Shown piece after piece: positions 1 to 64,000 of a stretch of DNA of 64,000 nucleotides (position 1 is the stretch's first letter; the number at the start of each line of letters is the position of its first letter). Source of the stretch: an uncultured Muribaculum sp. (lineage in GTDB: Bacteria; Bacteroidota; Bacteroidia; Bacteroidales; Muribaculaceae); contig CAZWWS010000001.1 in assembly GCA_964637445.1 (NCBI GenBank), positions 29,004 to 93,003 on the forward strand, given 5' to 3'. The notes under the pieces were generated by a model, which made no database searches, had not been told where the DNA came from, and saw nothing but the letters and a program-made list of their open reading frames with translations. The position numbers and the translations under genes were made by a program.

Positions 1-2007
1 TATTGGCGGCATATTCATCGGTGTATCATCGTTCTCACTTGATGGTACGGGAACATCATTATCGTTATTTTCGCAATTGTCATTGCCCGATTTTTTATCT
101 TGACTTTCGCTACAATCATCCTTAGTTGCGAGAATTTCTTCAGTACGCGATGCCCATTTGCGTTTGCCGAAGATATGTTCGACATCTTCGGTATATATTA
201 CCTCACGAGAGAGCAATACATCTGCTAATTTGTTGTGCCCTTCTGCCAATTCCGAAAGCATTTGCTTGGCTCGTTCATACTGCTCGTTTACTATGCGAGA
301 AACCTCTTCATCGATTTGTTTTGCGCGTTCCTCACTGTATGGCTTGGAGAAGCCGTATTCTTGACCGGTTGAATCGTAGTAGCTTAAGTTTGGCAACTTT
401 TCACTCATGCCGTAATATACGACCATTGCGTATGCCAACTTCGTGGCACGTTCTAAGTCGTTGGCTGCTCCGGTAGATATATGTCCGATAAATAATTCTT
501 CAGCTGCACGACCTCCCAATAGCGAGCATATTTCGTCAAGCAATGCTTGCGTAGGAGTGATTTGACGCTCTTCTGGTAGATACCATGCCGCACCAAGCGC
601 TTTGCCACGCGGTACAATTGTCACCTTGATAAGCGGATTTCCGTAGCGTAAATGCCATGATAGGGACGCATGACCGGCTTCATGAATTGCGATAGAGCGT
701 TTTTCTTCATCGGTAGTAATTTTTGAACGCTTCTCCAATCCTCCTATTATTCGGTCGACTGCATTCATGAAATCTTGACGCTGGACACATTCTTTCTCTT
801 GACGTGCGGCTATAAGAGCTGCCTCATTACATACGTTTGCAATGTCTGCACCTGAGAATCCCGGCGTTTGTCGCGCTAAAAGATCCACATCGACAGAGTC
901 ATCGGTCTTTATTTTGCGTAGATGCACGTTGAAGATTGCCACTCGGTCATTTAAGTCGGGGAGTTCTACATATATTTGTCGGTCGAAACGTCCGGCTCTT
1001 AATAACGCTTTATCTAAGATGTCGGCACGGTTGGTCGCAGCGAGGATTATGACTCCGCTATTGGCTCCAAAGCCATCCATTTCGGTGAGTAGTTGGTTTA
1101 GGGTATTTTCGCGCTCGTCGTTTGCTCCCATATTGGGGTTCTTGCCACGTGCACGTCCCACGGCATCAATCTCATCGATAAATACGATACATGGTGATTT
1201 TTCTTTAGCCTGACGGAACAGGTCGCGTACACGCGATGCTCCCACTCCGACGAACATTTCTACGAAGTCTGATCCGGAGAGTGAGAAGAAAGGTACATTA
1301 GCTTCTCCGGCAACGGCTTTGGCAAGTAGTGTCTTGCCGGTTCCCGGAGGGCCTACCAAAAGGGCGCCTTTAGGAATGCGTCCGCCTAATTCGGTATATC
1401 GTTCCGGATTTTTGAGAAACTCTACAATCTCAGCCACTTCTGTTTTTGCTTCCGACAATCCTGCCACATCTTTGAAAGATACTTGCATTGAGCCATCTTT
1501 ATCGAATATTTGGGCTTTTGATTTACCAACATTAAATACGCCACCTGCTCCGCCGTCTCGACCGGACATGCGCTTCATAAAGAAAATCCAGAATCCGATG
1601 AGCAAAAGGATTGGTCCAAAAGTCCAAAGTAGCGACCCAAAATCACTCGCTTTTTCATATTTTACATCGCCTTTGAAAACACCGATTTCTTTCCAATGAT
1701 CGATTTTATCTTGGAGTGTTTCTGCCGGTGGTGTTTTGGTGCGTATTATAGCAGGGGCACCATTGCTATTGGGAAATATTTTGTCGGCAAGAGAGTCTGA
1801 AACGATTGCCGTAGCTTCGTCTTTATTTGAGTAGACCGTAATACTTTTGATGCCGCCTTTCTCAACGTATTCTTCAAATTTAGAATAATCGACTTCTTGC
1901 TCTACATTATTGTTGTCTAAATATACTAATCCGCCAAGAAATACTAACACGATTGCATACATCCAATACATGCTAAATTTGATCGTTTTCTTTTTTTGTG
2001 GTTCCAT
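1..2007 (-). CDS. ftsH: ATP-dependent zinc metalloprotease FtsH (partial; C-terminal end runs off the left edge of the window)
   Basis: My own minus-strand translation from the ATG at 2005-2007 stays open to position 1 (669 codons). It is absent from the ORF track because it has no in-window stop. It shows an N-terminal TM, Walker A GPPGTGKT, Walker B IVFIDEID, the zinc motif HEAGHA and an acidic low-complexity tail. Confidence 0.95.
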
Positions 2008-2028
2008 AAATTCGGTTGTGTGTAGGGT

Positions 2029-2388
2029 TTAATCTAAATCGGGTATCTCTGTTATCGTAGCATCGCTCCACAACTCTTCAAGATTGTAGTATTGACGTAC
2101 CTCAGGCAAAAAAATATGTACAAATGTATCACCATAATCGATTACAACCCATTGCGCATTTTGATATCCATCATAGTTATATGGCTTGATTGATGCGTGC
2201 TCTTGCAAATACTCTCTGACACTATCGGCAATTGAAGACACTTGCATCGATGAAGAACCTTCACATATGACAAAATGTTGTGCTGCGGCAGATTCAATGG
2301 CGGTTAAATCTACGTGGGTGATTTTTTTGCCTTTACGTTCTTGAATACCCTCTGTTATTAGTTGAACTATTTTGTTGTTATTTATCAT
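2029..2388 (-). CDS. rsfS: ribosome silencing factor RsfS (iojap-like)
   Basis: The 119-aa protein carries ...FVICEGSSSMQVSSIADSV...WVVIDYGDTFVHIFLPEVRQYYNLEELW, typical of RsfS. It lies directly upstream of ftsH on the same strand. Confidence 0.9.
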   Translation of the reverse strand: MINNNKIVQLITEGIQERKGKKITHVDLTAIESAAAQHFVICEGSSSMQVSSIADSVREYLQEHASIKPYNYDGYQNAQWVVIDYGDTFVHIFLPEVRQYYNLEELWSDATITEIPDLD

Positions 2389-2410
2389 CTAATTTATTCG
2401 AATATAGTTA

Positions 2411-2418
2411 CAAATATA
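2411..2418 (-). promoter_or_regulatory. Bacteroides-type -7 box (TATATTTG on the minus strand) for rsfS-ftsH
   Basis: caaatata on the + strand is TAnnTTTG on the minus strand, 23 nt upstream of the rsfS ATG. Confidence 0.4.
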
Positions 2419-2516
2419 GATATTTTTATTGCTTAAACCATTGAGTTTTTTAATTGTTTGCTGAATTAATAACAATTTTTTTCACTCAATAGGTAGTGGC
2501 CAATATTTTTTTTGTT

Positions 2517-3770
2517 TTATTCATATCGTATTGCTGTTGCCGGGGAAATCTTGGAAACGAGTCTTGCCGGAAGTAGCAACATTGTGTAAGATGCAATAAT
2601 TATGCCAAAGTTAAGCAATATGATATATAACCAATTAATTTCTATAGGGACATAATCAATATAATAGGCTTCCGGATCAAGAGATACAAGATGCAACTCG
2701 CTTTGTATGAGTACAAAGCCAAGCCCTATTATATTTCCGATAATCAAACCTACGACAACCAACCGCTCTGCCAGATATACGAATATACGGCTTATCTGCT
2801 TATCGGTGGCTCCCATAGCTTTCATGATGCCAATGGTATTTACTCGTTCAAGGATAAGTATAAACAAGCACGACACCAATGTGAATCCGGAAACCAGAGC
2901 CATAAGTATTAGAATTACGACGACATTAGTGTCTAATAATGCAAGCCAATTAAAATATATCATTCCTGTGCGATGCACGTTGTCGACAGTATATAGTTTT
3001 GCGAGGCATCCATTATAGCAAGCTTTTGCGAGGGCTTCTTGTAGTTTGTATGTGGCGGAGTCGATGTCGTCTGTATCGGCTATGCGAAGTTCAATTCGAG
3101 TTCCCAAAGTAGACTCTACATTATGCAAACCTTGAATCAACGCAATTGAGCTATAAGCATAAATATTATCGTAATCAGAAAAATGAGTGTCGTAAATGCC
3201 TGCAATCTCAAGTTTTCTCGCTCGAATGTTATTGTCGTGAAAAAAATAGACGTTAATTTTATCGTGAAGCTTTAACCCTAAAGCAGAGGCTGTTGATTGA
3301 GAAATTACAATCTGATTTTTTGTGGATTCATCCTTGTAATTCGGAATTTCGCCAATGGTAAGGTTGTTTCGCAAAAATGACCAATCGAAACTATCGGCCA
3401 CACCGCGTAATACTATCCCTTTGAAATTTTCATCGGTTTTTAGCATTCCGGGTTGGTCGAACGTGATAGTGAGCTGTTCGATCGGTAAAGTGGAGGTAAT
3501 TATGTCATGTAGCGTGTCTGTCAGATTGATTAGAGTTCCATCGTCTCCATCACCATATCCATCTGTGGGATTGACTGTAATATGAGCGTCAAATCCCATT
3601 ACTTTATTGCGTATTTCGTGCTTAAAACCCAACACGATGCATATCGATAGCATCATTATCGTTAAAGCCAATGCAATGCCGATTATGGCGATATATACGC
3701 TTGGAGATGTGCCTTTCCCGTTTTCTCTGTTCAGATTTAGTCGACGGGATATAAACAACTCTAATTTCAT
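2517..3770 (-). CDS. FtsX-like ABC transporter permease (LolC/E family)
   Basis: The 417-aa protein has an N-terminal TM, a large periplasmic loop and three C-terminal TMs (the FtsX fold pattern). Its start overlaps the upstream stop as ATGA. Confidence 0.85.
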   Translation of the reverse strand: MKLELFISRRLNLNRENGKGTSPSVYIAIIGIALALTIMMLSICIVLGFKHEIRNKVMGFDAHITVNPTDGYGDGDDGTLINLTDTLHDIITSTLPIEQLTITFDQPGMLKTDENFKGIVLRGVADSFDWSFLRNNLTIGEIPNYKDESTKNQIVISQSTASALGLKLHDKINVYFFHDNNIRARKLEIAGIYDTHFSDYDNIYAYSSIALIQGLHNVESTLGTRIELRIADTDDIDSATYKLQEALAKACYNGCLAKLYTVDNVHRTGMIYFNWLALLDTNVVVILILMALVSGFTLVSCLFILILERVNTIGIMKAMGATDKQISRIFVYLAERLVVVGLIIGNIIGLGFVLIQSELHLVSLDPEAYYIDYVPIEINWLYIILLNFGIIIASYTMLLLPARLVSKISPATAIRYE

Positions 3771-4966
3771 AGAGCACGCCCGGGATAGGCTTCGAGTGCC
3801 TTTGCCAATACTTTCAAAGCTTTAGACAAATCGTCTTTCTTTAATACATAGGCCATACGTACCTCATTTTTACCAACGCCTGCAGTAGTGTAGAAGCCTG
3901 ATGCGGGAGCCATAAATATGGTTTGTCCTTCATATTCAAATTCTTTGAGACACCATTCGCAGAATTTGTCGGCGTCATCCACCGGAAGTTTTACTACCGT
4001 ATAGAATGCGCCCATTGGAATAGGGGAGTAGCATCCGGGGATTTTATTTAACCCGTCTATCAAATATTTGCGACGCTCTACATATTCGTTATAGGTCATA
4101 AGCATATAGTCCGACGGAGCATCGATAGACGCTTCTGCAACTATTTGTCCTAACAAAGGGGGGCTTAGGCGAGCTTGGCAAAACTTCATTACGTTTTTCT
4201 TAAGCTCTTTGTGCTTAGTGATGATTGCGCCGATACGTATTCCACATTCGCTATATCGCTTTGATACAGAATCGATAAGTACTACTTGCTCTTCGATACC
4301 TTTTAGATGGAATGCTGAGATATAAGGAGCTCCGGTATAGCAAAATTCACGATACACTTCGTCTGAGTACAAGAATAAATCATATTTCTTCACAATGTCG
4401 CGAAGCTGATTCATTTCTTTCTGGGTATACAAATAGCCTGTGGGGTTGTTGGGGTTGCATATCAATATCCCCTTAGTCTTTTCTGTAATAAGTTCCTCAA
4501 ATTTTTCTACAGGGGGGAGAGCAAAACCTTCTTCGATGCTTGATGATACTGTGACAATTTTTGCTCCGGCAGATATGGCAAATGCCATATAATTGGCATA
4601 CGCCGGCTCCGGAACAATAATCTCATCGCCCGGATCAAGAGTAGCCATAAATGCAAACAATACAGCTTCCGAACCTCCGGTGGTGACAATAATGTCATCA
4701 ACATCAACATCGATATTAAATCGCTTATAGTAGACTTGTAGCTTTTGGCGTAAAGAAAGCAGACCATCCGATGGACTATATTCCAATATCTTTCTGTCTA
4801 TATTACGCAGTGCATCAAGAGCTATTTCGGGTGTCGGTATATCCGGTTGTCCAATGTTAAGATGATACACCTTCACTCCGCGAGCTTTTGCTTCGTTTGA
4901 AAGCGGAACTAATTTTCTGATAGGAGAAGCCGGCATTATTTTGCCTCGTTCTGATATATTTGGCAT
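3767..4966 (-). CDS. pyridoxal-phosphate-dependent aminotransferase, class I/II (aspartate/aromatic type)
   Basis: The 399-aa protein has MPASPIRKL..., NIGQPD, ICNPNNPTG and SVSKRYSECGIRIG (the PLP-lysine motif). Confidence 0.85.
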   Translation of the reverse strand: MPNISERGKIMPASPIRKLVPLSNEAKARGVKVYHLNIGQPDIPTPEIALDALRNIDRKILEYSPSDGLLSLRQKLQVYYKRFNIDVDVDDIIVTTGGSEAVLFAFMATLDPGDEIIVPEPAYANYMAFAISAGAKIVTVSSSIEEGFALPPVEKFEELITEKTKGILICNPNNPTGYLYTQKEMNQLRDIVKKYDLFLYSDEVYREFCYTGAPYISAFHLKGIEEQVVLIDSVSKRYSECGIRIGAIITKHKELKKNVMKFCQARLSPPLLGQIVAEASIDAPSDYMLMTYNEYVERRKYLIDGLNKIPGCYSPIPMGAFYTVVKLPVDDADKFCEWCLKEFEYEGQTIFMAPASGFYTTAGVGKNEVRMAYVLKKDDLSKALKVLAKALEAYPGRAL

Positions 4967-4995
4967 ATTATGTTCGTAAATTTGAAATATGTCTG

Positions 4996-5003
4996 CAAAA
5001 TTA
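4996..5003 (-). promoter_or_regulatory. -7 box TAATTTTG (minus strand) for the aminotransferase/permease operon
   Basis: A TAnnTTTG match lies 30 nt upstream of the ATG at 4966. Confidence 0.4.
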
Positions 5004-5078
5004 CTACATTTAACATCAATATAAAAGCACTTGCTCGAAAATTTTGTAAAATATCTCGTAAAAAAGTATGTGTTGCGC

Positions 5079-6443
5079 TTATTTGTTGATGAATGCTTTG
5101 CCTGCCCATTTTAGGCTATGCCATCGGCGAGTGAAGATGTATCCGCGTATATTTTCATCAATGGCAAACATAGCCCACATGCCACAAATACCTAATGCGA
5201 ATGGGATTCCTACGATATAGGCTCCGATTACTGCTACGCTCCACATGACAACGACTCCAACAATAAATGGGAAATTGACATCTCCGGTGGCGCGTAGCGC
5301 ATTGACTGCAAATATATTGATTGCTCTGCCAAACTCTAATGGTATGTCTATTAGTAATATAGTGGTGCCTAAAGTGATGATTTCGGGGTTGTGGGTCAAC
5401 CAATTGAATATCAATGGACCAAAACCGGCGATGATCAGCGATAGGGTAAGGGTGATGGCAATGGCAAGTCTCATTACTATTTTACCCATTAGGTAGGCGC
5501 CTTTGGTATGTTGGCTGCCGACTAAATGTCCGATTAGAATAGCTCCTCCTTGTGAAATCGATATGCAAAACAAGTAACTAAACATGACAATGTTGACACA
5601 ATAAGTGCGTGTAGCTAATGCTTCCATTCCAAGCATATTAATGAAGTAGGTGATGACCATCTGAGAGGAACTATATGAAATTTGTTCTCCGGCAGAAGGT
5701 AGCCCTATGTGGAGAAGATTGCGTAGTTCTTTATACGGAAAATGGTGAAATATGGATATTGGAAATTTGTGAATGGTTGTCTTGAATAAGAAAAATAATA
5801 GGAGTAGCATTGCTATGCCTCTACTGACAACAGTTGATATGGCGGCTCCTTCAGTTCCTAATGCCGGCATTCCAAATTCACCAAATATAAGGGCATAGTT
5901 ACCAAAAATATTGATTACATTGACAATCGCAGATACTATCATTGGGTATATTGCATGGTCGGCGGCTCGGAGAGTTGCGGATATAGTAAGTGAAATAGCT
6001 TGGCAAAATGCAAATGCGCCGACTATGCGCATATATATGGAGCCCTCTTTCATCATTTCGCCGTCTAATCCCATTGCCGAAAGGATTATATCATTCCTCA
6101 AATATAAAAATACGCTAATGCTCACTCCTATTATGAGGTTAAATAATAGTGCGATACCAACGACTATTCTCATACGATCGTATCGCTTGGCTCCAAGATA
6201 TTGGCTGCAGAGAACAGAGGTCCCGAGGTTTATAACCTCAAACACGAGGAAGCATAGCATTATGATTTGATTGACAACACCAACAGCTGCCACACTTGCA
6301 TCGCTATGTCGACTAAGCATGATGGTATCAACGGCTCCGAGCATCATGATGAGCAGGGTTTCGATGAAAATTGGAATAGCGAGATGTGCTAATCTTTTAA
6401 GCAATGTAGATGATGGTTGTTGAGTTGCCGTTTGGGGTGTCAT
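5079..6443 (-). CDS. MATE family efflux transporter
   Basis: The 454-aa protein has about 12 predicted TM segments and a MATE-like N-terminus (LAIPIFIETLLIMMLGAVDTIMLS). Confidence 0.9.
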   Translation of the reverse strand: MTPQTATQQPSSTLLKRLAHLAIPIFIETLLIMMLGAVDTIMLSRHSDASVAAVGVVNQIIMLCFLVFEVINLGTSVLCSQYLGAKRYDRMRIVVGIALLFNLIIGVSISVFLYLRNDIILSAMGLDGEMMKEGSIYMRIVGAFAFCQAISLTISATLRAADHAIYPMIVSAIVNVINIFGNYALIFGEFGMPALGTEGAAISTVVSRGIAMLLLLFFLFKTTIHKFPISIFHHFPYKELRNLLHIGLPSAGEQISYSSSQMVITYFINMLGMEALATRTYCVNIVMFSYLFCISISQGGAILIGHLVGSQHTKGAYLMGKIVMRLAIAITLTLSLIIAGFGPLIFNWLTHNPEIITLGTTILLIDIPLEFGRAINIFAVNALRATGDVNFPFIVGVVVMWSVAVIGAYIVGIPFALGICGMWAMFAIDENIRGYIFTRRWHSLKWAGKAFINK

Positions 6444-6480
6444 ATTACTGAATTTGATGCAGACTCGGATAATAATCGTG

Positions 6481-6488
6481 CAAAGGTA
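6481..6488 (-). promoter_or_regulatory. -7 box TACCTTTG (minus strand) for the MATE gene
   Basis: A TAnnTTTG match lies 38 nt upstream of the ATG at 6443. Confidence 0.4.
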
Positions 6489-6519
6489 GCTAATTTTTGT
6501 TGAGGAGGGAAATTTTGTT

Positions 6520-6527
6520 TACCTTTG
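6520..6527 (+). promoter_or_regulatory. -7 box TACCTTTG for the regulator gene
   Basis: A TAnnTTTG match lies 23 nt upstream of the ATG at 6550. Confidence 0.4.
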
Positions 6528-6549
6528 TGGTAACTAATTAGTAAGATTA

Positions 6550-8130
6550 ATGACACGTCCCATTTTATTATTGCTATTCCTAACGTATGGTGTTATAGCT
6601 ACTTACGGCATAACTATAAAGGAGCGAGATGTTAAAGAAGCCTTGGAACGCTTGGATAAGGAATTATCTCGCCGTCAGATGTATATAGATGAACGCCAAA
6701 GTCATATTGATTCGGTAAAAAAAATGTTTTTTAAGGCAAAGACCGGAGGAGATGAATGGTATCGATTGGCTATGGATTTAGGCGATAGTTATACCTCGTT
6801 TAATACGGACTCTGCGTTAATATATTATTACCAAGGCTATGAGGTGGCAAAGGTGGCAGGTGATTCGATGGAAATGAAGCGTTTTTGCCTGCAACATTCG
6901 GTGCTGTTGCCTCTGACCGGATTGGTTAATTATGCATTGGAGGAATATAATGAAGTAACTATGGGAGGAGTGCCTGATGAATTAAAAGAATTATATTATG
7001 ATTCGGGTCGTCAGATGTACTCGTATATATCATCATTTTATGTAAATACTCCGGATGTAAGCGCTTATTGGAAAAAAGAAGAACGAAAAGCTCAAGCGGA
7101 ATTAATAGTATTTCTTGATCCCGAAACCCCTAAATATAAACTAAATCAAGGAGAATATTATTATACAAATAAAGAATATTCCAAGGCGGAGGCTATTCTT
7201 GAAGAGTTGCTTGAGAGAATTCCAGAGAGTAGTAATATATATGCTCGTGCTTGCCATATGTTGTCGGATATAGCGAAAGTCCGAAAAAAAGATAATGAGT
7301 ATTTGTATTATTTGACGTTGTCAGCTATGGCTGACGTGAAATCGGCAACTCTTGAAGTGATGTCTCTTCAAGAGCTTGGTCGACAGATGTTTGAACAAGG
7401 TGAAACCGAACGAGCACATAAATACTTATCTATAGCATTGGATAATGCGGTGAAATGTCATGCTATGGCTCGAATGGTACAATCTTCAGAAGCTCTTCCG
7501 ATTATTGAAGGCGCCCACGCTCTCGATTTGAAAAGAAGAGACCGAACGATGCTTGTGTTTATTGGATTAATGGTGCTTCTGATTGTGCTTCTGATTGTGA
7601 TGCTTGTGTATTTGCGAAAAGAAATGCAACACATGAAAACCCTGCAGGGGCGCTTGGAGGGAGCTAATCACGTAAAGGAAGTGTATATTACACAATTTTT
7701 GAGTCTTTGTTCGATATATATGGATAAACTAAACCAATTTTGTAAGATTGCCAATCGAAAAATCAGTGCCGGCAAGGTTGAGGATTTGTATAAAATGACA
7801 AAGAGTGGTAAGTTTATCGAAGAGCAAAGTGCCGAGTTCTACAATGTATTCGACAATGCATTTCTTCATATCTATCCAACATTTGTCAAGGAAGTGAACG
7901 ATTTGTTACGCCCGGATGAACAAATAGAACTTCAACCGGACGAATTATTGAATACAGATTTACGCATTTTGGCATTTATGCGATTGGGCATTGAAGAAAG
8001 TCCGAGGATTGCACAATTGCTAAATTATTCGGTCTATACTATATATGCATACCGAAATAAATTAAGAAATAGAGCAATTGATCGCGAAAATTTTGAAAAA
8101 GATGTAATGAGGATAAGCTCTATATCTTAG
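6550..8130 (+). CDS. membrane-anchored TPR / helix-turn-helix regulator (DUF6377-like), paralog 1
   Basis: The 526-aa protein has a signal/anchor, a ~310-aa TPR-like region, one central TM (MLVFIGLMVLLIVLLIVMLVYL), a coiled coil and a C-terminal LuxR/HTH-like segment NTDLRILAFMRLGIEESPRIAQLLNYSVYTIYAYRNKLRNR. Its architecture is the same as 33656-35302. Confidence 0.7.
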   Translation: MTRPILLLLFLTYGVIATYGITIKERDVKEALERLDKELSRRQMYIDERQSHIDSVKKMFFKAKTGGDEWYRLAMDLGDSYTSFNTDSALIYYYQGYEVAKVAGDSMEMKRFCLQHSVLLPLTGLVNYALEEYNEVTMGGVPDELKELYYDSGRQMYSYISSFYVNTPDVSAYWKKEERKAQAELIVFLDPETPKYKLNQGEYYYTNKEYSKAEAILEELLERIPESSNIYARACHMLSDIAKVRKKDNEYLYYLTLSAMADVKSATLEVMSLQELGRQMFEQGETERAHKYLSIALDNAVKCHAMARMVQSSEALPIIEGAHALDLKRRDRTMLVFIGLMVLLIVLLIVMLVYLRKEMQHMKTLQGRLEGANHVKEVYITQFLSLCSIYMDKLNQFCKIANRKISAGKVEDLYKMTKSGKFIEEQSAEFYNVFDNAFLHIYPTFVKEVNDLLRPDEQIELQPDELLNTDLRILAFMRLGIEESPRIAQLLNYSVYTIYAYRNKLRNRAIDRENFEKDVMRISSIS

Positions 8131-8259
8131 AAATTGATTTATATTTCGGTGATAATGCTGAAGATGTAATTTATTGCGAATCAGATGAGTATGAATGTTA
8201 AAAATCTAATTTTATTTATATTGAGATTGTAGTTGCTTAGATTTGCTTGTATTGCGTTG

Positions 8260-8267
8260 TAACTTTG
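8260..8267 (+). promoter_or_regulatory. orphan -7 box TAACTTTG inside the long leader
   Basis: This is an exact TAnnTTTG match. Mini-ORFs follow at 8282-8296 (MKDK) and 8293-8334 (MKKMIRLVFLGLV), then hairpins at 8397-8454. Confidence 0.3.
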
Positions 8268-8420
8268 CATCGTCATCAGAAATGAAAGACAAATGAAAAA
8301 AATGATTCGCTTAGTATTTTTAGGGTTAGTATAGATTGTTAGAATTAAGTAATGCATTAATTGCATGATTAGTAAATGTGTTTTATGTTAGGTTAAGCCT
8401 TCTTTGAAGGCAACAATATC

Positions 8421-8454
8421 AAGCCACTTCGTGAGAAGCGGCTTTGTTGTTTTT
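8421..8454 (+). terminator. intrinsic terminator-like hairpin + T tract in the leader
   Basis: The hairpin is AAGCCACTTC-gtga-GAAGCGGCTT (one mismatch) followed by TGTTGTTTTT. A perfect GCCTTC-ttt-GAAGGC hairpin precedes it at 8397-8411. Confidence 0.5.
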
Positions 8455-8521
8455 ATAAAGAATGCTATATGCGTGACACTAATTGATTTTAGTGATATTT
8501 ACTGGTTCTATAAGGGTAAAA

Positions 8522-8539
8522 ATACCTAATTTTAGGTAT
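8522..8539. promoter_or_regulatory. perfect 8-2-8 palindrome, candidate operator of the TBDR operon
   Basis: The palindrome ATACCTAA-tt-TTAGGTAT is centred ~35 nt upstream of the -7 box at 8562-8569. Confidence 0.35.
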
Positions 8540-8561
8540 ATGAAATTATGGGAAGCTGATG

Positions 8562-8569
8562 TAATTTTG
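8562..8569 (+). promoter_or_regulatory. -7 box TAATTTTG for the TBDR operon
   Basis: A TAnnTTTG match lies 15 nt upstream of the GTG at 8584. Confidence 0.45.
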
Positions 8570-8583
8570 CAAAATCAAAGATT

Positions 8584-11352
8584 GTGGAAATAAAGGTTAC
8601 AAAGGTGCAAGTAATTAAGATTATAACATTCTGTATCGCATTAATATTTACTCCTGCTGTTTGGGCGGGTAAATTGCATATTATAGTAGTAGAAAAAGCC
8701 GAATCGGAAAAGCCGATAGAATTTGCCGGTGTTTCATTGGCAAATGAAAATTTACATTATGGCGGGTTGACTGATGAAGAGGGGCAAATATGGTTGGAAA
8801 TTCCTCAAGGCAAGTGGAGTGTAACTATCTCTGCTGTTGGATATAAGAAGTCAAATATTGAAGTTGCGCTTCATGGTGATATGTCGGTGGTTGTTCGGCT
8901 TGAACCTTCTATCAATCAGATCGCCGAAGTTGTTGTCACTGCGCGTGAATCGCAGGGGGCTACGAGTGCTTCTATAATAGACGGGGCAGCAATGGAACAT
9001 TTGCAACCATCGAGTTTTACTGATTTAATGGAACTTCTACCCGGTGGAGTATCGAAAGACCCGGAAATGGGAAGTGCAAATATTATAAAATTAAGACAAG
9101 CTGATAATGTTGGGGCTACTGATTATAATACGTCGTCATTAGGAACTTCGTTTGTTGTGGATGGTGTTCCGATTAACACTAATGCCGGAATGCAGTTTGT
9201 GTCAACTAATTCTGAAAATGAAGAGCGTTCGGTTGTGGGAAAAGGGGTTGATATGCGAGCCATATCAACCGATGATATAGAAAGTGTAGAGGTAGTGAGA
9301 GGTATCGCTTCGGTGGAATATGGTGAATTGACAAGTGGATTGGTGAATATAAAACGAAAAAAAGGAGTTTCGAATCTTGAAGCTCGTTTTAAGGCTGATA
9401 TGCAAAGTCAATTGTTTTATGTGGGTAAAGGATTTGCTATGCCCGGAGATGATTGGACTATTAATGTTAGCCTTGATTATCTTGATTCTAAAGTTGATCC
9501 CAGAAATGCCAGAGAGAATTATAAACGATTGGATGGTTCTTTGCGTAGCAATAAGCAATGGCTTTACAATGGATATATGCTCACATTAAATTCGGCAATA
9601 AACTACACCGGAACGTTTGAACGAGATAAAAATGATCCGGATCTTACGATTAATAATACACGTGATTATTATACGTCAGATAATAATAGTTTGTCGATAA
9701 ATAACGTGTTTGTTTTGCGACGCCTAAAAGATGGGGGCTTTAGGAGTTTCACATTGACTCAAGGATTTAGTTATGCTTGGGAGAGATTGCGCCAAGAAAA
9801 AACGGTTGCAACTTCGCGAATATATCCATTGCCGATATCTACTGAGGCAGGTGATAACTATGTGGGGTATTTGCCGATGCTTTATGACGCAACCATGGAT
9901 GTGAAAGGAGATCCGATGACTGTCTTTGTAAAGGCGCAAGGGTTGTTTTGTTATGATGTCGGATTGGTCGACAATCGATTGAAGTTTGGTGGCGATTGGA
10001 ATATGAGTAAAAATTATGGTGAAGGAAGAGTATATGACCCAACTCGCCCGATAAGTCCCGATAATACTATGCGCCCTCGTACGTTTAATGATATTCCTGC
10101 CATGCATCAATTGTCGTTTTATGCTGAGAATGTATCGACTATTAATACGGGTAATCATCGGTTTGAGTTGATGATGGGGTTGCGTGAAACACAATTACTA
10201 AACTTGGATAAAAAGTACACGTTGCATGGTAAGACTTATTGGGATCCTCGTATAAATCTTCTTTGGCAATTGCCTGCATCTGATATAGTCGGTTATCCCA
10301 TGAAATGGGAATTGGCCGGTGGCTTTGGTTGGCACACAAAAATGCCGGTCGCAGCATATTTATATCCGGATCGATATTATTTGGATTATGTTCAGCTTAA
10401 TTATTTTCATAATGATGAAGCTTATAGAACTATGAATGTGCGTACTTATGTAGAAGATATGACGAATTATGAATTAAAAGCGGCGCGAAATTTTAAATGG
10501 GAATTACGAGGAGATGTGTCATATCGAGGAAATAGATTGTCTGTGACTTATTTTCGTGAAAATATGACTGATGGATTTCGACATTCGAGTATTGCGCGTC
10601 AGTTTGCTTACAATAGATATGATGCAACAGCCTATGACCCTTATGTGGAAAATAGAGCACCTCGATTGGAAGATTTGCCTTATGAAACGAGATATGAGCA
10701 TAAAGTTTTTGATACAATGACCAATGGAAGTAGAACTAAAAAGGAGGGTATAGAGTATACGTTCAGTTCTATGCGCTTCCCGGTGGTGCGTACTCGTCTT
10801 ACGATTTCCGGGGCTTGGTTTAGGACAACTCTTGATAATAGCCAACCCTTGTGGTATAAACCAACTGTGATACTTAATGGACGCGAAATGCAATATGTAG
10901 GTTTGTATGATGATAGTGATGGTCGAACGTACGAAAGTTTTAATACTAATTTTATGTTTGATACGGATGTGCCTTCGCTGAAATTGAATTTCTCGATAGC
11001 AATTCAAAATATGTGGTATACAAAAAGTCGTACGCATTGGAAAAGTGGGATTCCTGTAGCTTATATGGATATTGATGGAAATGTATATCCCTATACTGAA
11101 GAGTCATTATCAGATCCTTATTTGCAGCATCTTGTACGAAATTATACTGATGGGGCATTTCAAGAGAGAAAAATCCCGGTTGCCACAAACATAAATTTTA
11201 AGGCGACAAAGAAAATATGGCAAGATCGTATCGGAATAGCTCTATATGTCAATCGGTTGTTGAGTATTTTGCCCGACTATGAGTATGGAGGTAAAATACA
11301 GCGTAGATATGCTTCTCCTTATTTTGGTATGGAACTAAATTTTAAGTTATAA
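8584..11352 (+). CDS. TonB-dependent receptor with N-terminal carboxypeptidase-regulatory-like domain
   Basis: The 922-aa protein has a signal peptide (...FTPAVWA), a transthyretin-like domain (GKLHIIVVEK...VVVRLEPS), a plug (EVVVTARE..., IESVEVVRGIASVEYGELTSGLVNIKRKKG) and a long beta-barrel. No SusD gene follows. The GTG start is the only in-frame option besides a GTG at ~8605. Confidence 0.9.
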   Translation: MEIKVTKVQVIKIITFCIALIFTPAVWAGKLHIIVVEKAESEKPIEFAGVSLANENLHYGGLTDEEGQIWLEIPQGKWSVTISAVGYKKSNIEVALHGDMSVVVRLEPSINQIAEVVVTARESQGATSASIIDGAAMEHLQPSSFTDLMELLPGGVSKDPEMGSANIIKLRQADNVGATDYNTSSLGTSFVVDGVPINTNAGMQFVSTNSENEERSVVGKGVDMRAISTDDIESVEVVRGIASVEYGELTSGLVNIKRKKGVSNLEARFKADMQSQLFYVGKGFAMPGDDWTINVSLDYLDSKVDPRNARENYKRLDGSLRSNKQWLYNGYMLTLNSAINYTGTFERDKNDPDLTINNTRDYYTSDNNSLSINNVFVLRRLKDGGFRSFTLTQGFSYAWERLRQEKTVATSRIYPLPISTEAGDNYVGYLPMLYDATMDVKGDPMTVFVKAQGLFCYDVGLVDNRLKFGGDWNMSKNYGEGRVYDPTRPISPDNTMRPRTFNDIPAMHQLSFYAENVSTINTGNHRFELMMGLRETQLLNLDKKYTLHGKTYWDPRINLLWQLPASDIVGYPMKWELAGGFGWHTKMPVAAYLYPDRYYLDYVQLNYFHNDEAYRTMNVRTYVEDMTNYELKAARNFKWELRGDVSYRGNRLSVTYFRENMTDGFRHSSIARQFAYNRYDATAYDPYVENRAPRLEDLPYETRYEHKVFDTMTNGSRTKKEGIEYTFSSMRFPVVRTRLTISGAWFRTTLDNSQPLWYKPTVILNGREMQYVGLYDDSDGRTYESFNTNFMFDTDVPSLKLNFSIAIQNMWYTKSRTHWKSGIPVAYMDIDGNVYPYTEESLSDPYLQHLVRNYTDGAFQERKIPVATNINFKATKKIWQDRIGIALYVNRLLSILPDYEYGGKIQRRYASPYFGMELNFKL

Positions 11353-11372
11353 ATCAATTGATAATTAAACAA

Positions 11373-12575
11373 ATGATAAAGAAAATTAAACTTTTGCTTA
11401 ATATGCTGCCGATGTGTGCCTTTGCGATGCTGACATCATGCATTGATGATAGTGGGAGTGAACAATACTATCGATTGTCAATCGGTGGGGTGTTGCCGGA
11501 TAATGCAGTTCTAAAGAGTGGAAAGATTGTTTATACGGAACTAAATACAGGTGATATTTATACTCAATCACTCCCTCAATATGATGCCCATATGTTACCA
11601 AATGGTATATATGATATTGAGGCAACAGGGGATGTGGAAATTTCGGAAGGAGATAATGTTACAACCAAACATGTTAGAGCTTTGGCTACGTCGGTTTCAG
11701 TGATGAATGATATGTCGGTCGAACTGAATTGGTTTTTCTTTAATCCGACTAATAGTCTTGTTTTTGGCGAGTTTTATTTCACCGGCTCATTGAACGCAAA
11801 AGGTACGGGAGGCATTAGAGATACCTACATAAAAATATATAATAATACGGATGAGGTGCAATATGCCGATGGTTTGGCTATATGTGAGTCGGCATTTGTA
11901 AATGCCAAAACAAATACATTTGAGATTTTGACAGAAGCAAATAACCGTAATGTTAATTTTACAGCGGGAACGGTATGGGTAATCCCCGGGAATGGTACAG
12001 ATGTGCCTATTCTGCCGGGTGAGTCAATAAAAATTGTAGATCAAGCTATTGATTGGGGGGCTGAAGTCGCCGGCGGTTTGAATCATACTGATGCGGATTT
12101 TGAATGGTGGGATGATAATAAGCAAGATAATGATGTCCCGACGACTCCAAATCTGGAGAAGTGGTATTGTTATTCGTTAAGTATTTGGGTTCCCTCGAAT
12201 CAGTGTAATCGTTCTTACGCGTTAGTGCGTTTCCCCGAAGGGATGAATGTCGACAAGTTTCTTGCCGAGCAACATGGACCATACGACTATATTAGTGTGA
12301 TTGGTACTGAAATGAGAAATGAAAAAGCGTATCTTATTTCTAATGATTGGATTATCGATGGTGTAAATCTTGGAACTCGACAGAGTTATGTCAGAGGCGC
12401 GTTGAGTGAGTCAATAGATATGAGTTATGCTCCGATAAGCGATATCGATAGAGATCCGGCTCGATTTGGGTATAAATATGTTCGAAAAGTCGCAACTGTA
12501 ACTGCCGATGGACGAAAGGTATTGATGGATACAGATGATTCGGCTTCGGATTTCATACTTGAAAATGCAAATTAA
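11373..12575 (+). CDS. surface-type lipoprotein, DUF4876-like (lamin-tail-like segment)
   Basis: The lipobox is AMLTS-C with an acidic +2..+8 stretch (IDDSGSE). The LTD-like motif is FGEFYFTGS...DTYIKIYNNTDEVQYADGLAI. The start is set at the ATG (MIKKIKLL...), while the track starts at TTG 11358. The family name is from memory. Confidence 0.6.
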   Translation: MIKKIKLLLNMLPMCAFAMLTSCIDDSGSEQYYRLSIGGVLPDNAVLKSGKIVYTELNTGDIYTQSLPQYDAHMLPNGIYDIEATGDVEISEGDNVTTKHVRALATSVSVMNDMSVELNWFFFNPTNSLVFGEFYFTGSLNAKGTGGIRDTYIKIYNNTDEVQYADGLAICESAFVNAKTNTFEILTEANNRNVNFTAGTVWVIPGNGTDVPILPGESIKIVDQAIDWGAEVAGGLNHTDADFEWWDDNKQDNDVPTTPNLEKWYCYSLSIWVPSNQCNRSYALVRFPEGMNVDKFLAEQHGPYDYISVIGTEMRNEKAYLISNDWIIDGVNLGTRQSYVRGALSESIDMSYAPISDIDRDPARFGYKYVRKVATVTADGRKVLMDTDDSASDFILENAN

Positions 12576-12579
12576 GCAA

Positions 12580-14109
12580 ATGAAAAGATGCTACGTGATT
12601 GTGTTGATTTTGATGGCTGTTGGAGTGTCTGTCTCTGACGCTGAGTCTCTTGATTCTGCATTAATCAATGCAATAGAAAGTCGAAAATCGCTAGTAAATG
12701 ATTTGGTGTCGTTTCCTTACGATGCTAATCCTGCAGCGATGTATTTTCGTTATGATTACTCTCTTACTCGGTTGGCTGTTGCCGGACGTTATAAGCATAG
12801 CAACACGTCGGAGGTCGTGCAAGAGGGGAGTGGATATGCTCTTGCTGAGATTGGTGTAGATACATATCTTAGGATGAAAACTGATGCTGTGGTTTGGGGT
12901 AATGCATCGTTTACGACAGGCACAATTCGCGATGTGAAGTGGTGTAGTCCTGCCGATTATGAGCGACTATTTCCATATGTAATCGGTGATTCAGTCGGAG
13001 GAAATAGAGCTGTGCGACAGTATGCTTTCGGCGGTGGTTATTCCCGACGAGCCGGGCGGTGGACGTGGGGTGCCGAGTTGGATTATATCGCTGCAATTTA
13101 TTACCGCAACAGTGATCCGCGAATAAAAGATGTTGTATCTGATTTGTCTATAAATCTGGGTGTGACCTATGCTTTAAATGATAAATATAATTTGGGCGTT
13201 GCTTCCGGATTGGCTATTTATAATCAAGATTGCGATGTGGAGTTTTATAATCCTATGAACGATATTTTTGAATATGCTATGACAGGGTTAGGAATGACCT
13301 ATACACGCTTTAATGGCAGTGATAATCCTGCATATAAAGGCATTGGTTACAACGTAATTATGCAGTGTATATCAAGTAATGGTTTGGGATTGAATGCCAC
13401 TATCGGTTATGATCATAATCAAATGCGTCAGATATTAAAAGACAACAATCACCTTACTTTGACTTCGCTTGCTTCTCATACTTTTAATGGGGTATTCGGA
13501 TATACGTCTAAAATTGGAAACGTATTGGTCGGCGCTGTCGCAGATGCTTCGTGGCAACGCCGTATCGGAACGGAGCATTTATATGGTTCGAGCGAAAGCA
13601 ATATTTATCCGGAAATTGGAACACGCGATCAGTATTATAATGATAAAGTAAATATTGTATTTACAATTCCTATTGAGCTACGTCCGACAAGTGATAGTAG
13701 AGTTGCTATATTGCCCGGATTGGGTTACTTATATAGTCACGAGCATTATATGCGACCAATTCGTGATTTGGAAATGCAACGTTATTATCCCGGAATAAAA
13801 ATAGATTATAGTTGTAAGACATCTTCAAAAACATTAATTGGAGCGGTTGTCGGTGGAGAATTTGGATTTTCGGAAGTGATGAATCGTCGATTGACCGGTC
13901 TTGATCCTCGCTCTTCTATCGGTCAAATGGTTAATTATAATTTTGATATGTTGACTGCTGATACCGCAAAGTTGCATCTGGGGCTGTCGCTTGATCAAAT
14001 AATAGGTCATAATACATCATTGTTTCTCGACTTGTCCTACGACTATCTTCATTATTCAACTTTTGGTTTGTCTCATTATGCTACAGCAAGCGTTGGTTTG
14101 AAATTTTGA
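12580..14109 (+). CDS. outer-membrane beta-barrel protein (DUF6850-like)
   Basis: It has a signal peptide MKRCYVIVLILMAVGVSVSDA, alternating hydrophobic beta-strand periodicity and a C-terminal ...ASVGLKF OMP-type end. Alternative ATG at 12565. Confidence 0.6.
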   Translation: MKRCYVIVLILMAVGVSVSDAESLDSALINAIESRKSLVNDLVSFPYDANPAAMYFRYDYSLTRLAVAGRYKHSNTSEVVQEGSGYALAEIGVDTYLRMKTDAVVWGNASFTTGTIRDVKWCSPADYERLFPYVIGDSVGGNRAVRQYAFGGGYSRRAGRWTWGAELDYIAAIYYRNSDPRIKDVVSDLSINLGVTYALNDKYNLGVASGLAIYNQDCDVEFYNPMNDIFEYAMTGLGMTYTRFNGSDNPAYKGIGYNVIMQCISSNGLGLNATIGYDHNQMRQILKDNNHLTLTSLASHTFNGVFGYTSKIGNVLVGAVADASWQRRIGTEHLYGSSESNIYPEIGTRDQYYNDKVNIVFTIPIELRPTSDSRVAILPGLGYLYSHEHYMRPIRDLEMQRYYPGIKIDYSCKTSSKTLIGAVVGGEFGFSEVMNRRLTGLDPRSSIGQMVNYNFDMLTADTAKLHLGLSLDQIIGHNTSLFLDLSYDYLHYSTFGLSHYATASVGLKF

Positions 14110-14133
14110 AAAAAATATTAACATTTATATGAT

Positions 14134-15033
14134 ATGACTATAGAAAATGAATCAGTAATTTCTGTCAAAAATCTCACTCAGCGATATGGTACCGGGAGGG
14201 TGATATATCAGAATCTGAGTTTTGAAGTGCCTCGCGGTCGTATTCTTGGATTGCTGGGCAAAAATGGTACAGGAAAGACTACCACAATCAATATATTGAT
14301 GGGGTATCTTCGTCCACAAAGTGGCGAATGTCGCATCTTTGGCGAAGATATTACTGCAATGTCTCCTGCAACACGTGAGCGGATTGCTTTATTGATAGAA
14401 GGTCATGTTCAGTATTCATTTATGACGATTGAACAAATAGAGCGTTTTTATGCAAAGTTTTATAAGAAATGGAATCGAGATGCTTACTATGAATTGATGC
14501 GTAAATTGCATGTATCGCCTCGACAGAAAATATCTACGATGTCGTGTGGGCAGCGTTCACAAGTCGCATTGGGGCTTATCTTGGCTCAGAATGCCGATTT
14601 GCTTGTACTGGATGATTTTTCGTTGGGATTAGACCCCGGCTATCGTCGTCTATTCATTGAATATTTGCAAGAATTTGCAAAAGCGGAAGAAAAGACGGTT
14701 TTTATGACTTCTCATATCATCCAGGATATGGAGCGTCTGATTGACGATTGCATAATGCTTGATTATGGAAAAATTCTTACTCAAATGCCGGTAACGCAGT
14801 TGATGAGAGAATTTGGACGATATACTTATATTGCCTCAGAACAATCTACGTTGCCTCAAGCCGATGGTCTCATTAATCCGAGTCGAATTAAAACGGATCA
14901 TGAGGTTTATTCTTTTAAGGGAGCTGACTATGTAGAGGCTCAATTACGAAATCAAGGTATTGAGTATTCCGATTTTAAGCGTACTGATATGTCGTTGGAA
15001 GATGCTTTCATCGGACTTACCGGAAAATATTAA
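14134..15033 (+). CDS. ABC transporter ATP-binding protein (ABC-2/exporter type)
   Basis: It has Walker A GKNGTGKTT, an atypical signature MSCGQRSQ, Walker B LLVLDD, H-loop TSH and a ~80-aa C-terminal accessory domain. Confidence 0.92.
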   Translation: MTIENESVISVKNLTQRYGTGRVIYQNLSFEVPRGRILGLLGKNGTGKTTTINILMGYLRPQSGECRIFGEDITAMSPATRERIALLIEGHVQYSFMTIEQIERFYAKFYKKWNRDAYYELMRKLHVSPRQKISTMSCGQRSQVALGLILAQNADLLVLDDFSLGLDPGYRRLFIEYLQEFAKAEEKTVFMTSHIIQDMERLIDDCIMLDYGKILTQMPVTQLMREFGRYTYIASEQSTLPQADGLINPSRIKTDHEVYSFKGADYVEAQLRNQGIEYSDFKRTDMSLEDAFIGLTGKY

Positions 15034-15716
15034 TGATAGAGAATATGACGAAAGCAATATTTTATAAAGAATGGTTGAAGACACACCGAGTATTTTGGGT
15101 GGCATTTATTGTGTCTTTATGTTTCTCGCTCTATGCCGTAGTGAGTATGAACAGGGTTGCAACATTGAAAGGTTGTGATCATATATGGCTTATTATGCTG
15201 CTGAAAGACAATACTTTTATCGATGTAATAAAGATGGTGCCGTTGGTGGTTGGAATTGCATTGGGCGTTGCTCAGATGGCTCCCGAAATGTCGCAGAAAA
15301 GGTTGAAGTTGACACTCCATCTGCCATATCCGCAGATGCGTTTGGTGGCTATGATGTTGTTGGTCGGTATCACCGAACTATTTGTGATTTATATCGTCCA
15401 ATTGTTGACTATAGCTATCTATGATATGCAAATTCTTGCTTCGACTTTGGTCGGGCGTGTGGTACTTACATCATTGCCATGGTACATTAGTGGAATTAAT
15501 GTTTATATGATTACTACTGCAATTTGCCTTGAAGGAACTTGGCGCCAACGTGTCTTGTTGGGGTTGCTCGGGGTAGGAGTTGTCTCATTCTATTATATGC
15601 AACCGGCTCCGGAAGCCTATAATTCGATACTTTGGCTATTAGCTGTTATTGCGTTAGCATCATCGTTATTGGCGTTTCGTTCGGTAAATCGGTTTAAGGA
15701 GGGCCGTCAAGATTAA
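15033..15716 (+). CDS. ABC-2-type membrane permease
   Basis: The 227-aa protein has ~6 TM segments. Its ATG overlaps the ATPase stop (TAATG). Confidence 0.7.
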   Translation: MIENMTKAIFYKEWLKTHRVFWVAFIVSLCFSLYAVVSMNRVATLKGCDHIWLIMLLKDNTFIDVIKMVPLVVGIALGVAQMAPEMSQKRLKLTLHLPYPQMRLVAMMLLVGITELFVIYIVQLLTIAIYDMQILASTLVGRVVLTSLPWYISGINVYMITTAICLEGTWRQRVLLGLLGVGVVSFYYMQPAPEAYNSILWLLAVIALASSLLAFRSVNRFKEGRQD

Positions 15717-15719
15717 AAA

Positions 15720-16949
15720 ATGAAAACAATCTCGCGAGTATTTATTGTCGCATTGTCTATCGCTGTTCTCAGTTGGTTTCTTCCGTGGTTATATTCGTTT
15801 ATGTTGCCTGATGGTGGAAATGAACCATATTTGGCATATTCTCCGATTGCCGACAGATGGATCGTTTCAGAGACCAACGATGATAAACAGACAGAGATAT
15901 ATGACCTTGCTGCCGATGGCATTTCGAAAGGCAATATTTATACAAAGAATCAAAGGGACTCGTTGCTGCCTCAGATGTTTTATACTCAGTTGCTCGCTCG
16001 CGAACAACTTGATGATACGATTTGTGGTATAGAGGTATCTCCACGAGTTTTCAAAACCACTTCATTTGTCTTTCAATCATCTCCAAGAGATATTAATAAA
16101 GTTTTGGCTGAAGCTTATCCGATAATGGAGTCGCTTCCGGTCAGAATTGAATTGGAAGATCCTACCGATGTTATGCTTATTGATAGTGGCGTAAAAATAG
16201 TAGATATGACTACCAATGAGGAGAAGCCTAAAAGTAGCGCAAGGTTTACAAAGATATTTGCTGATCGTGGTTTTGTATATCCGATGACTGATTTTAGTGC
16301 TAATATCACAGCTCGAAAAGCCTACGATGAGGGTTATTTGATGGTCGATGCCGAAGGTGCTGTTTATCATGTTAAGCAACAGGCCGGACGACCTTATATG
16401 AAGCGTATCGTTTTACCCGAAGGTGTAAAAGCAAAAAAGGTGTTTGTCATGGAGAATGTCGACCATCGCAATCTTGGTTTTATAATTGATACCGATAATC
16501 ATTTATATGTTTTAGCTGCAGGTTCTTATGACTTGACATTGTTGCCTGTTGATTTGTATAATCCACAAGCCGATAGGATTGTCGTGATGGGTAATGTGTT
16601 TAATTGGACTATTCGGATAACTAATGATAATGGCACTACGTGGTATGCAATTAATAATGCCGATTATCGTTTATTAGGTAAGTACTCTTATTCTTATGAC
16701 GAATCGTTGTTAGCTAAAATCGAAGGGTATATATTCCCATATAAACTATCCTTTACGTCTATGTCTGATTCACTCGCATATCCGCGTATTGAATCTGTCT
16801 CATGGTTGGCATTGGTTCTTAATTTGATATTAGCTGTTGTTATATTTGTAGTGATGCGGCGTCAACGTCGTAAGGCTCTTATTTCATCTGTAACTACAAT
16901 TGTATTTGGACTCTTCTCGTTTATACCAGTTATATTATTAAAAGATTAA
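15720..16949 (+). CDS. membrane protein, DUF4857-like (1 N-terminal + 2 C-terminal TM around a ~330-aa soluble domain)
   Basis: The 409-aa gene starts 3 nt after the permease stop. The TM segments are VFIVALSIAVLSWFLPWLY and, at the C-terminus, WLALVLNLILAVVIFVV / TIVFGLFSFIPVILL. The family name is from memory. Confidence 0.55.
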   Translation: MKTISRVFIVALSIAVLSWFLPWLYSFMLPDGGNEPYLAYSPIADRWIVSETNDDKQTEIYDLAADGISKGNIYTKNQRDSLLPQMFYTQLLAREQLDDTICGIEVSPRVFKTTSFVFQSSPRDINKVLAEAYPIMESLPVRIELEDPTDVMLIDSGVKIVDMTTNEEKPKSSARFTKIFADRGFVYPMTDFSANITARKAYDEGYLMVDAEGAVYHVKQQAGRPYMKRIVLPEGVKAKKVFVMENVDHRNLGFIIDTDNHLYVLAAGSYDLTLLPVDLYNPQADRIVVMGNVFNWTIRITNDNGTTWYAINNADYRLLGKYSYSYDESLLAKIEGYIFPYKLSFTSMSDSLAYPRIESVSWLALVLNLILAVVIFVVMRRQRRKALISSVTTIVFGLFSFIPVILLKD

Positions 16950-16978
16950 TCATTTATCAACTAAAAATTTTTATCAAA

Positions 16979-17572
16979 ATGAAAAAGTCAATTAAATTTT
17001 TTGCAGCGATAGCTGTTGTGGCTATGTCGCTTACATCTTGTGGCGGCTCAAGCAAACAAGAAGCTGCTACAACTGATTCGATTGCTGCTATCTCTGTAGA
17101 TGAGGTGCTTGCCAACCCTGACTCATTGGTCGGACAAACCATCACTATCGAAGGCGTATGTTCTCACCTTTGCAAGCATGGCGGTAAGAAAGCTTTTGTG
17201 CTTGGCTCCGGTGATAGCCAACTCCTCCGTTGCGAGTCTACTCCCGAAATGGGTGGCGCTTTTAGCAAGGAAGCTATTCACAAACCTATTTCTGTGACCG
17301 GAATCCTTCGTGAAGAGCGCATAGATGAAGCTGCGGTAAAGCGTATGGAAGAGCAATATGCCAATCAAGAAGCCGCAGTGGATGCTACCACTGAGGCAGC
17401 TGTGGGTTGCGATACCGAACGCCAAGCTCGCGGTCAAGCAGATATTACTACCATCGAAGAGCGTATGAGAGATTATCGTATTCGTATTGCTCAGCGAGAT
17501 TCAATCGAAGGCAAACCCTATTTGTCGTTCTACTATCTTGAATCGAAATCTTACGAAATCCTCCCTGAATAA
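16979..17572 (+). CDS. lipoprotein with Cys/His cluster (CSHLCKHGG)
   Basis: The lipobox is SLTS-C. The motif is EGVCSHLCKHGGKKAFV, with further Cys at LLRCES and VGCD. It is the last gene before the terminator. Confidence 0.7.
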   Translation: MKKSIKFFAAIAVVAMSLTSCGGSSKQEAATTDSIAAISVDEVLANPDSLVGQTITIEGVCSHLCKHGGKKAFVLGSGDSQLLRCESTPEMGGAFSKEAIHKPISVTGILREERIDEAAVKRMEEQYANQEAAVDATTEAAVGCDTERQARGQADITTIEERMRDYRIRIAQRDSIEGKPYLSFYYLESKSYEILPE

Positions 17573-17594
17573 TTTCGTATAATTATCAATAGCA

Positions 17595-17628
17595 GTGCGC
17601 CCATCGATCGCGAGGTCGGTGGGCGCAC
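17595..17628. terminator. bidirectional hairpin between convergent genes
   Basis: The perfect 9-bp GC-rich stem GTGCGCCCA...TGGGCGCAC lies between the operon end (17572) and the sdaA stop (17652). Confidence 0.6.
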
Positions 17629-17651
17629 ATTCTTCATGTATATTGCCAATT

Positions 17652-18860
17652 TTATTGCATCTGTATATAATCTTTTGCCAATCCCCCTTCACTCGTTTCT
17701 TTATAAAGTGACGGAAGATCGTGCCCGGTTTGTTTCATCACTTCCACCACTTTGTCAAACGAAACTCGATGTATCCCATCAGAAAATGCTGAGTAGGTAT
17801 TGGCATCAAGGGCTCGTGCTGCAGCATAGGCATTTCGCTCAATACATGGTATCTGTACAAGGCCGCATACAGGATCGCATGTCATCCCAAGATGGTGTTC
17901 AAGTCCCATCTCGGCGGCATATTCTATTTGAGCCGGGCTACCTCCGAATAATTGGCTTGCCGCCGCAGATGCCATCGAACATGCAACTCCTACCTCAGCT
18001 TGACATCCGGCTTCTGCTCCTGATATCGATGCGTTGTGCTTTACTATATTACCCACTAATCCGGCAGTGGCGAGAGCTCGCAATATCCGTGTGTCTGAGA
18101 AGTCTCGACTCTGTTTTATGTGATATAATACAGCCGGAACCACTCCACAAGCTCCACAAGTAGGGGCGGTGACAATCTTTCCTCCGGAGGCATTCTCTTC
18201 TGCTACGGCAAGCGCGTAAGCAAACACTAATCCGCGTGAGCGCAGATTGTCGCGATAACCATTCGCTTTTATATAATAGTTTGTGGCTTTACGACGTAGA
18301 TTTAGCGGACCGGGAAGTGCTCCTTCATGTTCAAGTCCGCGTTGCACAGCATCTCGCATCACCGACCATACTTCTGCTAAGTATTCCCAAATATCATTGT
18401 CTTCACATTGCTCTACATATTCCCAATATGAGCGACCTGTTCGCTCGCACCACGACAATATTTCAGTCATCGTATTCATATCGTAGATGCTTGGGGATTC
18501 ACTACGATTTTCACCATCCTCAGCCAATGCGCCCCCGCCGACACTAAACACTATCCATTCATCTGTTGATTCTCCGTTTGATCCAATCGATCGAAATGTC
18601 ATGCCATTGGGGTGATATGGAAGAAATATGTGAGGCTGCCAATCTATAACGACTGGCGCATGTGGCTCAAGAGTGTCTATTATGGCTCGATCTGTCATGT
18701 GGCCACGTCCGGTAGCGGCAAGACTTCCATATAGTGTGATATTGAAACTTTTGGCTTCGGGATGTCGAGCGAGAAATATCTCTGCCGCTTTGCGTGGCCC
18801 CATTGTGTGGCTACTTGATGGTCCTGTGCCGATTCTATATAATTCTTTTATGGTTTTCAT
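17652..18860 (-). CDS. sdaA: L-serine ammonia-lyase (iron-sulfur dependent, single chain)
   Basis: The 402-aa protein starts MKTIKELYRIGTGPSSSHTMGP and has the Cys-rich Fe-S motifs TAPTCGACG and IPCIERNA. Confidence 0.93.
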   Translation of the reverse strand: MKTIKELYRIGTGPSSSHTMGPRKAAEIFLARHPEAKSFNITLYGSLAATGRGHMTDRAIIDTLEPHAPVVIDWQPHIFLPYHPNGMTFRSIGSNGESTDEWIVFSVGGGALAEDGENRSESPSIYDMNTMTEILSWCERTGRSYWEYVEQCEDNDIWEYLAEVWSVMRDAVQRGLEHEGALPGPLNLRRKATNYYIKANGYRDNLRSRGLVFAYALAVAEENASGGKIVTAPTCGACGVVPAVLYHIKQSRDFSDTRILRALATAGLVGNIVKHNASISGAEAGCQAEVGVACSMASAAASQLFGGSPAQIEYAAEMGLEHHLGMTCDPVCGLVQIPCIERNAYAAARALDANTYSAFSDGIHRVSFDKVVEVMKQTGHDLPSLYKETSEGGLAKDYIQMQ

Positions 18861-18881
18861 GTTTCTCTTGGTTTTACTCTA

Positions 18882-18889
18882 CAAACATA
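18882..18889 (-). promoter_or_regulatory. -7 box TATGTTTG (minus strand), proximal sdaA promoter
   Basis: A TAnnTTTG match lies 22 nt upstream of the sdaA ATG, outside the IR-flanked segment. Confidence 0.4.
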
Positions 18890-18960
18890 GCTCAATTTCC
18901 CCAATTAGACAATAGGTTACAAACATTACATTGAAATTAATTTTGTGTTGATAAGTGTGC

Positions 18961-18979
18961 ATCTCTTAGTAAGAGATAT
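18961..18979. repeat. left arm of a perfect 19-bp inverted repeat
   Basis: ATCTCTTAGTAAGAGATAT. Its reverse complement ATATCTCTTACTAAGAGAT occurs at 19124-19142. Each arm is itself an 8-1-8 palindrome. Confidence 0.85.
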
Positions 18980-18991
18980 TTTTTTGTATTG

Positions 18992-18999
18992 CAAAATTA
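18992..18999 (-). promoter_or_regulatory. -7 box TAATTTTG (minus strand) inside the IR-flanked segment
   Basis: This is the only TAnnTTTG match I find on either strand between the two repeat arms. It points toward sdaA and away from the GT2 gene. Confidence 0.4.
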
Positions 19000-19123
19000 G
19001 CTAATTAATTGAAATTGAGACTATAGTTAAATAGATTTTTTATAAAAATGTTTAGCAAAAAATGATAAATGCCATACATTCATAAACATTAATGCGCTGA
19101 TAATCAGATAAAACGTCGTATAG

Positions 19124-19144
19124 ATATCTCTTACTAAGAGATAT
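19124..19144. repeat. right arm of the inverted repeat
   Basis: ATATCTCTTACTAAGAGATAT ends 17 nt before the GT2 ATG. Confidence 0.85.
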
Positions 19145-19161
19145 ACATAAAATTGGATTAA

Positions 19162-20100
19162 ATGAAAAAAGTAACAATTCTGATACCGGCTTATAATGAA
19201 GAGCAGTCAATACCGGCTCTTTATGAGGCGTTGCATAAATTGATGGACTCCAATTCTGCTTACGATTGGGAAATACTCTTTGTCAATGATGGCAGTCGCG
19301 ATGCTACGCTTGATGTAATCAAACGACTGCGAGTCAGCGATAAACGCATTAACTATGTGAATCTATCGCGCAATTTTGGCAAAGAGAATGCTATGCTTGC
19401 CGGATTTGATTATGCTAAGGGTGATTGTATGGTCATTATGGATGCTGATTTGCAGCATCCGCCAACAGTGATACCCGAAATGCTCCGCTATTGGGAAGAA
19501 GGGTATGAAGATGTATATGCACGTCGCAAAGAACGAGGCAAAGAATCTTTGTTGCGAAAAAAATTTACAATGGCGTATTACTCATTGCTACAGAAGTCTA
19601 CACGAATTGACATCTTGCAAAATGTAGGTGATTTTCGATTGCTTGATCGTCGATGCATCAATGCTATCTGCCAATTGCGTGAAACGCAGCGATATACCAA
19701 AGGATTATATTGTTGGATTGGTTATAAAAAGAAAGATGTTTTGTTTGAACAAGGAGATCGGACTCAAGGTGAATCGTCATTTAATTTCATGGGGTTGTTT
19801 AACCTTGCAATAGAGGGAATCACGAGTTTTACCACGGCTCCATTGCGTATGGCGACTTTCCTCGGCTTTTTAGTATCGATTATTGCATTTCTATACCTAT
19901 GTTTTATCGTAATCAAAACAATATTTATCGGTGAGTCGGTACAAGGGTATCCGACATTGATGGTTGTGATGCTATTTCTTGGCGGAGTACAACTAATCTC
20001 GCTCGGTATCATAGGGGAGTATGTAGGACGAATATTCAACGAGACCAAAAATCGTCCGGTTTATATAGCAGAATCATATAACGAAGAAAAAATAGTATGA
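19162..20100 (+). CDS. family 2 glycosyltransferase, polyprenyl-phosphate sugar synthase type (GtrB/ArnC-like)
   Basis: The 312-aa protein has ILIPAYNEE, VNDGSRD, MDADLQHPP and two C-terminal TM helices. Confidence 0.88.
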   Translation: MKKVTILIPAYNEEQSIPALYEALHKLMDSNSAYDWEILFVNDGSRDATLDVIKRLRVSDKRINYVNLSRNFGKENAMLAGFDYAKGDCMVIMDADLQHPPTVIPEMLRYWEEGYEDVYARRKERGKESLLRKKFTMAYYSLLQKSTRIDILQNVGDFRLLDRRCINAICQLRETQRYTKGLYCWIGYKKKDVLFEQGDRTQGESSFNFMGLFNLAIEGITSFTTAPLRMATFLGFLVSIIAFLYLCFIVIKTIFIGESVQGYPTLMVVMLFLGGVQLISLGIIGEYVGRIFNETKNRPVYIAESYNEEKIV

Positions 20101-21722
20101 ACACAAAGAATAAAATATCAAATATTTATATTACAAACAAAATCGAATGTATTTTTTTTGTTGTAATAGGTGTGCTGTTTTACGCTATTAATAGTTTGAG
20201 TGAAATAAGTTGGGATGATTACTATTATATGTTTATATGTGAAAATGAAAATTTTTTTGGAGACTATAATAGGGAATACGTGTATAATTTCTCGGATGTA
20301 ATAAAATCTCAAATTAATCATTGGAATTATGTTAATGGTCGATTTATTATTCATGTTATAGTACAAGTGTTTGTTTGCTTGTTTGGGCTTACCTCATTTC
20401 AGATCTGTAATTCGGTAATGTTTGTTGTGCTGATGAAATATTTATGTAAACTTTGTATTGGTGAGCATCAGAGAGGTGATGTCAGATATTATATACTACT
20501 CTTGACTATTATGTATGTGATGCTGGGATTTATGAATGTCGGTTTAGGCTATGTGACAAGTATTGCGTTTTCTGTTAATTACTTATGGCCATCAACATTG
20601 TTCGTGTGTTATATATATAATTACTACAAATATAAAGATATTGAAAAGAATGTTACGTTAATTAAGCGTATAGTGTTATTTCTATTCGCAATTTTAACAG
20701 GGGCAATGAACGAATCATTTTCAGTGGGTTTATCTGCGGCATTGTTTATATATTATCTGATTCATACCCACAGAACAAGGTTTAAGGGTATAGTCGCATT
20801 ATTGACGATTGGATTATGGATTGGAACTACCATATGCTGTGTAAATCCGGCTAATATTGGTCGTTTTATGGGAAGTAATGACTCTAATTTGATCCGAGAA
20901 TTGTCTTTACGTATACTATGGTTGGGTTCTAATATTGAGTTATTAGTGCCGATCTTTAGTGTAATTATATTAATTATAATAACCAATATACGAAACATGC
21001 AGTTGGTGAAAGAATTGAAAAATAAGTACATGGAATTAATAGTAGCGATTGTATGTACATTCTTATTTTTGGTGGCAATTGGTTTAAAAGGAAATATGCA
21101 AATGTTTATCAGTTGTACACTATTGAGTATAATCTTAACCTACAAATTCTTGGAAAGAATTCTTGATAATCGTTTGAAAAAAAATGTGATAAAAATATTA
21201 ACGATATGCTTATGTGTGCATTATATTGTAGTTCTTGGATATTCCTATCGGCAAAATAATGATTATAATTCAAACATAAAAGAATATTTGTCTACTTTTG
21301 GAGTTATTGAATATGATTTACCGCAAGCACCACCAATAATAAGTTCGTACGGATTATGTTTTTCTGATTCTCGGAAGGATTTTATTTATTCAGGTCTTGA
21401 ACTCGTGTATGGATATAAACCAAAGTTTATACCCAATCGAAGTATATTAGAAAATATTGAAAATGAAATTGCGTATGATGCTGGTTGGTGTTATGTAATA
21501 GCGACTCCTGCAAACGTAAAATATGATTTTATAGTTAAAAATTTCACTCATAAAAATTGGATGTTGAAATTATGGAGTAGAGTATCAGAGTCTGCTACAT
21601 CCCAATTTGTTTTGGAATCATATGAGGTTGCATACAATAATAGGAAGTATACTATTGCTCTAAAGAATAACAATGCGTTTGACTATCACAAAATTTCCAT
21701 TATTAAGAGAAAAGAAATTTGA
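20097..21722 (+). CDS. polytopic membrane protein, probable GtrC/ArnT-like glycan-modifying transferase
   Basis: The 541-aa protein has ~11-12 TM segments plus a ~150-aa C-terminal soluble domain. Its ATG overlaps the GT2 stop (ATGA). It is visibly more AT-rich than its neighbours. Confidence 0.55.
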   Translation: MNTKNKISNIYITNKIECIFFVVIGVLFYAINSLSEISWDDYYYMFICENENFFGDYNREYVYNFSDVIKSQINHWNYVNGRFIIHVIVQVFVCLFGLTSFQICNSVMFVVLMKYLCKLCIGEHQRGDVRYYILLLTIMYVMLGFMNVGLGYVTSIAFSVNYLWPSTLFVCYIYNYYKYKDIEKNVTLIKRIVLFLFAILTGAMNESFSVGLSAALFIYYLIHTHRTRFKGIVALLTIGLWIGTTICCVNPANIGRFMGSNDSNLIRELSLRILWLGSNIELLVPIFSVIILIIITNIRNMQLVKELKNKYMELIVAIVCTFLFLVAIGLKGNMQMFISCTLLSIILTYKFLERILDNRLKKNVIKILTICLCVHYIVVLGYSYRQNNDYNSNIKEYLSTFGVIEYDLPQAPPIISSYGLCFSDSRKDFIYSGLELVYGYKPKFIPNRSILENIENEIAYDAGWCYVIATPANVKYDFIVKNFTHKNWMLKLWSRVSESATSQFVLESYEVAYNNRKYTIALKNNNAFDYHKISIIKRKEI

Positions 21723-21748
21723 GAAATCAAAATGACAATCAAAATAGC

Positions 21749-21776
21749 AAAAGGTTGGCTGTGGCCGACCTTTTTT
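21749..21776 (+). terminator. intrinsic terminator
   Basis: AAGGTTGGC-tgtg-GCCGACCTT followed by TTTT. Confidence 0.6.
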
Positions 21777-21799
21777 GCTGTAATGTGGATGGAATTTAC

Positions 21800-21807
21800 T
21801 ATCTTTG
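21800..21807 (+). promoter_or_regulatory. -7 box TATCTTTG
   Basis: A TAnnTTTG match lies 26 nt upstream of the ATG at 21833. Confidence 0.4.
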
Positions 21808-21832
21808 CATTCAATTTGATTAATATATAAGA

Positions 21833-23770
21833 ATGATGTTGAAGATTAAGCGACTATATACGTTTATGTTACAGAGCTTTTTGCCTCTGTTTCTTATGAC
21901 GTTTTTTATATGTCTCTTCATCATTTTGATGCAATTTTTATGGCGATATATCGACGAATTGGTCGGTAAGGGGTTGGACGTGATTGTTATTGCCGAATTG
22001 TTTTTTTATGCGGCATTGACTATGGTTCCAATGGCTCTTCCGTTGGCAATATTGCTTGCATCACTGATGACGTTTGGAAATCTCGGTGAGCGCTTTGAAC
22101 TCACGGCAATGAAAGCTTCCGGGGTGTCGCTCTTGAGAACCATGCGTCCGTTGATAGTCCTAATGGTTTTAGTTGCAATTGGGGCATTCTTTTTTCAAAA
22201 CAACGTGCTTCCATTGGCGCAAACGAAGATGTGGACGTTGTTGTATTCAATACGTCAAACATCACCAGAACTCGATATTCCCGAGGGTGTTTTCTATGAT
22301 CAGATTCCAGGATATAACCTGTATGTAACGCAGAAAGATCGTGAAACAGGAATGATGCACGATATGATGATCTATGATGTGTCGAAAGGCTTCGATAATG
22401 CGAGCATCATACTTGCTGATTCCGGTAAGATGTCTTTTACTGAAGATAAGACTCATCTGTTTTTGCAACTTTGGAATGGTGAATCATTCGAAAACTTACG
22501 AGAACAGACCGGTGCGCAGACAAACAAGAATGTGCCTTATCGTCGTGAATCATTCGACTCGAAGGAGGTTATGATTGCTTTTGATGCTAATTTCAATCGT
22601 ATGGACGATGATGCGATGCGTAATCAGTATGTAGGTAAAAATATTGAAGAGCTACAAGCTACAATCGACTCGGTCAATCTGCGTATCGATTCCGTCGGCT
22701 CGGCTTATGGCAAGATTCTGAAAGAAACGCCATATTTTGGTTTGCCCTATAATCTACATAAGTATCGCAATGGAGAGCACACCACCGAACGCAATCGAGA
22801 AATCGTGTTGGAAAGGCCTCTTGATGTCGACTCTGTTTTTGCCGGAGCAAGTGCCGGATATGCAAAGAGCTATTTGCAACAGGCTTTGTCTAAAGCGAAA
22901 CGTACTCGTCAAGATTTTGAATACAAAAGCTATACGATGAAGGACGATCGCAAGACCATACGTCGTCATGCTATCGAATTGATGAAGAAGTTTACACTTT
23001 CATTTGCTTGCATTATCTTTTTCTTCATTGGAGCTCCTCTTGGTGCAATCATCCGTAAAGGTGGACTTGGTATGCCACTTGTGATTTCGGTATTCCTATT
23101 CATCTTTTATTATATCATTGACAATACCGGATATAAGATGGCGCGCGAAGGGCGCATAGAGGTATGGCAAGGTATGTGGCTGAGTTCTGCGGTTTTGCTC
23201 CCGATGGGCATTTTCTTTACTTATAAGGCCGTCAATGATTCTTCTGTATTTAATCGTGATGCTTATGTCAACTTCTTCCGCAAGCTTATCGGCAAAAATG
23301 AGACTCGCCATCTTACTATGAAAGAGGTGGTGATGGATGAAGTGGAACTCCTGGAAGCTTACGAGATGCTCGCATCGTTAGATCAACATTGCACATCTTT
23401 TCTTAAACAATATGCAAAGCCTCAAAGCTATGTGACATATTGGCATAGTGGTTATGATCGTCGAGAGATTCATGCGTTATCGTCCGAATTAGAACGTGTG
23501 GTTGACTATCTATCCAATTCGCGCGATAAGATGGTGATAATAAAGTTGATGGATTTACCTATTTTACGTAGTTTGTGGCTCTATCACCCTACCAACTATG
23601 GATGGATAGGTTATGTGGCAGCTGTGTTATTCCCGATTGGACTGCCACTATATTTGATGGGTTTGCGTAGCCAGCGCAAATTTAAGGATGAAATACGTTC
23701 TGTCGCAAATATTGTGAGAGAGCTTACAACATTATTGGAAAAGAACACGTTAGATAATAAAGAAGCATAA
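21833..23770 (+). CDS. LptF/LptG family permease (long Bacteroidota form)
   Basis: The 645-aa protein has a YjgP/YjgQ-type N-terminus (LKRLYTFMLQSFLPLFLMTFFICLFIILMQFLW), a periplasmic beta-jellyroll region, C-terminal TMs and an extra C-terminal extension. Confidence 0.85.
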   Translation: MMLKIKRLYTFMLQSFLPLFLMTFFICLFIILMQFLWRYIDELVGKGLDVIVIAELFFYAALTMVPMALPLAILLASLMTFGNLGERFELTAMKASGVSLLRTMRPLIVLMVLVAIGAFFFQNNVLPLAQTKMWTLLYSIRQTSPELDIPEGVFYDQIPGYNLYVTQKDRETGMMHDMMIYDVSKGFDNASIILADSGKMSFTEDKTHLFLQLWNGESFENLREQTGAQTNKNVPYRRESFDSKEVMIAFDANFNRMDDDAMRNQYVGKNIEELQATIDSVNLRIDSVGSAYGKILKETPYFGLPYNLHKYRNGEHTTERNREIVLERPLDVDSVFAGASAGYAKSYLQQALSKAKRTRQDFEYKSYTMKDDRKTIRRHAIELMKKFTLSFACIIFFFIGAPLGAIIRKGGLGMPLVISVFLFIFYYIIDNTGYKMAREGRIEVWQGMWLSSAVLLPMGIFFTYKAVNDSSVFNRDAYVNFFRKLIGKNETRHLTMKEVVMDEVELLEAYEMLASLDQHCTSFLKQYAKPQSYVTYWHSGYDRREIHALSSELERVVDYLSNSRDKMVIIKLMDLPILRSLWLYHPTNYGWIGYVAAVLFPIGLPLYLMGLRSQRKFKDEIRSVANIVRELTTLLEKNTLDNKEA

Positions 23771-23773
23771 TAT

Positions 23774-24988
23774 ATGGAAAAAATAACACTAAACACAATA
23801 GAGGAGGCGATTGCTGATTTCCGCGAGGGTAAGATGGTGATTGTGGTCGATGACGAAGATCGTGAAAATGAAGGCGATATCATAGTCGCTGCTGAAAAGA
23901 TCACTCCTGAGCAAGTAAACTTTATGCTCAAAAATGCTCGTGGTGTACTTTGTGTACCGATAACAATATCTCGATGCAAAGAACTTGAACTTGATTATCA
24001 AGTCCAAAACAATACTTCGATGCTCGGAACGCCATTTACGGTTACAGTCGATAAACTCGAAGGCTGTTCTACCGGAGTATCGATTCAAGATCGGTGTGCT
24101 ACAATTCGAGCTCTTGCCGACCCGACGTCGAAACCCGAAACATTTGGACGCCCGGGGCATATCAATCCGCTATACGCTCAAGATAAAGGGGTACTTCGTC
24201 GCGCCGGGCATACCGAGGCTGCTGTAGACCTTGCTCGTCTTGCCGGACTGCAACCGGCTGCGGCGTTGATGGAAATAATGAGCGATGATGGATCGATGGC
24301 TCGTCTCCCCGAACTTCGTCGACGTGCCGATGAATGGGGTATGAAACTTGTGTCGATTCGCGATCTTATTGCCTATCGTTTGACTCAAGAGTCGCTTGTG
24401 GAGCAAGGAGTTGAAGTAGATATGCCTACGGAATATGGGCATTTCCGTCTTGTCCCATTCCGCCAAAAGAGCAATGGGCTTGAACATATTGCTATAATCA
24501 AAGGAGAAATCAATCCGGATGAAGAAGTGCTCGTGCGAGTGCATTCATCTTGTGCTACCGGTGACATATTCGGCTCTCAACGATGTGATTGTGGAGAACA
24601 GTTACACAAAGCTTTGCGCATGATAGAGCGTGAGGGTAAAGGGGTTGTGGTCTATCTCAATCAAGAGGGCAGAGGTATCGGTCTGATGGAGAAAATGAAG
24701 GCCTATAAGTTGCAAGAAGATGGTATGGATACTGTTGATGCAAACATTTGTCTCGGCCATCAAGCTGATGAGCGTGACTATGGTGTGGGGGCGCAAATTC
24801 TCCATCTCCTCGGGGTGTCGAAGATGCGTCTTATGACCAACAATCCCGTGAAGCGTGTTGGCCTTGAAGGGTATGGCCTTACTGTGGTAGAAAATATCCC
24901 CATTGAAATTGAACCGAATGAATACAATCGTTTTTATATGCATACCAAGAAGCAACGCATGGGACATACTCTCGAGCACGTTGACTAA
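23774..24988 (+). CDS. ribBA: bifunctional 3,4-dihydroxy-2-butanone-4-phosphate synthase / GTP cyclohydrolase II
   Basis: The 404-aa protein has [24 protein letters not shown] and the zinc site CDCG... Confidence 0.95.
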
Positions 24989-25008
24989 TATAGGGTAGAT
25001 AGTATTGA

Positions 25009-25929
25009 TTAAGGAATGCGGTAAGATCCTTGCCGTATTCCTTTTTCTTTTATGCGATTTTGTAGGAGATTGGTGAATTGATAGTTTTTCAATCCCCATC
25101 GTGGAGATATAAGAAGTTCGTCGGGCGATTGAGATACAAAACGTTCGATAGCAATCGATGGAGCTGTGTGTTCGATGATACGACAGCATAAGTCGATATA
25201 GCTATCAGGCGTAAACTGCCTAATAGTGTAGAACTTTTGTTCGATGTCGCGAGCGAGGCGTGTGCCTCTGATTATTTGTAGCTGGTGGAGTTTGAGTGTT
25301 GAAATTGGTAGCTCTGAAACGCGATCAATAGTAGTAAGTATCATTTCGTCGTCTTCGCCGGGAAGTCCGACTATAAGATGAAGTCCTACCGGAATATCTC
25401 GCATAGCTGTACGCCGTACTGCATCAATGGTGTCTTGCCATGTGTGGCAGCGATTGATGAGCTGGAGAGTCGAATCGTGTGATGTTTCAGCACCATATTC
25501 GATCATCACAAATTTTTCGTGCGTCAATTCTTGTAATCTGTCGAGAAGCTGGTTAGGGACACAGTCCGGGCGAGTACCGATGATAAGACCTTCGACCAAT
25601 GGTTGCTCTAACGCTTCTCGATATAATTTCATGAGGCGGTCGATGTCGCCATGTGTATTAGTATAGGCTTGAAAATAGGCGAGATAGCGCATTTCGGGAT
25701 ATTTTCGCGCAAAAAATTGCTTCCCTTCTTCTATTTGCTCAGCAACCGACAGCCGAGGGGCACAATAGGATGGATTGAATGTCTGATTATTGCAATATGT
25801 ACACCCACCGATTCCTTTAGTTCCATCGCGATTAGGGCAAGTGAAGCCCGCATTGATAGCGAGCTTCTGAACCTTGTATGGGAAATATCCGGCAAGGAAA
25901 TCGGCAAAGTCGCGGTATCCTTGAGCCAT
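25009..25929 (-). CDS. radical SAM protein, TIGR01212-like
   Basis: The 306-aa protein has the Cys cluster FTCPNRDGTKGIGGCTYCN. Confidence 0.85.
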   Translation of the reverse strand: MAQGYRDFADFLAGYFPYKVQKLAINAGFTCPNRDGTKGIGGCTYCNNQTFNPSYCAPRLSVAEQIEEGKQFFARKYPEMRYLAYFQAYTNTHGDIDRLMKLYREALEQPLVEGLIIGTRPDCVPNQLLDRLQELTHEKFVMIEYGAETSHDSTLQLINRCHTWQDTIDAVRRTAMRDIPVGLHLIVGLPGEDDEMILTTIDRVSELPISTLKLHQLQIIRGTRLARDIEQKFYTIRQFTPDSYIDLCCRIIEHTAPSIAIERFVSQSPDELLISPRWGLKNYQFTNLLQNRIKEKGIRQGSYRIP

Positions 25930-25931
25930 GA

Positions 25932-27005
25932 TTAGAGATGTGTAGTCTTGTTGGCAAGATATGCATCGAGAATGACAATGGCAGCCATAGACTCGACGAT
26001 AGGCACAGCTCGTGGAAGAACGCAGGGATCATGACGACCGCGAGCTTTTAGAGTAATAGCGTTTCCATCGCAGTCTATAGTGTCGACCGGACGAAGTAGT
26101 GTGGCTACCGGTTTGAATGCTATGCGGAAATATATGTCACTACCATTTGAGATGCCTCCTTGTATACCTCCCGAATGGTTGGTCGTAGTGGAAATTTTTC
26201 CATCATTATTGACGAATGTATCGAGCATTTCGCTCCCGCGACAGCCCACACCATCAAAGCCCATTCCATAGTCAAATCCTTTGGCGGCGTTGATTGAGAG
26301 CATCGCAGCCCCAAGTGTTGCATGAAGCTTCCCGAATGCCGGTTCGCCAAGTCCTACCGGACACCCTTTGACTACGCCGGTGATTACTCCGCCTATGGTA
26401 TCGCCATCGGCCTTGACCTCGGTTATGAGTTGTATCATCCGCTCAGCGACTTCTTGGTCGGGGCAACGAACGATGTTGCTCTCGATTGACGTAGGATCGT
26501 ATTTTGTATAGTCGTTCGATAAGGCTATGTCTCCAACTTGCGACGTGTAGGCGTAAATGTCGATGCCAAGAGTCTTAAGCGCTTGAAGAGCAAATGCACC
26601 GGCAACGACTCTTGATATGGTTTCACGTGCCGAGGAGCGTCCTCCGCCACGAGGATCTCGCAAGCCATATTTCGATGTGTAGGTATAGTCGGCGTGTGAT
26701 GGACGGAATGTGCGAGCTATCTCAGAGTAATCGGTTGAATGATGGTCTTCGTTGAATACTACAAATCCAATCGGTGTTCCGGTGGTCTTGCCTTCAAACA
26801 GACCGGAGAGTATCTGAACTCTGTCTTTTTCATCGCGAGCGGTGACGATGTTCGACTGCCCGGGACGACGACGATTGAGCTGATATTGTATTTGTTCGAT
26901 ATCAATAGGTATGCCTGCGGGCATTCCGTCGATAACGCCACCGATGGCTGTGCCATGCGATTCGCCGAACGTGGTGACGCGAAATATATTACCAAAACTA
27001 TTCAT
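25932..27005 (-). CDS. aroC: chorismate synthase
   Basis: The 357-aa protein has [19 protein letters not shown] and GRHDPCV. Confidence 0.95.
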
Positions 27006-27495
27006 CTTCGTGTGGTGTAACTATAAGGTGAACTACCGAGGCGCGTACGTAATCGATAAGTGCCTGCGGGGATATTTTTAGTTGAAGTCCGCGCATGCCT
27101 GCACTGACAAAAATATGATCGAAGTCGAGGGCTGTTGTGTGAAAAAATGTAGGGAATGCTTTCTTCATCCCAATAGGTGAGCATCCGCCACGGATATAGC
27201 CGGTGAGGGGTAAAAGTTCTTTCATCGGAATCATTTCAGCCTTTTTTGCTCCGGCAGCACGTGCAGCAGCTTTTAAATCGACCTCTGTATTGCCCGGAAC
27301 CACACATACGAAATAACCGCTTTTGTCGCCATGTAGGACAAGTGTCTTGAATACTTGGTTTATATCCTCTCCAAGCGCCTCTGCTACATGGTCGGCGGCG
27401 AGATTGTTCTCGTCGACTACATAGGGTACAAGCTCGTAAGGTATTTTTGCCTTATCGAGTAGTCGTGCGGCATTGGTCTTTTGTATGGCTGCCAT
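26998..27495 (-). CDS. ybaK: Cys-tRNA(Pro)/Cys-tRNA(Cys) deacylase YbaK
   Basis: The 165-aa protein has KTLVL...VVPG...DLKA...GGCSPIG. It overlaps aroC by 8 nt. Confidence 0.85.
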
Positions 27496-27513
27496 AGTAC
27501 GAATAATTTCAGA

Positions 27514-29511
27514 TTAGTCGCCCATTGTACGAAGAAGTTCGTCGTTGTCGGTCGTACGCTCCATGCGGTCTTTGATAAATTCCATAGCTTCGATGGAGTT
27601 GCGGTCGGAGAGGAATCGACGAAGTATCCACATGCGGTTGAGTGTCTCCGGACGGAGCAGAAGATCGTCGCGACGTGTCGACGATGCAGTGATGTCGACG
27701 GCGGGGAATATGCGCTTGTTCGACAACTTGCGGTCAAGTTGTAGTTCCATGTTACCTGTACCCTTAAATTCTTCGAAGATCACTTCATCCATCTTCGAAG
27801 ATGTCTCGGTGAGTGCAGTTGCGATGATAGTGAGCGAGCCTCCGTTTTCGATGTTACGCGCAGCGCCGAAGAATCGTTTTGGCTTTTGGAGTGCATTTGC
27901 ATCGACACCACCGGAGAGTATCTTACCCGATGCAGGAGAAACGGTGTTGTACGCACGTGCAAGTCGTGTGATAGAGTCGAGAAGTATCACCACATCGTGC
28001 CCACATTCCACCATGCGCTTTGCTTTTTCGAGTACGATTGATGCAATCTTTACATGGCGATCAGCCGGCTCATCAAAAGTAGAAGCGATAACTTCGGCAT
28101 TTACCGAGCGGCTCATGTCGGTCACCTCTTCCGGACGCTCGTCGATGAGAAGAATGATAATATAGGTGTCGGGGTGATTCTCTGCGATAGCGTTGGCTAT
28201 ATCTTTCAAGAGAATTGTTTTACCGGTCTTGGGGGGAGCTACAATAAGAGCGCGTTGTCCTTTACCAATAGGAGAGAACATATCAACCACACGAGTAGAA
28301 AGGTTGCATGAACGTCCCGAGGTGAGGTCGAATTTTTCATCCGGGAATAGGGGAGTGAGATGCTCGAATGGCACTCGGTCGCGAATGTATTCGGGTGAAC
28401 GTCCGTTGACACGAAGCACTGTGCTTAGAGGAAAATATTTTTCTCCTTCTTTTGGGGGACGGATTGTACATTCTACGACATCACCGGCCTTGAGACCTGC
28501 TTGCTTGATTTGCCCTTGGGTGACGTAGATGTCATCGGGCGAAGCAAGATAGTTGTAATCGCTTGAACGAAGGAAGCCATAACCCTCTGGCATCACTTCG
28601 AGCACACCAATAGCATTTAGAATGCCGTCGAACACATATTTTGGTTCTTGAGGCTCTTGTTGTTTTTGCTGATTGGCATTGTTGTTATTATTGTTGCGAT
28701 TTTTCTTTTTCTTACCTTGTTGCTGCTGTTGAGGCTTTGGCTCTTGTCCCGGCTCATGGATGATGATGGGAGCTGTAGCTGCTGCAATGGCTGCTGCGGC
28801 AGCGGCTTCTTCTTTTTCGCGTTGCGAGCGTGGCACAAAACGACGACCTTCAGTGCGGGGAAAAAACGAGCTGAGCGATGAATTTTTAGGGCTGAAGTCC
28901 ATCTTGGGTTTAGCCTCTTCGGTAGCCGGTGCATTATTTTCATCGGTAGCGGTGACCGGCTCTGCTTGTTGTGAAGCGTCTTTTGGGTCTGCTACAGGCT
29001 GCGGATTTTCGTTATTTTCTGCCGATATTTCGCGTGGAAGCGGAGGGGTGAGGGTGAGATCATCGTCATCGGAATTAATATCGATGGGCGTTTGTTGATG
29101 TTGCTCCGCCTCAGCCGGAGCCTCAACTTCGGGTTGTGCTTTTGGCTTGCGCGCACGACGCTTAGTCTGCTTTTCGCCGGCAGCCTCTTCTTTATTATTT
29201 GATGCGGTTGGCTCGGGTTGAGCAACTGCAACTTCTGTCTGTCCTACTTTATTGTCTTTTTCGGAAGATGTGTTTTGCTCGGTAGCTTTTTCTGCAACCG
29301 GAGCTTTTTCTTTTTTTGCTTTGGGTTCTTTGGCGGGACGACGCTTTTTCTCCGAAGCCGACGATGTGGCTACGTTGATAGCTTGTTGGTCGAGTATTTT
29401 GTAAATGAGGTCGTCTTTTTCTGTCGAATCGACCTTTTTCAGTCCCATGGATTCAGCAACGTTATGAAGCTCTGCTTCGCTCATTGCGTTGAGATCGGAG
29501 ATATTATACAT
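27514..29511 (-). CDS. rho: transcription termination factor Rho with large N-terminal insertion
   Basis: The 665-aa protein has a Rho_N helix bundle (aa 1-46), a ~245-aa low-complexity insert, the CSD RNA-binding domain (GYGFLR) and the ATPase (Walker A PPKTGKT). Confidence 0.95.
28642..29373 (-). other. low-complexity (K/E/P/A/Q/N-rich) insertion domain of Rho
   Basis: The insert spans aa ~47-290 and includes [25 protein letters not shown] and an [12 protein letters not shown] tract. Confidence 0.8.
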
Positions 29512-29680
29512 AAATGATATGAAAATAATATAGGTATGACGATATTATAATCATCTGATGATACTGTGCATTGATGCGACGTCGTATCGTAGATATAAAA
29601 TTTGTAGTTAAAAAGGGAATTGGGCGCATCCGATACATATTGGCTACATTATTTTTGCCCATAGGATGCTAATGATGATG

Positions 29681-29688
29681 CAAAGTTA
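29681..29688 (-). promoter_or_regulatory. -7 box TAACTTTG (minus strand) for rho
   Basis: A TAnnTTTG match lies ~170 nt upstream of the rho ATG, which implies a long leader. Confidence 0.4.
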
Positions 29689-29730
29689 GCACCATTTGTT
29701 GAATAAACAAACTTTTGACAAAAAAAGTTG

Positions 29731-29762
29731 AAAAAAACGACATTTTTCAACGAAAAATGTCG
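29731..29762 (-). terminator. intrinsic terminator after miaB
   Basis: On the minus strand the 10-bp stem CGACATTTTT-cgttg-AAAAATGTCG is followed by TTTTTTT. Confidence 0.75.
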
Positions 29763-29792
29763 CTTTCTGTGGCTGATGGAGTATGCAGTCGA

Positions 29793-31157
29793 TTACTCGG
29801 CAAGATGCCCGATAAGAGTGGCTGATGAGGCTTCGTCGATGGTGACTTGTACTATGTCGCCTACACGATAGTTGCCACGTGGGAACACTACGGTTTTGTT
29901 TTGCTGTGTGCGTCCCACAAATTGGTCGCGAGAGCGTTTTGATACACCTTCCACCAAAACGTCGAATGTACGTCCTATATCACGACGATTTGACTCTGCC
30001 GAAAGCTCGTTTTGCAACGCAATCATTCGGTTGAGCCGGTCGATTTTCACGTCTTCGGCCACATTGTCGGGTAGATGTTTCGATGCCATAGTGCCCGGCC
30101 GTTCTGAATATTTAAACATGAAAGCAGAGTCAAATCCTACTTCGCGCATGAGGCTGAGTGTCTCTTGGAAGTCTTCTTCGCTCTCATCGTGAAATCCGGT
30201 AAACATATCGGTGGAGATGCCGCAATCGGGGATGGCTCGGCGTATGGCTGCGATGCGGTCGAGATACCATGCACGGGTATAGTGACGATTCATCGCTTTC
30301 AGCACCTTGTCAGAACCGGACTGCACTGGCAGATGTATGTGGTTGCAAATGTTTGGATAGCGAGCTATTACGGCGATAATGTCGTCGGTCATGTCTTTGG
30401 GGTGCGACGTTGTGAAGCGAATGCGCATATCTGGAGCCGCCTCTGCTACCATGGCGAGGAGTTGAGCAAATCCAATGATGCTGCCATCATCGCTCTTATA
30501 ACGAAATGAGTTGACGTTCTGTCCGAGCAACGTCGCTTCTTTGTAGCCTTTGCTGCGAAGATCGGCAAGCTCGTTGAGTATCGATTGTGGCTCGCGTGAG
30601 CGTTCACGTCCGCGAGTGTAGGGCACGATGCAATACGAACAGAAGTTATTGCACCCTCTCATTATGCTGATAAATCCCGATACAACGTTTCCTGTGATAC
30701 GCATAGGGATTATATCTCTATAGGTCTCGGTAGTGCTTAGCTCGATGTTGATAGCTTTTTCGCCAGCTTCTACTGCTCCAAATAGGTTAGGGAGGTCGAG
30801 ATAAGAGTCCGGACCGGCCACGAGGTCTACACCATGGTCGTTGATGAGGGTGTCTTTTACGCGCTCTGCCATGCAGCCGATTACGCCTATGATCAATCGG
30901 CTGTCGCGACGTTTGCGTCGCAGCGATGCGATGTATTGTAGTCGCGAGAATATCTTTTGCTCGGCATTGTCGCGGATAGAACATGTGTTGAGCAACACGG
31001 CGTCAGCTTCCTCTACGGTGTCGACTGTCGTATAGCCTGCCATCTTCATCACGGATGCTACCACTTCGCTGTCGGCCACGTTCATCTGGCAACCATAAGT
31101 TTCGATGCATAGTCGCTTGTCGGCAGCACTCATATCTGTCTTGTTTAAGTCGGTCAT
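29793..31157 (-). CDS. miaB: tRNA (N6-isopentenyl adenosine(37)-C2)-methylthiotransferase
   Basis: The 454-aa protein has the UPF0004 Cys triad (YGCQMN...NTCSIR...GCMA), the radical SAM motif CNNFCSYC and a TRAM domain. Confidence 0.93.
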   Translation of the reverse strand: MTDLNKTDMSAADKRLCIETYGCQMNVADSEVVASVMKMAGYTTVDTVEEADAVLLNTCSIRDNAEQKIFSRLQYIASLRRKRRDSRLIIGVIGCMAERVKDTLINDHGVDLVAGPDSYLDLPNLFGAVEAGEKAINIELSTTETYRDIIPMRITGNVVSGFISIMRGCNNFCSYCIVPYTRGRERSREPQSILNELADLRSKGYKEATLLGQNVNSFRYKSDDGSIIGFAQLLAMVAEAAPDMRIRFTTSHPKDMTDDIIAVIARYPNICNHIHLPVQSGSDKVLKAMNRHYTRAWYLDRIAAIRRAIPDCGISTDMFTGFHDESEEDFQETLSLMREVGFDSAFMFKYSERPGTMASKHLPDNVAEDVKIDRLNRMIALQNELSAESNRRDIGRTFDVLVEGVSKRSRDQFVGRTQQNKTVVFPRGNYRVGDIVQVTIDEASSATLIGHLAE

Positions 31158-31224
31158 ATAAAAAAGTTGCCCTTCCTTAAGGCGGTTAATCGTCTAAATT
31201 CTTGCTATAATAACGATAAATCAG

Positions 31225-31232
31225 TAATTTTG
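31225..31232 (+). promoter_or_regulatory. -7 box TAATTTTG
   Basis: A TAnnTTTG match overlaps the track's GTG start. This argues for the ATG at 31253. Confidence 0.4.
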
Positions 31233-31252
31233 TGCAAAATTACAAAATTGCG

Positions 31253-31627
31253 ATGGATTATTTGAAAACAATTATCGGAATTGTGGTAGGTGGACTCGTA
31301 ATTTGGTCGCAAATTGCCGAGTCGCGGGCAAAGCAACGTCGCAAAGCTGAGGCTGCCAAACGCTCGCAGTCGTTTCCGTTTGATGCCGATTGGTCGACAT
31401 TTACGGATGATTATGAGCCTCTGTCGCGCAATCATTTTCAGCCCGCCAATGCTGCCCCGATTGATACGAAAGTGGAAGAGGGACAGCGTGTAACCTCTGA
31501 TATGCCACCTATTCCGGTTTCTACCGAGCCAAAATCCAACAGCGCTTCGGCTTCGACCGAGAGTGCCGATATGGAGCGGTGGCGTAGAGCAATAATCGAT
31601 TCTGAAATACTTAAAACTAAATTCTAA
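31253..31627 (+). CDS. hypothetical single-TM protein with disordered tail
   Basis: It starts MDYLKTIIGIVVGGLVIWSQI, followed by a charged, low-complexity region. It lies 28 nt upstream of the CoA-transferase gene. Confidence 0.5.
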   Translation: MDYLKTIIGIVVGGLVIWSQIAESRAKQRRKAEAAKRSQSFPFDADWSTFTDDYEPLSRNHFQPANAAPIDTKVEEGQRVTSDMPPIPVSTEPKSNSASASTESADMERWRRAIIDSEILKTKF

Positions 31628-31655
31628 AAATAAACCAAAAAAACGTATTACTACA

Positions 31656-33152
31656 ATGGCTTTTCCTATTATTTCGGCTCAACAAGCTGCCGAGTTGATA
31701 AAGAATGGTGACAACGTAGGATTTTCAGGTTTCACCGCCTCCGGTACTCCGAAGGTCGTGACCGAAGCCCTCGCTGAGAAAGCAGTGAAAGAACATGAAG
31801 CAGGTCGTGAATTTAAGATCAATATTTTCACCGGCGCTTCTACCAACGACCATGTCGATGGGGCTTTGGCTCGTGCCAACGCGATCAATATCCGCACTCC
31901 CTATCAAAGCTGCCCCGACCTTCGCAAGCGTCTCAACGCTCACGATGCTCATTATTTCGACCTCCATCTCTCTGAGCTCGCTCAGAAGATGCGCTACGGC
32001 ACTTTTGGCAAGATCAATGTGGCTATCATCGAAGCTGCCGACATCACCGACGATGGCGAAATTCTTCTCGGAACAGGTATGGGTATCGCTCCCACCATTG
32101 CGAAGATGGCCGATATTATTATCGTAGAGCTCAACGAAGCAATCCCTATGTCTATTCGCGGATTGCACGACGTCTATATGCCTCTCGACCCACCTTATCG
32201 TCGCGAGATCCCTATCTACAAGCCGAGCGACCGCATCGGTTCTACTGTTTTGAAAGTTGATCCCAAGAAAGTAGTAGGGATTGTGAAGTCAAACTCTACC
32301 GATGGAGTCAAAGGCTTTGCTGCGCTCGACGAGACCACAATGCAAATCGGTGCCAACGTGTGCAACTTTATCCTTTCGCAACTCCATACCGGTGCGCTCC
32401 CTAAAGAGTTCCTTCCAATGCAGAGCGGTGTGGGCAATATTGCAAATGCAGTTCTTTTCGGCATTGGTGAAAGCAAAGAGTTTCCCACATTTGAGATGTA
32501 CACCGAGGTGATACAAGATGCGGTGGTCGATTTGATGGAGAAGGGCAAATGTCGCTTCGGTAGCACATGCTCGCTGACATTGTCTGACGACAAGATGCAC
32601 GAGGTATTCTCAAATATGGATTTTTTCCACGACAAGTTTGTGATTCGTCCCGGCGAAATTTCCAACAGCCCCGAAATCATACGCCGTCTCGGCCTCATCA
32701 CGATGAACACTGCGCTCGAAGCCGACATTTTCGGTAACATCAATTCTACCCACGTCGTAGGAACGAAGATGATGAATGGTATCGGCGGGTCGGGCGACTT
32801 TACTCGCAATGCTTACCTCTCTATCTTCTCATGCCCCTCAATCCAAAAGGGCGGTTTGATCTCGACAATCGTACCGATGGTGTCGCACATGGATCACAGC
32901 GAACATTCTGTCGACGTGCTTATCACTGACCAAGGAGTTGCCGACCTTCGCGGAAAAGACCCTGTACAACGCGCTGAGAGCATCATCGAAAACTGCGTCA
33001 ACCCGATGTATAAAGAGCTCCTTTGGGACTACTTGCGCATGGGCAAGGGCGGTCAAACACCACACTCGCTCAGCGCCGCATTCGCATTCCACACCGAGTT
33101 TGCCGAATCGGGCGATATGAGCAAAGTCGACTGGGCTAAATACTCAAAATAA
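31656..33152 (+). CDS. acetyl-CoA hydrolase/transferase family protein (succinate/propionate CoA-transferase type)
   Basis: The 498-aa protein has ...FSGFTASGTPK..., GIGGSGDF and EHSVDVLITDQGVADLRG, typical of the family. Confidence 0.9.
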   Translation: MAFPIISAQQAAELIKNGDNVGFSGFTASGTPKVVTEALAEKAVKEHEAGREFKINIFTGASTNDHVDGALARANAINIRTPYQSCPDLRKRLNAHDAHYFDLHLSELAQKMRYGTFGKINVAIIEAADITDDGEILLGTGMGIAPTIAKMADIIIVELNEAIPMSIRGLHDVYMPLDPPYRREIPIYKPSDRIGSTVLKVDPKKVVGIVKSNSTDGVKGFAALDETTMQIGANVCNFILSQLHTGALPKEFLPMQSGVGNIANAVLFGIGESKEFPTFEMYTEVIQDAVVDLMEKGKCRFGSTCSLTLSDDKMHEVFSNMDFFHDKFVIRPGEISNSPEIIRRLGLITMNTALEADIFGNINSTHVVGTKMMNGIGGSGDFTRNAYLSIFSCPSIQKGGLISTIVPMVSHMDHSEHSVDVLITDQGVADLRGKDPVQRAESIIENCVNPMYKELLWDYLRMGKGGQTPHSLSAAFAFHTEFAESGDMSKVDWAKYSK

Positions 33153-33174
33153 TCCTCATCCCCCTAGAAACCAA

Positions 33175-33204
33175 ACAAGCGAGCCAACTCTCCGGCTCGC
33201 TTGT
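33175..33204. terminator. bidirectional hairpin
   Basis: The perfect 11-bp stem ACAAGCGAGCC...GGCTCGCTTGT lies between convergent units. Confidence 0.6.
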
Positions 33205-33211
33205 CGTATAT

Positions 33212-33628
33212 TTACATGTTAAGGTTGTAAAAGTAAATTCCGGAATTCCTCTCGAACTCCGGAATTCCTAATAATTTTGCAATTTGAGCAATATCTTTTG
33301 AATAAGTCCATCTCGAAAGTCCTTTGTGCCAAATGAGATTTGATGGTGTCAATGTATCATTTTGAGAGTTGAAATGTGGAATATGGTGATGGTTGAGCGA
33401 AATCGACAATTCAGACTCTCGTTTGAACTTAGCGAGTTGCTCGGCCGAGTTGTCGAGAGTGGTTTTGATGATGAAATATTTGCCGGTTTTTTTGATGTGA
33501 TAGAGCCACGCATGCGATGTAGAGCGAAGAAGCACCGGGTCGCTGTAGCTGCCGCTAAAATCTATTTCGATTGCTTCTGCCGAGCCGGAGAAGCCGCATC
33601 CGAACGCAATAGCTATGTCGTGGGGCAA
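33212..33628 (-). CDS. hypothetical ORF without ATG start (possible gene remnant)
   Basis: The 138-codon ORF opens with TTG 27 nt after the upstream stop and has no internal ATG before the last codon. It shows a weak kinase N-lobe-like pattern (...KYFIIKT...FKRESELSISLNHHHIPH). Confidence 0.3.
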   Translation of the reverse strand: MPHDIAIAFGCGFSGSAEAIEIDFSGSYSDPVLLRSTSHAWLYHIKKTGKYFIIKTTLDNSAEQLAKFKRESELSISLNHHHIPHFNSQNDTLTPSNLIWHKGLSRWTYSKDIAQIAKLLGIPEFERNSGIYFYNLNM

Positions 33629-33655
33629 CGAAATGGGTTGACTACGCTCGACGTG

Positions 33656-35302
33656 TTAGGCGAGTGAACTGATGGTCATGATACGCTCTTCAAAGTCATC
33701 GCGATAGAGTGATTGATTTTTGATACGCGACCGATAGGTGTAGATAGTCGACACTGAGCAGCGGAGGAAGTTGGCTATCTTCGTGCAATCATTGATGCCA
33801 AGACGTACCAAGGCATACATACGAAGCTCGGTGTTGAGCTTCTCGGTAGGTTTGGGTATTATGCGCTTCTCTTCGGTAAACATACTATTGACCGACTCTA
33901 CAAACGTAGGGAATATGCTTAAGAATGATTCATCGAAGTTACGATAAAATTCGGTGTATGAGTCATCGATAAATTGTTTTGATTTTAGCGTTCGCGTCAC
34001 CTCATCAATCTTACCGGTCATTGCTTTGCGGTTGAGCATCTTGCGGTAGGAGTCCATCTCGGAAATGTAGGTTGAGCACAGTTCGATGAATCGACCGATA
34101 TATTCCTCTTTGATGCAATTTGATTCGCGAAGCGATGTGCACATCTCCTGTTGCTGACGATTGACCGTGAGCAACTCCTCATTAAGCTTGTTGAGTTCGG
34201 CGTTTATCTCTTTCATTTTGTCGTGTGCGCGCGACACTCGTTTCATTTGTCGGAAAATGAGATATATCGCAACTACAAGAAAAACCGATAGAATGCTGAT
34301 TACAAATAGATAAGTCTTTACTTTGCGATGCTGTATGTCTTGAATCTCTTGGTGGGCTTCGTCGATCATAGGGAGCATACGTGTGGATTGCATATTGCGC
34401 ATTCTTCCGTTGAAGAATGTTGCGTCGGCAAGACTTTTCTTTACATATCTGTTCGCACGAGCCAAGTCTCCTGATTCATACAGCATTTCGGCTATTTGTC
34501 GCAGGGCGGTGTTCTCTTTAGTGACGCTTTTGATGTCGGCAATTGCGCTTCTAATGAGCCAAGCCATCCGTTCATTAGTGTTGTTCTCTAACTCGAATGC
34601 GTAAGATAACGTGGAGCACACTACGGCATATTCGCGCGAATTGTCCGGAATGCTGTCGGCATAGTTTTGAAGTAGAATTTTCGCCTTTGATAGTTGCCCT
34701 TGTTGTATAAACCCTTGTGTCGTAGTAATCAATTGGTTGAATGTGCTTGGCTGTAGGAGAGCCATAGACGAATCACGATACACTTTCACCTTGTTGAGGT
34801 ATTGTGGAGTGTACTCATCATCGTGAGAATACTCTGACAGATAGAGATACGTGTTTTCGATGGTTTTATAGTATTCGGTCAGCTGCTCCTTCGTTAATGT
34901 GGAGCGGTCGATAGCTCTGATTTGGACAATGCTCTCGGTGAATAATCCGGATCGAGATAGAATACGCACTTTTTTTATTTGTGCATAGTTAATCCAATCT
35001 TGTCTTTTTGCCTGTCGGCCGAGAGTAAGGCTCAAATTGATGTAATAGCGAGCCGAATCGCATATATACGATTCGTATTCTGTGTACAGACGTCGATAGA
35101 TTCTATATCGCTCATCGTCTGCAAGGCTTGATTTACTCAATTCATTCTTGATAATGTCAATATGTAATCTCTTTTCTTTTTCATACTCATCGCTATTGGC
35201 TATTGTCGCATCAAGCTCTTTAAGTAGTGAATCGCATGTTGTAGCTGCTTCGATTGACGTAACGGCTGCGATGAAAAATATGAGAGATAAAATTCTGTTC
35301 AT
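33656..35302 (-). CDS. membrane-anchored TPR / helix-turn-helix regulator (DUF6377-like), paralog 2
   Basis: The 548-aa protein has the same architecture as 6550-8130. Its C-terminus NTELRMYALVRLGINDCTKIANFLRCSVSTIYTYRSRIKNQ aligns with paralog 1. Confidence 0.7.
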   Translation of the reverse strand: MNRILSLIFFIAAVTSIEAATTCDSLLKELDATIANSDEYEKEKRLHIDIIKNELSKSSLADDERYRIYRRLYTEYESYICDSARYYINLSLTLGRQAKRQDWINYAQIKKVRILSRSGLFTESIVQIRAIDRSTLTKEQLTEYYKTIENTYLYLSEYSHDDEYTPQYLNKVKVYRDSSMALLQPSTFNQLITTTQGFIQQGQLSKAKILLQNYADSIPDNSREYAVVCSTLSYAFELENNTNERMAWLIRSAIADIKSVTKENTALRQIAEMLYESGDLARANRYVKKSLADATFFNGRMRNMQSTRMLPMIDEAHQEIQDIQHRKVKTYLFVISILSVFLVVAIYLIFRQMKRVSRAHDKMKEINAELNKLNEELLTVNRQQQEMCTSLRESNCIKEEYIGRFIELCSTYISEMDSYRKMLNRKAMTGKIDEVTRTLKSKQFIDDSYTEFYRNFDESFLSIFPTFVESVNSMFTEEKRIIPKPTEKLNTELRMYALVRLGINDCTKIANFLRCSVSTIYTYRSRIKNQSLYRDDFEERIMTISSLA

Positions 35303-35327
35303 GGTAGACGGGATTTGCGTAATATCG

Positions 35328-35335
35328 CAAAGTTA
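35328..35335 (-). promoter_or_regulatory. -7 box TAACTTTG (minus strand) for paralog 2
   Basis: A TAnnTTTG match lies 26 nt upstream of the ATG at 35302. Confidence 0.4.
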
Positions 35336-35360
35336 GAATTTTTTGATGTAACCGACAAAT

Positions 35361-35394
35361 AAAAAAGTTCGGGAAGCTACGATAGCCTCCCGAA
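35361..35394 (-). terminator. intrinsic terminator after the 1299-aa gene
   Basis: On the minus strand TTCGGGAGGCTA-tcg-TAGCTTCCCGAA is followed by CTTTTTTATTT. Confidence 0.65.
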
Positions 35395-35416
35395 CCGGAA
35401 AAACAGTAGGGTTAGA

Positions 35417-38400
35417 TTAGCGGATGATTTTGATTGTGCTATTTTGTGCTTTTAAGATATAAACCCCACTGAGGATATTGCTTAAATTCACGCAATTTTC
35501 ACCTTTAAGTATCAATTGACCATTGATATTATATACAGAAATTTCGCCATCAGATTTTGCGACATTCCCAACAATGGAAATCGAGCAGTTGTCAATCTCG
35601 ACGTTTGATATTTCGCTGGAAATTTCTGTCACACCATTTTCCTTGTCAATAAGGAAATAGTAATCGCGCATTTCGCTAATGGTGTAGTCGGCAAGTTGTT
35701 CGCCATTATTCCAATTGTTGAATATCAAATTATAGCTTCCCGATGTGGCATTTAACGTGAATACTTTATATGTATTACCTTCAATCTCGGTAGTCCCTTG
35801 TACGGCTTGTCCGGGCCATGCACCGAAAAGTTCGCTCGTGCCCCATGCGTATAGTCCTAAAGAAGCCCAACCGGTATTATCGATAACATAGATATAGTGT
35901 TCCGAATCGGGAATTTCAGGAAGTGAAGCTGATATGCTGAAATTATCGATAGCGAGAGCCATTGCTGCATTTGCAGCATCTCCGCTTGCGACTGTGATAT
36001 TCCATGCAAGATAGAGGTCGCATCCTGCTTGAAGATTGGTGTCAAGAACATCGCTTACACTGCGCGTTTCACCTGGGACATCCGTATAGCCTTCAGTGGC
36101 ATCATCTTTTTCAAAGTATGTGTAGAATTTGTCCCCGGCTGATGTGAAGTTGCGTCCGTCGATTGAATAATAAAGTTGAACAGCAAAGCCCGCCGCATTA
36201 GCACCTTTGCGATATTTTTCTATGTCGTAGGAAATAATGAGATTTTCAAGGTTAGTTTTCCCATCATTGAATAGATGAGCATAAACATTTACGCATCGAG
36301 TACCATTATCTACACCTGTTGAGATGCCTCCGATGGCACGGTCGCTATCATCTGTCGATCCAAAATTCCAAAGACCATTTTTAGCGTTGCTTGGTAGGTC
36401 GACACCACCACTATATGTAGTATTGGATAAAGCTGTTGGATATGTTCCAACAATGCGAGGTGCGCTTGTTTGTTTATCAATACGCCATGCCTCAGGAAGA
36501 GTGGCATCTGCATTCGAGCCAATGGCATTAAAGTTCTCTTCGGCGGTGAGTACATCCTCGTTGAGTTTGATTGCCGGATATACTATTACTTCAGTCTCAG
36601 CTTCTGCTACAACAATGGTTGCCGTAGATGTAAAATTGTCGGTTGAGGCTTTGAGTGTGTACTCTCCAAGAGTTTTGTCGGAAGTGTAGATGAGTTCTTC
36701 GTTGAAATTTCCGCCGCCACTTAATGTGAATTCCACAGGAGTTTCACTTTCTATCGGCATACCGAATTGGTCGTAGATGACATTCGAGAATCGGATGATA
36801 CCGGCGTTATGGTCTACGACGTTTTTGAAGTTCGATAGTGCGAGTGCCGCATATCGACGCATTGAGGCTGCATCAACTTCGGGTACATCAGATATTGTAT
36901 GAGTAATGTTTGTGGCATTTTCACCATAGATAAGCGAGTACTCCATGCAAGCTGCCAAATATGTGGCCTTTGGGGTTGGGTGTCGGTCATCGCTGTAGAG
37001 GGTTTGGGTAGATTCCGAACCTTCGGCATCGTAAATGGCTTGGTAGGCCATTGCTACAGGGCATATTGTTACACCAAGATCACGAGCTACGTCAAGATAG
37101 TTGTCATGGAATTTTTGATTATAATCAGTGAAATTACCCCAATCGCCACTATAAGCCCAGTTCATTGGTAGAATAATTATGGCATTCGGATTAGGACAAT
37201 ATTCGCGAATATAGTCAACCCATTGTTTTACATTGGCACGGAATGTTTCAATGTTTGTACGTGGAAGTGCGCTTTGTTCCTGAAGGATAATGTGGCTCCA
37301 CGCGTCAGTGCGAACAAGCATTTTTGCAGTAGGCGTACCATCTGCTCCGAGTCCATCGCCTTCGTCATAGTGGGTGGACAATGGTTTGCCAAGCATGGTG
37401 TGCTTAGTCCAATGAGCGTCTTTACCCATGGCAGATGCTATTTCATTAAATACAGCTGCCTGGTCGTTATAATGAATTAGACTGTTGTTGAGTGAAAGAA
37501 CTTTGACTGATTCAGGCATAGTCGGAACCAAGACTACATTTTGTGGCTGAAGGCTCATTTCTACTGCGTATGATCCGACCGCTTCCATTGTATATTCACC
37601 GGTAGAAACATTGAATGTTACATCGTATGTTCCGGCTGGTGTGGAAACTTTTCCGGTACTACCTTTTTCAAGTACGCCCGATGTGGCTGGTTCTATCGCA
37701 TCGTTATTGTTAGCAGCACCCCATACACCACTCATGCCGAGACGTTGATATAGACGCCATTGGCAATTGCCCGAAGTGCCGGCGGACATTGTGACACGTC
37801 CGGCAAAAACGTCTGCCGTTTCAGTCAATTTTAATTCACCGGAGGTATTCATGTAGTTCCACTCATTATTGTCTCCAATAATATAAACGGAAGTCAGATT
37901 AGCTGAGTCATCATCACTTTCAAGCAACAACGTGGCTTCTCCATCGTTGATTGACAATACTATTCGAGAACATTCATAAGTGTTACCGCCACACGAAATA
38001 TTGCCGTCTGTACCGGCTACAAGCGTGTATGGAGTATCCATCATGATTGAAGAACCGTTAGTGCCATAATTGCATGACGAACTCCAATTGGCATCTGCTA
38101 CTTTGAAAGTCCCATTAATGGTTTTGTCATATAGCACGTATGTGCCATCTCCTTCATTTGAAAATTCCCAATCAGAATATGCTTCCCAACTATTGACTTC
38201 GCCTCGCAGATATATACCCGATGATACGAATGCAGGTCGATTTGGGTCAACCCAACCGGTATAAGTTGATGGGTCGGAAATTTCGCTTACTTCATCTGCG
38301 GTGGCGCAAAGATAATAATCCTTCCCACCGGAAATAGCGAAATCGGTTAATTGATTTCCGCCTCCGTTATCATTGATTTGTAAAGTGTAGTTCCCCTGAC

Positions 38401-39316
38401 CTGAATACTCGAATGCTTTATATGTTACTCCATTTAGAGTTGTCGAAATGTTTGAAGTCGCTCCGGGGAACGTACCGAACAATTCGGCATCGCCACTTGC
38501 GTAAAGAGCCAAATTATCCCATCCGGTTACATCTTCGATATAGATATAGTTGGTATTGTCATTCGTGTATTCAATATCGATGGTAATATTGTCGATAGCA
38601 AGTCCCATTGCTTTATTGGGAGAAGAACCTGACGCAACGGAGATATTCCACGCAACATATAACTCTGACTCAGAAGCGACGTCAAGTAAAAATGTCTTAT
38701 TAGCAACGTTTACGGTTTCAATTGGGACGATTTCTGCTCCTAAAGTTTCGTTGTCGGGTGAGAAGAGTGTGTAAAAATCATCTCCGGCGTTGGTCCAATT
38801 GGTACCATCGATTGAATAGTATACTTGTACAGCAAAGCCTGCTGAGTTATCGCCTTTACGATATTTTTCAATGTCGTAGTTTAGCGTGATTTTAGAAATG
38901 GATTTTTCAGCTGCATTATAAATCTTTGAAATTAGATTTACGCATCTCGTGCCATTCGATACTGTGGTCGATAGTCCTCCAATTGCACGATCAGATGGAG
39001 TAGAACTTGAACCGAAATTCCAAGTCCCATTCGTAGCATTACTTGCAAGGCTGACGCCTCCGGCATACATTAAGTCTTGTGTGGCATTGGAAAAACTACC
39101 AATTGTGCGAGGGGCTGTCAACTGGCGTTCTACATACCAGCCATCGGGCATTGTTAAAGTCCCGGACTGAGTGGTTTCGTCCCACATTGAGTCGAAGTTT
39201 TGCTCTACTTGGGTTGTTTCAACATCAACGTTGATTGCATTTTGTGCAGTCGTTGGTAAAAATAAACCTAAGCAGCTCATTACGACAAAATTTCGTAGTA
39301 AATTTCTTTTGCGCAT
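35417..39316 (-). CDS. T9SS-secreted multidomain protein: DUF4886/SGNH-like esterase core with starch-binding-type (CBM25/26-like) modules
   Basis: The 1299-aa protein has a signal peptide and the order [unassigned ~210-aa module + CBM26-like], 2 beta-sandwich modules (GTFKVADANW...), a DUF4886-like core, an Ig-like domain, [second copy of module + CBM26-like] and a T9SS CTD. Confidence 0.85.
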   Translation of the reverse strand: MRKRNLLRNFVVMSCLGLFLPTTAQNAINVDVETTQVEQNFDSMWDETTQSGTLTMPDGWYVERQLTAPRTIGSFSNATQDLMYAGGVSLASNATNGTWNFGSSSTPSDRAIGGLSTTVSNGTRCVNLISKIYNAAEKSISKITLNYDIEKYRKGDNSAGFAVQVYYSIDGTNWTNAGDDFYTLFSPDNETLGAEIVPIETVNVANKTFLLDVASESELYVAWNISVASGSSPNKAMGLAIDNITIDIEYTNDNTNYIYIEDVTGWDNLALYASGDAELFGTFPGATSNISTTLNGVTYKAFEYSGQGNYTLQINDNGGGNQLTDFAISGGKDYYLCATADEVSEISDPSTYTGWVDPNRPAFVSSGIYLRGEVNSWEAYSDWEFSNEGDGTYVLYDKTINGTFKVADANWSSSCNYGTNGSSIMMDTPYTLVAGTDGNISCGGNTYECSRIVLSINDGEATLLLESDDDSANLTSVYIIGDNNEWNYMNTSGELKLTETADVFAGRVTMSAGTSGNCQWRLYQRLGMSGVWGAANNNDAIEPATSGVLEKGSTGKVSTPAGTYDVTFNVSTGEYTMEAVGSYAVEMSLQPQNVVLVPTMPESVKVLSLNNSLIHYNDQAAVFNEIASAMGKDAHWTKHTMLGKPLSTHYDEGDGLGADGTPTAKMLVRTDAWSHIILQEQSALPRTNIETFRANVKQWVDYIREYCPNPNAIIILPMNWAYSGDWGNFTDYNQKFHDNYLDVARDLGVTICPVAMAYQAIYDAEGSESTQTLYSDDRHPTPKATYLAACMEYSLIYGENATNITHTISDVPEVDAASMRRYAALALSNFKNVVDHNAGIIRFSNVIYDQFGMPIESETPVEFTLSGGGNFNEELIYTSDKTLGEYTLKASTDNFTSTATIVVAEAETEVIVYPAIKLNEDVLTAEENFNAIGSNADATLPEAWRIDKQTSAPRIVGTYPTALSNTTYSGGVDLPSNAKNGLWNFGSTDDSDRAIGGISTGVDNGTRCVNVYAHLFNDGKTNLENLIISYDIEKYRKGANAAGFAVQLYYSIDGRNFTSAGDKFYTYFEKDDATEGYTDVPGETRSVSDVLDTNLQAGCDLYLAWNITVASGDAANAAMALAIDNFSISASLPEIPDSEHYIYVIDNTGWASLGLYAWGTSELFGAWPGQAVQGTTEIEGNTYKVFTLNATSGSYNLIFNNWNNGEQLADYTISEMRDYYFLIDKENGVTEISSEISNVEIDNCSISIVGNVAKSDGEISVYNINGQLILKGENCVNLSNILSGVYILKAQNSTIKIIR
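35420..35614 (-). other. T9SS C-terminal sorting domain
   Basis: ...GEISVYNINGQLILKGENCVNLSNILSGVYILKAQNSTIKIIR matches the Por-secretion-tail pattern. Confidence 0.8.
35621..36544 (-). repeat. intragenic duplication, copy 2 (aa ~925-1232)
   Basis: EAWRIDKQTSAPRIVGTY...WNFGSTDDSDRAIGGISTGVDNGTRCVN...YDIEKYRKGANAAGFAVQLYYSIDG...LAIDNFSI + YIYVIDNTGWASLGLYAWG...GAWPG...LIFNN aligns with copy 1. Confidence 0.8.
36902..37510 (-). other. DUF4886 / SGNH-hydrolase-like domain
   Basis: The motifs are VKVLSLNNSL..., WSHIILQEQS, IILPMNWAY, ICPVAMAYQ and LYSDDRHPTPKATYLAACMEYSLIYGE (a Ser...Asp-x-x-His pattern). Confidence 0.65.
38282..39211 (-). repeat. intragenic duplication, copy 1 (aa ~36-345)
   Basis: DGWYVERQLTAPRTIGSF...WNFGSSSTPSDRAIGGLSTTVSNGTRCVN...YDIEKYRKGDNSAGFAVQVYYSIDG...LAIDNITI + YIYIEDVTGWDNLALYASG... 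Confidence 0.8.
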
Positions 39317-39365
39317 GGTATTTTGGCTTTAGTTAATAAAAATTCTTATGAGATCTTATAATACG

Positions 39366-39381
39366 TAACTTTGCAAAGTTA
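39366..39381. promoter_or_regulatory. perfect 16-bp palindrome made of two back-to-back -7 boxes
   Basis: TAACTTTGCAAAGTTA reads TAACTTTG on both strands. The minus-strand box lies 58 nt upstream of the 1299-aa gene ATG. Confidence 0.45.
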
Positions 39382-39556
39382 GTGATAAATATATTTATCA
39401 GGTTTATAACCTTTGTCGAAATAAATAAAAATCAAGGATGGCGACATTCGTAAAATGTTAAGAATTAGTGGACTAAATGCTTGTTATGTGCGTTAAATCA
39501 AACTTTGGTTGATATTTTAGTGCTCAGAAAATTTAATACTATTCAGAGATAATCAC

Positions 39557-39564
39557 TACATTTG
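39557..39564 (+). promoter_or_regulatory. -7 box TACATTTG
   Basis: A TAnnTTTG match lies 23 nt upstream of the ATG at 39587. Confidence 0.4.
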
Positions 39565-39586
39565 TAGTCGAAATATATAAAGATTA

Positions 39587-40327
39587 ATGATGTTAGGTTT
39601 TTTCAAGAAAAAAGAAGTCCCCTCGCAATTATTTTTCTCGACGGATATACACTGCCATATAATACCGGGTATTGATGATGGTTCTCCGGATGTTGGTACA
39701 TCTGTTGAGTTAATCGAGCGAATGCAAGGGTGGGGCATAAATAGAATTATTGCAAGTCCTCATGTAACTATGGGGACATTCGAAAATACGCCATCTACGA
39801 TTGGTAATGCCTTGTCGGCTTTGAAAAATGAATTAGATAGCAAGAATAACAATATTGATATATCACATTCTGCGGAATATCGTATTGATGAGAATTTTGT
39901 TCGTCAAATAGAAGCAAATGCAATTGTTCCTCTGCCGAACAATTATCTTCTTGTCGAAAACTCTTTTCTACAAGAACCATGGGGATTGGATCAGTTTTTA
40001 TTTGATTTAAAGGTAAAAGGTTTTATGCCAATACTTGCCCATCCCGAACGGTATATATATTATACGACGGGCAAACGTACGCGTTACGACGAATTGCATT
40101 CGACAGGAACATTGTTCCAAATAAATCTGCTTAGTTTGGCCGGATATTATGGTAGTAGTGAACGCAAAATTGCAGAATATCTTATAGAAAAAGGGTATGC
40201 CGATTTTATCGGTACCGACTTGCACAATCATCGTCATGCTGATTGTATCGACAAATACTTAGCATCGAAAGAATATCGCAAGCATCAACAGGCTTTGCAT
40301 GTGAAAAATGATATTGCTTTTAAGTGA
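39587..40327 (+). CDS. PHP-family tyrosine-protein phosphatase (CpsB/YwqE-like)
   Basis: The 246-aa protein has DIHCHIIPGIDDGSPD, ASPH, LAHPERY and GTDLHN metal-binding motifs. Confidence 0.8.
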   Translation: MMLGFFKKKEVPSQLFFSTDIHCHIIPGIDDGSPDVGTSVELIERMQGWGINRIIASPHVTMGTFENTPSTIGNALSALKNELDSKNNNIDISHSAEYRIDENFVRQIEANAIVPLPNNYLLVENSFLQEPWGLDQFLFDLKVKGFMPILAHPERYIYYTTGKRTRYDELHSTGTLFQINLLSLAGYYGSSERKIAEYLIEKGYADFIGTDLHNHRHADCIDKYLASKEYRKHQQALHVKNDIAFK

Positions 40328-40344
40328 TTATTACAACATATTAA

Positions 40345-40383
40345 AATATCCCGGCAATAGAGAAATTGTCGGGATATTTTTGT
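40345..40383. terminator. hairpin + T tract between convergent genes
   Basis: AATATCCCG...CGGGATATT followed by TTTTG. Confidence 0.6.
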
Positions 40384-40401
40384 GTTGCCTTGAAATATGT
40401 T

Positions 40402-42774
40402 TTAATCGAATACTCCTTCGATTGATTCATCAGTTACTTCGTCTTCAAACTCTCCATAATAAGAGCCTTCACATAGGTCTATGTTGGGAAATGTGAATGT
40501 TGTCTCTTGCGAGTATGGCAATGTCTTGTCGGCATAAACTTTCTTTATGTAGTGACCATATATTGGAAGTGCCATTGATGCTCCTTGTCCGTATGCCATA
40601 CCGTTGAAGTGTATATAGCGCTCTTCTCCACCAACCCAAACTCCGGATACTAATTGAGGTGTGAATCCCATAAACCATCCGTCAGCATTATAGTTTGTGG
40701 TACCGGTTTTTCCTCCCATTTGAGCTGTAATGTTGTATGGCGCTCGGCGTAGTCTGTTACCTGTACCGCTATCCACAACGTTGAGGAGAATTGAAAGAAT
40801 GCGATAATAGGCTGTTTCGCTGATTACTTCTGTATGCTTAGGCGTAAATTCTGCTATAATATTCCCGTTAGCATCAGCTATTGCAGTAACAAAAATTGGG
40901 TCAACTCGCATACCCTTATTAGCAAAAGCAGAATAAGCTGTCACCATTTCTTTGACGGTAACATCGCATGAGCCAAGGCACAATGACATTACCGGATCAA
41001 TATGGCTTGTGATGCCGAAATTGTGCATATTGCGAGCTAAAGTGGATGGTGATAGTTGCTCCATTAGTCGAGCCGATATCCAGTTGTTGGAGTTAGTTAA
41101 TGCCCATCTTAAATCTACCATTTCGCCTACACGTGCGTTACCGGCATTTCGTGGCGACCATGGCCTTCCGGATTCGTCGATAATCGTTGGCTGCTCATTG
41201 AGAAATTGGTCGCATGGAGTAAACCCTTCTTCCATTGCGTACGTATATAGGAAAGGTTTGATAGTAGAACCGATTTGTCGTCGACCGGTCGAAACCATAT
41301 CATATTGGAAGAATGTGAAATTAGGACCTCCTACATATGCTTTGACATGACCATTTGTCGGATCCATTGACATAAAACCTGTGCGAAGGAAATGCTTATG
41401 ATATAATATCGAGTCGCGTGGAGTCATTGTAGTGTCGATAGTCCCGGTTTCATAGCTGAATACTTTCATATCGATAGGTTCATTGAATGCAGCAAGGATG
41501 TCTTTTTCGCTTTTCCCTGCTTTTTTCATTACTCGATACCTATCGCTCTGATGGATAGCATTGTTTATGAGTTTTTGAAGTTGTGCCGATGATAACTCTT
41601 CGCGGTTGGTTGTGTATGGAGCCCCCTTTACACCTCGCTTCTCCTTGAAGAACTGAGGTTGTAAGTAGCCTCTGAAATGTTTGTTTACGGCTTCTTCGGC
41701 ATATTGTTGCATTCTTGAGTCGATGGTGGTAAATATTTTCAACCCATCTGTGTAGATATTATATTTAGTGCCATCCGGTTTGGGGTTCTTCTCAATCCAA
41801 CCAAACAAAGGATTATTCTCCCATGCAATAGAGTCGTCAACATATTTTTGTTTTTCCCATGATTCGTAGTCGCTGAGAAGAGGCTTTTTAGCCCGTAGTA
41901 TTCGGCGTAGCTCTTCGCGGAAATATGGGGCAAGACCATCTTTATGGTCTACACGATGAAATTTAAGCTCAAGGGGCAGTTGTTTTAGAGAATCACATTC
42001 TGCCTCTGTGATGTATCCGGATTTTTCCATCTGTTCGAATACTACGTTTCGACGATCACGAGTCCTCTCGTTGCGTCTTACCGGATTGTAATATGATGGA
42101 TTCTTTACCATTCCGACCAATGTTGCGGCTTCTTCGATTGAGAGTTCTTTAGGATCCTTTCCGAAATATACATATGCGGCGGATTTTATACCTACGGCAT
42201 TATATAAAAAGTCAAATTGGTTCAAGTACATTCGGATAATTTCATCTTTCGTATAGTAGCGTTCGAGTTTAATTGCTATCATCCACTCGATAGGCTTTTG
42301 TAACGCACGCTCAAATACATTCTCCGACGATGGTGAGTATAGCTGTTTTGCAAGTTGCTGGGTAATTGTAGAGCCACCTCCTGCATTCTTTTGACCCATC
42401 AAAACAGTTTTTACCATCACACGCATCATTGCTCTAAGATCAATTCCGGAGTGTTCTTCAAAACGAGAATCTTCAGTGGCAATAAGGGCATCAATTACGT
42501 GTTGGGATATATCGTCAATGTCTACATATACGCGATTTCCCGTATTCTGATAATATCGACCAAGTTCTTCGCCATCTGCTGAGTATATGACCGAGGCAAA
42601 TTTGTCTTTTGGGTTTTTCAATTCTTCAACAGGGGGCATATAACCGATTACACCATTGTATATCAATACAAAAAATAGAAAAACGACTAATACTAAACAC
42701 AAAAAAGTTGCCCACATTGAGGCAATGATGCGACTATACGATTTTCGTGATGTTTTTTTAACTTTGTTATCCAT
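40402..42774 (-). CDS. mrcA: penicillin-binding protein 1A (bifunctional transglycosylase/transpeptidase)
   Basis: The 790-aa protein has an N-terminal TM, GT51 motifs (ATEDSRFEEHSGID, GGSTITQQLAK) and TP motifs (STIKP, SNN, KTGTT). Confidence 0.93.
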   Translation of the reverse strand: MDNKVKKTSRKSYSRIIASMWATFLCLVLVVFLFFVLIYNGVIGYMPPVEELKNPKDKFASVIYSADGEELGRYYQNTGNRVYVDIDDISQHVIDALIATEDSRFEEHSGIDLRAMMRVMVKTVLMGQKNAGGGSTITQQLAKQLYSPSSENVFERALQKPIEWMIAIKLERYYTKDEIIRMYLNQFDFLYNAVGIKSAAYVYFGKDPKELSIEEAATLVGMVKNPSYYNPVRRNERTRDRRNVVFEQMEKSGYITEAECDSLKQLPLELKFHRVDHKDGLAPYFREELRRILRAKKPLLSDYESWEKQKYVDDSIAWENNPLFGWIEKNPKPDGTKYNIYTDGLKIFTTIDSRMQQYAEEAVNKHFRGYLQPQFFKEKRGVKGAPYTTNREELSSAQLQKLINNAIHQSDRYRVMKKAGKSEKDILAAFNEPIDMKVFSYETGTIDTTMTPRDSILYHKHFLRTGFMSMDPTNGHVKAYVGGPNFTFFQYDMVSTGRRQIGSTIKPFLYTYAMEEGFTPCDQFLNEQPTIIDESGRPWSPRNAGNARVGEMVDLRWALTNSNNWISARLMEQLSPSTLARNMHNFGITSHIDPVMSLCLGSCDVTVKEMVTAYSAFANKGMRVDPIFVTAIADANGNIIAEFTPKHTEVISETAYYRILSILLNVVDSGTGNRLRRAPYNITAQMGGKTGTTNYNADGWFMGFTPQLVSGVWVGGEERYIHFNGMAYGQGASMALPIYGHYIKKVYADKTLPYSQETTFTFPNIDLCEGSYYGEFEDEVTDESIEGVFD

Positions 42775-42815
42775 TACGATGAATGATAAGTACCTACATA
42801 GGCATATTAATAGTG

Positions 42816-42823
42816 CAAAGGTA
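42816..42823 (-). promoter_or_regulatory. -7 box TACCTTTG (minus strand) for PBP1A
   Basis: A TAnnTTTG match lies 42 nt upstream of the ATG at 42774. Confidence 0.4.
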
Positions 42824-42907
42824 ATAAATTAATCGATTGACGCAAAGATAATATTTGCATTGCTTAGGATTTTTCTCTACCTTTACCACTAATTTACATT
42901 TCTCATC

Positions 42908-45366
42908 ATGGCAGAGTCTTATGCTGAGGTCTTACTACCTCTTCCGTTATATTCTACATTCACATACCACATACCCAATGAATTGTTATATAAACTAAAG
43001 GTCGGGTATCGGGTAATCGTACCTTTTGGACGAAAAAAATTCTATACAGGTATTGTTGCAGCTATTTCTACGGTGGCTCCGGATGGTTATGAGGTTAAGG
43101 ACATTGCGATGATTTTGGAAAACTATCCCATAGTTAAACACCCTCAACTCAAATTCTGGGATTGGATTTCCGAATACTATTTGTGTTCACCCGGGGAGGT
43201 GTATCGAGCTGCTATGCCGGCAGGATTGAAAGTTGAAAGTGAAACATTTGTGGAACTTAATAGCGATTATGAGGAAAGTGAGGATTCCCGATTGTCAGAA
43301 AGGGAAGTGGTGATATGTCAACTGCTTGACCATGAGGGAAAGATGTCGCTTGTCGATATTGAAAAGAAAACTGAATTCCGAAATATTGGGGCTATTGTTG
43401 CTCGGCTGATTGAAAAAAGGCTGTAATTATATCGGAAAAATTAGTGGAGCGCTATCGTTCAAAAAAAGAAGTATATGTGCGATTGATCGCTCAGAATAAT
43501 GAAACATTACATGATGCATTTGATAAGCTAAAGGGAGCCAAAAAACAGGAAATGATGCTTTTGGCCCTGATTGAAATGTCAAGAGGCAAAGATGGCATAA
43601 GTAAAGAGGTGGCTCGGCGCGAATTGATTGAGCGCACAGGACTTTCGACTGCGATTCTCTCCGCTATGGCACAAAAGGGTATAGTCGAAATATTCAAAAA
43701 AGAGATAAATCGATTCAAATACAATGGCTTAGTGGCTGGAACGCTACCGGTTTTAAGTGTGCCGCAACGTGATGCGTTAGATGGAGTGCATCGAGCCTTT
43801 ATTGATAAGAGTATCACACTATTGCATGGCATTACTTCAAGTGGTAAGACCGAGATTTATATTCACTTGATTTCCTATGTAATGAATCGAGGTGATCAAG
43901 CATTGTTTCTCGTCCCGGAAATAGCGTTGACTACTCAGTTGACTCGACGATTACAACGAGTGTTTGGCGACAACGTTTTGATATATCATTCTAAATTCTC
44001 AGATAATGAAAGAGTTGATATTTGGAAACGTCTGCTCGAATCGGGGCAACCATGTGTTGTGTTAGGAGCGCGTTCTGCGATATTCCTGCCATTTACTCGT
44101 TTAGGTATCGTTATAGTCGACGAAGAACATGAACAAAGTTATAAGCAGTTTGATCCTGCTCCGAGATATAATGCTCGTGATGCTGCGATGGTGCTTGCCT
44201 CGATGCATGGGGCTAAAACTCTCCTCGGTAGTGCAACACCTTCAGTCGAGACGTATTATAAAGCTATATCGGGTAGATATGGATTAGTATCGCTCGATAA
44301 GCGATATGAAGGCGCAAATCTACCGGCGATAGAGGTGATAGATATGAGTGTAGCTCGCAAACGATATCGAGTGAAAGGTACATTTGCCGAACGAACAATG
44401 TTTTTGGCTCATAATGCGTTGGAGAAAGGAGAACAAGTCATATTTTTTCACAATCGACGCGGATATGCTCCTATGGCTCGATGCAAGATGTGCGGATGGA
44501 TCCCAAAGTGTGAGCATTGCGATGTGTCGCTCACTTATCATCGCTACCATGACGAATTGGTGTGTCATTATTGCGGTGCTACATATAAGTCATTCAGTGT
44601 TTGTCCTGCTTGTAAAGAACCCGGAGTGGAAAAATTGGGTTATGGGACAGAGCGAGTAGAGGACGAGGTGGCAAATCTGTTCCCTGATGCCAAAATATCT
44701 CGAATGGATCTTGATACAACTCGCAATAAGGACGGCTATGAAGAAATTATTGAAAATTTCTCACAGCGCAAATCTCAAATTCTTGTCGGTACTCAGATGG
44801 TGACGAAAGGATTGGACTTTGATGGTGTGAGTGTAGTAGGAGTATTGAATGCTGATACTATAATTAATTATCCCGATTTTCGAGCTACGGAACGCGCATT
44901 TAATATGCTTGAACAGGTATCGGGGCGAGCCGGGCGTCGTAATACCGAAGGGGTAGTAGCTGTGCAAACCTACCAACCGACTCATCCCATTATTGAGCAT
45001 TTGCAAAAACATGATTATAAGGGCTTTTATCAAATGGAAATAGCTGAACGTGAGCGTTATTTATATCCTCCTTTCACTCGACTTATTTATATTTATCTAA
45101 AACATCGTGACGATGATGTAGTGTGTGAGATGGCTGCTATATATGGAAACAAACTGCGAGAGTTGTTTGGTAATCGTGTGTTTGGCCCCGAGGAACCTGC
45201 TGTTTCGCGAGTTCAATCGCTATATATTCGCAAAATAATGCTCAAAATAGAAGTAACCGCTTCGATGAAAAAAGTGAAAACAATATTGCGCGATTTATAT
45301 GAGCGTATGCACGAAAATCCACGCATGAAAGGTATTGTAATTTATTATGATGTAGACCCAATGTAA
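42908..45366 (+). pseudogene. priA: primosomal protein N' (PriA), reading frame broken by a 1-nt deletion in an A-run (or a sequencing error)
   Basis: ORF 42908-43426 is the PriA N-terminal domain. ORF 43444-45366 is the helicase core (GITSSGKTE, DEEH), Cys-rich zinc region (CxxC x4) and C-terminal domain. The downstream frame is already open from 43414 (KKAVIISEKLVERY...). One extra A in the A6 run at 43413-43418 would fuse the frames. Confidence 0.85.
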
Positions 45367-45373
45367 GTTTCGT

Positions 45374-45749
45374 ATGATAAAATCGATGTTGATTGCCGGT
45401 ATTGGAGGCTTTGTTGGTACATGTGGCAGATATTTAATTGGACGATGGTGTGCATCAATGTTTAATGTAATGGCTCATTTTAATTAGGCACATTTTTGGT
45501 AATATAATCGGAAGCTTTTGCATCGGGTTGCTATTCGGAATGATGGAACGCACCAATATCCTATCGGCTCATTCCTCGATATTATTGATTACCGGATTTT
45601 GCGGTGGGTTTACGACTTTCTCTACGTTTGCCAATGACATGGTTGTCCTATCCTCGAAAGACGAGGGTACAACGTTTATTCTATACTTACTGCCAAGCAT
45701 CATAGTAGGCATAGCCTACGTATGGCTCGGCCACTATCTAATCCGCTAA
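45374..45749 (+). pseudogene. crcB: fluoride channel CrcB/Fluc, broken by two 1-nt deletions (or sequencing errors)
   Basis: Frame 0 gives MIKSMLIAGIGGFVGTCGRYLIGRW...MAHFN-stop (TAG 45485-45487). Frame +2 gives GTFLV. Frame +1 gives NIIGSFCIGLLFG...GFCGGFTTFSTF... Restoring one base near 45483-45486 and one near 45500-45502 gives the conserved ...GTFLVNIIGSF... motif. Confidence 0.75.
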
Positions 45750-45812
45750 AAATAAGGATATTTTGTTCTGATAATCTGCTCATTGAAATTTTTGTATTGT
45801 CAGATTATTTTG

Positions 45813-45820
45813 TAACTTTG
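45813..45820 (+). promoter_or_regulatory. -7 box TAACTTTG
   Basis: A TAnnTTTG match lies 10 nt upstream of the ATG at 45830. Confidence 0.35.
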
Positions 45821-45829
45821 TAATTGTAT

Positions 45830-46081
45830 ATGAAAAACAGGAAAAAGAATGACATTGCTTTTGATGATTACATCAAGGCATGTCGAAAGGCATCGCGTGA
45901 GATTGAACTCGAACGCAATGGCGGTCGTTGGATAGCTAAGGATCGACCACACAAAAGTAAGAAACAATACAATCGCCGTAGGGATCGTCGGGTTACTCTT
46001 GACGATCCTTTTAATTTATTTACGAGTGTTATTTTGCAATTGCGATGTAGTTATCGTAACTTTGCACTACAATTAAGATAG
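45830..46081 (+). CDS. small basic hypothetical protein
   Basis: The 83-aa protein is Lys/Arg-rich (MKNRKKNDIAFDDYIKACRKASREIELERNGG...HKSKKQYNRRRDRR). Its 3' end overlaps the tgt promoter box. Confidence 0.35.
   Translation: MKNRKKNDIAFDDYIKACRKASREIELERNGGRWIAKDRPHKSKKQYNRRRDRRVTLDDPFNLFTSVILQLRCSYRNFALQLR
46057..46064 (+). promoter_or_regulatory. -7 box TAACTTTG for tgt
   Basis: A TAnnTTTG match lies 19 nt upstream of the ATG at 46083. Confidence 0.4.
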
Positions 46082-46082
46082 A

Positions 46083-47213
46083 ATGGATTTTCAATTACAA
46101 GCTACAGATACAAACAGCAACGCTCGTGCAGGTCTTATCACTACCGATCATGGCACGATAGAGACTCCTATATTTATGCCGGTGGGAACGCTCGGCTCTG
46201 TGAAAGCTGTTCATCTACATGAATTGCGTGATGATGTGAAAGCTCAGATAATTTTGGGCAATACTTATCATCTTTATTTGCGACCTGGCATCGACGTATT
46301 GGAAAAAGCCGGAGGATTGCATAAGTTTAATGGATGGACACGACCGATACTGACTGATAGTGGAGGGTTTCAAGTATTTTCGTTGTCGGCCAATCGCAAA
46401 CTGAAAGAGGAGGGTGCATATTTCCGTTCGCACATCGATGGTTCGAAGCACTTGTTTACTCCTGAAAATGTAGTGGATATTCAGCGCTCCATTGGGGCTG
46501 ATATCATGATGCAACTTGATGAATGTCCTCCAGGTACGGCCGAATATGATTATGCCAAGAAATCATTGGGATTGACTATGCGTTGGCTCAAGCGTGGATG
46601 GGATCGTTATAAGTCCACAGAAGGTAAATACGGGTACTCTCAAGCATATTTTCCTATAGTGCAAGGTTGCACATATCCTGATTTACGTCGCGAGTCTGCT
46701 CGTTATGTTACTGATTTTGGCGCTGATGGAAATGCAATCGGTGGTTTGGCAGTTGGCGAACCCGCAGAGGTGATGTACGATATGATAGATGTGGTAAATG
46801 AAATTCTGCCCAAGGACAAGCCTCGTTATTTAATGGGGGTTGGTACTCCGGCCAATATTCTTGAAGCGATAGAGCGTGGTGTCGATATGATGGATTGCGT
46901 GATGCCTACTCGCAATGGTCGTAATGGAATGTTGTTTACCTCCCATGGTATTATGAACATGCGAAATGCTAAGTGGGCAAACGATTTCTCTCCCATTCAA
47001 GAAGATGGTCCGAGCTACGTCGATCGTCAATATTCCAAGGCTTATCTCCGTCACTTGTTTATATCACAAGAGATACTTGCGATGCAGATAGCCTCGATAC
47101 ATAATATTGCATTCTATCTATGGCTCGTAGGTGAAGCCCGTAAGCATATCATTGTCGGAGATTTCAAGGCGTGGAAAGTGGAAATGTTAGAGCGAGTCAC
47201 TCGCCGATTATAA
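46083..47213 (+). CDS. tgt: tRNA-guanosine(34) transglycosylase (queuine tRNA-ribosyltransferase)
   Basis: The 376-aa protein has TPIFMPVGT, LTDSGGFQV, GLAVGE and MDCVMPTRNGRNG. Confidence 0.95.
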   Translation: MDFQLQATDTNSNARAGLITTDHGTIETPIFMPVGTLGSVKAVHLHELRDDVKAQIILGNTYHLYLRPGIDVLEKAGGLHKFNGWTRPILTDSGGFQVFSLSANRKLKEEGAYFRSHIDGSKHLFTPENVVDIQRSIGADIMMQLDECPPGTAEYDYAKKSLGLTMRWLKRGWDRYKSTEGKYGYSQAYFPIVQGCTYPDLRRESARYVTDFGADGNAIGGLAVGEPAEVMYDMIDVVNEILPKDKPRYLMGVGTPANILEAIERGVDMMDCVMPTRNGRNGMLFTSHGIMNMRNAKWANDFSPIQEDGPSYVDRQYSKAYLRHLFISQEILAMQIASIHNIAFYLWLVGEARKHIIVGDFKAWKVEMLERVTRRL

Positions 47214-47223
47214 TAAAAAATAT

Positions 47224-48300
47224 ATGCTCAAGACACTCGATCTGTATATCATACGTAAATTCTTAGGGACTTACATCTTTGCCATTATTTTGATTTTGGC
47301 AATTACTGTAATGTTTGATATAAATGAAAAACTTGATGCTTTTATCAAGGCTCCGTTAGAGGCTACGATTTTTGATTACTTCTTAAATTTCTTGCCTTAT
47401 TTTGCCAATCAATTTAGTCCTCTGTTTACGTTTATTGCGGTAATATTTTTTACATCAAAGCTTGCAGACAATTCCGAAATTATCGCAATGCTTGCTTCGG
47501 GAGTGAGCTATCGCCGATTGTTGCGTCCATATATGATTTCGGCGGCAGTTATTGCCCTATCCACATATGTATTAAGTGCCTATATAATTCCGCCGGCCAA
47601 TGTGGAGCGTATCGAATTTACAAATACCTATGTGAAGAATAAGCGCGTCGATTATGGTAGCAATATTCAAATGATGGTTGCCCCTGGTGAGATTGCGTAT
47701 ATGAGTAGATATGACAATACCACTAAAATAGGATATAAGTTTTCTCTTGAAAAATTTGAGAATAAGAAGCTTGTGTCTCGTCTTACTGCTCAAACCATCA
47801 AATGGGATACTCTATATCAATGGCAAGTGCGCGATTATATGATTCGTGATTTCGAGGGTGTTCGCGAGCATATTACCAATGGTAAGCGACTTGATACCAT
47901 AATACCGATTGAGCCTCGCGACTTCTTGATTGCAAAAAACGACCATGAGATGATGACTACACCCGAACTGAAAAATTATATTTTGCGTCAGAAAGAACGT
48001 GGTGTAGCCAACATCAAGTCGTTTGAGATTGAATATGAACGACGCTTTGCTATGTGTGCCGCCGCATTTATTCTTACGATAATAGGTATGTCGCTGTCAT
48101 CGCGAAAAGTAAAGGGCGGAATGGGTATTAATATAGGTATCGGATTAGTATTGAGTTTCTCCTATATTTTGTTTTCCACCGTGACATCTACATTTGCAGT
48201 TTCGGGATACACGTCGCCCTTTGTGGCAATGTGGATTCCCAATTTTATCTATATTATCATTGCAATAGTCCTATATCGACGAGCCTCTACTGCTCGATGA
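47224..48300 (+). CDS. LptF/LptG family permease (short form)
   Basis: The 358-aa protein starts MLKTLDLYIIRKFLGTYIFAIILILAITVMFD... with the YjgP/YjgQ pattern. Confidence 0.85.
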   Translation: MLKTLDLYIIRKFLGTYIFAIILILAITVMFDINEKLDAFIKAPLEATIFDYFLNFLPYFANQFSPLFTFIAVIFFTSKLADNSEIIAMLASGVSYRRLLRPYMISAAVIALSTYVLSAYIIPPANVERIEFTNTYVKNKRVDYGSNIQMMVAPGEIAYMSRYDNTTKIGYKFSLEKFENKKLVSRLTAQTIKWDTLYQWQVRDYMIRDFEGVREHITNGKRLDTIIPIEPRDFLIAKNDHEMMTTPELKNYILRQKERGVANIKSFEIEYERRFAMCAAAFILTIIGMSLSSRKVKGGMGINIGIGLVLSFSYILFSTVTSTFAVSGYTSPFVAMWIPNFIYIIIAIVLYRRASTAR

Positions 48301-48305
48301 TTAGG

Positions 48306-49181
48306 TTATATACGCTCTAATACGGTTTCAATCAGATCCTTGATTGCTGTTTTGTAGTTGGGCGTGGCGTTTGTAGATACTCGATTGGCTATAATTGAGC
48401 ATACGGTCATTGCTTTATGCCCAAGCATTTTCGCTAAACCTTGTAATGGTGCGCTCTCCATTTCGTAATTTGTCACTTTCAGCCCGTTGTGTCGGAATGT
48501 TTCTATTCGCGCATTCAAGTCCGGATTGGACAATGGAAGTCGCAGTTCTCTACCTTGAGGTCCATAAAATCCGACAGCCGAGATTGTATTCCCTCTTACC
48601 ATATCGTTGCCGCCGATTCTATCTACTAATTCAGGGTCGGCATCTACTACGTAAGGTCTTGCCCATAGCGGATTCCACCCTACGTGAGAGCAAAAAGATG
48701 TTTCAAAATCTGTGTCACAGATATTATCTCTCCCTGCATAAAAATTGAGTACGCCATCAAATCCTATTGCTTTTTGTGCAATAACAGGTGTGCCTACAAT
48801 CAATTCAGGTTGCAATGCTCCTGATGTGCCGATTCTGACAAGTGTAAGCGCGCGATGTTCGACCTTGACTTCTCTGGTATTGAAATCTATATTCGCAAGA
48901 GCGTCAAGCTCATTCATCACTATGTCGATATTGTCAGGTCCTATACCATGGCTAAGACACATTATTGGTTTCCCTTTATATGTGCCACCTATTGAGTGAA
49001 ACTCGCGTGAAGAGATTTCAAACGTTCTGGTGTCAAAGAATGATGCTACCATGTCGACGCGCCCGGGATCTCCAACAAGGATGATATTGTCGGTTAATTG
49101 TTCCGGACGGATGTGAAGGTGGAATATTGAGCCATCGGAGTTGATTATCATCTCAGAGGCGGGAATAATCTTCTTTTCCAT
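48306..49181 (-). CDS. nucleoside phosphorylase (PNP/UDP family 1)
   Basis: The motifs are GDPGRVDMV, LSHGIGPDNIDIVMNEL, RIGTSG and YEMESA. The start is set at the ATG (MEKKIIP...) rather than the track's TTG at 49220, which would overlap dprA. Confidence 0.8.
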   Translation of the reverse strand: MEKKIIPASEMIINSDGSIFHLHIRPEQLTDNIILVGDPGRVDMVASFFDTRTFEISSREFHSIGGTYKGKPIMCLSHGIGPDNIDIVMNELDALANIDFNTREVKVEHRALTLVRIGTSGALQPELIVGTPVIAQKAIGFDGVLNFYAGRDNICDTDFETSFCSHVGWNPLWARPYVVDADPELVDRIGGNDMVRGNTISAVGFYGPQGRELRLPLSNPDLNARIETFRHNGLKVTNYEMESAPLQGLAKMLGHKAMTVCSIIANRVSTNATPNYKTAIKDLIETVLERI

Positions 49182-49212
49182 GAGTTTGGTATTTTGATTA
49201 TTAATGAGGTTT

Positions 49213-50316
49213 CTAAGCAAGTCGGTATTTGCTACCGGGAAATGATAGAATCAAGCCCTTAAATTCCATATCAATAAGTATACCCATTAAGCGCGCAATG
49301 GGGATATTGACTGAAACGCATAAGGTGTTGATTTGGGCTTCACCATGTTGAGTGAGATATTCTACTACCGACCGTTCTTCATCAGTCAATTCTAATATCA
49401 TCTCGGTTTGCTCTCCTTCCTTTTTTCGGGGAGTCCAGCGCATGGCAGTTATCAGGTCGTCCGCATTGGTGATTAGCCCGGCCGTATTAGTCGCTATAAG
49501 GTGATTGCAACCTGCACTATATGGGTCGGACGTGCGTCCCGGAAGAGCAAATACGTCACGACAATATCCCGATGCTAATCGGGCAGTGATTAATGCTCCA
49601 CCTTTTTTGGCGGATTCTGCTACAATAGTGCAATCACTCATTGCGGCGACGATTCTATTGCGGGCGATAAAATTGCCACGATGTATTGCGTCAGAGGAAC
49701 GATAGTCGGTGATTAGACCTCCTCCGTTTTGCACCATTTCGACTGCGGTGTTGCGATGAGTGGCAGGATATATTGTGTTCAGTCCGTGTGCAAGTACGGC
49801 TATTGTCGGTATCCCGGCGCGGAGTGCCGCTCTATGAGCCGTAATGTCGATACCATATGCCAATCCGCTTACGATAACAATATTCTCCATCGATGATGCT
49901 AAATCTTCAACCAGCGAGGTGACAAATGAGTTTCCATAAGGAGTTGCATGGCGCGTACCGACGATACTTACGATGTGAGCTGCATTTAGGTCACATTCTC
50001 CTGCCATATATAGTATGATAGGGGCGTCCTCGCAGTCGGAAAATCGATGTGGAAATGCTCCATCTGTAAAATATATCGCACGAATATTTGGGTGCTTATT
50101 CAGAAATTCCGCTTCGATAGTGGCTTTGGCTAAGATTTCATCGCGATATTTTCTATCAAACAGCTTGTTGTCAAAACCGATTGTATCAATCAAGTCTCGA
50201 TGCGATAGAGTGAAGAAGCGTTCTTCCGACTCTATACGAGTCAGCAACTCTTCAGCAAGAGTACGATTGATACCTCTGAGGGAGGCAAATGCTATTTGAT
50301 AGATATTCGGAGTCAT
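49213..50316 (-). CDS. dprA: DNA-processing protein DprA
   Basis: The 367-aa protein has VSGLAYGIDITAHRAAL, AVLAHGLNTIYP and a C-terminal winged-helix. Confidence 0.9.
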   Translation of the reverse strand: MTPNIYQIAFASLRGINRTLAEELLTRIESEERFFTLSHRDLIDTIGFDNKLFDRKYRDEILAKATIEAEFLNKHPNIRAIYFTDGAFPHRFSDCEDAPIILYMAGECDLNAAHIVSIVGTRHATPYGNSFVTSLVEDLASSMENIVIVSGLAYGIDITAHRAALRAGIPTIAVLAHGLNTIYPATHRNTAVEMVQNGGGLITDYRSSDAIHRGNFIARNRIVAAMSDCTIVAESAKKGGALITARLASGYCRDVFALPGRTSDPYSAGCNHLIATNTAGLITNADDLITAMRWTPRKKEGEQTEMILELTDEERSVVEYLTQHGEAQINTLCVSVNIPIARLMGILIDMEFKGLILSFPGSKYRLA

Positions 50317-50324
50317 ATCGAATG

Positions 50325-50729
50325 TTACAGATATTTTTGGAAGGCTTCAGCCAATTTGTCGCCACGTGTTAGTTTGCCATCTTCAAGGCATACACATGTC
50401 GTTACAGCTTTTATTATAGGGCTGCCATCCGGTCGATATATATCTTGAATGAAAATGAAACGAGCACCATCGCGACGAAGAGCGAGTTTGCTTATCATTG
50501 ACTCGCCAAGATGTAGGGGAGAGATATATTCTATCTCTGCTTTGCGCAACACAGGCGCCCATCCCATTTCGTGCATTTTTGCAAATGATAGTCCGGCTGC
50601 TTCGCAAAATTCATGTCGGGTCATCTCAAGATAATGCAGATAATTGGCATTGTTGACAATGCCTTCCACATCAACTTCATAGTCGCGAACTTTTATCGGG
50701 AGTTCAAATATATATTTAGTATTATCCAT
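50325..50729 (-). CDS. acyl-CoA thioesterase (4HBT/YbgC-like hotdog fold)
   Basis: The 134-aa protein has VRDYEVDVEGIVNNANYLHYLEMTRHEF. Confidence 0.85.
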   Translation of the reverse strand: MDNTKYIFELPIKVRDYEVDVEGIVNNANYLHYLEMTRHEFCEAAGLSFAKMHEMGWAPVLRKAEIEYISPLHLGESMISKLALRRDGARFIFIQDIYRPDGSPIIKAVTTCVCLEDGKLTRGDKLAEAFQKYL

Positions 50730-50796
50730 TTCGATAATGAGTTTTAATAGTATGTGTAAAGTTACATAATTATTTTGAAAATTGCACGGGTCGTGC

Positions 50797-50804
50797 TAAC
50801 TTTG
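50797..50804 (+). promoter_or_regulatory. -7 box TAACTTTG
   Basis: A TAnnTTTG match lies 31 nt upstream of the TTG start at 50835. Confidence 0.4.
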
Positions 50805-50834
50805 ACGTGTAAAAAACGAAAATAGGCAAACAAG

Positions 50835-51947
50835 TTGAGAAATAAAATAGTCATATTAATTTTATTAGTGTTGACCGGCTATGGTGTCGGCTGGACTTGT
50901 ACTTCTGCAATTGTCGGTCGGCAGGCATCATCTACCGGTCGCCCTTTGCTCTGGAAACATCGCGATACCGGATTTGAAAACAATTTTGTGGCACGTGTAT
51001 CGGCCGTAAATTCCAATGAGTATGATTTCGTTGCATTGTTTAATGCCGGTGATTCCACACTGTCAGAGGCGTGGATTGGTGTAAATAGTGTCGGATTTGC
51101 CGTAATGAATACTGCATCATATAATTTGGCTCCCGATACGGCTGTCTATAAAGACCGAGAGGGATTTTTAATGGCTAAAGCTCTTCGTGTGTGTAAATCT
51201 TTGACAGACTTTGAAACAATGCTCGATACCTTATCGCGCCCCATGGGGGTGCAAGCCAATTTTGGCGCAATAGATGCCGATGGTAATGGTGCGTATTACG
51301 AAACGAATGATTTTGAGTACACAAAATTTTCTTTGTGTGACGCTGAGGATGGTGTATTGGTTCGTACAAACTATTCATATTCAGGGAATGAGGATGGTGG
51401 TTTTGGATATATAAGAGAGCAAAATGCTAAATGGTTATTGGCTCCTTATATAGAGAACAACACTTTATCACCGATTGTGTTTACCGATGTCTTGTCGCGT
51501 TCGTTCTATCACTCTCTGCTTGACAAAGATTTTGCTACAACAGGTGAACGTTGGATTATCGACCAGGATTTTATCCCTCGGCGAAGTTCGAGTGCTTCTG
51601 TTGTGATAGAAGGTGTGGCAGAAGGTGAAGATCCTCGACTATCCATTATGTGGACCGAGATTGGCTATCCGCCATGTTCCTATGTGATTCCTGCGACTAT
51701 AGATTCAGTGCCGGCTGAATTGCTCCCTAATCCTGAGACATGGCGCAGCCCTATGTGCGACCAAGTAGTAGAACGTAAACAATCAGTATTTTCAATCACG
51801 AAAGGTAGTGGAAGTCATTATCTTGATATTAGTAAATTAATCAATGTCGATGGTACAGGATATTCTCAGCAAGGTATTTTGCGTAGTCGTGAGAACTATC
51901 GCCGAGGATATGAGTATCGCGACTCTCTAAAGCAAACACTCAAATGA
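50835..51947 (+). CDS. secreted Cys-Ntn-hydrolase-like protein (peptidase C69/C45-like)
   Basis: A signal peptide ends ...GYGVGWT-C, and the mature N-terminus CTSAIVGRQASSTGRPLLWKHRD resembles the Cys-nucleophile start of C69/C45 enzymes. The start is TTG, with no in-frame ATG nearby. Confidence 0.5.
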   Translation: MRNKIVILILLVLTGYGVGWTCTSAIVGRQASSTGRPLLWKHRDTGFENNFVARVSAVNSNEYDFVALFNAGDSTLSEAWIGVNSVGFAVMNTASYNLAPDTAVYKDREGFLMAKALRVCKSLTDFETMLDTLSRPMGVQANFGAIDADGNGAYYETNDFEYTKFSLCDAEDGVLVRTNYSYSGNEDGGFGYIREQNAKWLLAPYIENNTLSPIVFTDVLSRSFYHSLLDKDFATTGERWIIDQDFIPRRSSSASVVIEGVAEGEDPRLSIMWTEIGYPPCSYVIPATIDSVPAELLPNPETWRSPMCDQVVERKQSVFSITKGSGSHYLDISKLINVDGTGYSQQGILRSRENYRRGYEYRDSLKQTLK

Positions 51948-52318
51948 TTCAATCAGCTCTTTTAACAATCCTCTTTCTCGTCGTTTCAAATGTGTTTATG
52001 ACCTTTGCTTGGTATGGTCATCTGAAAATGCAATCTTCAGGTATATCTCAATCATGGTCGTTGTATGCCGTTATATTATTCTCATGGGGAATAGCGTTAT
52101 TTGAATACTGCTTTCAAGTCCCGGCCAATCGTATCGGATTTGATGGCAATGGAGGTCCCTTTTCGTTGATACAACTAAAAGTAATGCAAGAGGTTATTAC
52201 ATTAATTGTGTTTGTCGTTTTTAGTTTGATAGCTTTCGAAGGGACTGTTATAAGATGGAATCATATCCTCGCATTCGTCCTCCTTATTGGTGCGGTCTAT
52301 TTGGTCTTTATGAAGTAG
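51944..52318 (+). CDS. DMT-superfamily small membrane protein (DUF486-like)
   Basis: The 124-aa protein has 4 TM segments and starts ...VSNVFMTFAWYGHLK. Its start overlaps the upstream stop. Confidence 0.7.
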   Translation: MIQSALLTILFLVVSNVFMTFAWYGHLKMQSSGISQSWSLYAVILFSWGIALFEYCFQVPANRIGFDGNGGPFSLIQLKVMQEVITLIVFVVFSLIAFEGTVIRWNHILAFVLLIGAVYLVFMK

Positions 52319-52749
52319 TGCAGTAGTTTGGAATATTGACGTAGTTCATCTACCGATTTCAGAGCCGAATAGGGGATAATAATGTATTTATATTTCCCCT
52401 TAAGTTGTAAAATAAAAGCCGTGCGTGAGAATCGCAGACGAGCCACATCTCCCCATGCGATTATTTCATCATCAGGTGTTGGATGCTCATCGTCGATTGG
52501 CTCAAATATTAGTTTTGCTCCATTGTTGGAGATATTAACTCGCTTGGCAATGATTGCATATCGCATAGTGGGAGTTAACGAATAGTAATAAATCGGAAGC
52601 ATCGCCAATGGTGCGACAAGGCATAGCAATATTGCAGAGAGAAATAGAAATTGGATAGATATTATAAAGCCTAATATGGCCGAAGAGGCAATGGCTATGA
52701 ATGGTATCCACCACCATTGGCGGAACCAATCTTTTGCTACTAATCCCAT
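52297..52749 (-). CDS. membrane protein with YcxB/PH-like C-terminal domain
   Basis: It has two TM segments followed by a small beta-rich domain. The start is set at the ATG (MGLVAKDWF...); the track's TTG at 52809 overlaps the upstream gene. Confidence 0.5.
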   Translation of the reverse strand: MGLVAKDWFRQWWWIPFIAIASSAILGFIISIQFLFLSAILLCLVAPLAMLPIYYYSLTPTMRYAIIAKRVNISNNGAKLIFEPIDDEHPTPDDEIIAWGDVARLRFSRTAFILQLKGKYKYIIIPYSALKSVDELRQYSKLLHYFIKTK

Positions 52750-52802
52750 ATAGGTACTTGACCTTATTGAGAAAATTGCAGTTGTTGCTTCTTGATTTGT
52801 TG

Positions 52803-52982
52803 TTACCAAAATTTATTGTTTTCGTTGCTGTATTCAAATCCAAAGGCTTTTAGCCTTTTCTCAAGTTCATCTCTATCAATTTGCATGTCCTCGCATAGCG
52901 CGTCGAGAGATGGATATTGGTCGCGTAGCTTCATATTTATGACGCTTAATAGCATCATCGGATCTTTGGGTAATTGATTCAT
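52803..52982 (-). CDS. DUF4250-like small protein (59 aa; not in the ORF track)
   Basis: My own translation is MNQLPKDPMMLLSVINMKLRDQYPSLDALCEDMQIDRDELEKRLKAFGFEYSNENNKFW. It shows the MLLS.IN.KLRD.Y.SLD.LC pattern of that family. The + ORF 52792-52977 is its shadow. Confidence 0.7.
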   Translation of the reverse strand: MNQLPKDPMMLLSVINMKLRDQYPSLDALCEDMQIDRDELEKRLKAFGFEYSNENNKFW

Positions 52983-52999
52983 AGAGAAATGTATATGAA

Positions 53000-53029
53000 A
53001 TACCCGAACGGATTACTCCATTCGGGTAT
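53000..53029 (-). terminator. hairpin after the DUF1015 gene
   Basis: The perfect 9-bp stem ATACCCGAA...TTCGGGTAT has a weak T tract on the minus strand. Confidence 0.45.
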
Positions 53030-53047
53030 TTGTATTTAGAAACTTAG

Positions 53048-54292
53048 TTAATCTAACTTGTGAATTACCAAACCGGAGCGAAGTTTCGGCTCAAACCAAG
53101 TCGTCTTCGGTGGCATGATATTGCTGGTGTCGGCTATATTCATTAGTTGATCCATCGATACAGGGTAGAGGGCGAGAGCCGCAGCCCATTCTCCGCTGTC
53201 TACGCGACGTTTCAACTCTTTCAAACCTCGGATACCGCCTACGAAATCTACTCGTTTGTCGCTTCTGAGATCAACAATATTGAGAATATCTCGAAGTATC
53301 AGGTCTGATGAAATAGTAACATCAAGCACTCCTATCGGGTCGGTATCGTCGTATGTCCCGGTGTGAGCCGTTAGCGAATACCAATGCCTTTCGAGGTAGA
53401 GTGAGAAGTTGTGTAAGTCAGCCGGATGATAAGGCTCGCAACCCATATCTTCTACATCAAAATTTGCTTTAAGTTTCTCGATAAACTCAGCCGGAGTATT
53501 TCCGTTCAAGTCTTTCACGAGGCGATTGTAATCGAGAATCTTTAGGTGTGAAGCGGGGAAGCAAACGGCAAGGAAGAAGTTGTACTCTTCATCGCCCTTA
53601 TGATTTGGGTTTTGACGCGCTTTTTCAGCTCCGACAAGAGCCGCAGCAGCCGTGCGATGGTGGCCATCTGCGATATAGAGGTAGGGTATAGCGGCAAAGG
53701 TTTCTGTGATAACCTTTGTCGTTTCTTCATCATTGATTACCCAAAATGTATGTCCGAAACCATCGGGGGCTACAAAGTCGTATTCCGGCTCTTCGGATGT
53801 CACTTTTCTGATAACCTCTTCGAGCGTATTGTTGTCGGGGAACGCAAAAAATACCGGTTCTACGTTTGCATTGTTGATGCGAACATGCTTCATGCGGTCT
53901 TCTTCTTTATCACGACGCGTCAGTTCGTGCTTCTTGATGTAGCCATTTAGATAGTCATCTACGTACGCAGCAACGACAATACCGTATTGAGTGCGACCAT
54001 TCATTGTTTGAGCATAAATGTAGTAATGCTCTTTGTCGTCTTGAACAAGCCATCCGTTGCGTTGGAATGCGTTGAATTGATCTACTGCAGCAGTATATAC
54101 TTTCGGATCATGCTCATCTGTGCCGACTTCAAAGTTGATTTCCGGCTTGATGATATGATAGAGCGACTTCGGGTTGCCTTCAGCCTCTTGGCGAGCTTCT
54201 TCGCTTGATAACACGTCGTAGGGGCGAGAAGCTACCTCTTCGACCAATTGACGTGGTGGGCGGACGCCCTTAAATGGTTTGATTCGTGCCAT
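53048..54292 (-). CDS. DUF1015 domain-containing protein
   Basis: The 414-aa protein starts MARIKPFKGVRPPRQLVEEVASRPYDVLSSEEAR and has ...YIADGHHR..., characteristic of the family. Confidence 0.85.
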   Translation of the reverse strand: MARIKPFKGVRPPRQLVEEVASRPYDVLSSEEARQEAEGNPKSLYHIIKPEINFEVGTDEHDPKVYTAAVDQFNAFQRNGWLVQDDKEHYYIYAQTMNGRTQYGIVVAAYVDDYLNGYIKKHELTRRDKEEDRMKHVRINNANVEPVFFAFPDNNTLEEVIRKVTSEEPEYDFVAPDGFGHTFWVINDEETTKVITETFAAIPYLYIADGHHRTAAAALVGAEKARQNPNHKGDEEYNFFLAVCFPASHLKILDYNRLVKDLNGNTPAEFIEKLKANFDVEDMGCEPYHPADLHNFSLYLERHWYSLTAHTGTYDDTDPIGVLDVTISSDLILRDILNIVDLRSDKRVDFVGGIRGLKELKRRVDSGEWAAALALYPVSMDQLMNIADTSNIMPPKTTWFEPKLRSGLVIHKLD

Positions 54293-54313
54293 ATTGTTTA
54301 TGTTGAGGAGTGT

Positions 54314-55585
54314 TTATTTGGGTTGGCGAATGATGGTTTGTTCACGGTCGGGACCGATAGAAACGATTGTGATTGGAGTCTCCAACTCTTTCTCAAGGAA
54401 TTTGATGTATTCGCTGAATGCTTGTGGAAATTCGCTTTCACTCTTAAATTGTGTCATGTCGGTCTTCCATCCGGGGAGTTCGGTGTATACCGGTTCGATT
54501 TTTTCTTCATCGATGTCGAAGGGGAATGTATTGACAATTTCTCCGTCTACTTTGTAGGCTGTGCATGCTTTGATCGTATCGAAATCGTCGAGCACGTCGC
54601 TCTTCATCATGATAAGTTGCGTAACGCCGTTGATCATGATGGCATAGCGGAGCGCTACGAGGTCGATCCATCCGCAACGACGTTCACGACCGGTTACCGC
54701 ACCATACTCGTGACCGAGGTCGCGAATACGCTTGCCGGTTTCGTCAAACAATTCGGTGGGGAATGGTCCGCTGCCTACGCGAGTACAATATGCCTTGAAG
54801 ATACCAAACACTTCTCCAATCTTATTAGGTGCGACGCCCAAGCCTGAACATGCTCCGGCACAAATAGTGTTTGATGAAGTCACAAACGGATAAGATCCGA
54901 AATCCACATCAAGCAAAGTGCCTTGTGCACCTTCGCAAAGTATTGATTTGCCTTCACGAAGAAGTCCGTTGATGAGGTATTCGCTATCGACAATCTCATA
55001 TCCTTTGATATATTCGATAGCGTCAAGCCATTTTTGCTCCAACTCTGCAAACTCCGGTGTCTCTCCCATAGCTTTGAGCGTAGCAAGGTGCTTGTCGCGC
55101 GCTGCGGAATATTTCTTCTCAAAGTTATGGAATGTGTCGCCCAAACGAAGACCGTTGCGGCTTACTTTGTCGGTATATGTAGGACCGATGCCTTTTCCGG
55201 TTGTACCGATTTTGGCGCCTCCTTTGGCTTTTTCGTTGGCAGCGTCAAGCAATCGGTGGGTTGGCATGATGAGGTGTACTTTCTTTGAAATCTTGAGTAT
55301 GCTTTTTAGCGCAATGCCACTTTTTTCAAGCGCTTCTGCTTCTTCACGGAAAAGTACCGGATCGAGCACTACTCCATTGCCGATAATGTTAATCTGACCA
55401 TGTTGGAAGATTCCGGAAGGAATAGAGCGAAGCACATATTTCTTGCCTTCAAATTCGAGCGTGTGACCTGCATTTGGACCTCCTTGAAAACGAGCAACTG
55501 CGTCATAGCGAGGTGTCAAAACGTCAACTACTTTACCTTTGCCTTCATCTCCCCATTGGAGACCGAGTAGAACATCAACTTTCAT
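54314..55585 (-). CDS. purA: adenylosuccinate synthase
   Basis: The 423-aa protein has GLQWGDEGKGK, GPNAGHT, TTGKGIGP and GTTGRE-like motifs. Confidence 0.96.
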   Translation of the reverse strand: MKVDVLLGLQWGDEGKGKVVDVLTPRYDAVARFQGGPNAGHTLEFEGKKYVLRSIPSGIFQHGQINIIGNGVVLDPVLFREEAEALEKSGIALKSILKISKKVHLIMPTHRLLDAANEKAKGGAKIGTTGKGIGPTYTDKVSRNGLRLGDTFHNFEKKYSAARDKHLATLKAMGETPEFAELEQKWLDAIEYIKGYEIVDSEYLINGLLREGKSILCEGAQGTLLDVDFGSYPFVTSSNTICAGACSGLGVAPNKIGEVFGIFKAYCTRVGSGPFPTELFDETGKRIRDLGHEYGAVTGRERRCGWIDLVALRYAIMINGVTQLIMMKSDVLDDFDTIKACTAYKVDGEIVNTFPFDIDEEKIEPVYTELPGWKTDMTQFKSESEFPQAFSEYIKFLEKELETPITIVSIGPDREQTIIRQPK

Positions 55586-56085
55586 TTCAGTGTCTTACTT
55601 TTAGATGTTTGTATAATTATTGTTTTTTTGTTTCGTCTGTTTTTACGCACACATGCTGAGCATATTCCGTAGACATATAGCGTTATGTACGATGTATGAA
55701 ACGTAGAGTAGCGTCGTGAATTGAGTAATTTAACCAATTCCGGATCTTTCACTTCTTTCACTTTGCCACATTGGGTGCATATCACATGCAGATGATTGGT
55801 CACGCCTGCCACGCGTTCATATTGGACCGGTTGCCCGGGAAAACGATGGCATCTTACCAATCCGCAGTCTGTAAGCAGTTCCATCGTGTTATACACTGTG
55901 GCGCGGCTCACATGATATGCATCTTTTTCGAGCGAAGCACTTAAAGTATCGATATGAAAATGTTGCGTCATGTCGAATACTTTGTCGAGTATTGCATAAC
56001 GCTCAGGCGTCTTGCGCAATTTCTTTGCTACCATATATTCGGTGAAAGTGTCGCGCGCCGATGACTTTAGTTTCTCTTCGCTCAT
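55582..56085 (-). CDS. fur: Fur family transcriptional regulator
   Basis: It has a winged helix (TPERYAILD...) plus the CTQCGKV and CSAC zinc motifs. The start is set at the ATG (MSEEKLK). Its stop overlaps the purA start. Confidence 0.85.
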   Translation of the reverse strand: MSEEKLKSSARDTFTEYMVAKKLRKTPERYAILDKVFDMTQHFHIDTLSASLEKDAYHVSRATVYNTMELLTDCGLVRCHRFPGQPVQYERVAGVTNHLHVICTQCGKVKEVKDPELVKLLNSRRYSTFHTSYITLYVYGICSACVRKNRRNKKTIIIQTSKSKTLK

Positions 56086-56093
56086 TGCGTCTA

Positions 56094-56101
56094 CAAAGAT
56101 A
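56094..56101 (-). promoter_or_regulatory. -7 box TATCTTTG (minus strand) for fur-purA
   Basis: A TAnnTTTG match lies 9 nt upstream of the ATG at 56085, implying a very short leader. Confidence 0.35.
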
Positions 56102-56155
56102 CGATAAATAAGGTGCAATATAAAAGAAACACTCAAAAAAATAATTTATCCGTAC

Positions 56156-56188
56156 AAAAAAAGTGACACACCTTTTCAGATGTGCCAC
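56156..56188 (-). terminator. intrinsic terminator after the amylase gene
   Basis: On the minus strand GTGGCACATC-tgaaaa-GGTGTGTCAC (imperfect) is followed by TTTTTTT. Confidence 0.6.
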
Positions 56189-56212
56189 TTTGAAAATGAG
56201 TGAATTTATTCG

Positions 56213-59200
56213 TTAGAGAATAACTTTTGTGCGATTTACGATGTAGAATCCACGGTTGAGATCGTCGATTACATTGCGACCTGCCGATACTTCTTGTTGT
56301 ATCATACGACCATCGGCCGATACGATAGTTACGATAGCATCTTCTTCGGCATCGATATAGAGTACTCCGTCTATAGCGTAGATGTTGAGTGATTCATCGC
56401 CATTGCCTACTACGTCGGTGATGCCTGAAAGTGCAGTCTTACCGATGCGAGCCAATGAATAAGTGAGTACGTCTTCATCTTCTTTTTCTTGACTTGACGA
56501 AGGATCCATTGAGTAGTTATTGGTTACATTGTCGAAGAATACAGGGTCGTATGGAGTACCGCCCACAGGGCTTGAACCATATATATCGAGATATTGAACA
56601 CCGATACCTGTGTTGGTGATATGGCTTTCTGTAATACCGAGGAGCGACAACGGAATTTTGAATTCATAGAATGTGTGAGCCGACGCGTCTACTTCGCCAC
56701 TCAAATCAGTAAACCCATTGTTGGTTTCCAATACAGATGCATCATAATTGAAGCTGTCTTGTCCATAAATGTTAGAGATACATGACGCCAAACCATCAGC
56801 ATAGCCGTATGTTACGGTGCTTGTCTTGCAGTATGCTGCATCGTAGCTTGCATGTCCATCGGCGGTAGGAATGAAGAATCCGGGAGTACCAACACCTGGT
56901 TTGGTAGAGCCAATCCATACGGCATCTACGCCATTGTTGAACTTAGCACCGGGAGTACCTTCGTCGTTCCAAATAGCCCCGGTTCCGTTGATATAACCAT
57001 CAAATGATTTGTCAGGGTCAAGGTCGAAAGCGATCATCAAGCGACCATCCATGTTGTAAGGCTTGGATTCGCCGGGCTGCTTGCCTTCGCCATAGAGATC
57101 CCATACGGTGTAAACGAATTGCACACCAAGATAGAGATTTTCGCTATCGTATGCAGCATAGATGGCATAAGAGTCAATAATAGGACGCTCGTGGTTGCCC
57201 TTCATCGCTTGCGATACGTCGCGAGCTACACCTTGCGCGATGAGTTCTGCATCGCTCCAGTTGCTGAGCGCATTTGTGGCGTTTTGGTTGTTGAATGACA
57301 TATTGATGGTCTTTCTTGTTCCAACTTGGCCATTCGGATTGGTCTTGTAATAGTCAGTGTTGAGGCTATTACCGGTCGGGGTCGGAGTAGGAGTTGATTC
57401 GTCAGAACGGGTAAATGTAGCTTCTGCAGTTGTGCTGCCGTATGCATTGGTTGCAGAGATGGTGAGAGTGCCTGTTTGTCCATCGTTGAGGTAAGAACTT
57501 ACGGCAATTGTGTTTGACCCATTTGCCAATGTAACGGCTGTGCCATTGAAATCAGCAGTGATAGAAGTCGGTTCGCCGGCGATTGTCACAGTGATATTTG
57601 AAGTGCCCTTAACTGTGCCACCATTAGGTGAAATGGTTACTGTAGGAGCAACTTCTGTGTTGTCTTGATACTCAGAGTGAGAGCCATCCGCTTTGTATAT
57701 GTGACCGGTTACCCAAGCCAAATCATCGGTCTGTGTTGACCCATTGTTAAAGATGACGTTAGCCGGTTCTGTTGTAGAAGTGTATGAATAAATGTTATTG
57801 CCAAGAGCGGTCATTGCAACACCGGGCCATGCGCCATTTTGGTCTGACTCTCCTGTAGTCCAAGCATAGCAATATACAGTAGACCAATTGCTGCCGGAAT
57901 TGTCAAAGTAAACAGTATATCCGGAAACGGGGTCGGGATCGGGGTTCACGGGGGTATCGCCATTGCTGAACACAACTTTAGTGCTTGTAGCCCCGTTGTC
58001 GTTCATGATGTATGAACCGCTGTAAGTAAGGTCGCCTGTTTGAGTAGAACCATTTGTGTTGAACACAATACCGGTTGTTCCGCTTGCCACTTTTGCCACT
58101 TTGTATGTATTGCCATCTGAGCCTTTTGCCGATACAAATGCCACACCGGGCCAAGTTGACGCTGAAGCACCACCCCAATAGTGAACGTGAGTGTGGTTAC
58201 CACTGTATGCGATGTTGTAGTCACCGGTGATAGTAACGCCATCCGTAACTACATTATCATTTCCGGTATTATCATCAGTATCCTCTGAAGAACCGGCAGA
58301 TGAAAGGGTAACGGTCATTGTTGACAAGTTGGCAACAACTTTGTAGGTGCCGGCAGGAGCAAGCCATGAATACGCCGCCGATGCATTAACATTAGCAGCA
58401 AATTTTGTTATAGAAGCCGAAGTAGAGATTGTAGCATTATTCGATGCAGCACCGTAACGGTCGCTGGCATTAACTGCATCCCAGTCGGAACCTTGAACAG
58501 TCACAAAAGAGAAGAATGAGCCATCAGCATCGCTTGCTTTTGTCAAGTTAACGCTGTTCCAAGTGTAAACACCGCTTGATACGTTGTCGGCAGCGATTGA
58601 AGTAGAAGTACCCCAGCTGTTAACCGTACCGATGAGGTAGAGTTGAGAGGGATAATTTCCGGTATTGCCGGAATTTCCGTTATCATCTCCGGTATTGTCA
58701 TCAATTTCGGGAGCCTCGCCGTCGATAACAAGAACGGCAATTCCTGATGAGCCTACATTACCCGATATAGTAGAAGCGGTCACCGTGAATGTGCCACCGG
58801 AAACTTGGTCGATATAAGTGCCGGCGGGACAGTAGCCACCACCGTTTGCGATAGAAACGCTGCCTGAACCGCTACCTTTAACGATAGTCGCACCAACGCC
58901 TTTACGAGTCACGCTGACCACGCCGTTTGACGAAGTGAAATAGTCGGCAGCGCCCACTGCTTTGTTGCGAAGTTTATTGACAGCGGCGATATGATTTGAC
59001 TTAAAGTTGGTAGAGCCTTTCACACCCACTTTGATAGCGTCCTTGGATGTAGCGGAAGGACGTGAGAAGTAGAGCGAAGAAGCGCCGTTGCGGCAAGCGA
59101 TGATGGCCCATGCGCGGTCGATAACGGCTTGTGAAACGTGGGTAGAAGCCTGCCATTCATTTGAATAGTCATCGTGGCTCTCAGCCCAATACACCACTTT

Positions 59201-60031
59201 GCTGTCGGCGATAGTACTTGCAGCCCAGCCGGCATAGCCTGAGGGCACGCCACCACCGTTAACCGAATTACGAACACCGCTTGAATATCCGTTGTCGGTC
59301 ACCGACATATAAGTTGTGTATTCTTTCATTACGGCGTTACCATCGCCACCGGGGCTGTCGAGGATTTCGCCATAGTGCCACATTCCCGACACCGAAGTAA
59401 CGGTCGACCAGAAGTTACAACCTTCTGAAGGCAGACCGATATGTTTAGCGGCGTCCCAACGAATACCGTCGACACCGCAGGCTTTAAGTTCTTCTACATA
59501 TGCTTTAGCGCGTGCCTGAACTTCTGAATCTTCAGAGTTAGCATCGCCATAGTCGCCAAGCTGTCCGTGAGTGATAGAGTAACGGTTGCTATAGTCAATA
59601 CCACCGTTATAACGCAAACGACCATTTGAATTCCACCATGAATCGCGGTGAGACGACGAACCGTTTACGTGGTTGGCCACAACGTCAACAATCACTTTGA
59701 TACCGCGCTCGTGAGCAGCCGCACAAAGGCTTGTGAGCGACGTTTTATTACCTATGCCATTGGCTACGAGTTTGAAGTCGTAGGGCAAATAGCAATAGTA
59801 CCATTCTGCACCTGAGTTTGCACTTCCCTGCAATGGGGATAACTGAACTGCGCCAAAACCTGCATTGGCGATGTTGTCGAGCTCTTCCTGTACTTGAGCA
59901 CACGACCAATCGAAACAGTGAAGGATATTGCCATCCTGGATATTGGCGGGCAAACCATAGTCGGCAGCATTCGCGCTGAAGACTACAGACAATAAGAGCA
60001 TACTAAGCCCTAAAAAAGAAAATTTTTTCAT
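56213..60031 (-). CDS. T9SS-secreted GH13 alpha-amylase with multiple starch-binding modules
   Basis: GH13 regions are I VDVVANH, II GIRWDAAKH, III YGEILD and IV YWAESHDD. Two CBM25/26-like modules follow (HVHYWGG..TWPGVAF...IVFNTNGSTQTGD; VYCYAWT...GAWPGVAM...VIFNNGSTQTDD), then an Ig-like domain, a ~280-aa C-terminal beta-rich domain and a T9SS CTD. The start is set at the ATG (MKKFSFLGL...); the track uses GTG 60040. Confidence 0.9.
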   Translation of the reverse strand: MKKFSFLGLSMLLLSVVFSANAADYGLPANIQDGNILHCFDWSCAQVQEELDNIANAGFGAVQLSPLQGSANSGAEWYYCYLPYDFKLVANGIGNKTSLTSLCAAAHERGIKVIVDVVANHVNGSSSHRDSWWNSNGRLRYNGGIDYSNRYSITHGQLGDYGDANSEDSEVQARAKAYVEELKACGVDGIRWDAAKHIGLPSEGCNFWSTVTSVSGMWHYGEILDSPGGDGNAVMKEYTTYMSVTDNGYSSGVRNSVNGGGVPSGYAGWAASTIADSKVVYWAESHDDYSNEWQASTHVSQAVIDRAWAIIACRNGASSLYFSRPSATSKDAIKVGVKGSTNFKSNHIAAVNKLRNKAVGAADYFTSSNGVVSVTRKGVGATIVKGSGSGSVSIANGGGYCPAGTYIDQVSGGTFTVTASTISGNVGSSGIAVLVIDGEAPEIDDNTGDDNGNSGNTGNYPSQLYLIGTVNSWGTSTSIAADNVSSGVYTWNSVNLTKASDADGSFFSFVTVQGSDWDAVNASDRYGAASNNATISTSASITKFAANVNASAAYSWLAPAGTYKVVANLSTMTVTLSSAGSSEDTDDNTGNDNVVTDGVTITGDYNIAYSGNHTHVHYWGGASASTWPGVAFVSAKGSDGNTYKVAKVASGTTGIVFNTNGSTQTGDLTYSGSYIMNDNGATSTKVVFSNGDTPVNPDPDPVSGYTVYFDNSGSNWSTVYCYAWTTGESDQNGAWPGVAMTALGNNIYSYTSTTEPANVIFNNGSTQTDDLAWVTGHIYKADGSHSEYQDNTEVAPTVTISPNGGTVKGTSNITVTIAGEPTSITADFNGTAVTLANGSNTIAVSSYLNDGQTGTLTISATNAYGSTTAEATFTRSDESTPTPTPTGNSLNTDYYKTNPNGQVGTRKTINMSFNNQNATNALSNWSDAELIAQGVARDVSQAMKGNHERPIIDSYAIYAAYDSENLYLGVQFVYTVWDLYGEGKQPGESKPYNMDGRLMIAFDLDPDKSFDGYINGTGAIWNDEGTPGAKFNNGVDAVWIGSTKPGVGTPGFFIPTADGHASYDAAYCKTSTVTYGYADGLASCISNIYGQDSFNYDASVLETNNGFTDLSGEVDASAHTFYEFKIPLSLLGITESHITNTGIGVQYLDIYGSSPVGGTPYDPVFFDNVTNNYSMDPSSSQEKEDEDVLTYSLARIGKTALSGITDVVGNGDESLNIYAIDGVLYIDAEEDAIVTIVSADGRMIQQEVSAGRNVIDDLNRGFYIVNRTKVIL
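56216..56455 (-). other. T9SS C-terminal sorting domain
   Basis: ...LNIYAIDGVLYIDAEEDAIVTIVSADGRMIQQEVSAGRNVIDDLNRGFYIVNRTKVIL. Confidence 0.75.
58721..59962 (-). other. GH13 catalytic domain
   Basis: It contains the four conserved GH13 regions with the Asp/Glu/Asp catalytic triad (RWD, GEI, HD). Confidence 0.85.
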
Positions 60032-60097
60032 GAAAAACACTATATATTAAATGGTTAAATTAGTTCCGGTTTTTAATCTCGATTTAGGTAAACAGCG

Positions 60098-60105
60098 CAA
60101 ATTTA
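60098..60105 (-). promoter_or_regulatory. -7 box TAAATTTG (minus strand) for the amylase gene
   Basis: A TAnnTTTG match lies ~67 nt upstream of the ATG at 60031. Confidence 0.35.
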
Positions 60106-60152
60106 ATCAATTAATATCTATTTCACAAAAAGATTGTAATATTTAAGGCTCT

Positions 60153-60929
60153 TTAACTATCGATCGTACCTAAACGAGATAGTCGGTGCTCAAGGTCGGT
60201 AGAGCTAAGGCGAGTTGATAATACCCCATGGTGGGCTACGGAGATATTGCCGGTTTCCTCTGATACAATGATGGCAAAAGCATCGGTGGCTTGCGAAATG
60301 CCTAAAGCCGAGCGATGTCGCAAACCAAATGAGCGGGGTACATTTGTGTCATGGCTTACGGGCAATATACATCCGGCTGATTTAATTCGATCGTGGGCTA
60401 TGATAAGTGCTCCATCGTGCAATGGGGAGTTCTTGAAAAATATATTTTCGATAAGGCGTGTGTTGATGGTTGCATCAATGATATCGCCTGTTTTTTCATA
60501 ATTGTCGAGCGAAATATTTTGTTCGATAACGATTAAAGCACCTGTTTTGCTTTTTGACATGTTCATGCAAGCGTAGACAATCGGCATGGTCCAACGCCGG
60601 GAATCGTCGACGGCAGATTTTTTGTGCCGAAATAGTTGCTTAAGAAAATTCCATCGATGGTGCGACCCTAATTCTACAAGAAACCGCTTTATTTGGTCTT
60701 GAAACAATATGACAAGTATAAGCAAACCGATGCTCATAAACTTGTCGAGTATAGTGCCTATAAGCCTCATTTCAAGAATCTCGGATGCTACGACCCATAC
60801 CGCAATAAAAGCGAGCACTCCAATGAAAATATTGATAGTGCCTGACTCTTTCATTATTCGATACAGATAGAATAGTAGAAAGGCTACTAATATAATGTCA
60901 AGAGCATCTTTTATTCCAAATGAGTCCAT
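60153..60929 (-). CDS. cdaA: diadenylate cyclase CdaA (c-di-AMP synthase)
   Basis: The 258-aa protein has three N-terminal TMs plus a DAC domain (GALIVIE, HDGALII, GLRHRSALG, SEETG). Confidence 0.9.
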   Translation of the reverse strand: MDSFGIKDALDIILVAFLLFYLYRIMKESGTINIFIGVLAFIAVWVVASEILEMRLIGTILDKFMSIGLLILVILFQDQIKRFLVELGSHHRWNFLKQLFRHKKSAVDDSRRWTMPIVYACMNMSKSKTGALIVIEQNISLDNYEKTGDIIDATINTRLIENIFFKNSPLHDGALIIAHDRIKSAGCILPVSHDTNVPRSFGLRHRSALGISQATDAFAIIVSEETGNISVAHHGVLSTRLSSTDLEHRLSRLGTIDS

Positions 60930-60938
60930 ATCCGGTTG

Positions 60939-61796
60939 CTATGATTTATTGAGAGGAAAAGTATTTTCGACCAACTTAACGGCTTCTATTGCTTCTTTCA
61001 CATCATGTACTCGCAAAATGGATGCACCGCCAAGCAGTGCGATTGTATTGATGACGGTCGTTCCATTTAGTGCTTCATCGGGAGTGATACCAAGTGCTTT
61101 ATATATCATGGATTTGCGAGAAACACCGATAAGAAGCGGACGCTCAAGGCTATGGAATGCCTCTATATTACGAAGCATTTCATAGTTTTGTTCTGTGGTC
61201 TTGCTGAATCCGAATCCGGGGTCTACGATTACATCGTTTACCCCGAGCAAAGCCAATGTTCTGGTTTTCGTTGATAAATCGGCAATAACGTCGGCAGTTA
61301 CATCGGAATATTCACACAATGTGTTCATATTTTCCGGCCGGCCTCTCATGTGCATCAAGATATACGGAACGTTAAGTCGGGCAACCATATCAAACATTTT
61401 GTCATCCAGAGCTCCCCCCGAAATGTCGTTAATTATATCCACTCCCATTTCTTCGATAGCTTGTCGAGCGACATCTGCTCTAAACGTGTCAACCGACACA
61501 AGGATGTCGGGAGCAATTTCTCGAAGAAGCTTCATGCCTCGCGACAATCGGGCGATTTCCTCTTCAGGGCTTACCTCGTCGGCTCCGGGGCGCGAAGAGT
61601 ATGCACCGATGTCAATCATATCAGCCCCTTGCGAGACCAAACATTCTATGCGACGTGCAATACTCCCTTCATCGATAGTCCGCGAGCCGGCATAAAACGA
61701 GTCGGGGGTTACGTTGAGTATCCCCATGATTTGCGGGCGAGCAAACTCATATAGTTTGCCACGGATATTAAGCGAAAATGGAACAAACGAACTCAC
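60939..61796 (-). CDS. folP: dihydropteroate synthase
   Basis: The 285-aa protein has IMGILNVTPDSFYAG, GADMIDIGAYSSRPG, INDISGG, DPGFGF and GVSRKS. Confidence 0.93.
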   Translation of the reverse strand: MSSFVPFSLNIRGKLYEFARPQIMGILNVTPDSFYAGSRTIDEGSIARRIECLVSQGADMIDIGAYSSRPGADEVSPEEEIARLSRGMKLLREIAPDILVSVDTFRADVARQAIEEMGVDIINDISGGALDDKMFDMVARLNVPYILMHMRGRPENMNTLCEYSDVTADVIADLSTKTRTLALLGVNDVIVDPGFGFSKTTEQNYEMLRNIEAFHSLERPLLIGVSRKSMIYKALGITPDEALNGTTVINTIALLGGASILRVHDVKEAIEAVKLVENTFPLNKS

Positions 61797-61859
61797 AATC
61801 TTAGCGTTTTACGTTATCTGACTGCGAATGTAGCAAAAATAAGCCATTTCGCCAAATTT

Positions 61860-63206
61860 TTATAAGACTCCAAGACCGCACAAGAATACCAATGCAATAC
61901 ATATCGGAGCTACATATTTTAAGCAAAAGACTATAGCCCCGAGAGTCCTGACACTGACTTTCCCATAATTAGTCACCTCATTGCGAACTATGCTCTGGTC
62001 AAGTACCCAACCTACGAAAATTGATATAGCCATACCGCCGACCGGCAGAAGAATATTTGAGGATATAAAGTCGAACAAATCAAATATTGTCTTTCCGCAA
62101 ATCTGAATATGATTCAGGCTGCCGAACGATAGAGCGCATAGTGAGCCGAATACTGCTGCTATGAAATAATTGAGCCATGTGGCTTTGCGACGCGACATAT
62201 TCTTTTCTTCCACAAAATAAGCTATTGATATTTCGCTCATCGAAATTGTAGAAGTGATTGATGCAAAAAACAGTAAGATGAAAAATAGGGTGGACCATAT
62301 CATCCCGCCCGGAAGATCTATAAATATTGATGGAAGTATTTCAAACACCAGTTTTGGACCTGCTTCGGGCTGCAGTCCATAGGTAAATATTGCCGGAAAA
62401 ATAATGACTCCGGCCAATATTGCTACCATTGTATCCAATCCGGCAATAATGCTTGCGCTTCTCACAAGACGTGTTTGTCGATTGAAATAACTTGAATACG
62501 TTATAAGGCATCCGAGACCAAGGCTGAGCGAGAAAAATGCTTGTCCCATCGCTCCCATCAAGACTGATGAGTCGATTTTTGAGAAGTCGGGCTTGAATAG
62601 GAATGTAAGACCTTCCTTGGCTCCCGACATGGTGAGAGAGTTTATACAGAAAATTATGAGGATAAGAAATAGTGCCGGCATCATGATGTTTGACATTCGT
62701 TCGATGCCTTTTTGTACCCCTCGCAATAATATCCATAGGTTGAGTGTGAGGAATATTATAGTCCACATCAATGGTCGCCAATTTGAAGTGCTGAATGCAT
62801 CAAATTGCGTGTGCAACGCCTCTTGTGTGTGCATTCCCGAAAATCCGATGATAGATTGATAGATATATTCCAATGTCCAGCCTGCTACAACGGAATAGAA
62901 ACTTAAAATCATCAGCGATGACGTCAGGCCGATATAGCCGACCCAACTCCAAGAGCGGTTGCGCGCTAATTTGTGAAATGCTCCGGCTATGTTGCTACCG
63001 GTGTGTCGTCCGATTATAAATTCAGCTGTGATAACCGGAATGCCGACAACAAAAATGATAAACAAATATATGATGAGAAATGCTCCACCGCCGTGCATAC
63101 CGGCTTCGTAGGGAAAACGCCAAATGTTACCTAATCCTACTGCCGACCCTACGGTCGTGGCTATCACGCCTAATTTTGTGGCAAATTGTGCTCTCGATTC
63201 TGTCAT
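61860..63206 (-). CDS. sodium-dependent transporter (neurotransmitter:sodium symporter / SNF family)
   Basis: The 448-aa protein has GSAVGLGNIWRFPY and ~11-12 TM segments. Confidence 0.9.
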   Translation of the reverse strand: MTESRAQFATKLGVIATTVGSAVGLGNIWRFPYEAGMHGGGAFLIIYLFIIFVVGIPVITAEFIIGRHTGSNIAGAFHKLARNRSWSWVGYIGLTSSLMILSFYSVVAGWTLEYIYQSIIGFSGMHTQEALHTQFDAFSTSNWRPLMWTIIFLTLNLWILLRGVQKGIERMSNIMMPALFLILIIFCINSLTMSGAKEGLTFLFKPDFSKIDSSVLMGAMGQAFFSLSLGLGCLITYSSYFNRQTRLVRSASIIAGLDTMVAILAGVIIFPAIFTYGLQPEAGPKLVFEILPSIFIDLPGGMIWSTLFFILLFFASITSTISMSEISIAYFVEEKNMSRRKATWLNYFIAAVFGSLCALSFGSLNHIQICGKTIFDLFDFISSNILLPVGGMAISIFVGWVLDQSIVRNEVTNYGKVSVRTLGAIVFCLKYVAPICIALVFLCGLGVL

Positions 63207-63227
63207 TATTATAATTGAATATGATGG

Positions 63228-63530
63228 TTACTGATTTATCGGGGGGAGTGGTTGTGATAATGGATCACGTTTTATAGGGGCTTGTTGTGGCTTTGATGTC
63301 TTGTGGATCTTTTTCTTCCGTCGTTTACGTATGGCTGTCGTATCATTGACCTGTTTGTTCGGACTTTTTGCTATGGCAGTGGCGCTGTCAGGTATTATTG
63401 CTGATGCCGGCTCATCATGGCGCGAAGTAGAAACAACCAATATGATAACCACAGCTATGATAGCAATTAAGACGATAAAACCGCGACGTTCGCCGGCTGT
63501 GAGAGTCAATATTTTTCTAAGATTACTCAT
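63228..63530 (-). CDS. small single-TM hypothetical protein
   Basis: It starts MSNLRKILTLTAGERRGFIVLIAIIAVVIILVV, followed by a basic/Pro-rich tail. Its ATG overlaps the upstream stop (TGATG). Confidence 0.45.
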   Translation of the reverse strand: MSNLRKILTLTAGERRGFIVLIAIIAVVIILVVSTSRHDEPASAIIPDSATAIAKSPNKQVNDTTAIRKRRKKKIHKTSKPQQAPIKRDPLSQPLPPINQ

Positions 63531-64000
63531 CAAAACGCTACGGATATTAATATTCCTGCAATTAGGATTGGTGCAACCCACTTTACGATGAAATGAATTA
63601 TTCCGAACACATGACTCTTTATCGTTCCGTGATTAGTGAGCTCGTTACGGAAAAATTTCTTTGGAGCAATCCATCCCATATATACGCACATGAGGATGGA
63701 GCTTATGGGTAGCATAATATTGGTAGCTGTGTGGTCGAGGAAATCGAATATATTGCGTTCTCCTATTGTAAAGTCTGACCAAACACCGACCGATAGTGAA
63801 CAAATGGAACTCAGTACGAATAGAGGTAGAATGACTATTATGCAGGCTTTGATGCGTTTCATGTTGAATTGCTCTTGTAAGAATGCAATAGCAACCTCGC
63901 CCAAAGATATGGTAGAGGTAAAAGCAGCAACTGTCAACAAAAAGAAGAATAGTACTGACCATAATTGTGTTAATGGCATTTGGGCAAAGATTTCAGGTAA
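63530..64000 (-). CDS. second SNF-family sodium-dependent transporter (partial; N-terminus beyond the right edge)
   Basis: The frame stays open to position 64000 (...LPEIFAQMPLTQLWSVLFFFLLTVAAFTSTISLGEVAIAF...). It aligns with the C-terminal third of 61860-63206. Confidence 0.85.
   Translation of the reverse strand, partial: LPEIFAQMPLTQLWSVLFFFLLTVAAFTSTISLGEVAIAFLQEQFNMKRIKACIIVILPLFVLSSICSLSVGVWSDFTIGERNIFDFLDHTATNIMLPISSILMCVYMGWIAPKKFFRNELTNHGTIKSHVFGIIHFIVKWVAPILIAGILISVAF

Follow-up and report, generated by a model that had tools for sequence, protein, structure and literature searches.

We conclude that the intergenic region between sdaA and a GT2 glycosyltransferase gene of an uncultured Muribaculum sp. 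contains a site-specific inversion switch (an inverton) that turns a two-gene operon with gtr-like cargo ON and OFF with the help of a recombinase acting in trans, a reading to which we assign a probability of roughly 90%. The element lies in a 64-kb stretch of DNA that was analysed as a whole and that we call the window. Copies in both orientations occur naturally within the species, and the repeat arms belong to a family of paired palindromes found nearly exclusively in Bacteroidales. The initial annotation, made from the letters of the window, had proposed a phase-variable switch captured in the OFF state, and this proposal is now supported by an exact inversion in three independent Logan assemblies.

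Results

The non-coding segment and its 19-nt perfect arms are situated between sdaA and GT2 (Table 1). The left arm, ATCTCTTAGTAAGAGATAT, is followed after 144 nt by its exact reverse complement, so the perfect inverted repeat proposed at the outset was confirmed on the sequence; a repeat finder stretches the arm pair to 24 nt at 92% (18956-18979 and 19124-19147). Both arms are palindromic. The left arm is an 8-1-8 palindrome, as had been assigned to each of them, and the right arm a 10-1-10 palindrome. As also noted earlier, the arms read as direct repeats differ only at the central base, which is G in the left arm and C in the right one, and the pair can consequently be read in two ways, as a perfect inverted repeat or as direct repeats with one mismatch. 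Each arm carries the 17-nt palindromic core ATCTCTTA-N-TAAGAGAT with 0 mismatches, at an arm spacing of 165 nt, and no further copy of this core was found in the 64-kb window with up to 3 mismatches allowed. A palindromic site with an asymmetric central base fits what would be expected of a core site bound by a dimer. In addition, the near-palindromic motif CTGATAATCAG at one end of the segment may be the site of an accessory protein; 29 of 47 elements of the family described below have a (A/T)TATCA(A/G)-like motif at a distance of some 20-30 nt from their distal arm.

Table 1. Features of the switch region and its surroundings (positions in the window)
Feature	Position	Strand	Remarks
sdaA (L-serine dehydratase), divergent neighbour	17652..18860	-	own -7 box at 18882-18889, minus strand
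Inserted module: switch, GT2, DUF6056 and hairpin	~18865..21781		2.9 kb, absent from sister species
Outside box TAATTTTG facing GT2	18938..18945	+	just beyond the left arm
Left arm, IRL	18961..18979		core ATCTCTTA-G-TAAGAGAT at 18961-18977; extended imperfect repeat from 18956
Invertible segment, OFF relative to GT2	18980..19123		144 nt; reverse-complemented in contigs L101 and L102
Inner -7 box TAATTTTG(C), also given as TAATTTTGC	18992..18999	-	sole TAnnTTTG box within the segment
Near-palindromic motif CTGATAATCAG	19097..19107		promoter-distal end of the segment
Right arm, IRR	19124..19142		core ATCTCTTA-C-TAAGAGAT at 19126-19142; extended repeat to 19147
GT2 glycosyltransferase, GtrB-like, operon gene 1	19162..20100	+	312 aa; Pfam PF00535
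DUF6056 polytopic membrane protein, GtrC-like, operon gene 2	20097..21722	+	541 aa; PF19528 'GT_STM0557_N', 1e-40
Terminator-like hairpin and U-run	21744..21781	+	-20.9 kcal/mol, z -3.8; closes the two-gene operon

Promoters were sought with the Bacteroides -7 consensus TAnnTTTG. The scan returned a single box within the segment and a separate one belonging to sdaA, both on the minus strand and both at the places given for them in the initial annotation. The inner box, TAATTTTGC, is separated by 14 nt from the core of the arm closest to it and faces outward, through IRL, to sdaA. Inversion of the segment places it on the plus strand at 19104-19111, which leaves 50 nt to the GT2 ATG at 19162, just as had been calculated beforehand, and the actual ON-state contigs described below show this layout. 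The inner box is kept in all strain variants. A sigma-70 promoter and terminator scanner applied to the window was uninformative for this organism.

One earlier statement about promoters did not hold, namely that no consensus box faces the GT2 ATG in the present orientation: a plus-strand TAATTTTG does so from outside the element. Because this outside box is mutated in two strain variants, to TAATTCTG in L091 and to TAAATTTTG in L103, it is probably fortuitous; it could give rise to some orientation-independent transcription. Judging from the promoter consensus, together with the fixed TAnnTTTG promoters of relatives, the operon is expected to be expressed when the inner box faces GT2 and to be OFF in the orientation present in the window.

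To the 3' side of the operon lie lptF/G, which is served by a separate conserved box at 21800-21807, and ribBA. In a sister species (L106-L111), whose sdaA is 91% identical, sdaA is located directly beside lptFG, with an intergenic region of 123 nt in L106, and no GT2, DUF6056 or switch was found between the two. The sister species aligns with the window again from about 21782 onward. Since sdaA and lptFG are contiguous in the sister species, the intervening module of the window represents an insertion. Other relatives carry GT2 together with DUF6056 next to a tRNA gene (GT2 87-88% identical), or GT2 alone (78%), and in relatives that have no switch the same genes are preceded by an ordinary fixed TAnnTTTG promoter (L093, L099 and L100). 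The 78%-identical GT2 (P0017) was considered as an orthologous switch and rejected, as this gene stands alone behind a fixed promoter.

The second gene of the operon is swapped between strains. The DUF6056 allele of the window (541 aa) and that of L091 (500 aa) are 24.6% identical, and the DNA on either side of the swapped alleles is 97-100% identical. L091, L092 and L103 represent a strain variant with a diverged distal half.

With the inner promoter pointing at sdaA in the OFF state, the sdaA side may not be silent. The OFF promoter exits IRL towards sdaA, the ATG of which lies about 100 nt past the arm, and the element could then be a two-way switch in which the OFF orientation adds a second sdaA promoter, trading serine catabolism against glycan modification. 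We consider this rather unlikely: sdaA retains its own consensus box, the sdaA of the sister species works without any switch, and most members of the family described below have no outward-facing gene on the OFF side. Moreover, the module is an insertion, so its placement beside sdaA looks accidental.

The product of the first operon gene matched PDB 5EKP (Synechocystis sll0501), which we take to be the structure of GtrB, over residues 4-304 with an E value of 2e-89; ArnC matched as well. The match to NCBIfam PgfS reached 7e-96, which is under the family cutoff, and the hydropathy profile shows two C-terminal hydrophobic segments (225-243 and 263-281). From these sequence matches, GT2 is assigned as a GtrB-like polyprenyl-phosphate glycosyltransferase. 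The start of the DUF6056 gene overlaps the GT2 stop codon, and its product has about 9 hydrophobic segments and no PDB sequence match. When its confident AlphaFold model (pLDDT 88.9) was compared by Foldseek, the top matches were the GT-C enzymes STT3, AftA, DPY19 and EmbB; they are weak (E 0.2-0.9, TM 0.2-0.38) and are suggestive of a GT-C fold. The operon comprises just these two genes from the switch to the terminator hairpin and includes no GtrA-type flippase gene. The hairpin itself was not called by a simple terminator scanner. Most probably, the gene pair loads a sugar onto undecaprenyl phosphate and passes it to a surface glycan at the outer face of the inner membrane.

An exact scan for ATATCTCTTANTAAGAGAT in one genome per GTDB species returned 86 loci, for which our own arithmetic gives a chance expectation of about 17 in 596 Gb. 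Core pairs are present at 56 of the 86 loci, and 48 unique pairs were left once duplicates had been dropped. The unpaired matches are found mostly in non-Bacteroidales genomes or near contig ends, and those outside Bacteroidales are taken to be chance matches. Nearly all paired loci come from Bacteroidales, including Phocaeicola vulgatus, P. sartorii, P. faecalis, Bacteroides, Muribaculaceae, Prevotella and Paludibacteraceae.

These pairs share the layout of the window element. Their arm spacing ranges from 148 to 359 nt (median 188 nt, compared with 165 nt in the window), and the central base is complementary between the arms in 47 of the 48, as it is in the window (G and C). Such complementarity is to be expected of true inverted repeats but not of repeated operators. 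Exactly one outward TAnnTTTG box is located 7-15 nt from one arm in 46 of the 48 pairs, with a mode of 13-14 nt, against 14 nt in the window. By its core and by the position of its promoter box, the window element belongs to a conserved Bacteroidales inverton family.

When orientation is judged by the nearest outward gene, the reference assemblies hold 35 family elements in the OFF and 12 in the ON state. An orthologous DUF3575 locus was found in both states: L013, L056 and L073 carry it ON and L058 has it OFF, its flanks swapped and reverse-complemented. The genes beside family elements code for small AraC-like regulators (24 loci), the DUF3575 outer-membrane protein, DUF4988 and other lipoproteins, an UpxY/NusG-like factor and a SusC-like transporter, all of which is typical phase-variable cargo. 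Five Bacteroidota repeat motifs were reportedly published with PhaseFinder by Jiang et al. in 2019. In the papers covered by our literature search, the core ATCTCTTA-N-TAAGAGAT, which could coincide with one of those five logos, was not found in print, and the arm sequence is absent from the examined supplements of PMC11892184.

A 312-aa tyrosine recombinase (Phage_int_SAM_5 and Phage_integrase domains) adjoins 9 of the 56 paired loci, among them that of P. vulgatus ATCC 8482 (L046). Five genomes combine a single recombinase-linked element with one or two orphans that share its core, an arrangement that fits action in trans. Searches of the 64-kb window with tblastn and, on its six-frame ORFs, with a profile detected no relative of the repeat-linked recombinase, so the earlier remark that the window holds no recombinase gene is borne out for this family. 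Because the enzyme is missing from the window, we infer that inversion must be catalysed in trans, which matches the family pattern. The invertase is most probably a tyrosine recombinase similar to the enzyme encoded next to some elements of the family.

Related contigs of the same species were retrieved from Logan by exact-protein look-up of GT2 plus near-identical GT2 and sdaA variants, and were compared with an in-silico inversion of window positions 18861-19161 (301 positions). Contigs L101 (DRR849063) and L102 (SRR15510125) cover sdaA, GT2 and all of the intergenic region, and match the in-silico ON sequence at 300 of the 301 positions. In both, the segment is inverted exactly between the arms and the flanks are unchanged; the interior matches that of the window at 143/144 positions as the reverse complement and at 90/157 in the same orientation. 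A third contig, L104 (SRR15510138), is identical to the ON version over 272/272 positions and stops inside the right arm. L001 (SRR14307630) opens with aatacaaaaaa, the reverse complement of 18980-18990, and continues into the right arm and GT2, which constitutes the ON right junction. The OFF state is represented by the window itself, L091 (a 47-kb contig from DRR848549), L092, L103 and L089. The comparison of orientations across related assemblies that had been recommended thus revealed both orientations within the species. A JGI metagenome scan with a window-specific 31-mer gave 0 matches, the species being seen only in Logan and NCBI data, and exact-protein look-up of the window sdaA and of P0005 returned no record.

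One sample, SRR15510138, gives both states, ON in contig L104 and OFF at the right junction of L089, which could reflect two co-resident strains instead of switching within one clone. Further signs of mixed states come from the points at which contigs break. L002 and L090 both begin precisely with position 19124, where the right arm meets the segment, and L001 starts exactly at the first 31-mer by which the ON right junction can be told from the reverse-complemented OFF left junction. If the Logan assembler used k = 31, as we assume, these starts would be breaks in the de Bruijn graph of the kind expected when both junctions occur together. L089 starts 4 nt inside the segment, which is not where the simple graph argument places it.

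The inversion might also be a fixed polymorphism, produced by one or a few past events and now lineage-specific in cells that no longer switch. Our evidence comes from assemblies and not from clonal read data, the diverged-half variant contigs L091, L092 and L103 are all OFF, and the recombinase is absent from the window, all of which would suit such a history. We nevertheless consider it quite unlikely, because window-type copies in the two states are separated by 0-1 nt across 301 nt, which makes the flips very recent, and because junctions of both types come from SRR15510138. The exact breaks of three contigs at branch points defined by the arms, the intact state of the arms and the variable orientation of other family members also argue against fixation.

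It is scarcely credible that the palindromes are instead operators of a dimeric transcription factor, possibly one that loops DNA, with no inversion taking place. The arms do resemble operators in being near-perfect palindromes, and they lie 165 bp apart within a divergent promoter region. This reading was rejected on the grounds of the inverted contigs and the complementary central bases: the segment is inverted in four independent assemblies, the flanks of the ON contigs are identical to those of the window, which speaks against a paralogous locus, and direct operator repeats would share their central base, in contrast to what was found in 47 of the 48 family pairs. Furthermore, the gene linked to the family is a tyrosine recombinase. 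Finally, repeats and palindromes do confuse assemblers and several contigs end at the arms, but an origin of the inverted contigs as assembly artefacts of the palindromic repeat retains hardly any probability and was rejected, since the arms have only 19 nt in common perfectly (24 nt imperfectly), less than the assumed k of 31, so that reads must span the junctions and misjoining via the repeat cannot yield inverted contigs, and since the inverted structure was recovered from three separate runs, twice at full length with both flanks.

Discussion

The inverton that we propose would operate as follows. Two 17-bp palindromic recombinase sites, ATCTCTTA-N-TAAGAGAT, are placed in inverted orientation, with the central base pair as their sole asymmetry, around a 144-bp segment bearing one promoter of the Bacteroides sigma-A type that would fire outward through the nearer arm. 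In the state captured in the window, this promoter is directed towards sdaA and away from the operon, which would leave the operon OFF. A recombinase encoded elsewhere in the genome would invert the segment and thereby bring the promoter to 50 nt 5' of the GT2 ATG, from where it would transcribe the GtrB-like and GtrC-like pair as far as the terminator hairpin. The outcome would be a population that is variable in one surface-sugar decoration.

Invertons of this type are well known in gut Bacteroidales, and what we add is the gtr-like cargo, the cassette module and a sharply defined repeat family. A gtr-like decoration module thereby joins the cargo controlled by invertible promoters. Phase-variable surface sugars shape the encounters of gut Bacteroidales with phages, antibodies and neighbouring cells. 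The 17-nt core in combination with the fixed promoter offset provides a signature that finds dozens of switches across Bacteroidales genomes without recourse to reads; such switches often break metagenome contigs and are therefore easily missing from MAGs. In the present case, raw sequence alone was enough to call a true inverton and its state.

A broader reading, which we offer tentatively and hold to be rather doubtful, would join these observations. In it, ATCTCTTA-N-TAAGAGAT would define an order-wide inverton family, its sequence so far undescribed, in which one tyrosine recombinase per genome, encoded beside a small AraC-like gene, flips dispersed orphan promoters, and in which the lone central base pair, as the only asymmetry, decides between inversion and deletion. 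Here the switch would have been captured along with a mobile cassette of gtrB/gtrC-like genes, the specificity gene of which is exchanged from strain to strain. If this were true, Bacteroidaceae would gain a phase-variable glycan serotype conversion like that of Salmonella by a different mechanism.

The closest described architecture is that of the S-layer invertons BT1927 of Bacteroides thetaiotaomicron and BF4087 of B. fragilis, in which the promoter lies between paired imperfect 17-nt palindromes that vary centrally and which have the tyrosine recombinases BT1928/BT1929 and Tsr26 (PMC4611039; bioRxiv 10.1101/521070). The family described here shares with them the 17-nt palindromes around a promoter, the tyrosine recombinases, the several copies per genome and the surface products. 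A 5 + 7 + 5 division suits both sites, GTTAC-N7-GTAAC in the BT1927 type and ATCTC-TTANTAA-GAGAT here. The window arms, ATCTCTTA-N-TAAGAGAT, do not conform to the BT1927-type consensus (PMC4611039), and on its site sequence the window element is outside that family. It also differs in the length of the segment (144 nt versus 256-301 bp), in having no adjacent recombinase and in its cargo, a glycosyltransferase pair as opposed to an S-layer lipoprotein/OmpA cluster.

A second point of comparison is the Mpi regulon, which resembles the present family in its dispersed invertible promoters for surface glycans and in action in trans. Mpi is a serine recombinase, whereas the family described here is linked to a tyrosine recombinase. 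The Mpi repeats have the consensus ARACGTWCGT, and this decamer, in direct reading, is absent from both window arms. According to PMC12940148, Mpi is a single recombinase of B. fragilis that works in trans and serves many invertible promoters of capsular polysaccharides at scattered sites. In IVp-I and IVp-II (BF2766/Tsr19) and in the EPS and Mfa1 fimbrial switches of P. vulgatus BVU2677/BVU2684 (PMC4747536, PMC12940148), tyrosine recombinases likewise act on local and distant invertible promoters in Bacteroidaceae; their repeat motif, TACTTNNNANGTAANNGAA, has no match to the window arms.

Outside the Bacteroidales, the fimS element of E. coli, inverted by FimB/FimE, is similar in being a short invertible promoter that turns a surface structure ON and OFF with tyrosine recombinases (bioRxiv 10.1101/2022.09.20.508701). 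It differs in its unrelated 9-bp repeats, in the recombinases encoded beside the switch and in its other type of promoter.

The cargo finds its counterpart in the gtrABC clusters for O-antigen glucosylation of Salmonella and Shigella phages and islands, including STM0557-0559, in which a conserved GtrB-type bactoprenol-phosphate glycosyltransferase and a variable GtrC-type membrane transferase that confers specificity form a phase-variable, inserted cassette. The pairing of a conserved gtrB with a variable gtrC is the general pattern of enterobacterial gtr clusters, and phase variation of gtr in Salmonella is epigenetic (Dam/OxyR). Control in our case would be by DNA inversion, unlike in Salmonella, and the operon is without a gtrA-like flippase gene; no paper on GtrB with phase variation in Bacteroides was found in our literature search. 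As in gtrABC, the second gene of the window operon differs between strains, and the PF19528 label that this gene carries takes its name from STM0557.

Insertion of the module and exchange of its second gene

In the sister species (contig L106), sdaA adjoins lptFG, and the switch, GT2, DUF6056 and the hairpin are all missing. Because of this absence, and because sdaA and lptFG lie next to each other there, we conclude that the whole module entered the window as a 2.9-kb insertion. Strains of the species differ in the GtrC-like DUF6056 gene, as the alleles of the window (541 aa) and of the OFF-state contig L091 (500 aa) share 24.6% identity. Around this gene the two sequences match at 97% in the upstream GT2 and at 100% in the downstream DNA. 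The DUF6056 gene is swapped among strains within the species. The window allele shares 58% identity with its closest relative in the database.

Sequence elements at and around the arms

Outside the left arm, a consensus TAATTTTG box points to GT2. Strains L091 and L103 carry a mutated form of this box, which is therefore probably not a conserved promoter. In the mRNA leader predicted for the ON state (L101, a contig of the same species), the right arm forms a 9-bp hairpin near the 5' end, with a computed folding energy of -10.3 kcal/mol (z -2.8). A 5' hairpin of this kind would be expected in all family members. Furthermore, 29 of 47 family elements have a positional (A/T)TATCA(A/G) motif, which lies 20-30 nt from their promoter-distal arm. 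This motif could be an accessory-protein site of the recombination complex.

Coordinates of features in the window and at related loci
Feature	Sequence	Coordinates	Strand	Detail
Inserted module	window	~18865-21781
sdaA-lptFG junction	L106	3378-3500
Box outside left arm	window	18938-18945	+	TAATTTTG
(A/T)TATCA(A/G)-like motif	window	19097-19107		CTGATAATCAG
Right arm (leader hairpin)	window	19124-19144
Predicted ON-state leader	L101	1195-1260
DUF6056 allele	window	20097-21722	+
DUF6056 allele	L091	3936-5438
Degenerate arm	L003	7209-7225	+ (locus)	AAATCTTACTAAGAAAT
Same-central-base arms	L014	5450/5639
Same-central-base arms	L061	7219/7408
Same-central-base arms	L081	5450/5639
Paired arms, IMG/VR	L113	79/264		spacing 185 nt
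Paired arms, IMG/VR	L121	5812/6001		spacing 189 nt

Variation and genomic setting of the family

The commonest neighbour gene of the inverton family encodes a small AraC-type HTH protein of 158-179 aa (24 loci in all, among them L012, L014, L018, L024, L046, L047 and L049), often with a gene for a DUF4988 lipoprotein of ~890 aa nearby. In several genomes, a tyrosine recombinase is linked to the AraC-type locus with the 179-aa version. At one orthologous AraC-type locus, the arms have identical rather than complementary central bases (C/C or G/G); the central bases of the orthologues L018, L065 and L080 are G/C. Such a same-base pair may mark a form of the switch that is locked or prone to deletion.

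The Bacteroidales MAG RGIG9119 (L003) encodes a 67%-identical GT2 and a DUF6056-like gene, with a lone degenerate arm ~20 nt upstream of the GT2 start codon. The locus has no clear partner for this arm and may be a decayed switch.

Among viral-classed IMG/VR contigs, two carry properly paired arms, both with central bases G/C, and the remaining 10 viral matches are single sites. Metagenome and MAG contigs frequently start or stop at a family arm, or within ~100 nt of one (L002, L090, L034, L055, L068, L078 and L010). Switches of this family break up assemblies, and they can drop out of bins.

Follow-up and report, generated by a model that had tools for sequence, protein, structure and literature searches.

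The window, a 64,000-nucleotide stretch of DNA from an uncultured Muribaculum sp., contains a 1299-aa reading frame in which an esterase-like domain stands among modules of starch-binding type. This arrangement raises the question of what the product does: whether it binds starch, hydrolyses an ester, or does both. On balance, and with modest confidence, we favour the reading that it is a cell-surface alpha-glucan binder of the Muribaculaceae with an active SGNH-type esterase, the substrate of which we infer.

Gene, module order and predicted export

The reading frame is complete and lies exactly where an earlier note on this DNA had placed it (Table 1). Because the best 120 homologues listed are near-full-length and 59-94% identical to the protein, we regard it as a real gene. 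More than 100 full-length orthologues are listed at ≥59% identity, and the named ones are Muribaculaceae; judged by these comparisons, the gene is genuine and strongly conserved in gut Muribaculaceae. It is monocistronic and lies outside any PUL. Its -7 promoter box is of the Bacteroidota type (consensus TAnnTTTG), and the CTAACTTTGC box is also found 5' of the neighbouring regulator gene.

From the N to the C terminus, the protein comprises a signal peptide, a module that we call A, a degenerate CBM26-like module, a tandem X25/SusF-like pair, a DUF4886 (SGNH-type) domain, an Ig-like module X, a second module A, a CBM26 and a T9SS type-A C-terminal domain (CTD). Mean identity among orthologues peaks at 0.74 in X25-like module 1, followed by 0.69 in both the esterase domain and module A copy 2, which we count in favour of purifying selection.

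Table 1. Features of the esterase-like gene and its regulator, in positions of the window.
Feature	Position	Strand	Basis
Complete ORF, 1299 aa + stop codon	35417..39316	-	
Bacteroidota-type -7 promoter box TAACTTTG	39374..39381	-	58 nt 5' of ATG; read from sequence
Signal peptide, residues 1-24, MRKRNLLRNFVVMSCLGLFLPTTA then Q25	39245..39316	-	Read directly from sequence
Module A copy 1, residues 27-255	38552..39238	-	Beta jelly-roll; no Pfam/NCBIfam model
Degenerate CBM26-like module, residues 256-347	38276..38551	-	45% identity to C-terminal CBM26, E 3e-21
X25/SusF-like beta-sandwich 1, residues 365-467	37916..38224	-	AlphaFold2 model, Foldseek; conserved W377, W383, W411
X25/SusF-like beta-sandwich 2, residues 476-579	37580..37891	-	AlphaFold2 model, Foldseek; conserved W486, W520, W532
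DUF4886 / SGNH-type domain, residues 604-830	36827..37507	-	Pfam PF16227, 35.1 bits vs GA 26.7
Module X, residues 845-915	36572..36784	-	Own HMM; small module after DUF4886
Module A copy 2, residues 915-1137	35906..36574	-	Similarity to copy 1; own HMM
CBM26, residues 1140-1233	35618..35899	-	PF16738; YAWG, AWPG, IFNN motifs
T9SS type-A C-terminal sorting domain, residues 1246-1299	35420..35581	-	TIGR04183, PF18962
Intrinsic-terminator-like hairpin	35366..35396	-	14-bp stem, 7 G-C pairs, then TTTTTATTTG; 21 nt past stop codon
Promoter box of regulator gene TAACTTTG	35328-35335	-	5' of SusR-family gene
SusR-family glycan-utilisation regulator, 548 aa	33656..35302	-	PF19904 E 1e-88; NF058541 568 bits vs cut-off 480

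The earlier note had also proposed a signal peptide and a T9SS tail, and both assignments stand. In most of the orthologues compared, the residue after the predicted cleavage site is Gln. The C-terminal domain barely reaches the cut-off of the NCBIfam model TIGR04183 (23.7 bits vs 23), and it matches Pfam PF18962 below the GA (20.7 bits vs 27; E 5e-4); together, the two matches support surface display via T9SS. The signal peptide would direct Sec export, and the type-A CTD would then mediate transport across the outer membrane. By analogy with other type-A cargo, the CTD would be removed and the protein attached to surface lipopolysaccharide, so that it would be anchored at the surface.

Starch-type modules

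Two CBM26-like modules had been suggested. Both are present and homologous, but only the C-terminal one passes the Pfam GA and keeps the binding aromatics. Scanned alone it scores 33.7 bits with PF16738 (GA 28.1), and 27.3 bits in the whole protein; its YAWG, AWPG and IFNN motifs are kept in 13/13 diverse orthologues and are shared with the CBM26 modules of the GH13 amylase described below. The N-terminal module has YAS in place of YAW and FPG in place of WPG; both tryptophans are lost in all orthologues, and the loop is deleted in some. Of the globular modules it is the least conserved (mean identity 0.41), and a scan of residues 256-347 with the Pfam CBM26 model gave no match.

For the tandem pair, an AlphaFold2 model of residues 350-590 (pLDDT 84.6) was compared with known structures using Foldseek. 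The only PDB matches with E <0.01 were Sca5 X25-2 (7RPY, E 1.3e-6), SusF (4FE9, E 1.6e-6) and AmyP-SBD (5X5S), all of them starch binders, at low TM-scores (0.32-0.36) and with a different orientation of the two domains. Six tryptophans of the pair are conserved, those of beta-sandwich 1 at ≥90%, and beta-sandwich 2 matches Pfam X25_BaPul_like weakly, far under threshold (E 0.057). In tandem X25 pairs, the two modules form a tryptophan-lined clamshell that binds long malto-oligosaccharides (PMC9112005). Like Ruminococcus bromii Sas20 and Sca5 X25-2 and Bacteroides thetaiotaomicron SusE/SusF, the protein combines predicted tandem beta-sandwiches with predicted surface display in a starch-using gut bacterium, 7RPY and 4FE9 being the best and only strong PDB matches of the pair. 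It differs from them in sequence (13-15% identity over the pair, with no significant Pfam X25 match), in its anchor, where they use a dockerin, a sortase signal or a lipid and this protein a T9SS CTD, and in having a predicted catalytic domain, which they lack.

The same window encodes a GH13 amylase (56213-60040) with two CBM26 modules that carry the same aromatic motifs. The two beta-sandwiches of the 1299-aa protein had been likened to the linker of this amylase; both modules exist, but the resemblance is weak (27% identity, 212 aa, E 0.013), and orthologue-derived HMMs miss the amylase. With its GH13 catalytic domain, the amylase differs in architecture, having no module A, DUF4886 or module X, and its listed matches at E ≤0.01 include no T9SS tail.

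One conserved CBM26 and a modelled tandem pair with structural matches to starch binders support the proposed targeting to alpha-glucan. We consider targeting to starch well supported, and the modules would be expected to bind it. These findings raise the possibility that the protein is a non-catalytic adhesin or scaffold that tethers the cell to granules, like SusE/F or the R. bromii Sas proteins, with DUF4886 contributing to structure or binding instead of hydrolysis. The presence of up to four starch-type modules in the polypeptide, and the fact that X25-like module 1 is the most conserved part, are consistent with this view; the esterase domain bears on it from both sides.

The DUF4886 domain and its cassette

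The central domain had been assigned to DUF4886, and the motifs quoted for it prove to be SGNH blocks (NNS612LI, ILQ679EQS, D776DRH779). Mapped against 4I8I following PMC10792757, the blocks are NNS612 (I), LG643K (II), Q679EQS (III) and D776DRH779 (V), and the Ser/Asp/His set, named earlier as a point to check, is intact. N611, S612, G643, Q679, D776 and H779 are invariant in the orthologues and in 42 diverse homologues with identity down to 22%. The profile of the domain matches 4S1P (E 2e-22) and 4I8I (BACUNI_01406; E 1e-16), the only solved relatives, which are uncharacterised structural-genomics entries; a PDB search gave no sequence match to any characterised carbohydrate esterase. Blocks I (G/N-N-S), III (Q-x-x-S) and V (D-x-x-H) align in this comparison. 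Unlike these single-domain proteins, the domain studied here forms part of a 1299-aa T9SS cargo, has NNS rather than GNS in block I, and belongs to a subfamily in which module X and module A follow it.

No DUF4886 member has an established activity (PMC9487903), so the label 'esterase' derives from fold and residues only. This, together with the Gly to Asn change from the GNS usual in block I and a block III without the canonical Asn, would suit a non-catalytic adhesin. Against it, Ser612, Gly643, Gln679, Asp776 and His779 are invariant even in the distant single-domain homologues, and the esterase domain is among the best conserved parts; a dead enzyme would not be expected to be so conserved. 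We therefore judge the adhesin improbable and retain the surface-bound, active esterase, with hydrolysis predicted from the conserved residues.

SGNH-fold esterases fused to polysaccharide-targeting CBMs (e.g. CE2, CE3, CE6, CE12 and CE17) follow a similar logic, in that the CBMs bring the esterase to the polysaccharide (reviewed in PMC9487903); here, in contrast, the binding modules are of starch type.

A ~210-aa module had been reported twice, and the repeat is real: the two copies of module A (~225 aa; 27-260 vs 915-1144) are 47% identical (E 8e-68). Pfam, NCBIfam and PDB sequence searches with it gave no match. The AlphaFold2 model of copy 1 is a confident jelly-roll (pLDDT 96.3), for which Foldseek returned only remote fold neighbours (TMq 0.30-0.44, identity 9-15%, rmsd 6-14 Å). 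The nearest, sharing the beta jelly-roll at a probability of ~1.0, are MAM domains, Cry toxin domain III, CBM4/6/16 and the cleaved-adhesin domains (K1-K3) of gingipains, which also serve as binding modules in T9SS cargo; given these TMq values and the lack of a sequence-level match, module A falls outside all of these families. It occurs in at least 531 representative protein clusters (E ≤0.001) and is thus a widespread, unmodelled domain and no private oddity. Since it also accompanies nuclease, peptidase or F5/8C domains, it may be a general binding module.

Module X, which gave no match in a Pfam scan, is probably Ig-like; it follows the esterase domain in 25/33 representatives carrying that domain (own HMM). 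Other proteins also contain the cassette of DUF4886, module X and module A, with starch modules in 11/33 representatives and none in 22/33. As judged from this distribution, the evolutionary core is the cassette itself. Starch binding thus seems to be an accessory feature that positions the enzyme, and it is no proof of the substrate.

Substrate, regulation and significance

Because the cassette mostly lacks starch-type modules, the specificity of the esterase may be unrelated to alpha-glucan. The enzyme could act on another glycan or polymer, such as hemicellulose that bears acetyl or feruloyl groups in cereal endosperm walls, or an acylated polymer recognised by module A, with the starch-type modules keeping it by starchy food particles or having changed ligand. 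The greater age and spread of the cassette relative to the starch modules, the breadth of module A and a close paralogue (50% identity) located between GH30 and GH3 genes are consistent with this possibility, and there is a parallel in CE1 feruloyl esterases acting on arabinoxylan, to which a CBM of the glycogen-type family CBM48 is appended. However, the CBM26 retains the family's aromatic signature, the structures closest to the tandem pair have all been shown by experiment to bind alpha-glucan, and a GH97 or GH13-CBM26 gene lies ≤2.5 kb away in two orthologue loci. We consider a non-starch substrate unlikely and prefer an alpha-glucan-targeted esterase.

The adjoining regulator, identified with an equivalog model (NCBIfam NF058541), probably controls the gene. 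A SusR-family gene adjoins the orthologue in four of six distinct contexts, in two gene orders, and is absent from the other two; regulators beside different orthologues are only 31-34% identical to one another. As such regulators flank non-starch loci too, this one links the gene to glycan use generally and not specifically to starch.

Under the mechanism we favour, the C-terminal CBM26 and the X25/SusF-like pair would hold starch granules or long malto-oligosaccharide chains at the surface, and DUF4886 would cleave an ester-linked group off material associated with the bound glucan, with Ser612 as nucleophile, Gly643 and Gln679 as oxyanion hole, and Asp776/His779. The module A copies, which accompany the esterase subfamily through evolution, would most likely be extra ligand-binding or substrate-presenting jelly-rolls, and expression would probably be under the neighbouring regulator. 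As candidate substrates we propose O-acyl substituents of alpha-glucans or malto-oligosaccharides, and acyl lipids associated with the granules. Native starch is not known to carry O-acyl groups, so the natural substrate is not obvious, and activity on an acylated alpha-glucan is pure conjecture.

The same consideration makes a lipid substrate attractive. As a special case of the alpha-glucan-targeted esterase, the SGNH domain could be a lipase or lysophospholipase that hydrolyses acyl lipids of cereal starch granules, on their surface or inside them (amylose-lipid complexes); these impede amylases. Lysophospholipids and free fatty acids occur in cereal starches, lysophospholipases are found among the SGNH enzymes, and the domain has weak similarity to Lipase_GDSL_2 (E 1e-3). 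Yet the paralogue in the GH30/GH3 locus suggests glycan-linked esters, and no lipid-related genes lie near the gene or in the orthologue loci examined; we thus give this version little credence and keep to the broader alpha-glucan-targeted esterase.

Our literature search, in agreement with the earlier note, found no description of a DUF4886, CBM26 and T9SS-type combination, and it found no starch-directed carbohydrate esterase. CBM-appended esterases as a general kind are already known; what is novel is that an esterase-type domain stands together with several modules of starch-binding type and with a duplicated, undescribed domain. The 1299-aa protein could found a new esterase family.

Architecture, conservation and predicted export of the 1299-residue protein

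We found the 1299-aa open reading frame precisely where the earlier note had placed it (35417..39316, minus strand). When 5.8 billion proteins were searched, the matches listed included at least 120 near-full-length homologues at 59-94% identity, mostly 1270-1314 aa long, from which we conclude that the reading frame is a real gene. Those homologues that are named are called 'T9SS type A sorting domain-containing protein' (NCBI) or 'hypothetical protein' and almost always come from Muribaculaceae. Of the three closest genome loci, two belong to Muribaculaceae MAGs and the third to a MAG labelled uncultured Barnesiella sp.; the sources given are sheep rectum for one of them and a fecal sample for another.

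We established the order of parts from self-comparison, Pfam, NCBIfam and HMMs built in this analysis. Self-comparison revealed a duplicated unit of ~320 aa that flanks the centre of the protein. Within it, the ~210-aa module previously seen to occur twice was recovered as residues 27-260 and 915-1144 (47% identity, E 8e-68), and residues 256-347 and 1140-1233 were 45% identical (E 3e-21). We refer to the repeated module as module A, to the two central beta-sandwiches as B1 and B2, and to a small, probably Ig-like domain as module X.

Order of parts along the 1299-residue protein
Part	Residues
Signal peptide	1-24
Module A, copy 1	27-255
CBM26-like, degenerate	256-347
Beta-sandwich B1	365-467
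Beta-sandwich B2	476-579
DUF4886	604-830
Module X	845-915
Module A, copy 2	915-1137
CBM26	1140-1233
T9SS type-A C-terminal domain	1246-1299

The export signals noticed earlier were both borne out. The N-terminus, as read from the sequence, carries a basic n-region, a hydrophobic core and a TTA↓Q site, and the T9SS C-terminal domain reached 23.7 bits with TIGR04183 (cut-off 23) and 20.7 bits with Pfam PF18962, below the GA of 27. T9SS components were not found among the window ORFs scanned. We propose that the protein would be exported by Sec and then transported by the T9SS, leading to display on the cell surface; by analogy with other type-A cargo, it would probably be attached to LPS upon removal of the C-terminal domain.

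Starch-type modules

The earlier note had recognized two CBM25/26-type modules, and this held for the C-terminal one, which, scanned alone, scored 33.7 bits with PF16738 (GA 28.1). Because the N-terminal copy gave no match to this model, only one CBM26 module is a family member by Pfam. The YAWG, AWPG and IFNN motifs are kept in the C-terminal CBM26 of all 13 diverse orthologues and are common to both CBM26 modules of the GH13 amylase encoded in the same window (56213-60040, minus strand); based on CBM25/26 structures, we take the YAW and WPG tryptophans to be the binding site. In the N-terminal copy, the tryptophans are replaced (YAS, FPG) or, in several orthologues, the loop is deleted, and mean identity is 0.41, the lowest of any globular part, versus 0.63 for the C-terminal CBM26. 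The N-terminal copy is a decayed homologue of the C-terminal module. As for the amylase itself, its ~490-aa C-terminal region has no family match and no NCBIfam T9SS tail at E <=0.01; on visual inspection, its last ~60 residues resemble a sorting domain.

No module of the protein is better conserved than B1 (mean identity 0.74). Modelled jointly, B1 and B2 gave a pLDDT of 84.6, and a Foldseek search of the PDB with this model returned only three matches at E < 0.01: the tandem X25-2 of Ruminococcus bromii Sca5 (7RPY, E 1.3e-6), Bacteroides thetaiotaomicron SusF (4FE9, E 1.6e-6) and the starch-binding domain of AmyP (5X5S, E 5.5e-3). Nothing further fell below 0.03, and the next entry in the ranking was the Klebsiella maltohexaose-forming amylase. 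The Pfam model X25_BaPul_like (PF22058) matched B2 only, and below threshold (14 bits versus a GA of 27, E 0.057); with the small modules scanned one by one and E values up to 10 allowed, no usable Pfam match emerged for the degenerate CBM26, B1 or module X.

X25 modules are ~120-aa beta-sandwiches, and those of Sca5/Sas20 form a two-lobed clamshell lined by four tryptophans (W509/W555/W620/W661 in Sca5) that binds maltoheptaose at sub-micromolar affinity (PMC9112005). Six tryptophans are conserved in our protein: W377, W383 and W411 in B1, and W486, W520 and W532 in B2. The B1/B2 tryptophans may form a binding site equivalent to that of the Sca5 X25 modules. The resemblance of B1/B2 to the linker of the amylase, also put forward earlier, fared less well: a weak BLAST match joined them (27% over 212 aa, E 0.013), and B1/B2 HMMs built from close orthologues failed to detect the linker region, so that the resemblance rests on that one match.

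The DUF4886 domain and module A

The central domain matched DUF4886 (PF16227) at 35.1 bits (GA 26.7, E 9e-9), in agreement with its initial identification from motifs. Single-sequence and shallow-profile searches of the PDB with the whole protein, the esterase domain or module A yielded chance matches only; reaching structural relatives required a deeper esterase-domain profile, which, built from 42 homologues with identity down to 22%, matched 4S1P (E 2e-22) and 4I8I (E 1e-16), two depositions labelled uncharacterised or hypothetical protein. A structural survey describes 4I8I as an SGNH-fold protein with the blocks GNSFS, IGGCSL, QQASPL and D.YH (PMC10792757).

Sequence alignments placed the catalytic Ser/Asp/His at S612, D776 and H779, all three invariant across 13 orthologues and 42 diverse homologues, and S612 and D776/H779 align with the GNS and D..H of 4S1P and 4I8I. 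N611, G643 and Q679 are likewise invariant, both in the 42-sequence alignment and among the orthologues. There are two departures: block I reads NNS rather than GNS, and block III has Gln where the canonical form has Asn (QEQS here, QQASPL in 4I8I, GxND canonically). The block III Gln is a family trait. In SGNH hydrolases, the block II Gly (here G643) and the block III Asn are oxyanion-hole residues, and Q679 may stand in for the latter. Because S612, G643, Q679 and D776/H779 correspond to SGNH blocks and are invariant, we predict that, these departures apart, the catalytic set is intact.

DUF4886 is one of five SGNH families listed without known function in a 2022 review (PMC9487903), and our search of the literature for DUF4886/PF16227 found no mention beyond that review. 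When the single sequence and two profiles were compared with all PDB sequences, no characterised carbohydrate esterase was matched, only uncharacterised proteins. Sequence similarity did not place the domain in the SGNH-type CAZy families CE2, 3, 6, 12 or 17, and Lipase_GDSL_2 scored 20.1 bits, below its GA of 32.9. The genome contexts of four single-domain esterase homologues (P0143, P0155, P0122 and P0121) were of the housekeeping kind and uninformative.

Module A is covered by no Pfam or NCBIfam model and matched no PDB sequence. AlphaFold2, run from a 41-sequence alignment, predicted a very confident beta jelly-roll (pLDDT 96.3, pTM 0.93). Its Foldseek neighbours were all remote (TMq <=0.44 at 9-15% identity, the best being TMq 0.44 at 15%): gingipain cleaved-adhesin K1-K3, Cry toxin domain III, MAM domains, CBM4, CBM6, CBM16 and a porphyran-binding CBM. 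No sequence match or close structural match assigned the module to the cleaved-adhesin, MAM or CBM jelly-rolls; with only remote neighbours, the model points to a binding-module-like fold that has no close relative. That the whole protein is a non-catalytic adhesin we consider distinctly unlikely.

When 1.84 billion representatives were searched exhaustively with HMMER, module A turned up in at least 531 clusters at E <=0.001, 209 of them at <=1e-30, in proteins of 146-3183 aa where it usually lies just past the N-terminus. In 51 module A proteins, the commonest partners were DUF4886 (19) and T9SS tails (14 by Pfam, 21 by NCBIfam), with nucleases, F5/8C, fn3 and a PorU-like peptidase scattered among them. 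Our own HMMs, applied to the best 150 representatives, showed DUF4886, module X and one or two copies of module A recurring as a cassette: the esterase was present in 33, and 25 of these 33 also carried module X. A CBM26-like or X25-like module occurred in only 11 of the 33. Together, the recurrence of the cassette and the scarcity of starch-type modules in it indicate that esterase plus module A is the older unit and that the starch modules are an addition, seen in Muribaculaceae and a small number of other lineages.

Several module A proteins differ from this plan. P0188 (1960 aa) has six tandem copies, P0197 and P0218 have three each, and P0008, a Muribaculaceae orthologue of 1710 aa, has an additional N-terminal copy; the existence of proteins made largely of module A repeats suggests that the module alone can serve as a multivalent binding unit. 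Others have a C-terminus resembling a PEP-CTERM-type anchor, such as ...TSTLLFGGGAASLVLGRWRRRR in P0396. Because these lack a T9SS tail, module A may not be confined to T9SS cargo or to Bacteroidota.

Genomic context, proposed function and significance

The gene does not lie in a PUL: a susC/susD pair adjoined it in none of six contexts. Its window neighbours are housekeeping genes (a CpsB-like phosphatase, PBP1a, PriA and acetyl-CoA hydrolase), together with a radical-SAM tRNA-modification-type enzyme (UPF0004, Radical_SAM and TRAM domains). The priA gene is split on the plus strand into 42908-43426 (172 aa, 3'-DNA-binding domain) and 43444-45366 (640 aa, helicase part, GTG start), and the syntenic orthologous locus L010 encodes a single 842-aa PriA; the split could stem from a frameshift or a sequencing error, or mark a pseudogene.

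The target gene looks monocistronic. A TAACTTTG box, which we take to be a Bacteroidota -7 type promoter box, lies 58 nt upstream of its ATG (39374-39381, minus strand), and a 14-bp hairpin with a T-run follows the stop codon. Such boxes were read by eye, a sigma-70 promoter scan not being meaningful for Bacteroidota. The next gene downstream, on the same strand, has an identical box of its own; its 548-aa product matches the NCBI equivalog NF058541, 'SusR family glycan utilization regulator', at 568 bits (cut-off 480). The identical 10-mer CTAACTTTGC, which contains the -7 box, precedes both the target gene (39374-39381) and the SusR-family gene (35328-35335) on the minus strand.

A SusR-family gene adjoins the orthologue in four of six distinct contexts, in two gene orders (the window, L010, L008/L009 and L012), and is absent beside it in L006/L007 and L011. 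In L008, a GH97 gene lies 1.4 kb from the orthologue and, in L012, a GH13-CBM26 gene lies 2.3 kb away. Precomputed Pfam matches to Dockerin_1 also occur near orthologues (L006 1-1083; L011 14440-15375 and 19462-19870; L012 14149-17088), and the proteins bearing them include a GH13-CBM26 amylase in L012; dockerin-type repeats are unexpected in Bacteroidota starch enzymes.

We rejected the SusR neighbour as starch-specific evidence on three grounds: another gene of the SusR family that passes NF058541 is found beside a GH30/GH3 locus, a TonB-receptor cluster elsewhere in the window begins with a second SusR-like gene, and the regulators across orthologue lineages are 31-34% identical, no closer than paralogues. 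For these reasons the context ties the gene to glycan use, not specifically to starch. The window cluster (6550-16949, plus strand) begins with the second SusR-like gene (6550-8130; PF19904 E 3e-76; NF058541 408 bits, below the cut-off of 480), also holds a TonB-dependent receptor (8584-11352), DUF4876, DUF6850, an ABC ATPase and DUF4857, and is not a classical susC/susD PUL.

The GH30/GH3 locus (L016 2413-11488, also L017) encodes, in order, a GH30 enzyme (1154 aa, DUF5121/DUF5125), a DUF4886 paralogue, a GH3 enzyme and a SusR-family regulator, followed by a DUF5121/LRR protein and, in L017, also by a TonB-dependent receptor. The paralogue (377 aa) is 50% identical to the esterase domain of the target protein, and the locus is a second, non-starch glycan context for the DUF4886 subfamily. 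Because so similar a paralogue sits among glycoside hydrolases, the locus favours a glycan-linked ester as the substrate class of the esterase family. That the target protein is an esterase whose real substrate is something other than alpha-glucan, a reading to be set between this non-starch context and its own starch-type modules, we regard as unlikely.

The architecture and conservation of the protein are solid, so clear experiments are possible; its function we infer. On balance, we lean towards an active, alpha-glucan-targeted surface esterase. In such an enzyme, the CBM26 and X25-like clamshell would hold alpha-glucan, the DUF4886 domain would hydrolyse an ester in the bound material, and module A would probably add further binding or substrate-presenting surface. 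To our knowledge, native starch carries no O-acyl groups. Candidate substrates are acylated alpha-glucans or malto-oligosaccharides, including acetylated and butyrylated starches; others are granule-bound acyl lipids and esters of adjacent cell-wall polymers. A lipid-specific version of the esterase we hold to be very unlikely. As for the acetylated and butyrylated starches, the release of their short-chain fatty acids has been ascribed to 'microbial esterases' that are not further named (PMC6843365).

The esterase-plus-CBM logic is the same as that of the CE2, 3, 6, 12 and 17 enzymes, which also join an SGNH esterase to CBMs. The CBM26 module type is common to the window amylase, itself putative T9SS cargo, and tandem X25 modules have precedents in SusE/F and the amylosome. 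The novelty lies in the particular combination of modules, the use of an SGNH family without known activity, the starch-type targeting of an esterase, and an unmodelled module A that co-evolves with the esterase. We found no account of the protein in the literature on Muribaculaceae starch/T9SS, CBM26 with SGNH, PF16227 or acylated-starch esterases, and the earlier note's view of the combination as undescribed therefore stands.

Muribaculaceae are dominant starch-responsive gut bacteria (PMC8636109), and their starch machinery outside PULs is unexplored. Here, a protein conserved across the family joins an SGNH family without known activity to proven starch-binding module types. Present in at least 531 clusters and in numerous large secreted proteins, some of which carry a T9SS tail, module A merits family definition regardless of esterase activity. 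Should the esterase prove active, it would establish a new carbohydrate-esterase family and be a concrete candidate for the 'microbial esterases' that free acetate/butyrate from the acylated resistant starches of nutrition trials (PMC6843365). It is possible, though we suggest it only tentatively, that DUF4886 is the first of such a family, that its Muribaculaceae member is dedicated to de-esterifying starch-associated esters (acylated alpha-glucans or granule lipids) at the surface, and that module A is a co-evolved, new CBM-like family of ligand-binding jelly-rolls. If so, two 'dark' families would gain a function together, and acylated starches would have an identified gut enzyme that frees their short-chain fatty acids.
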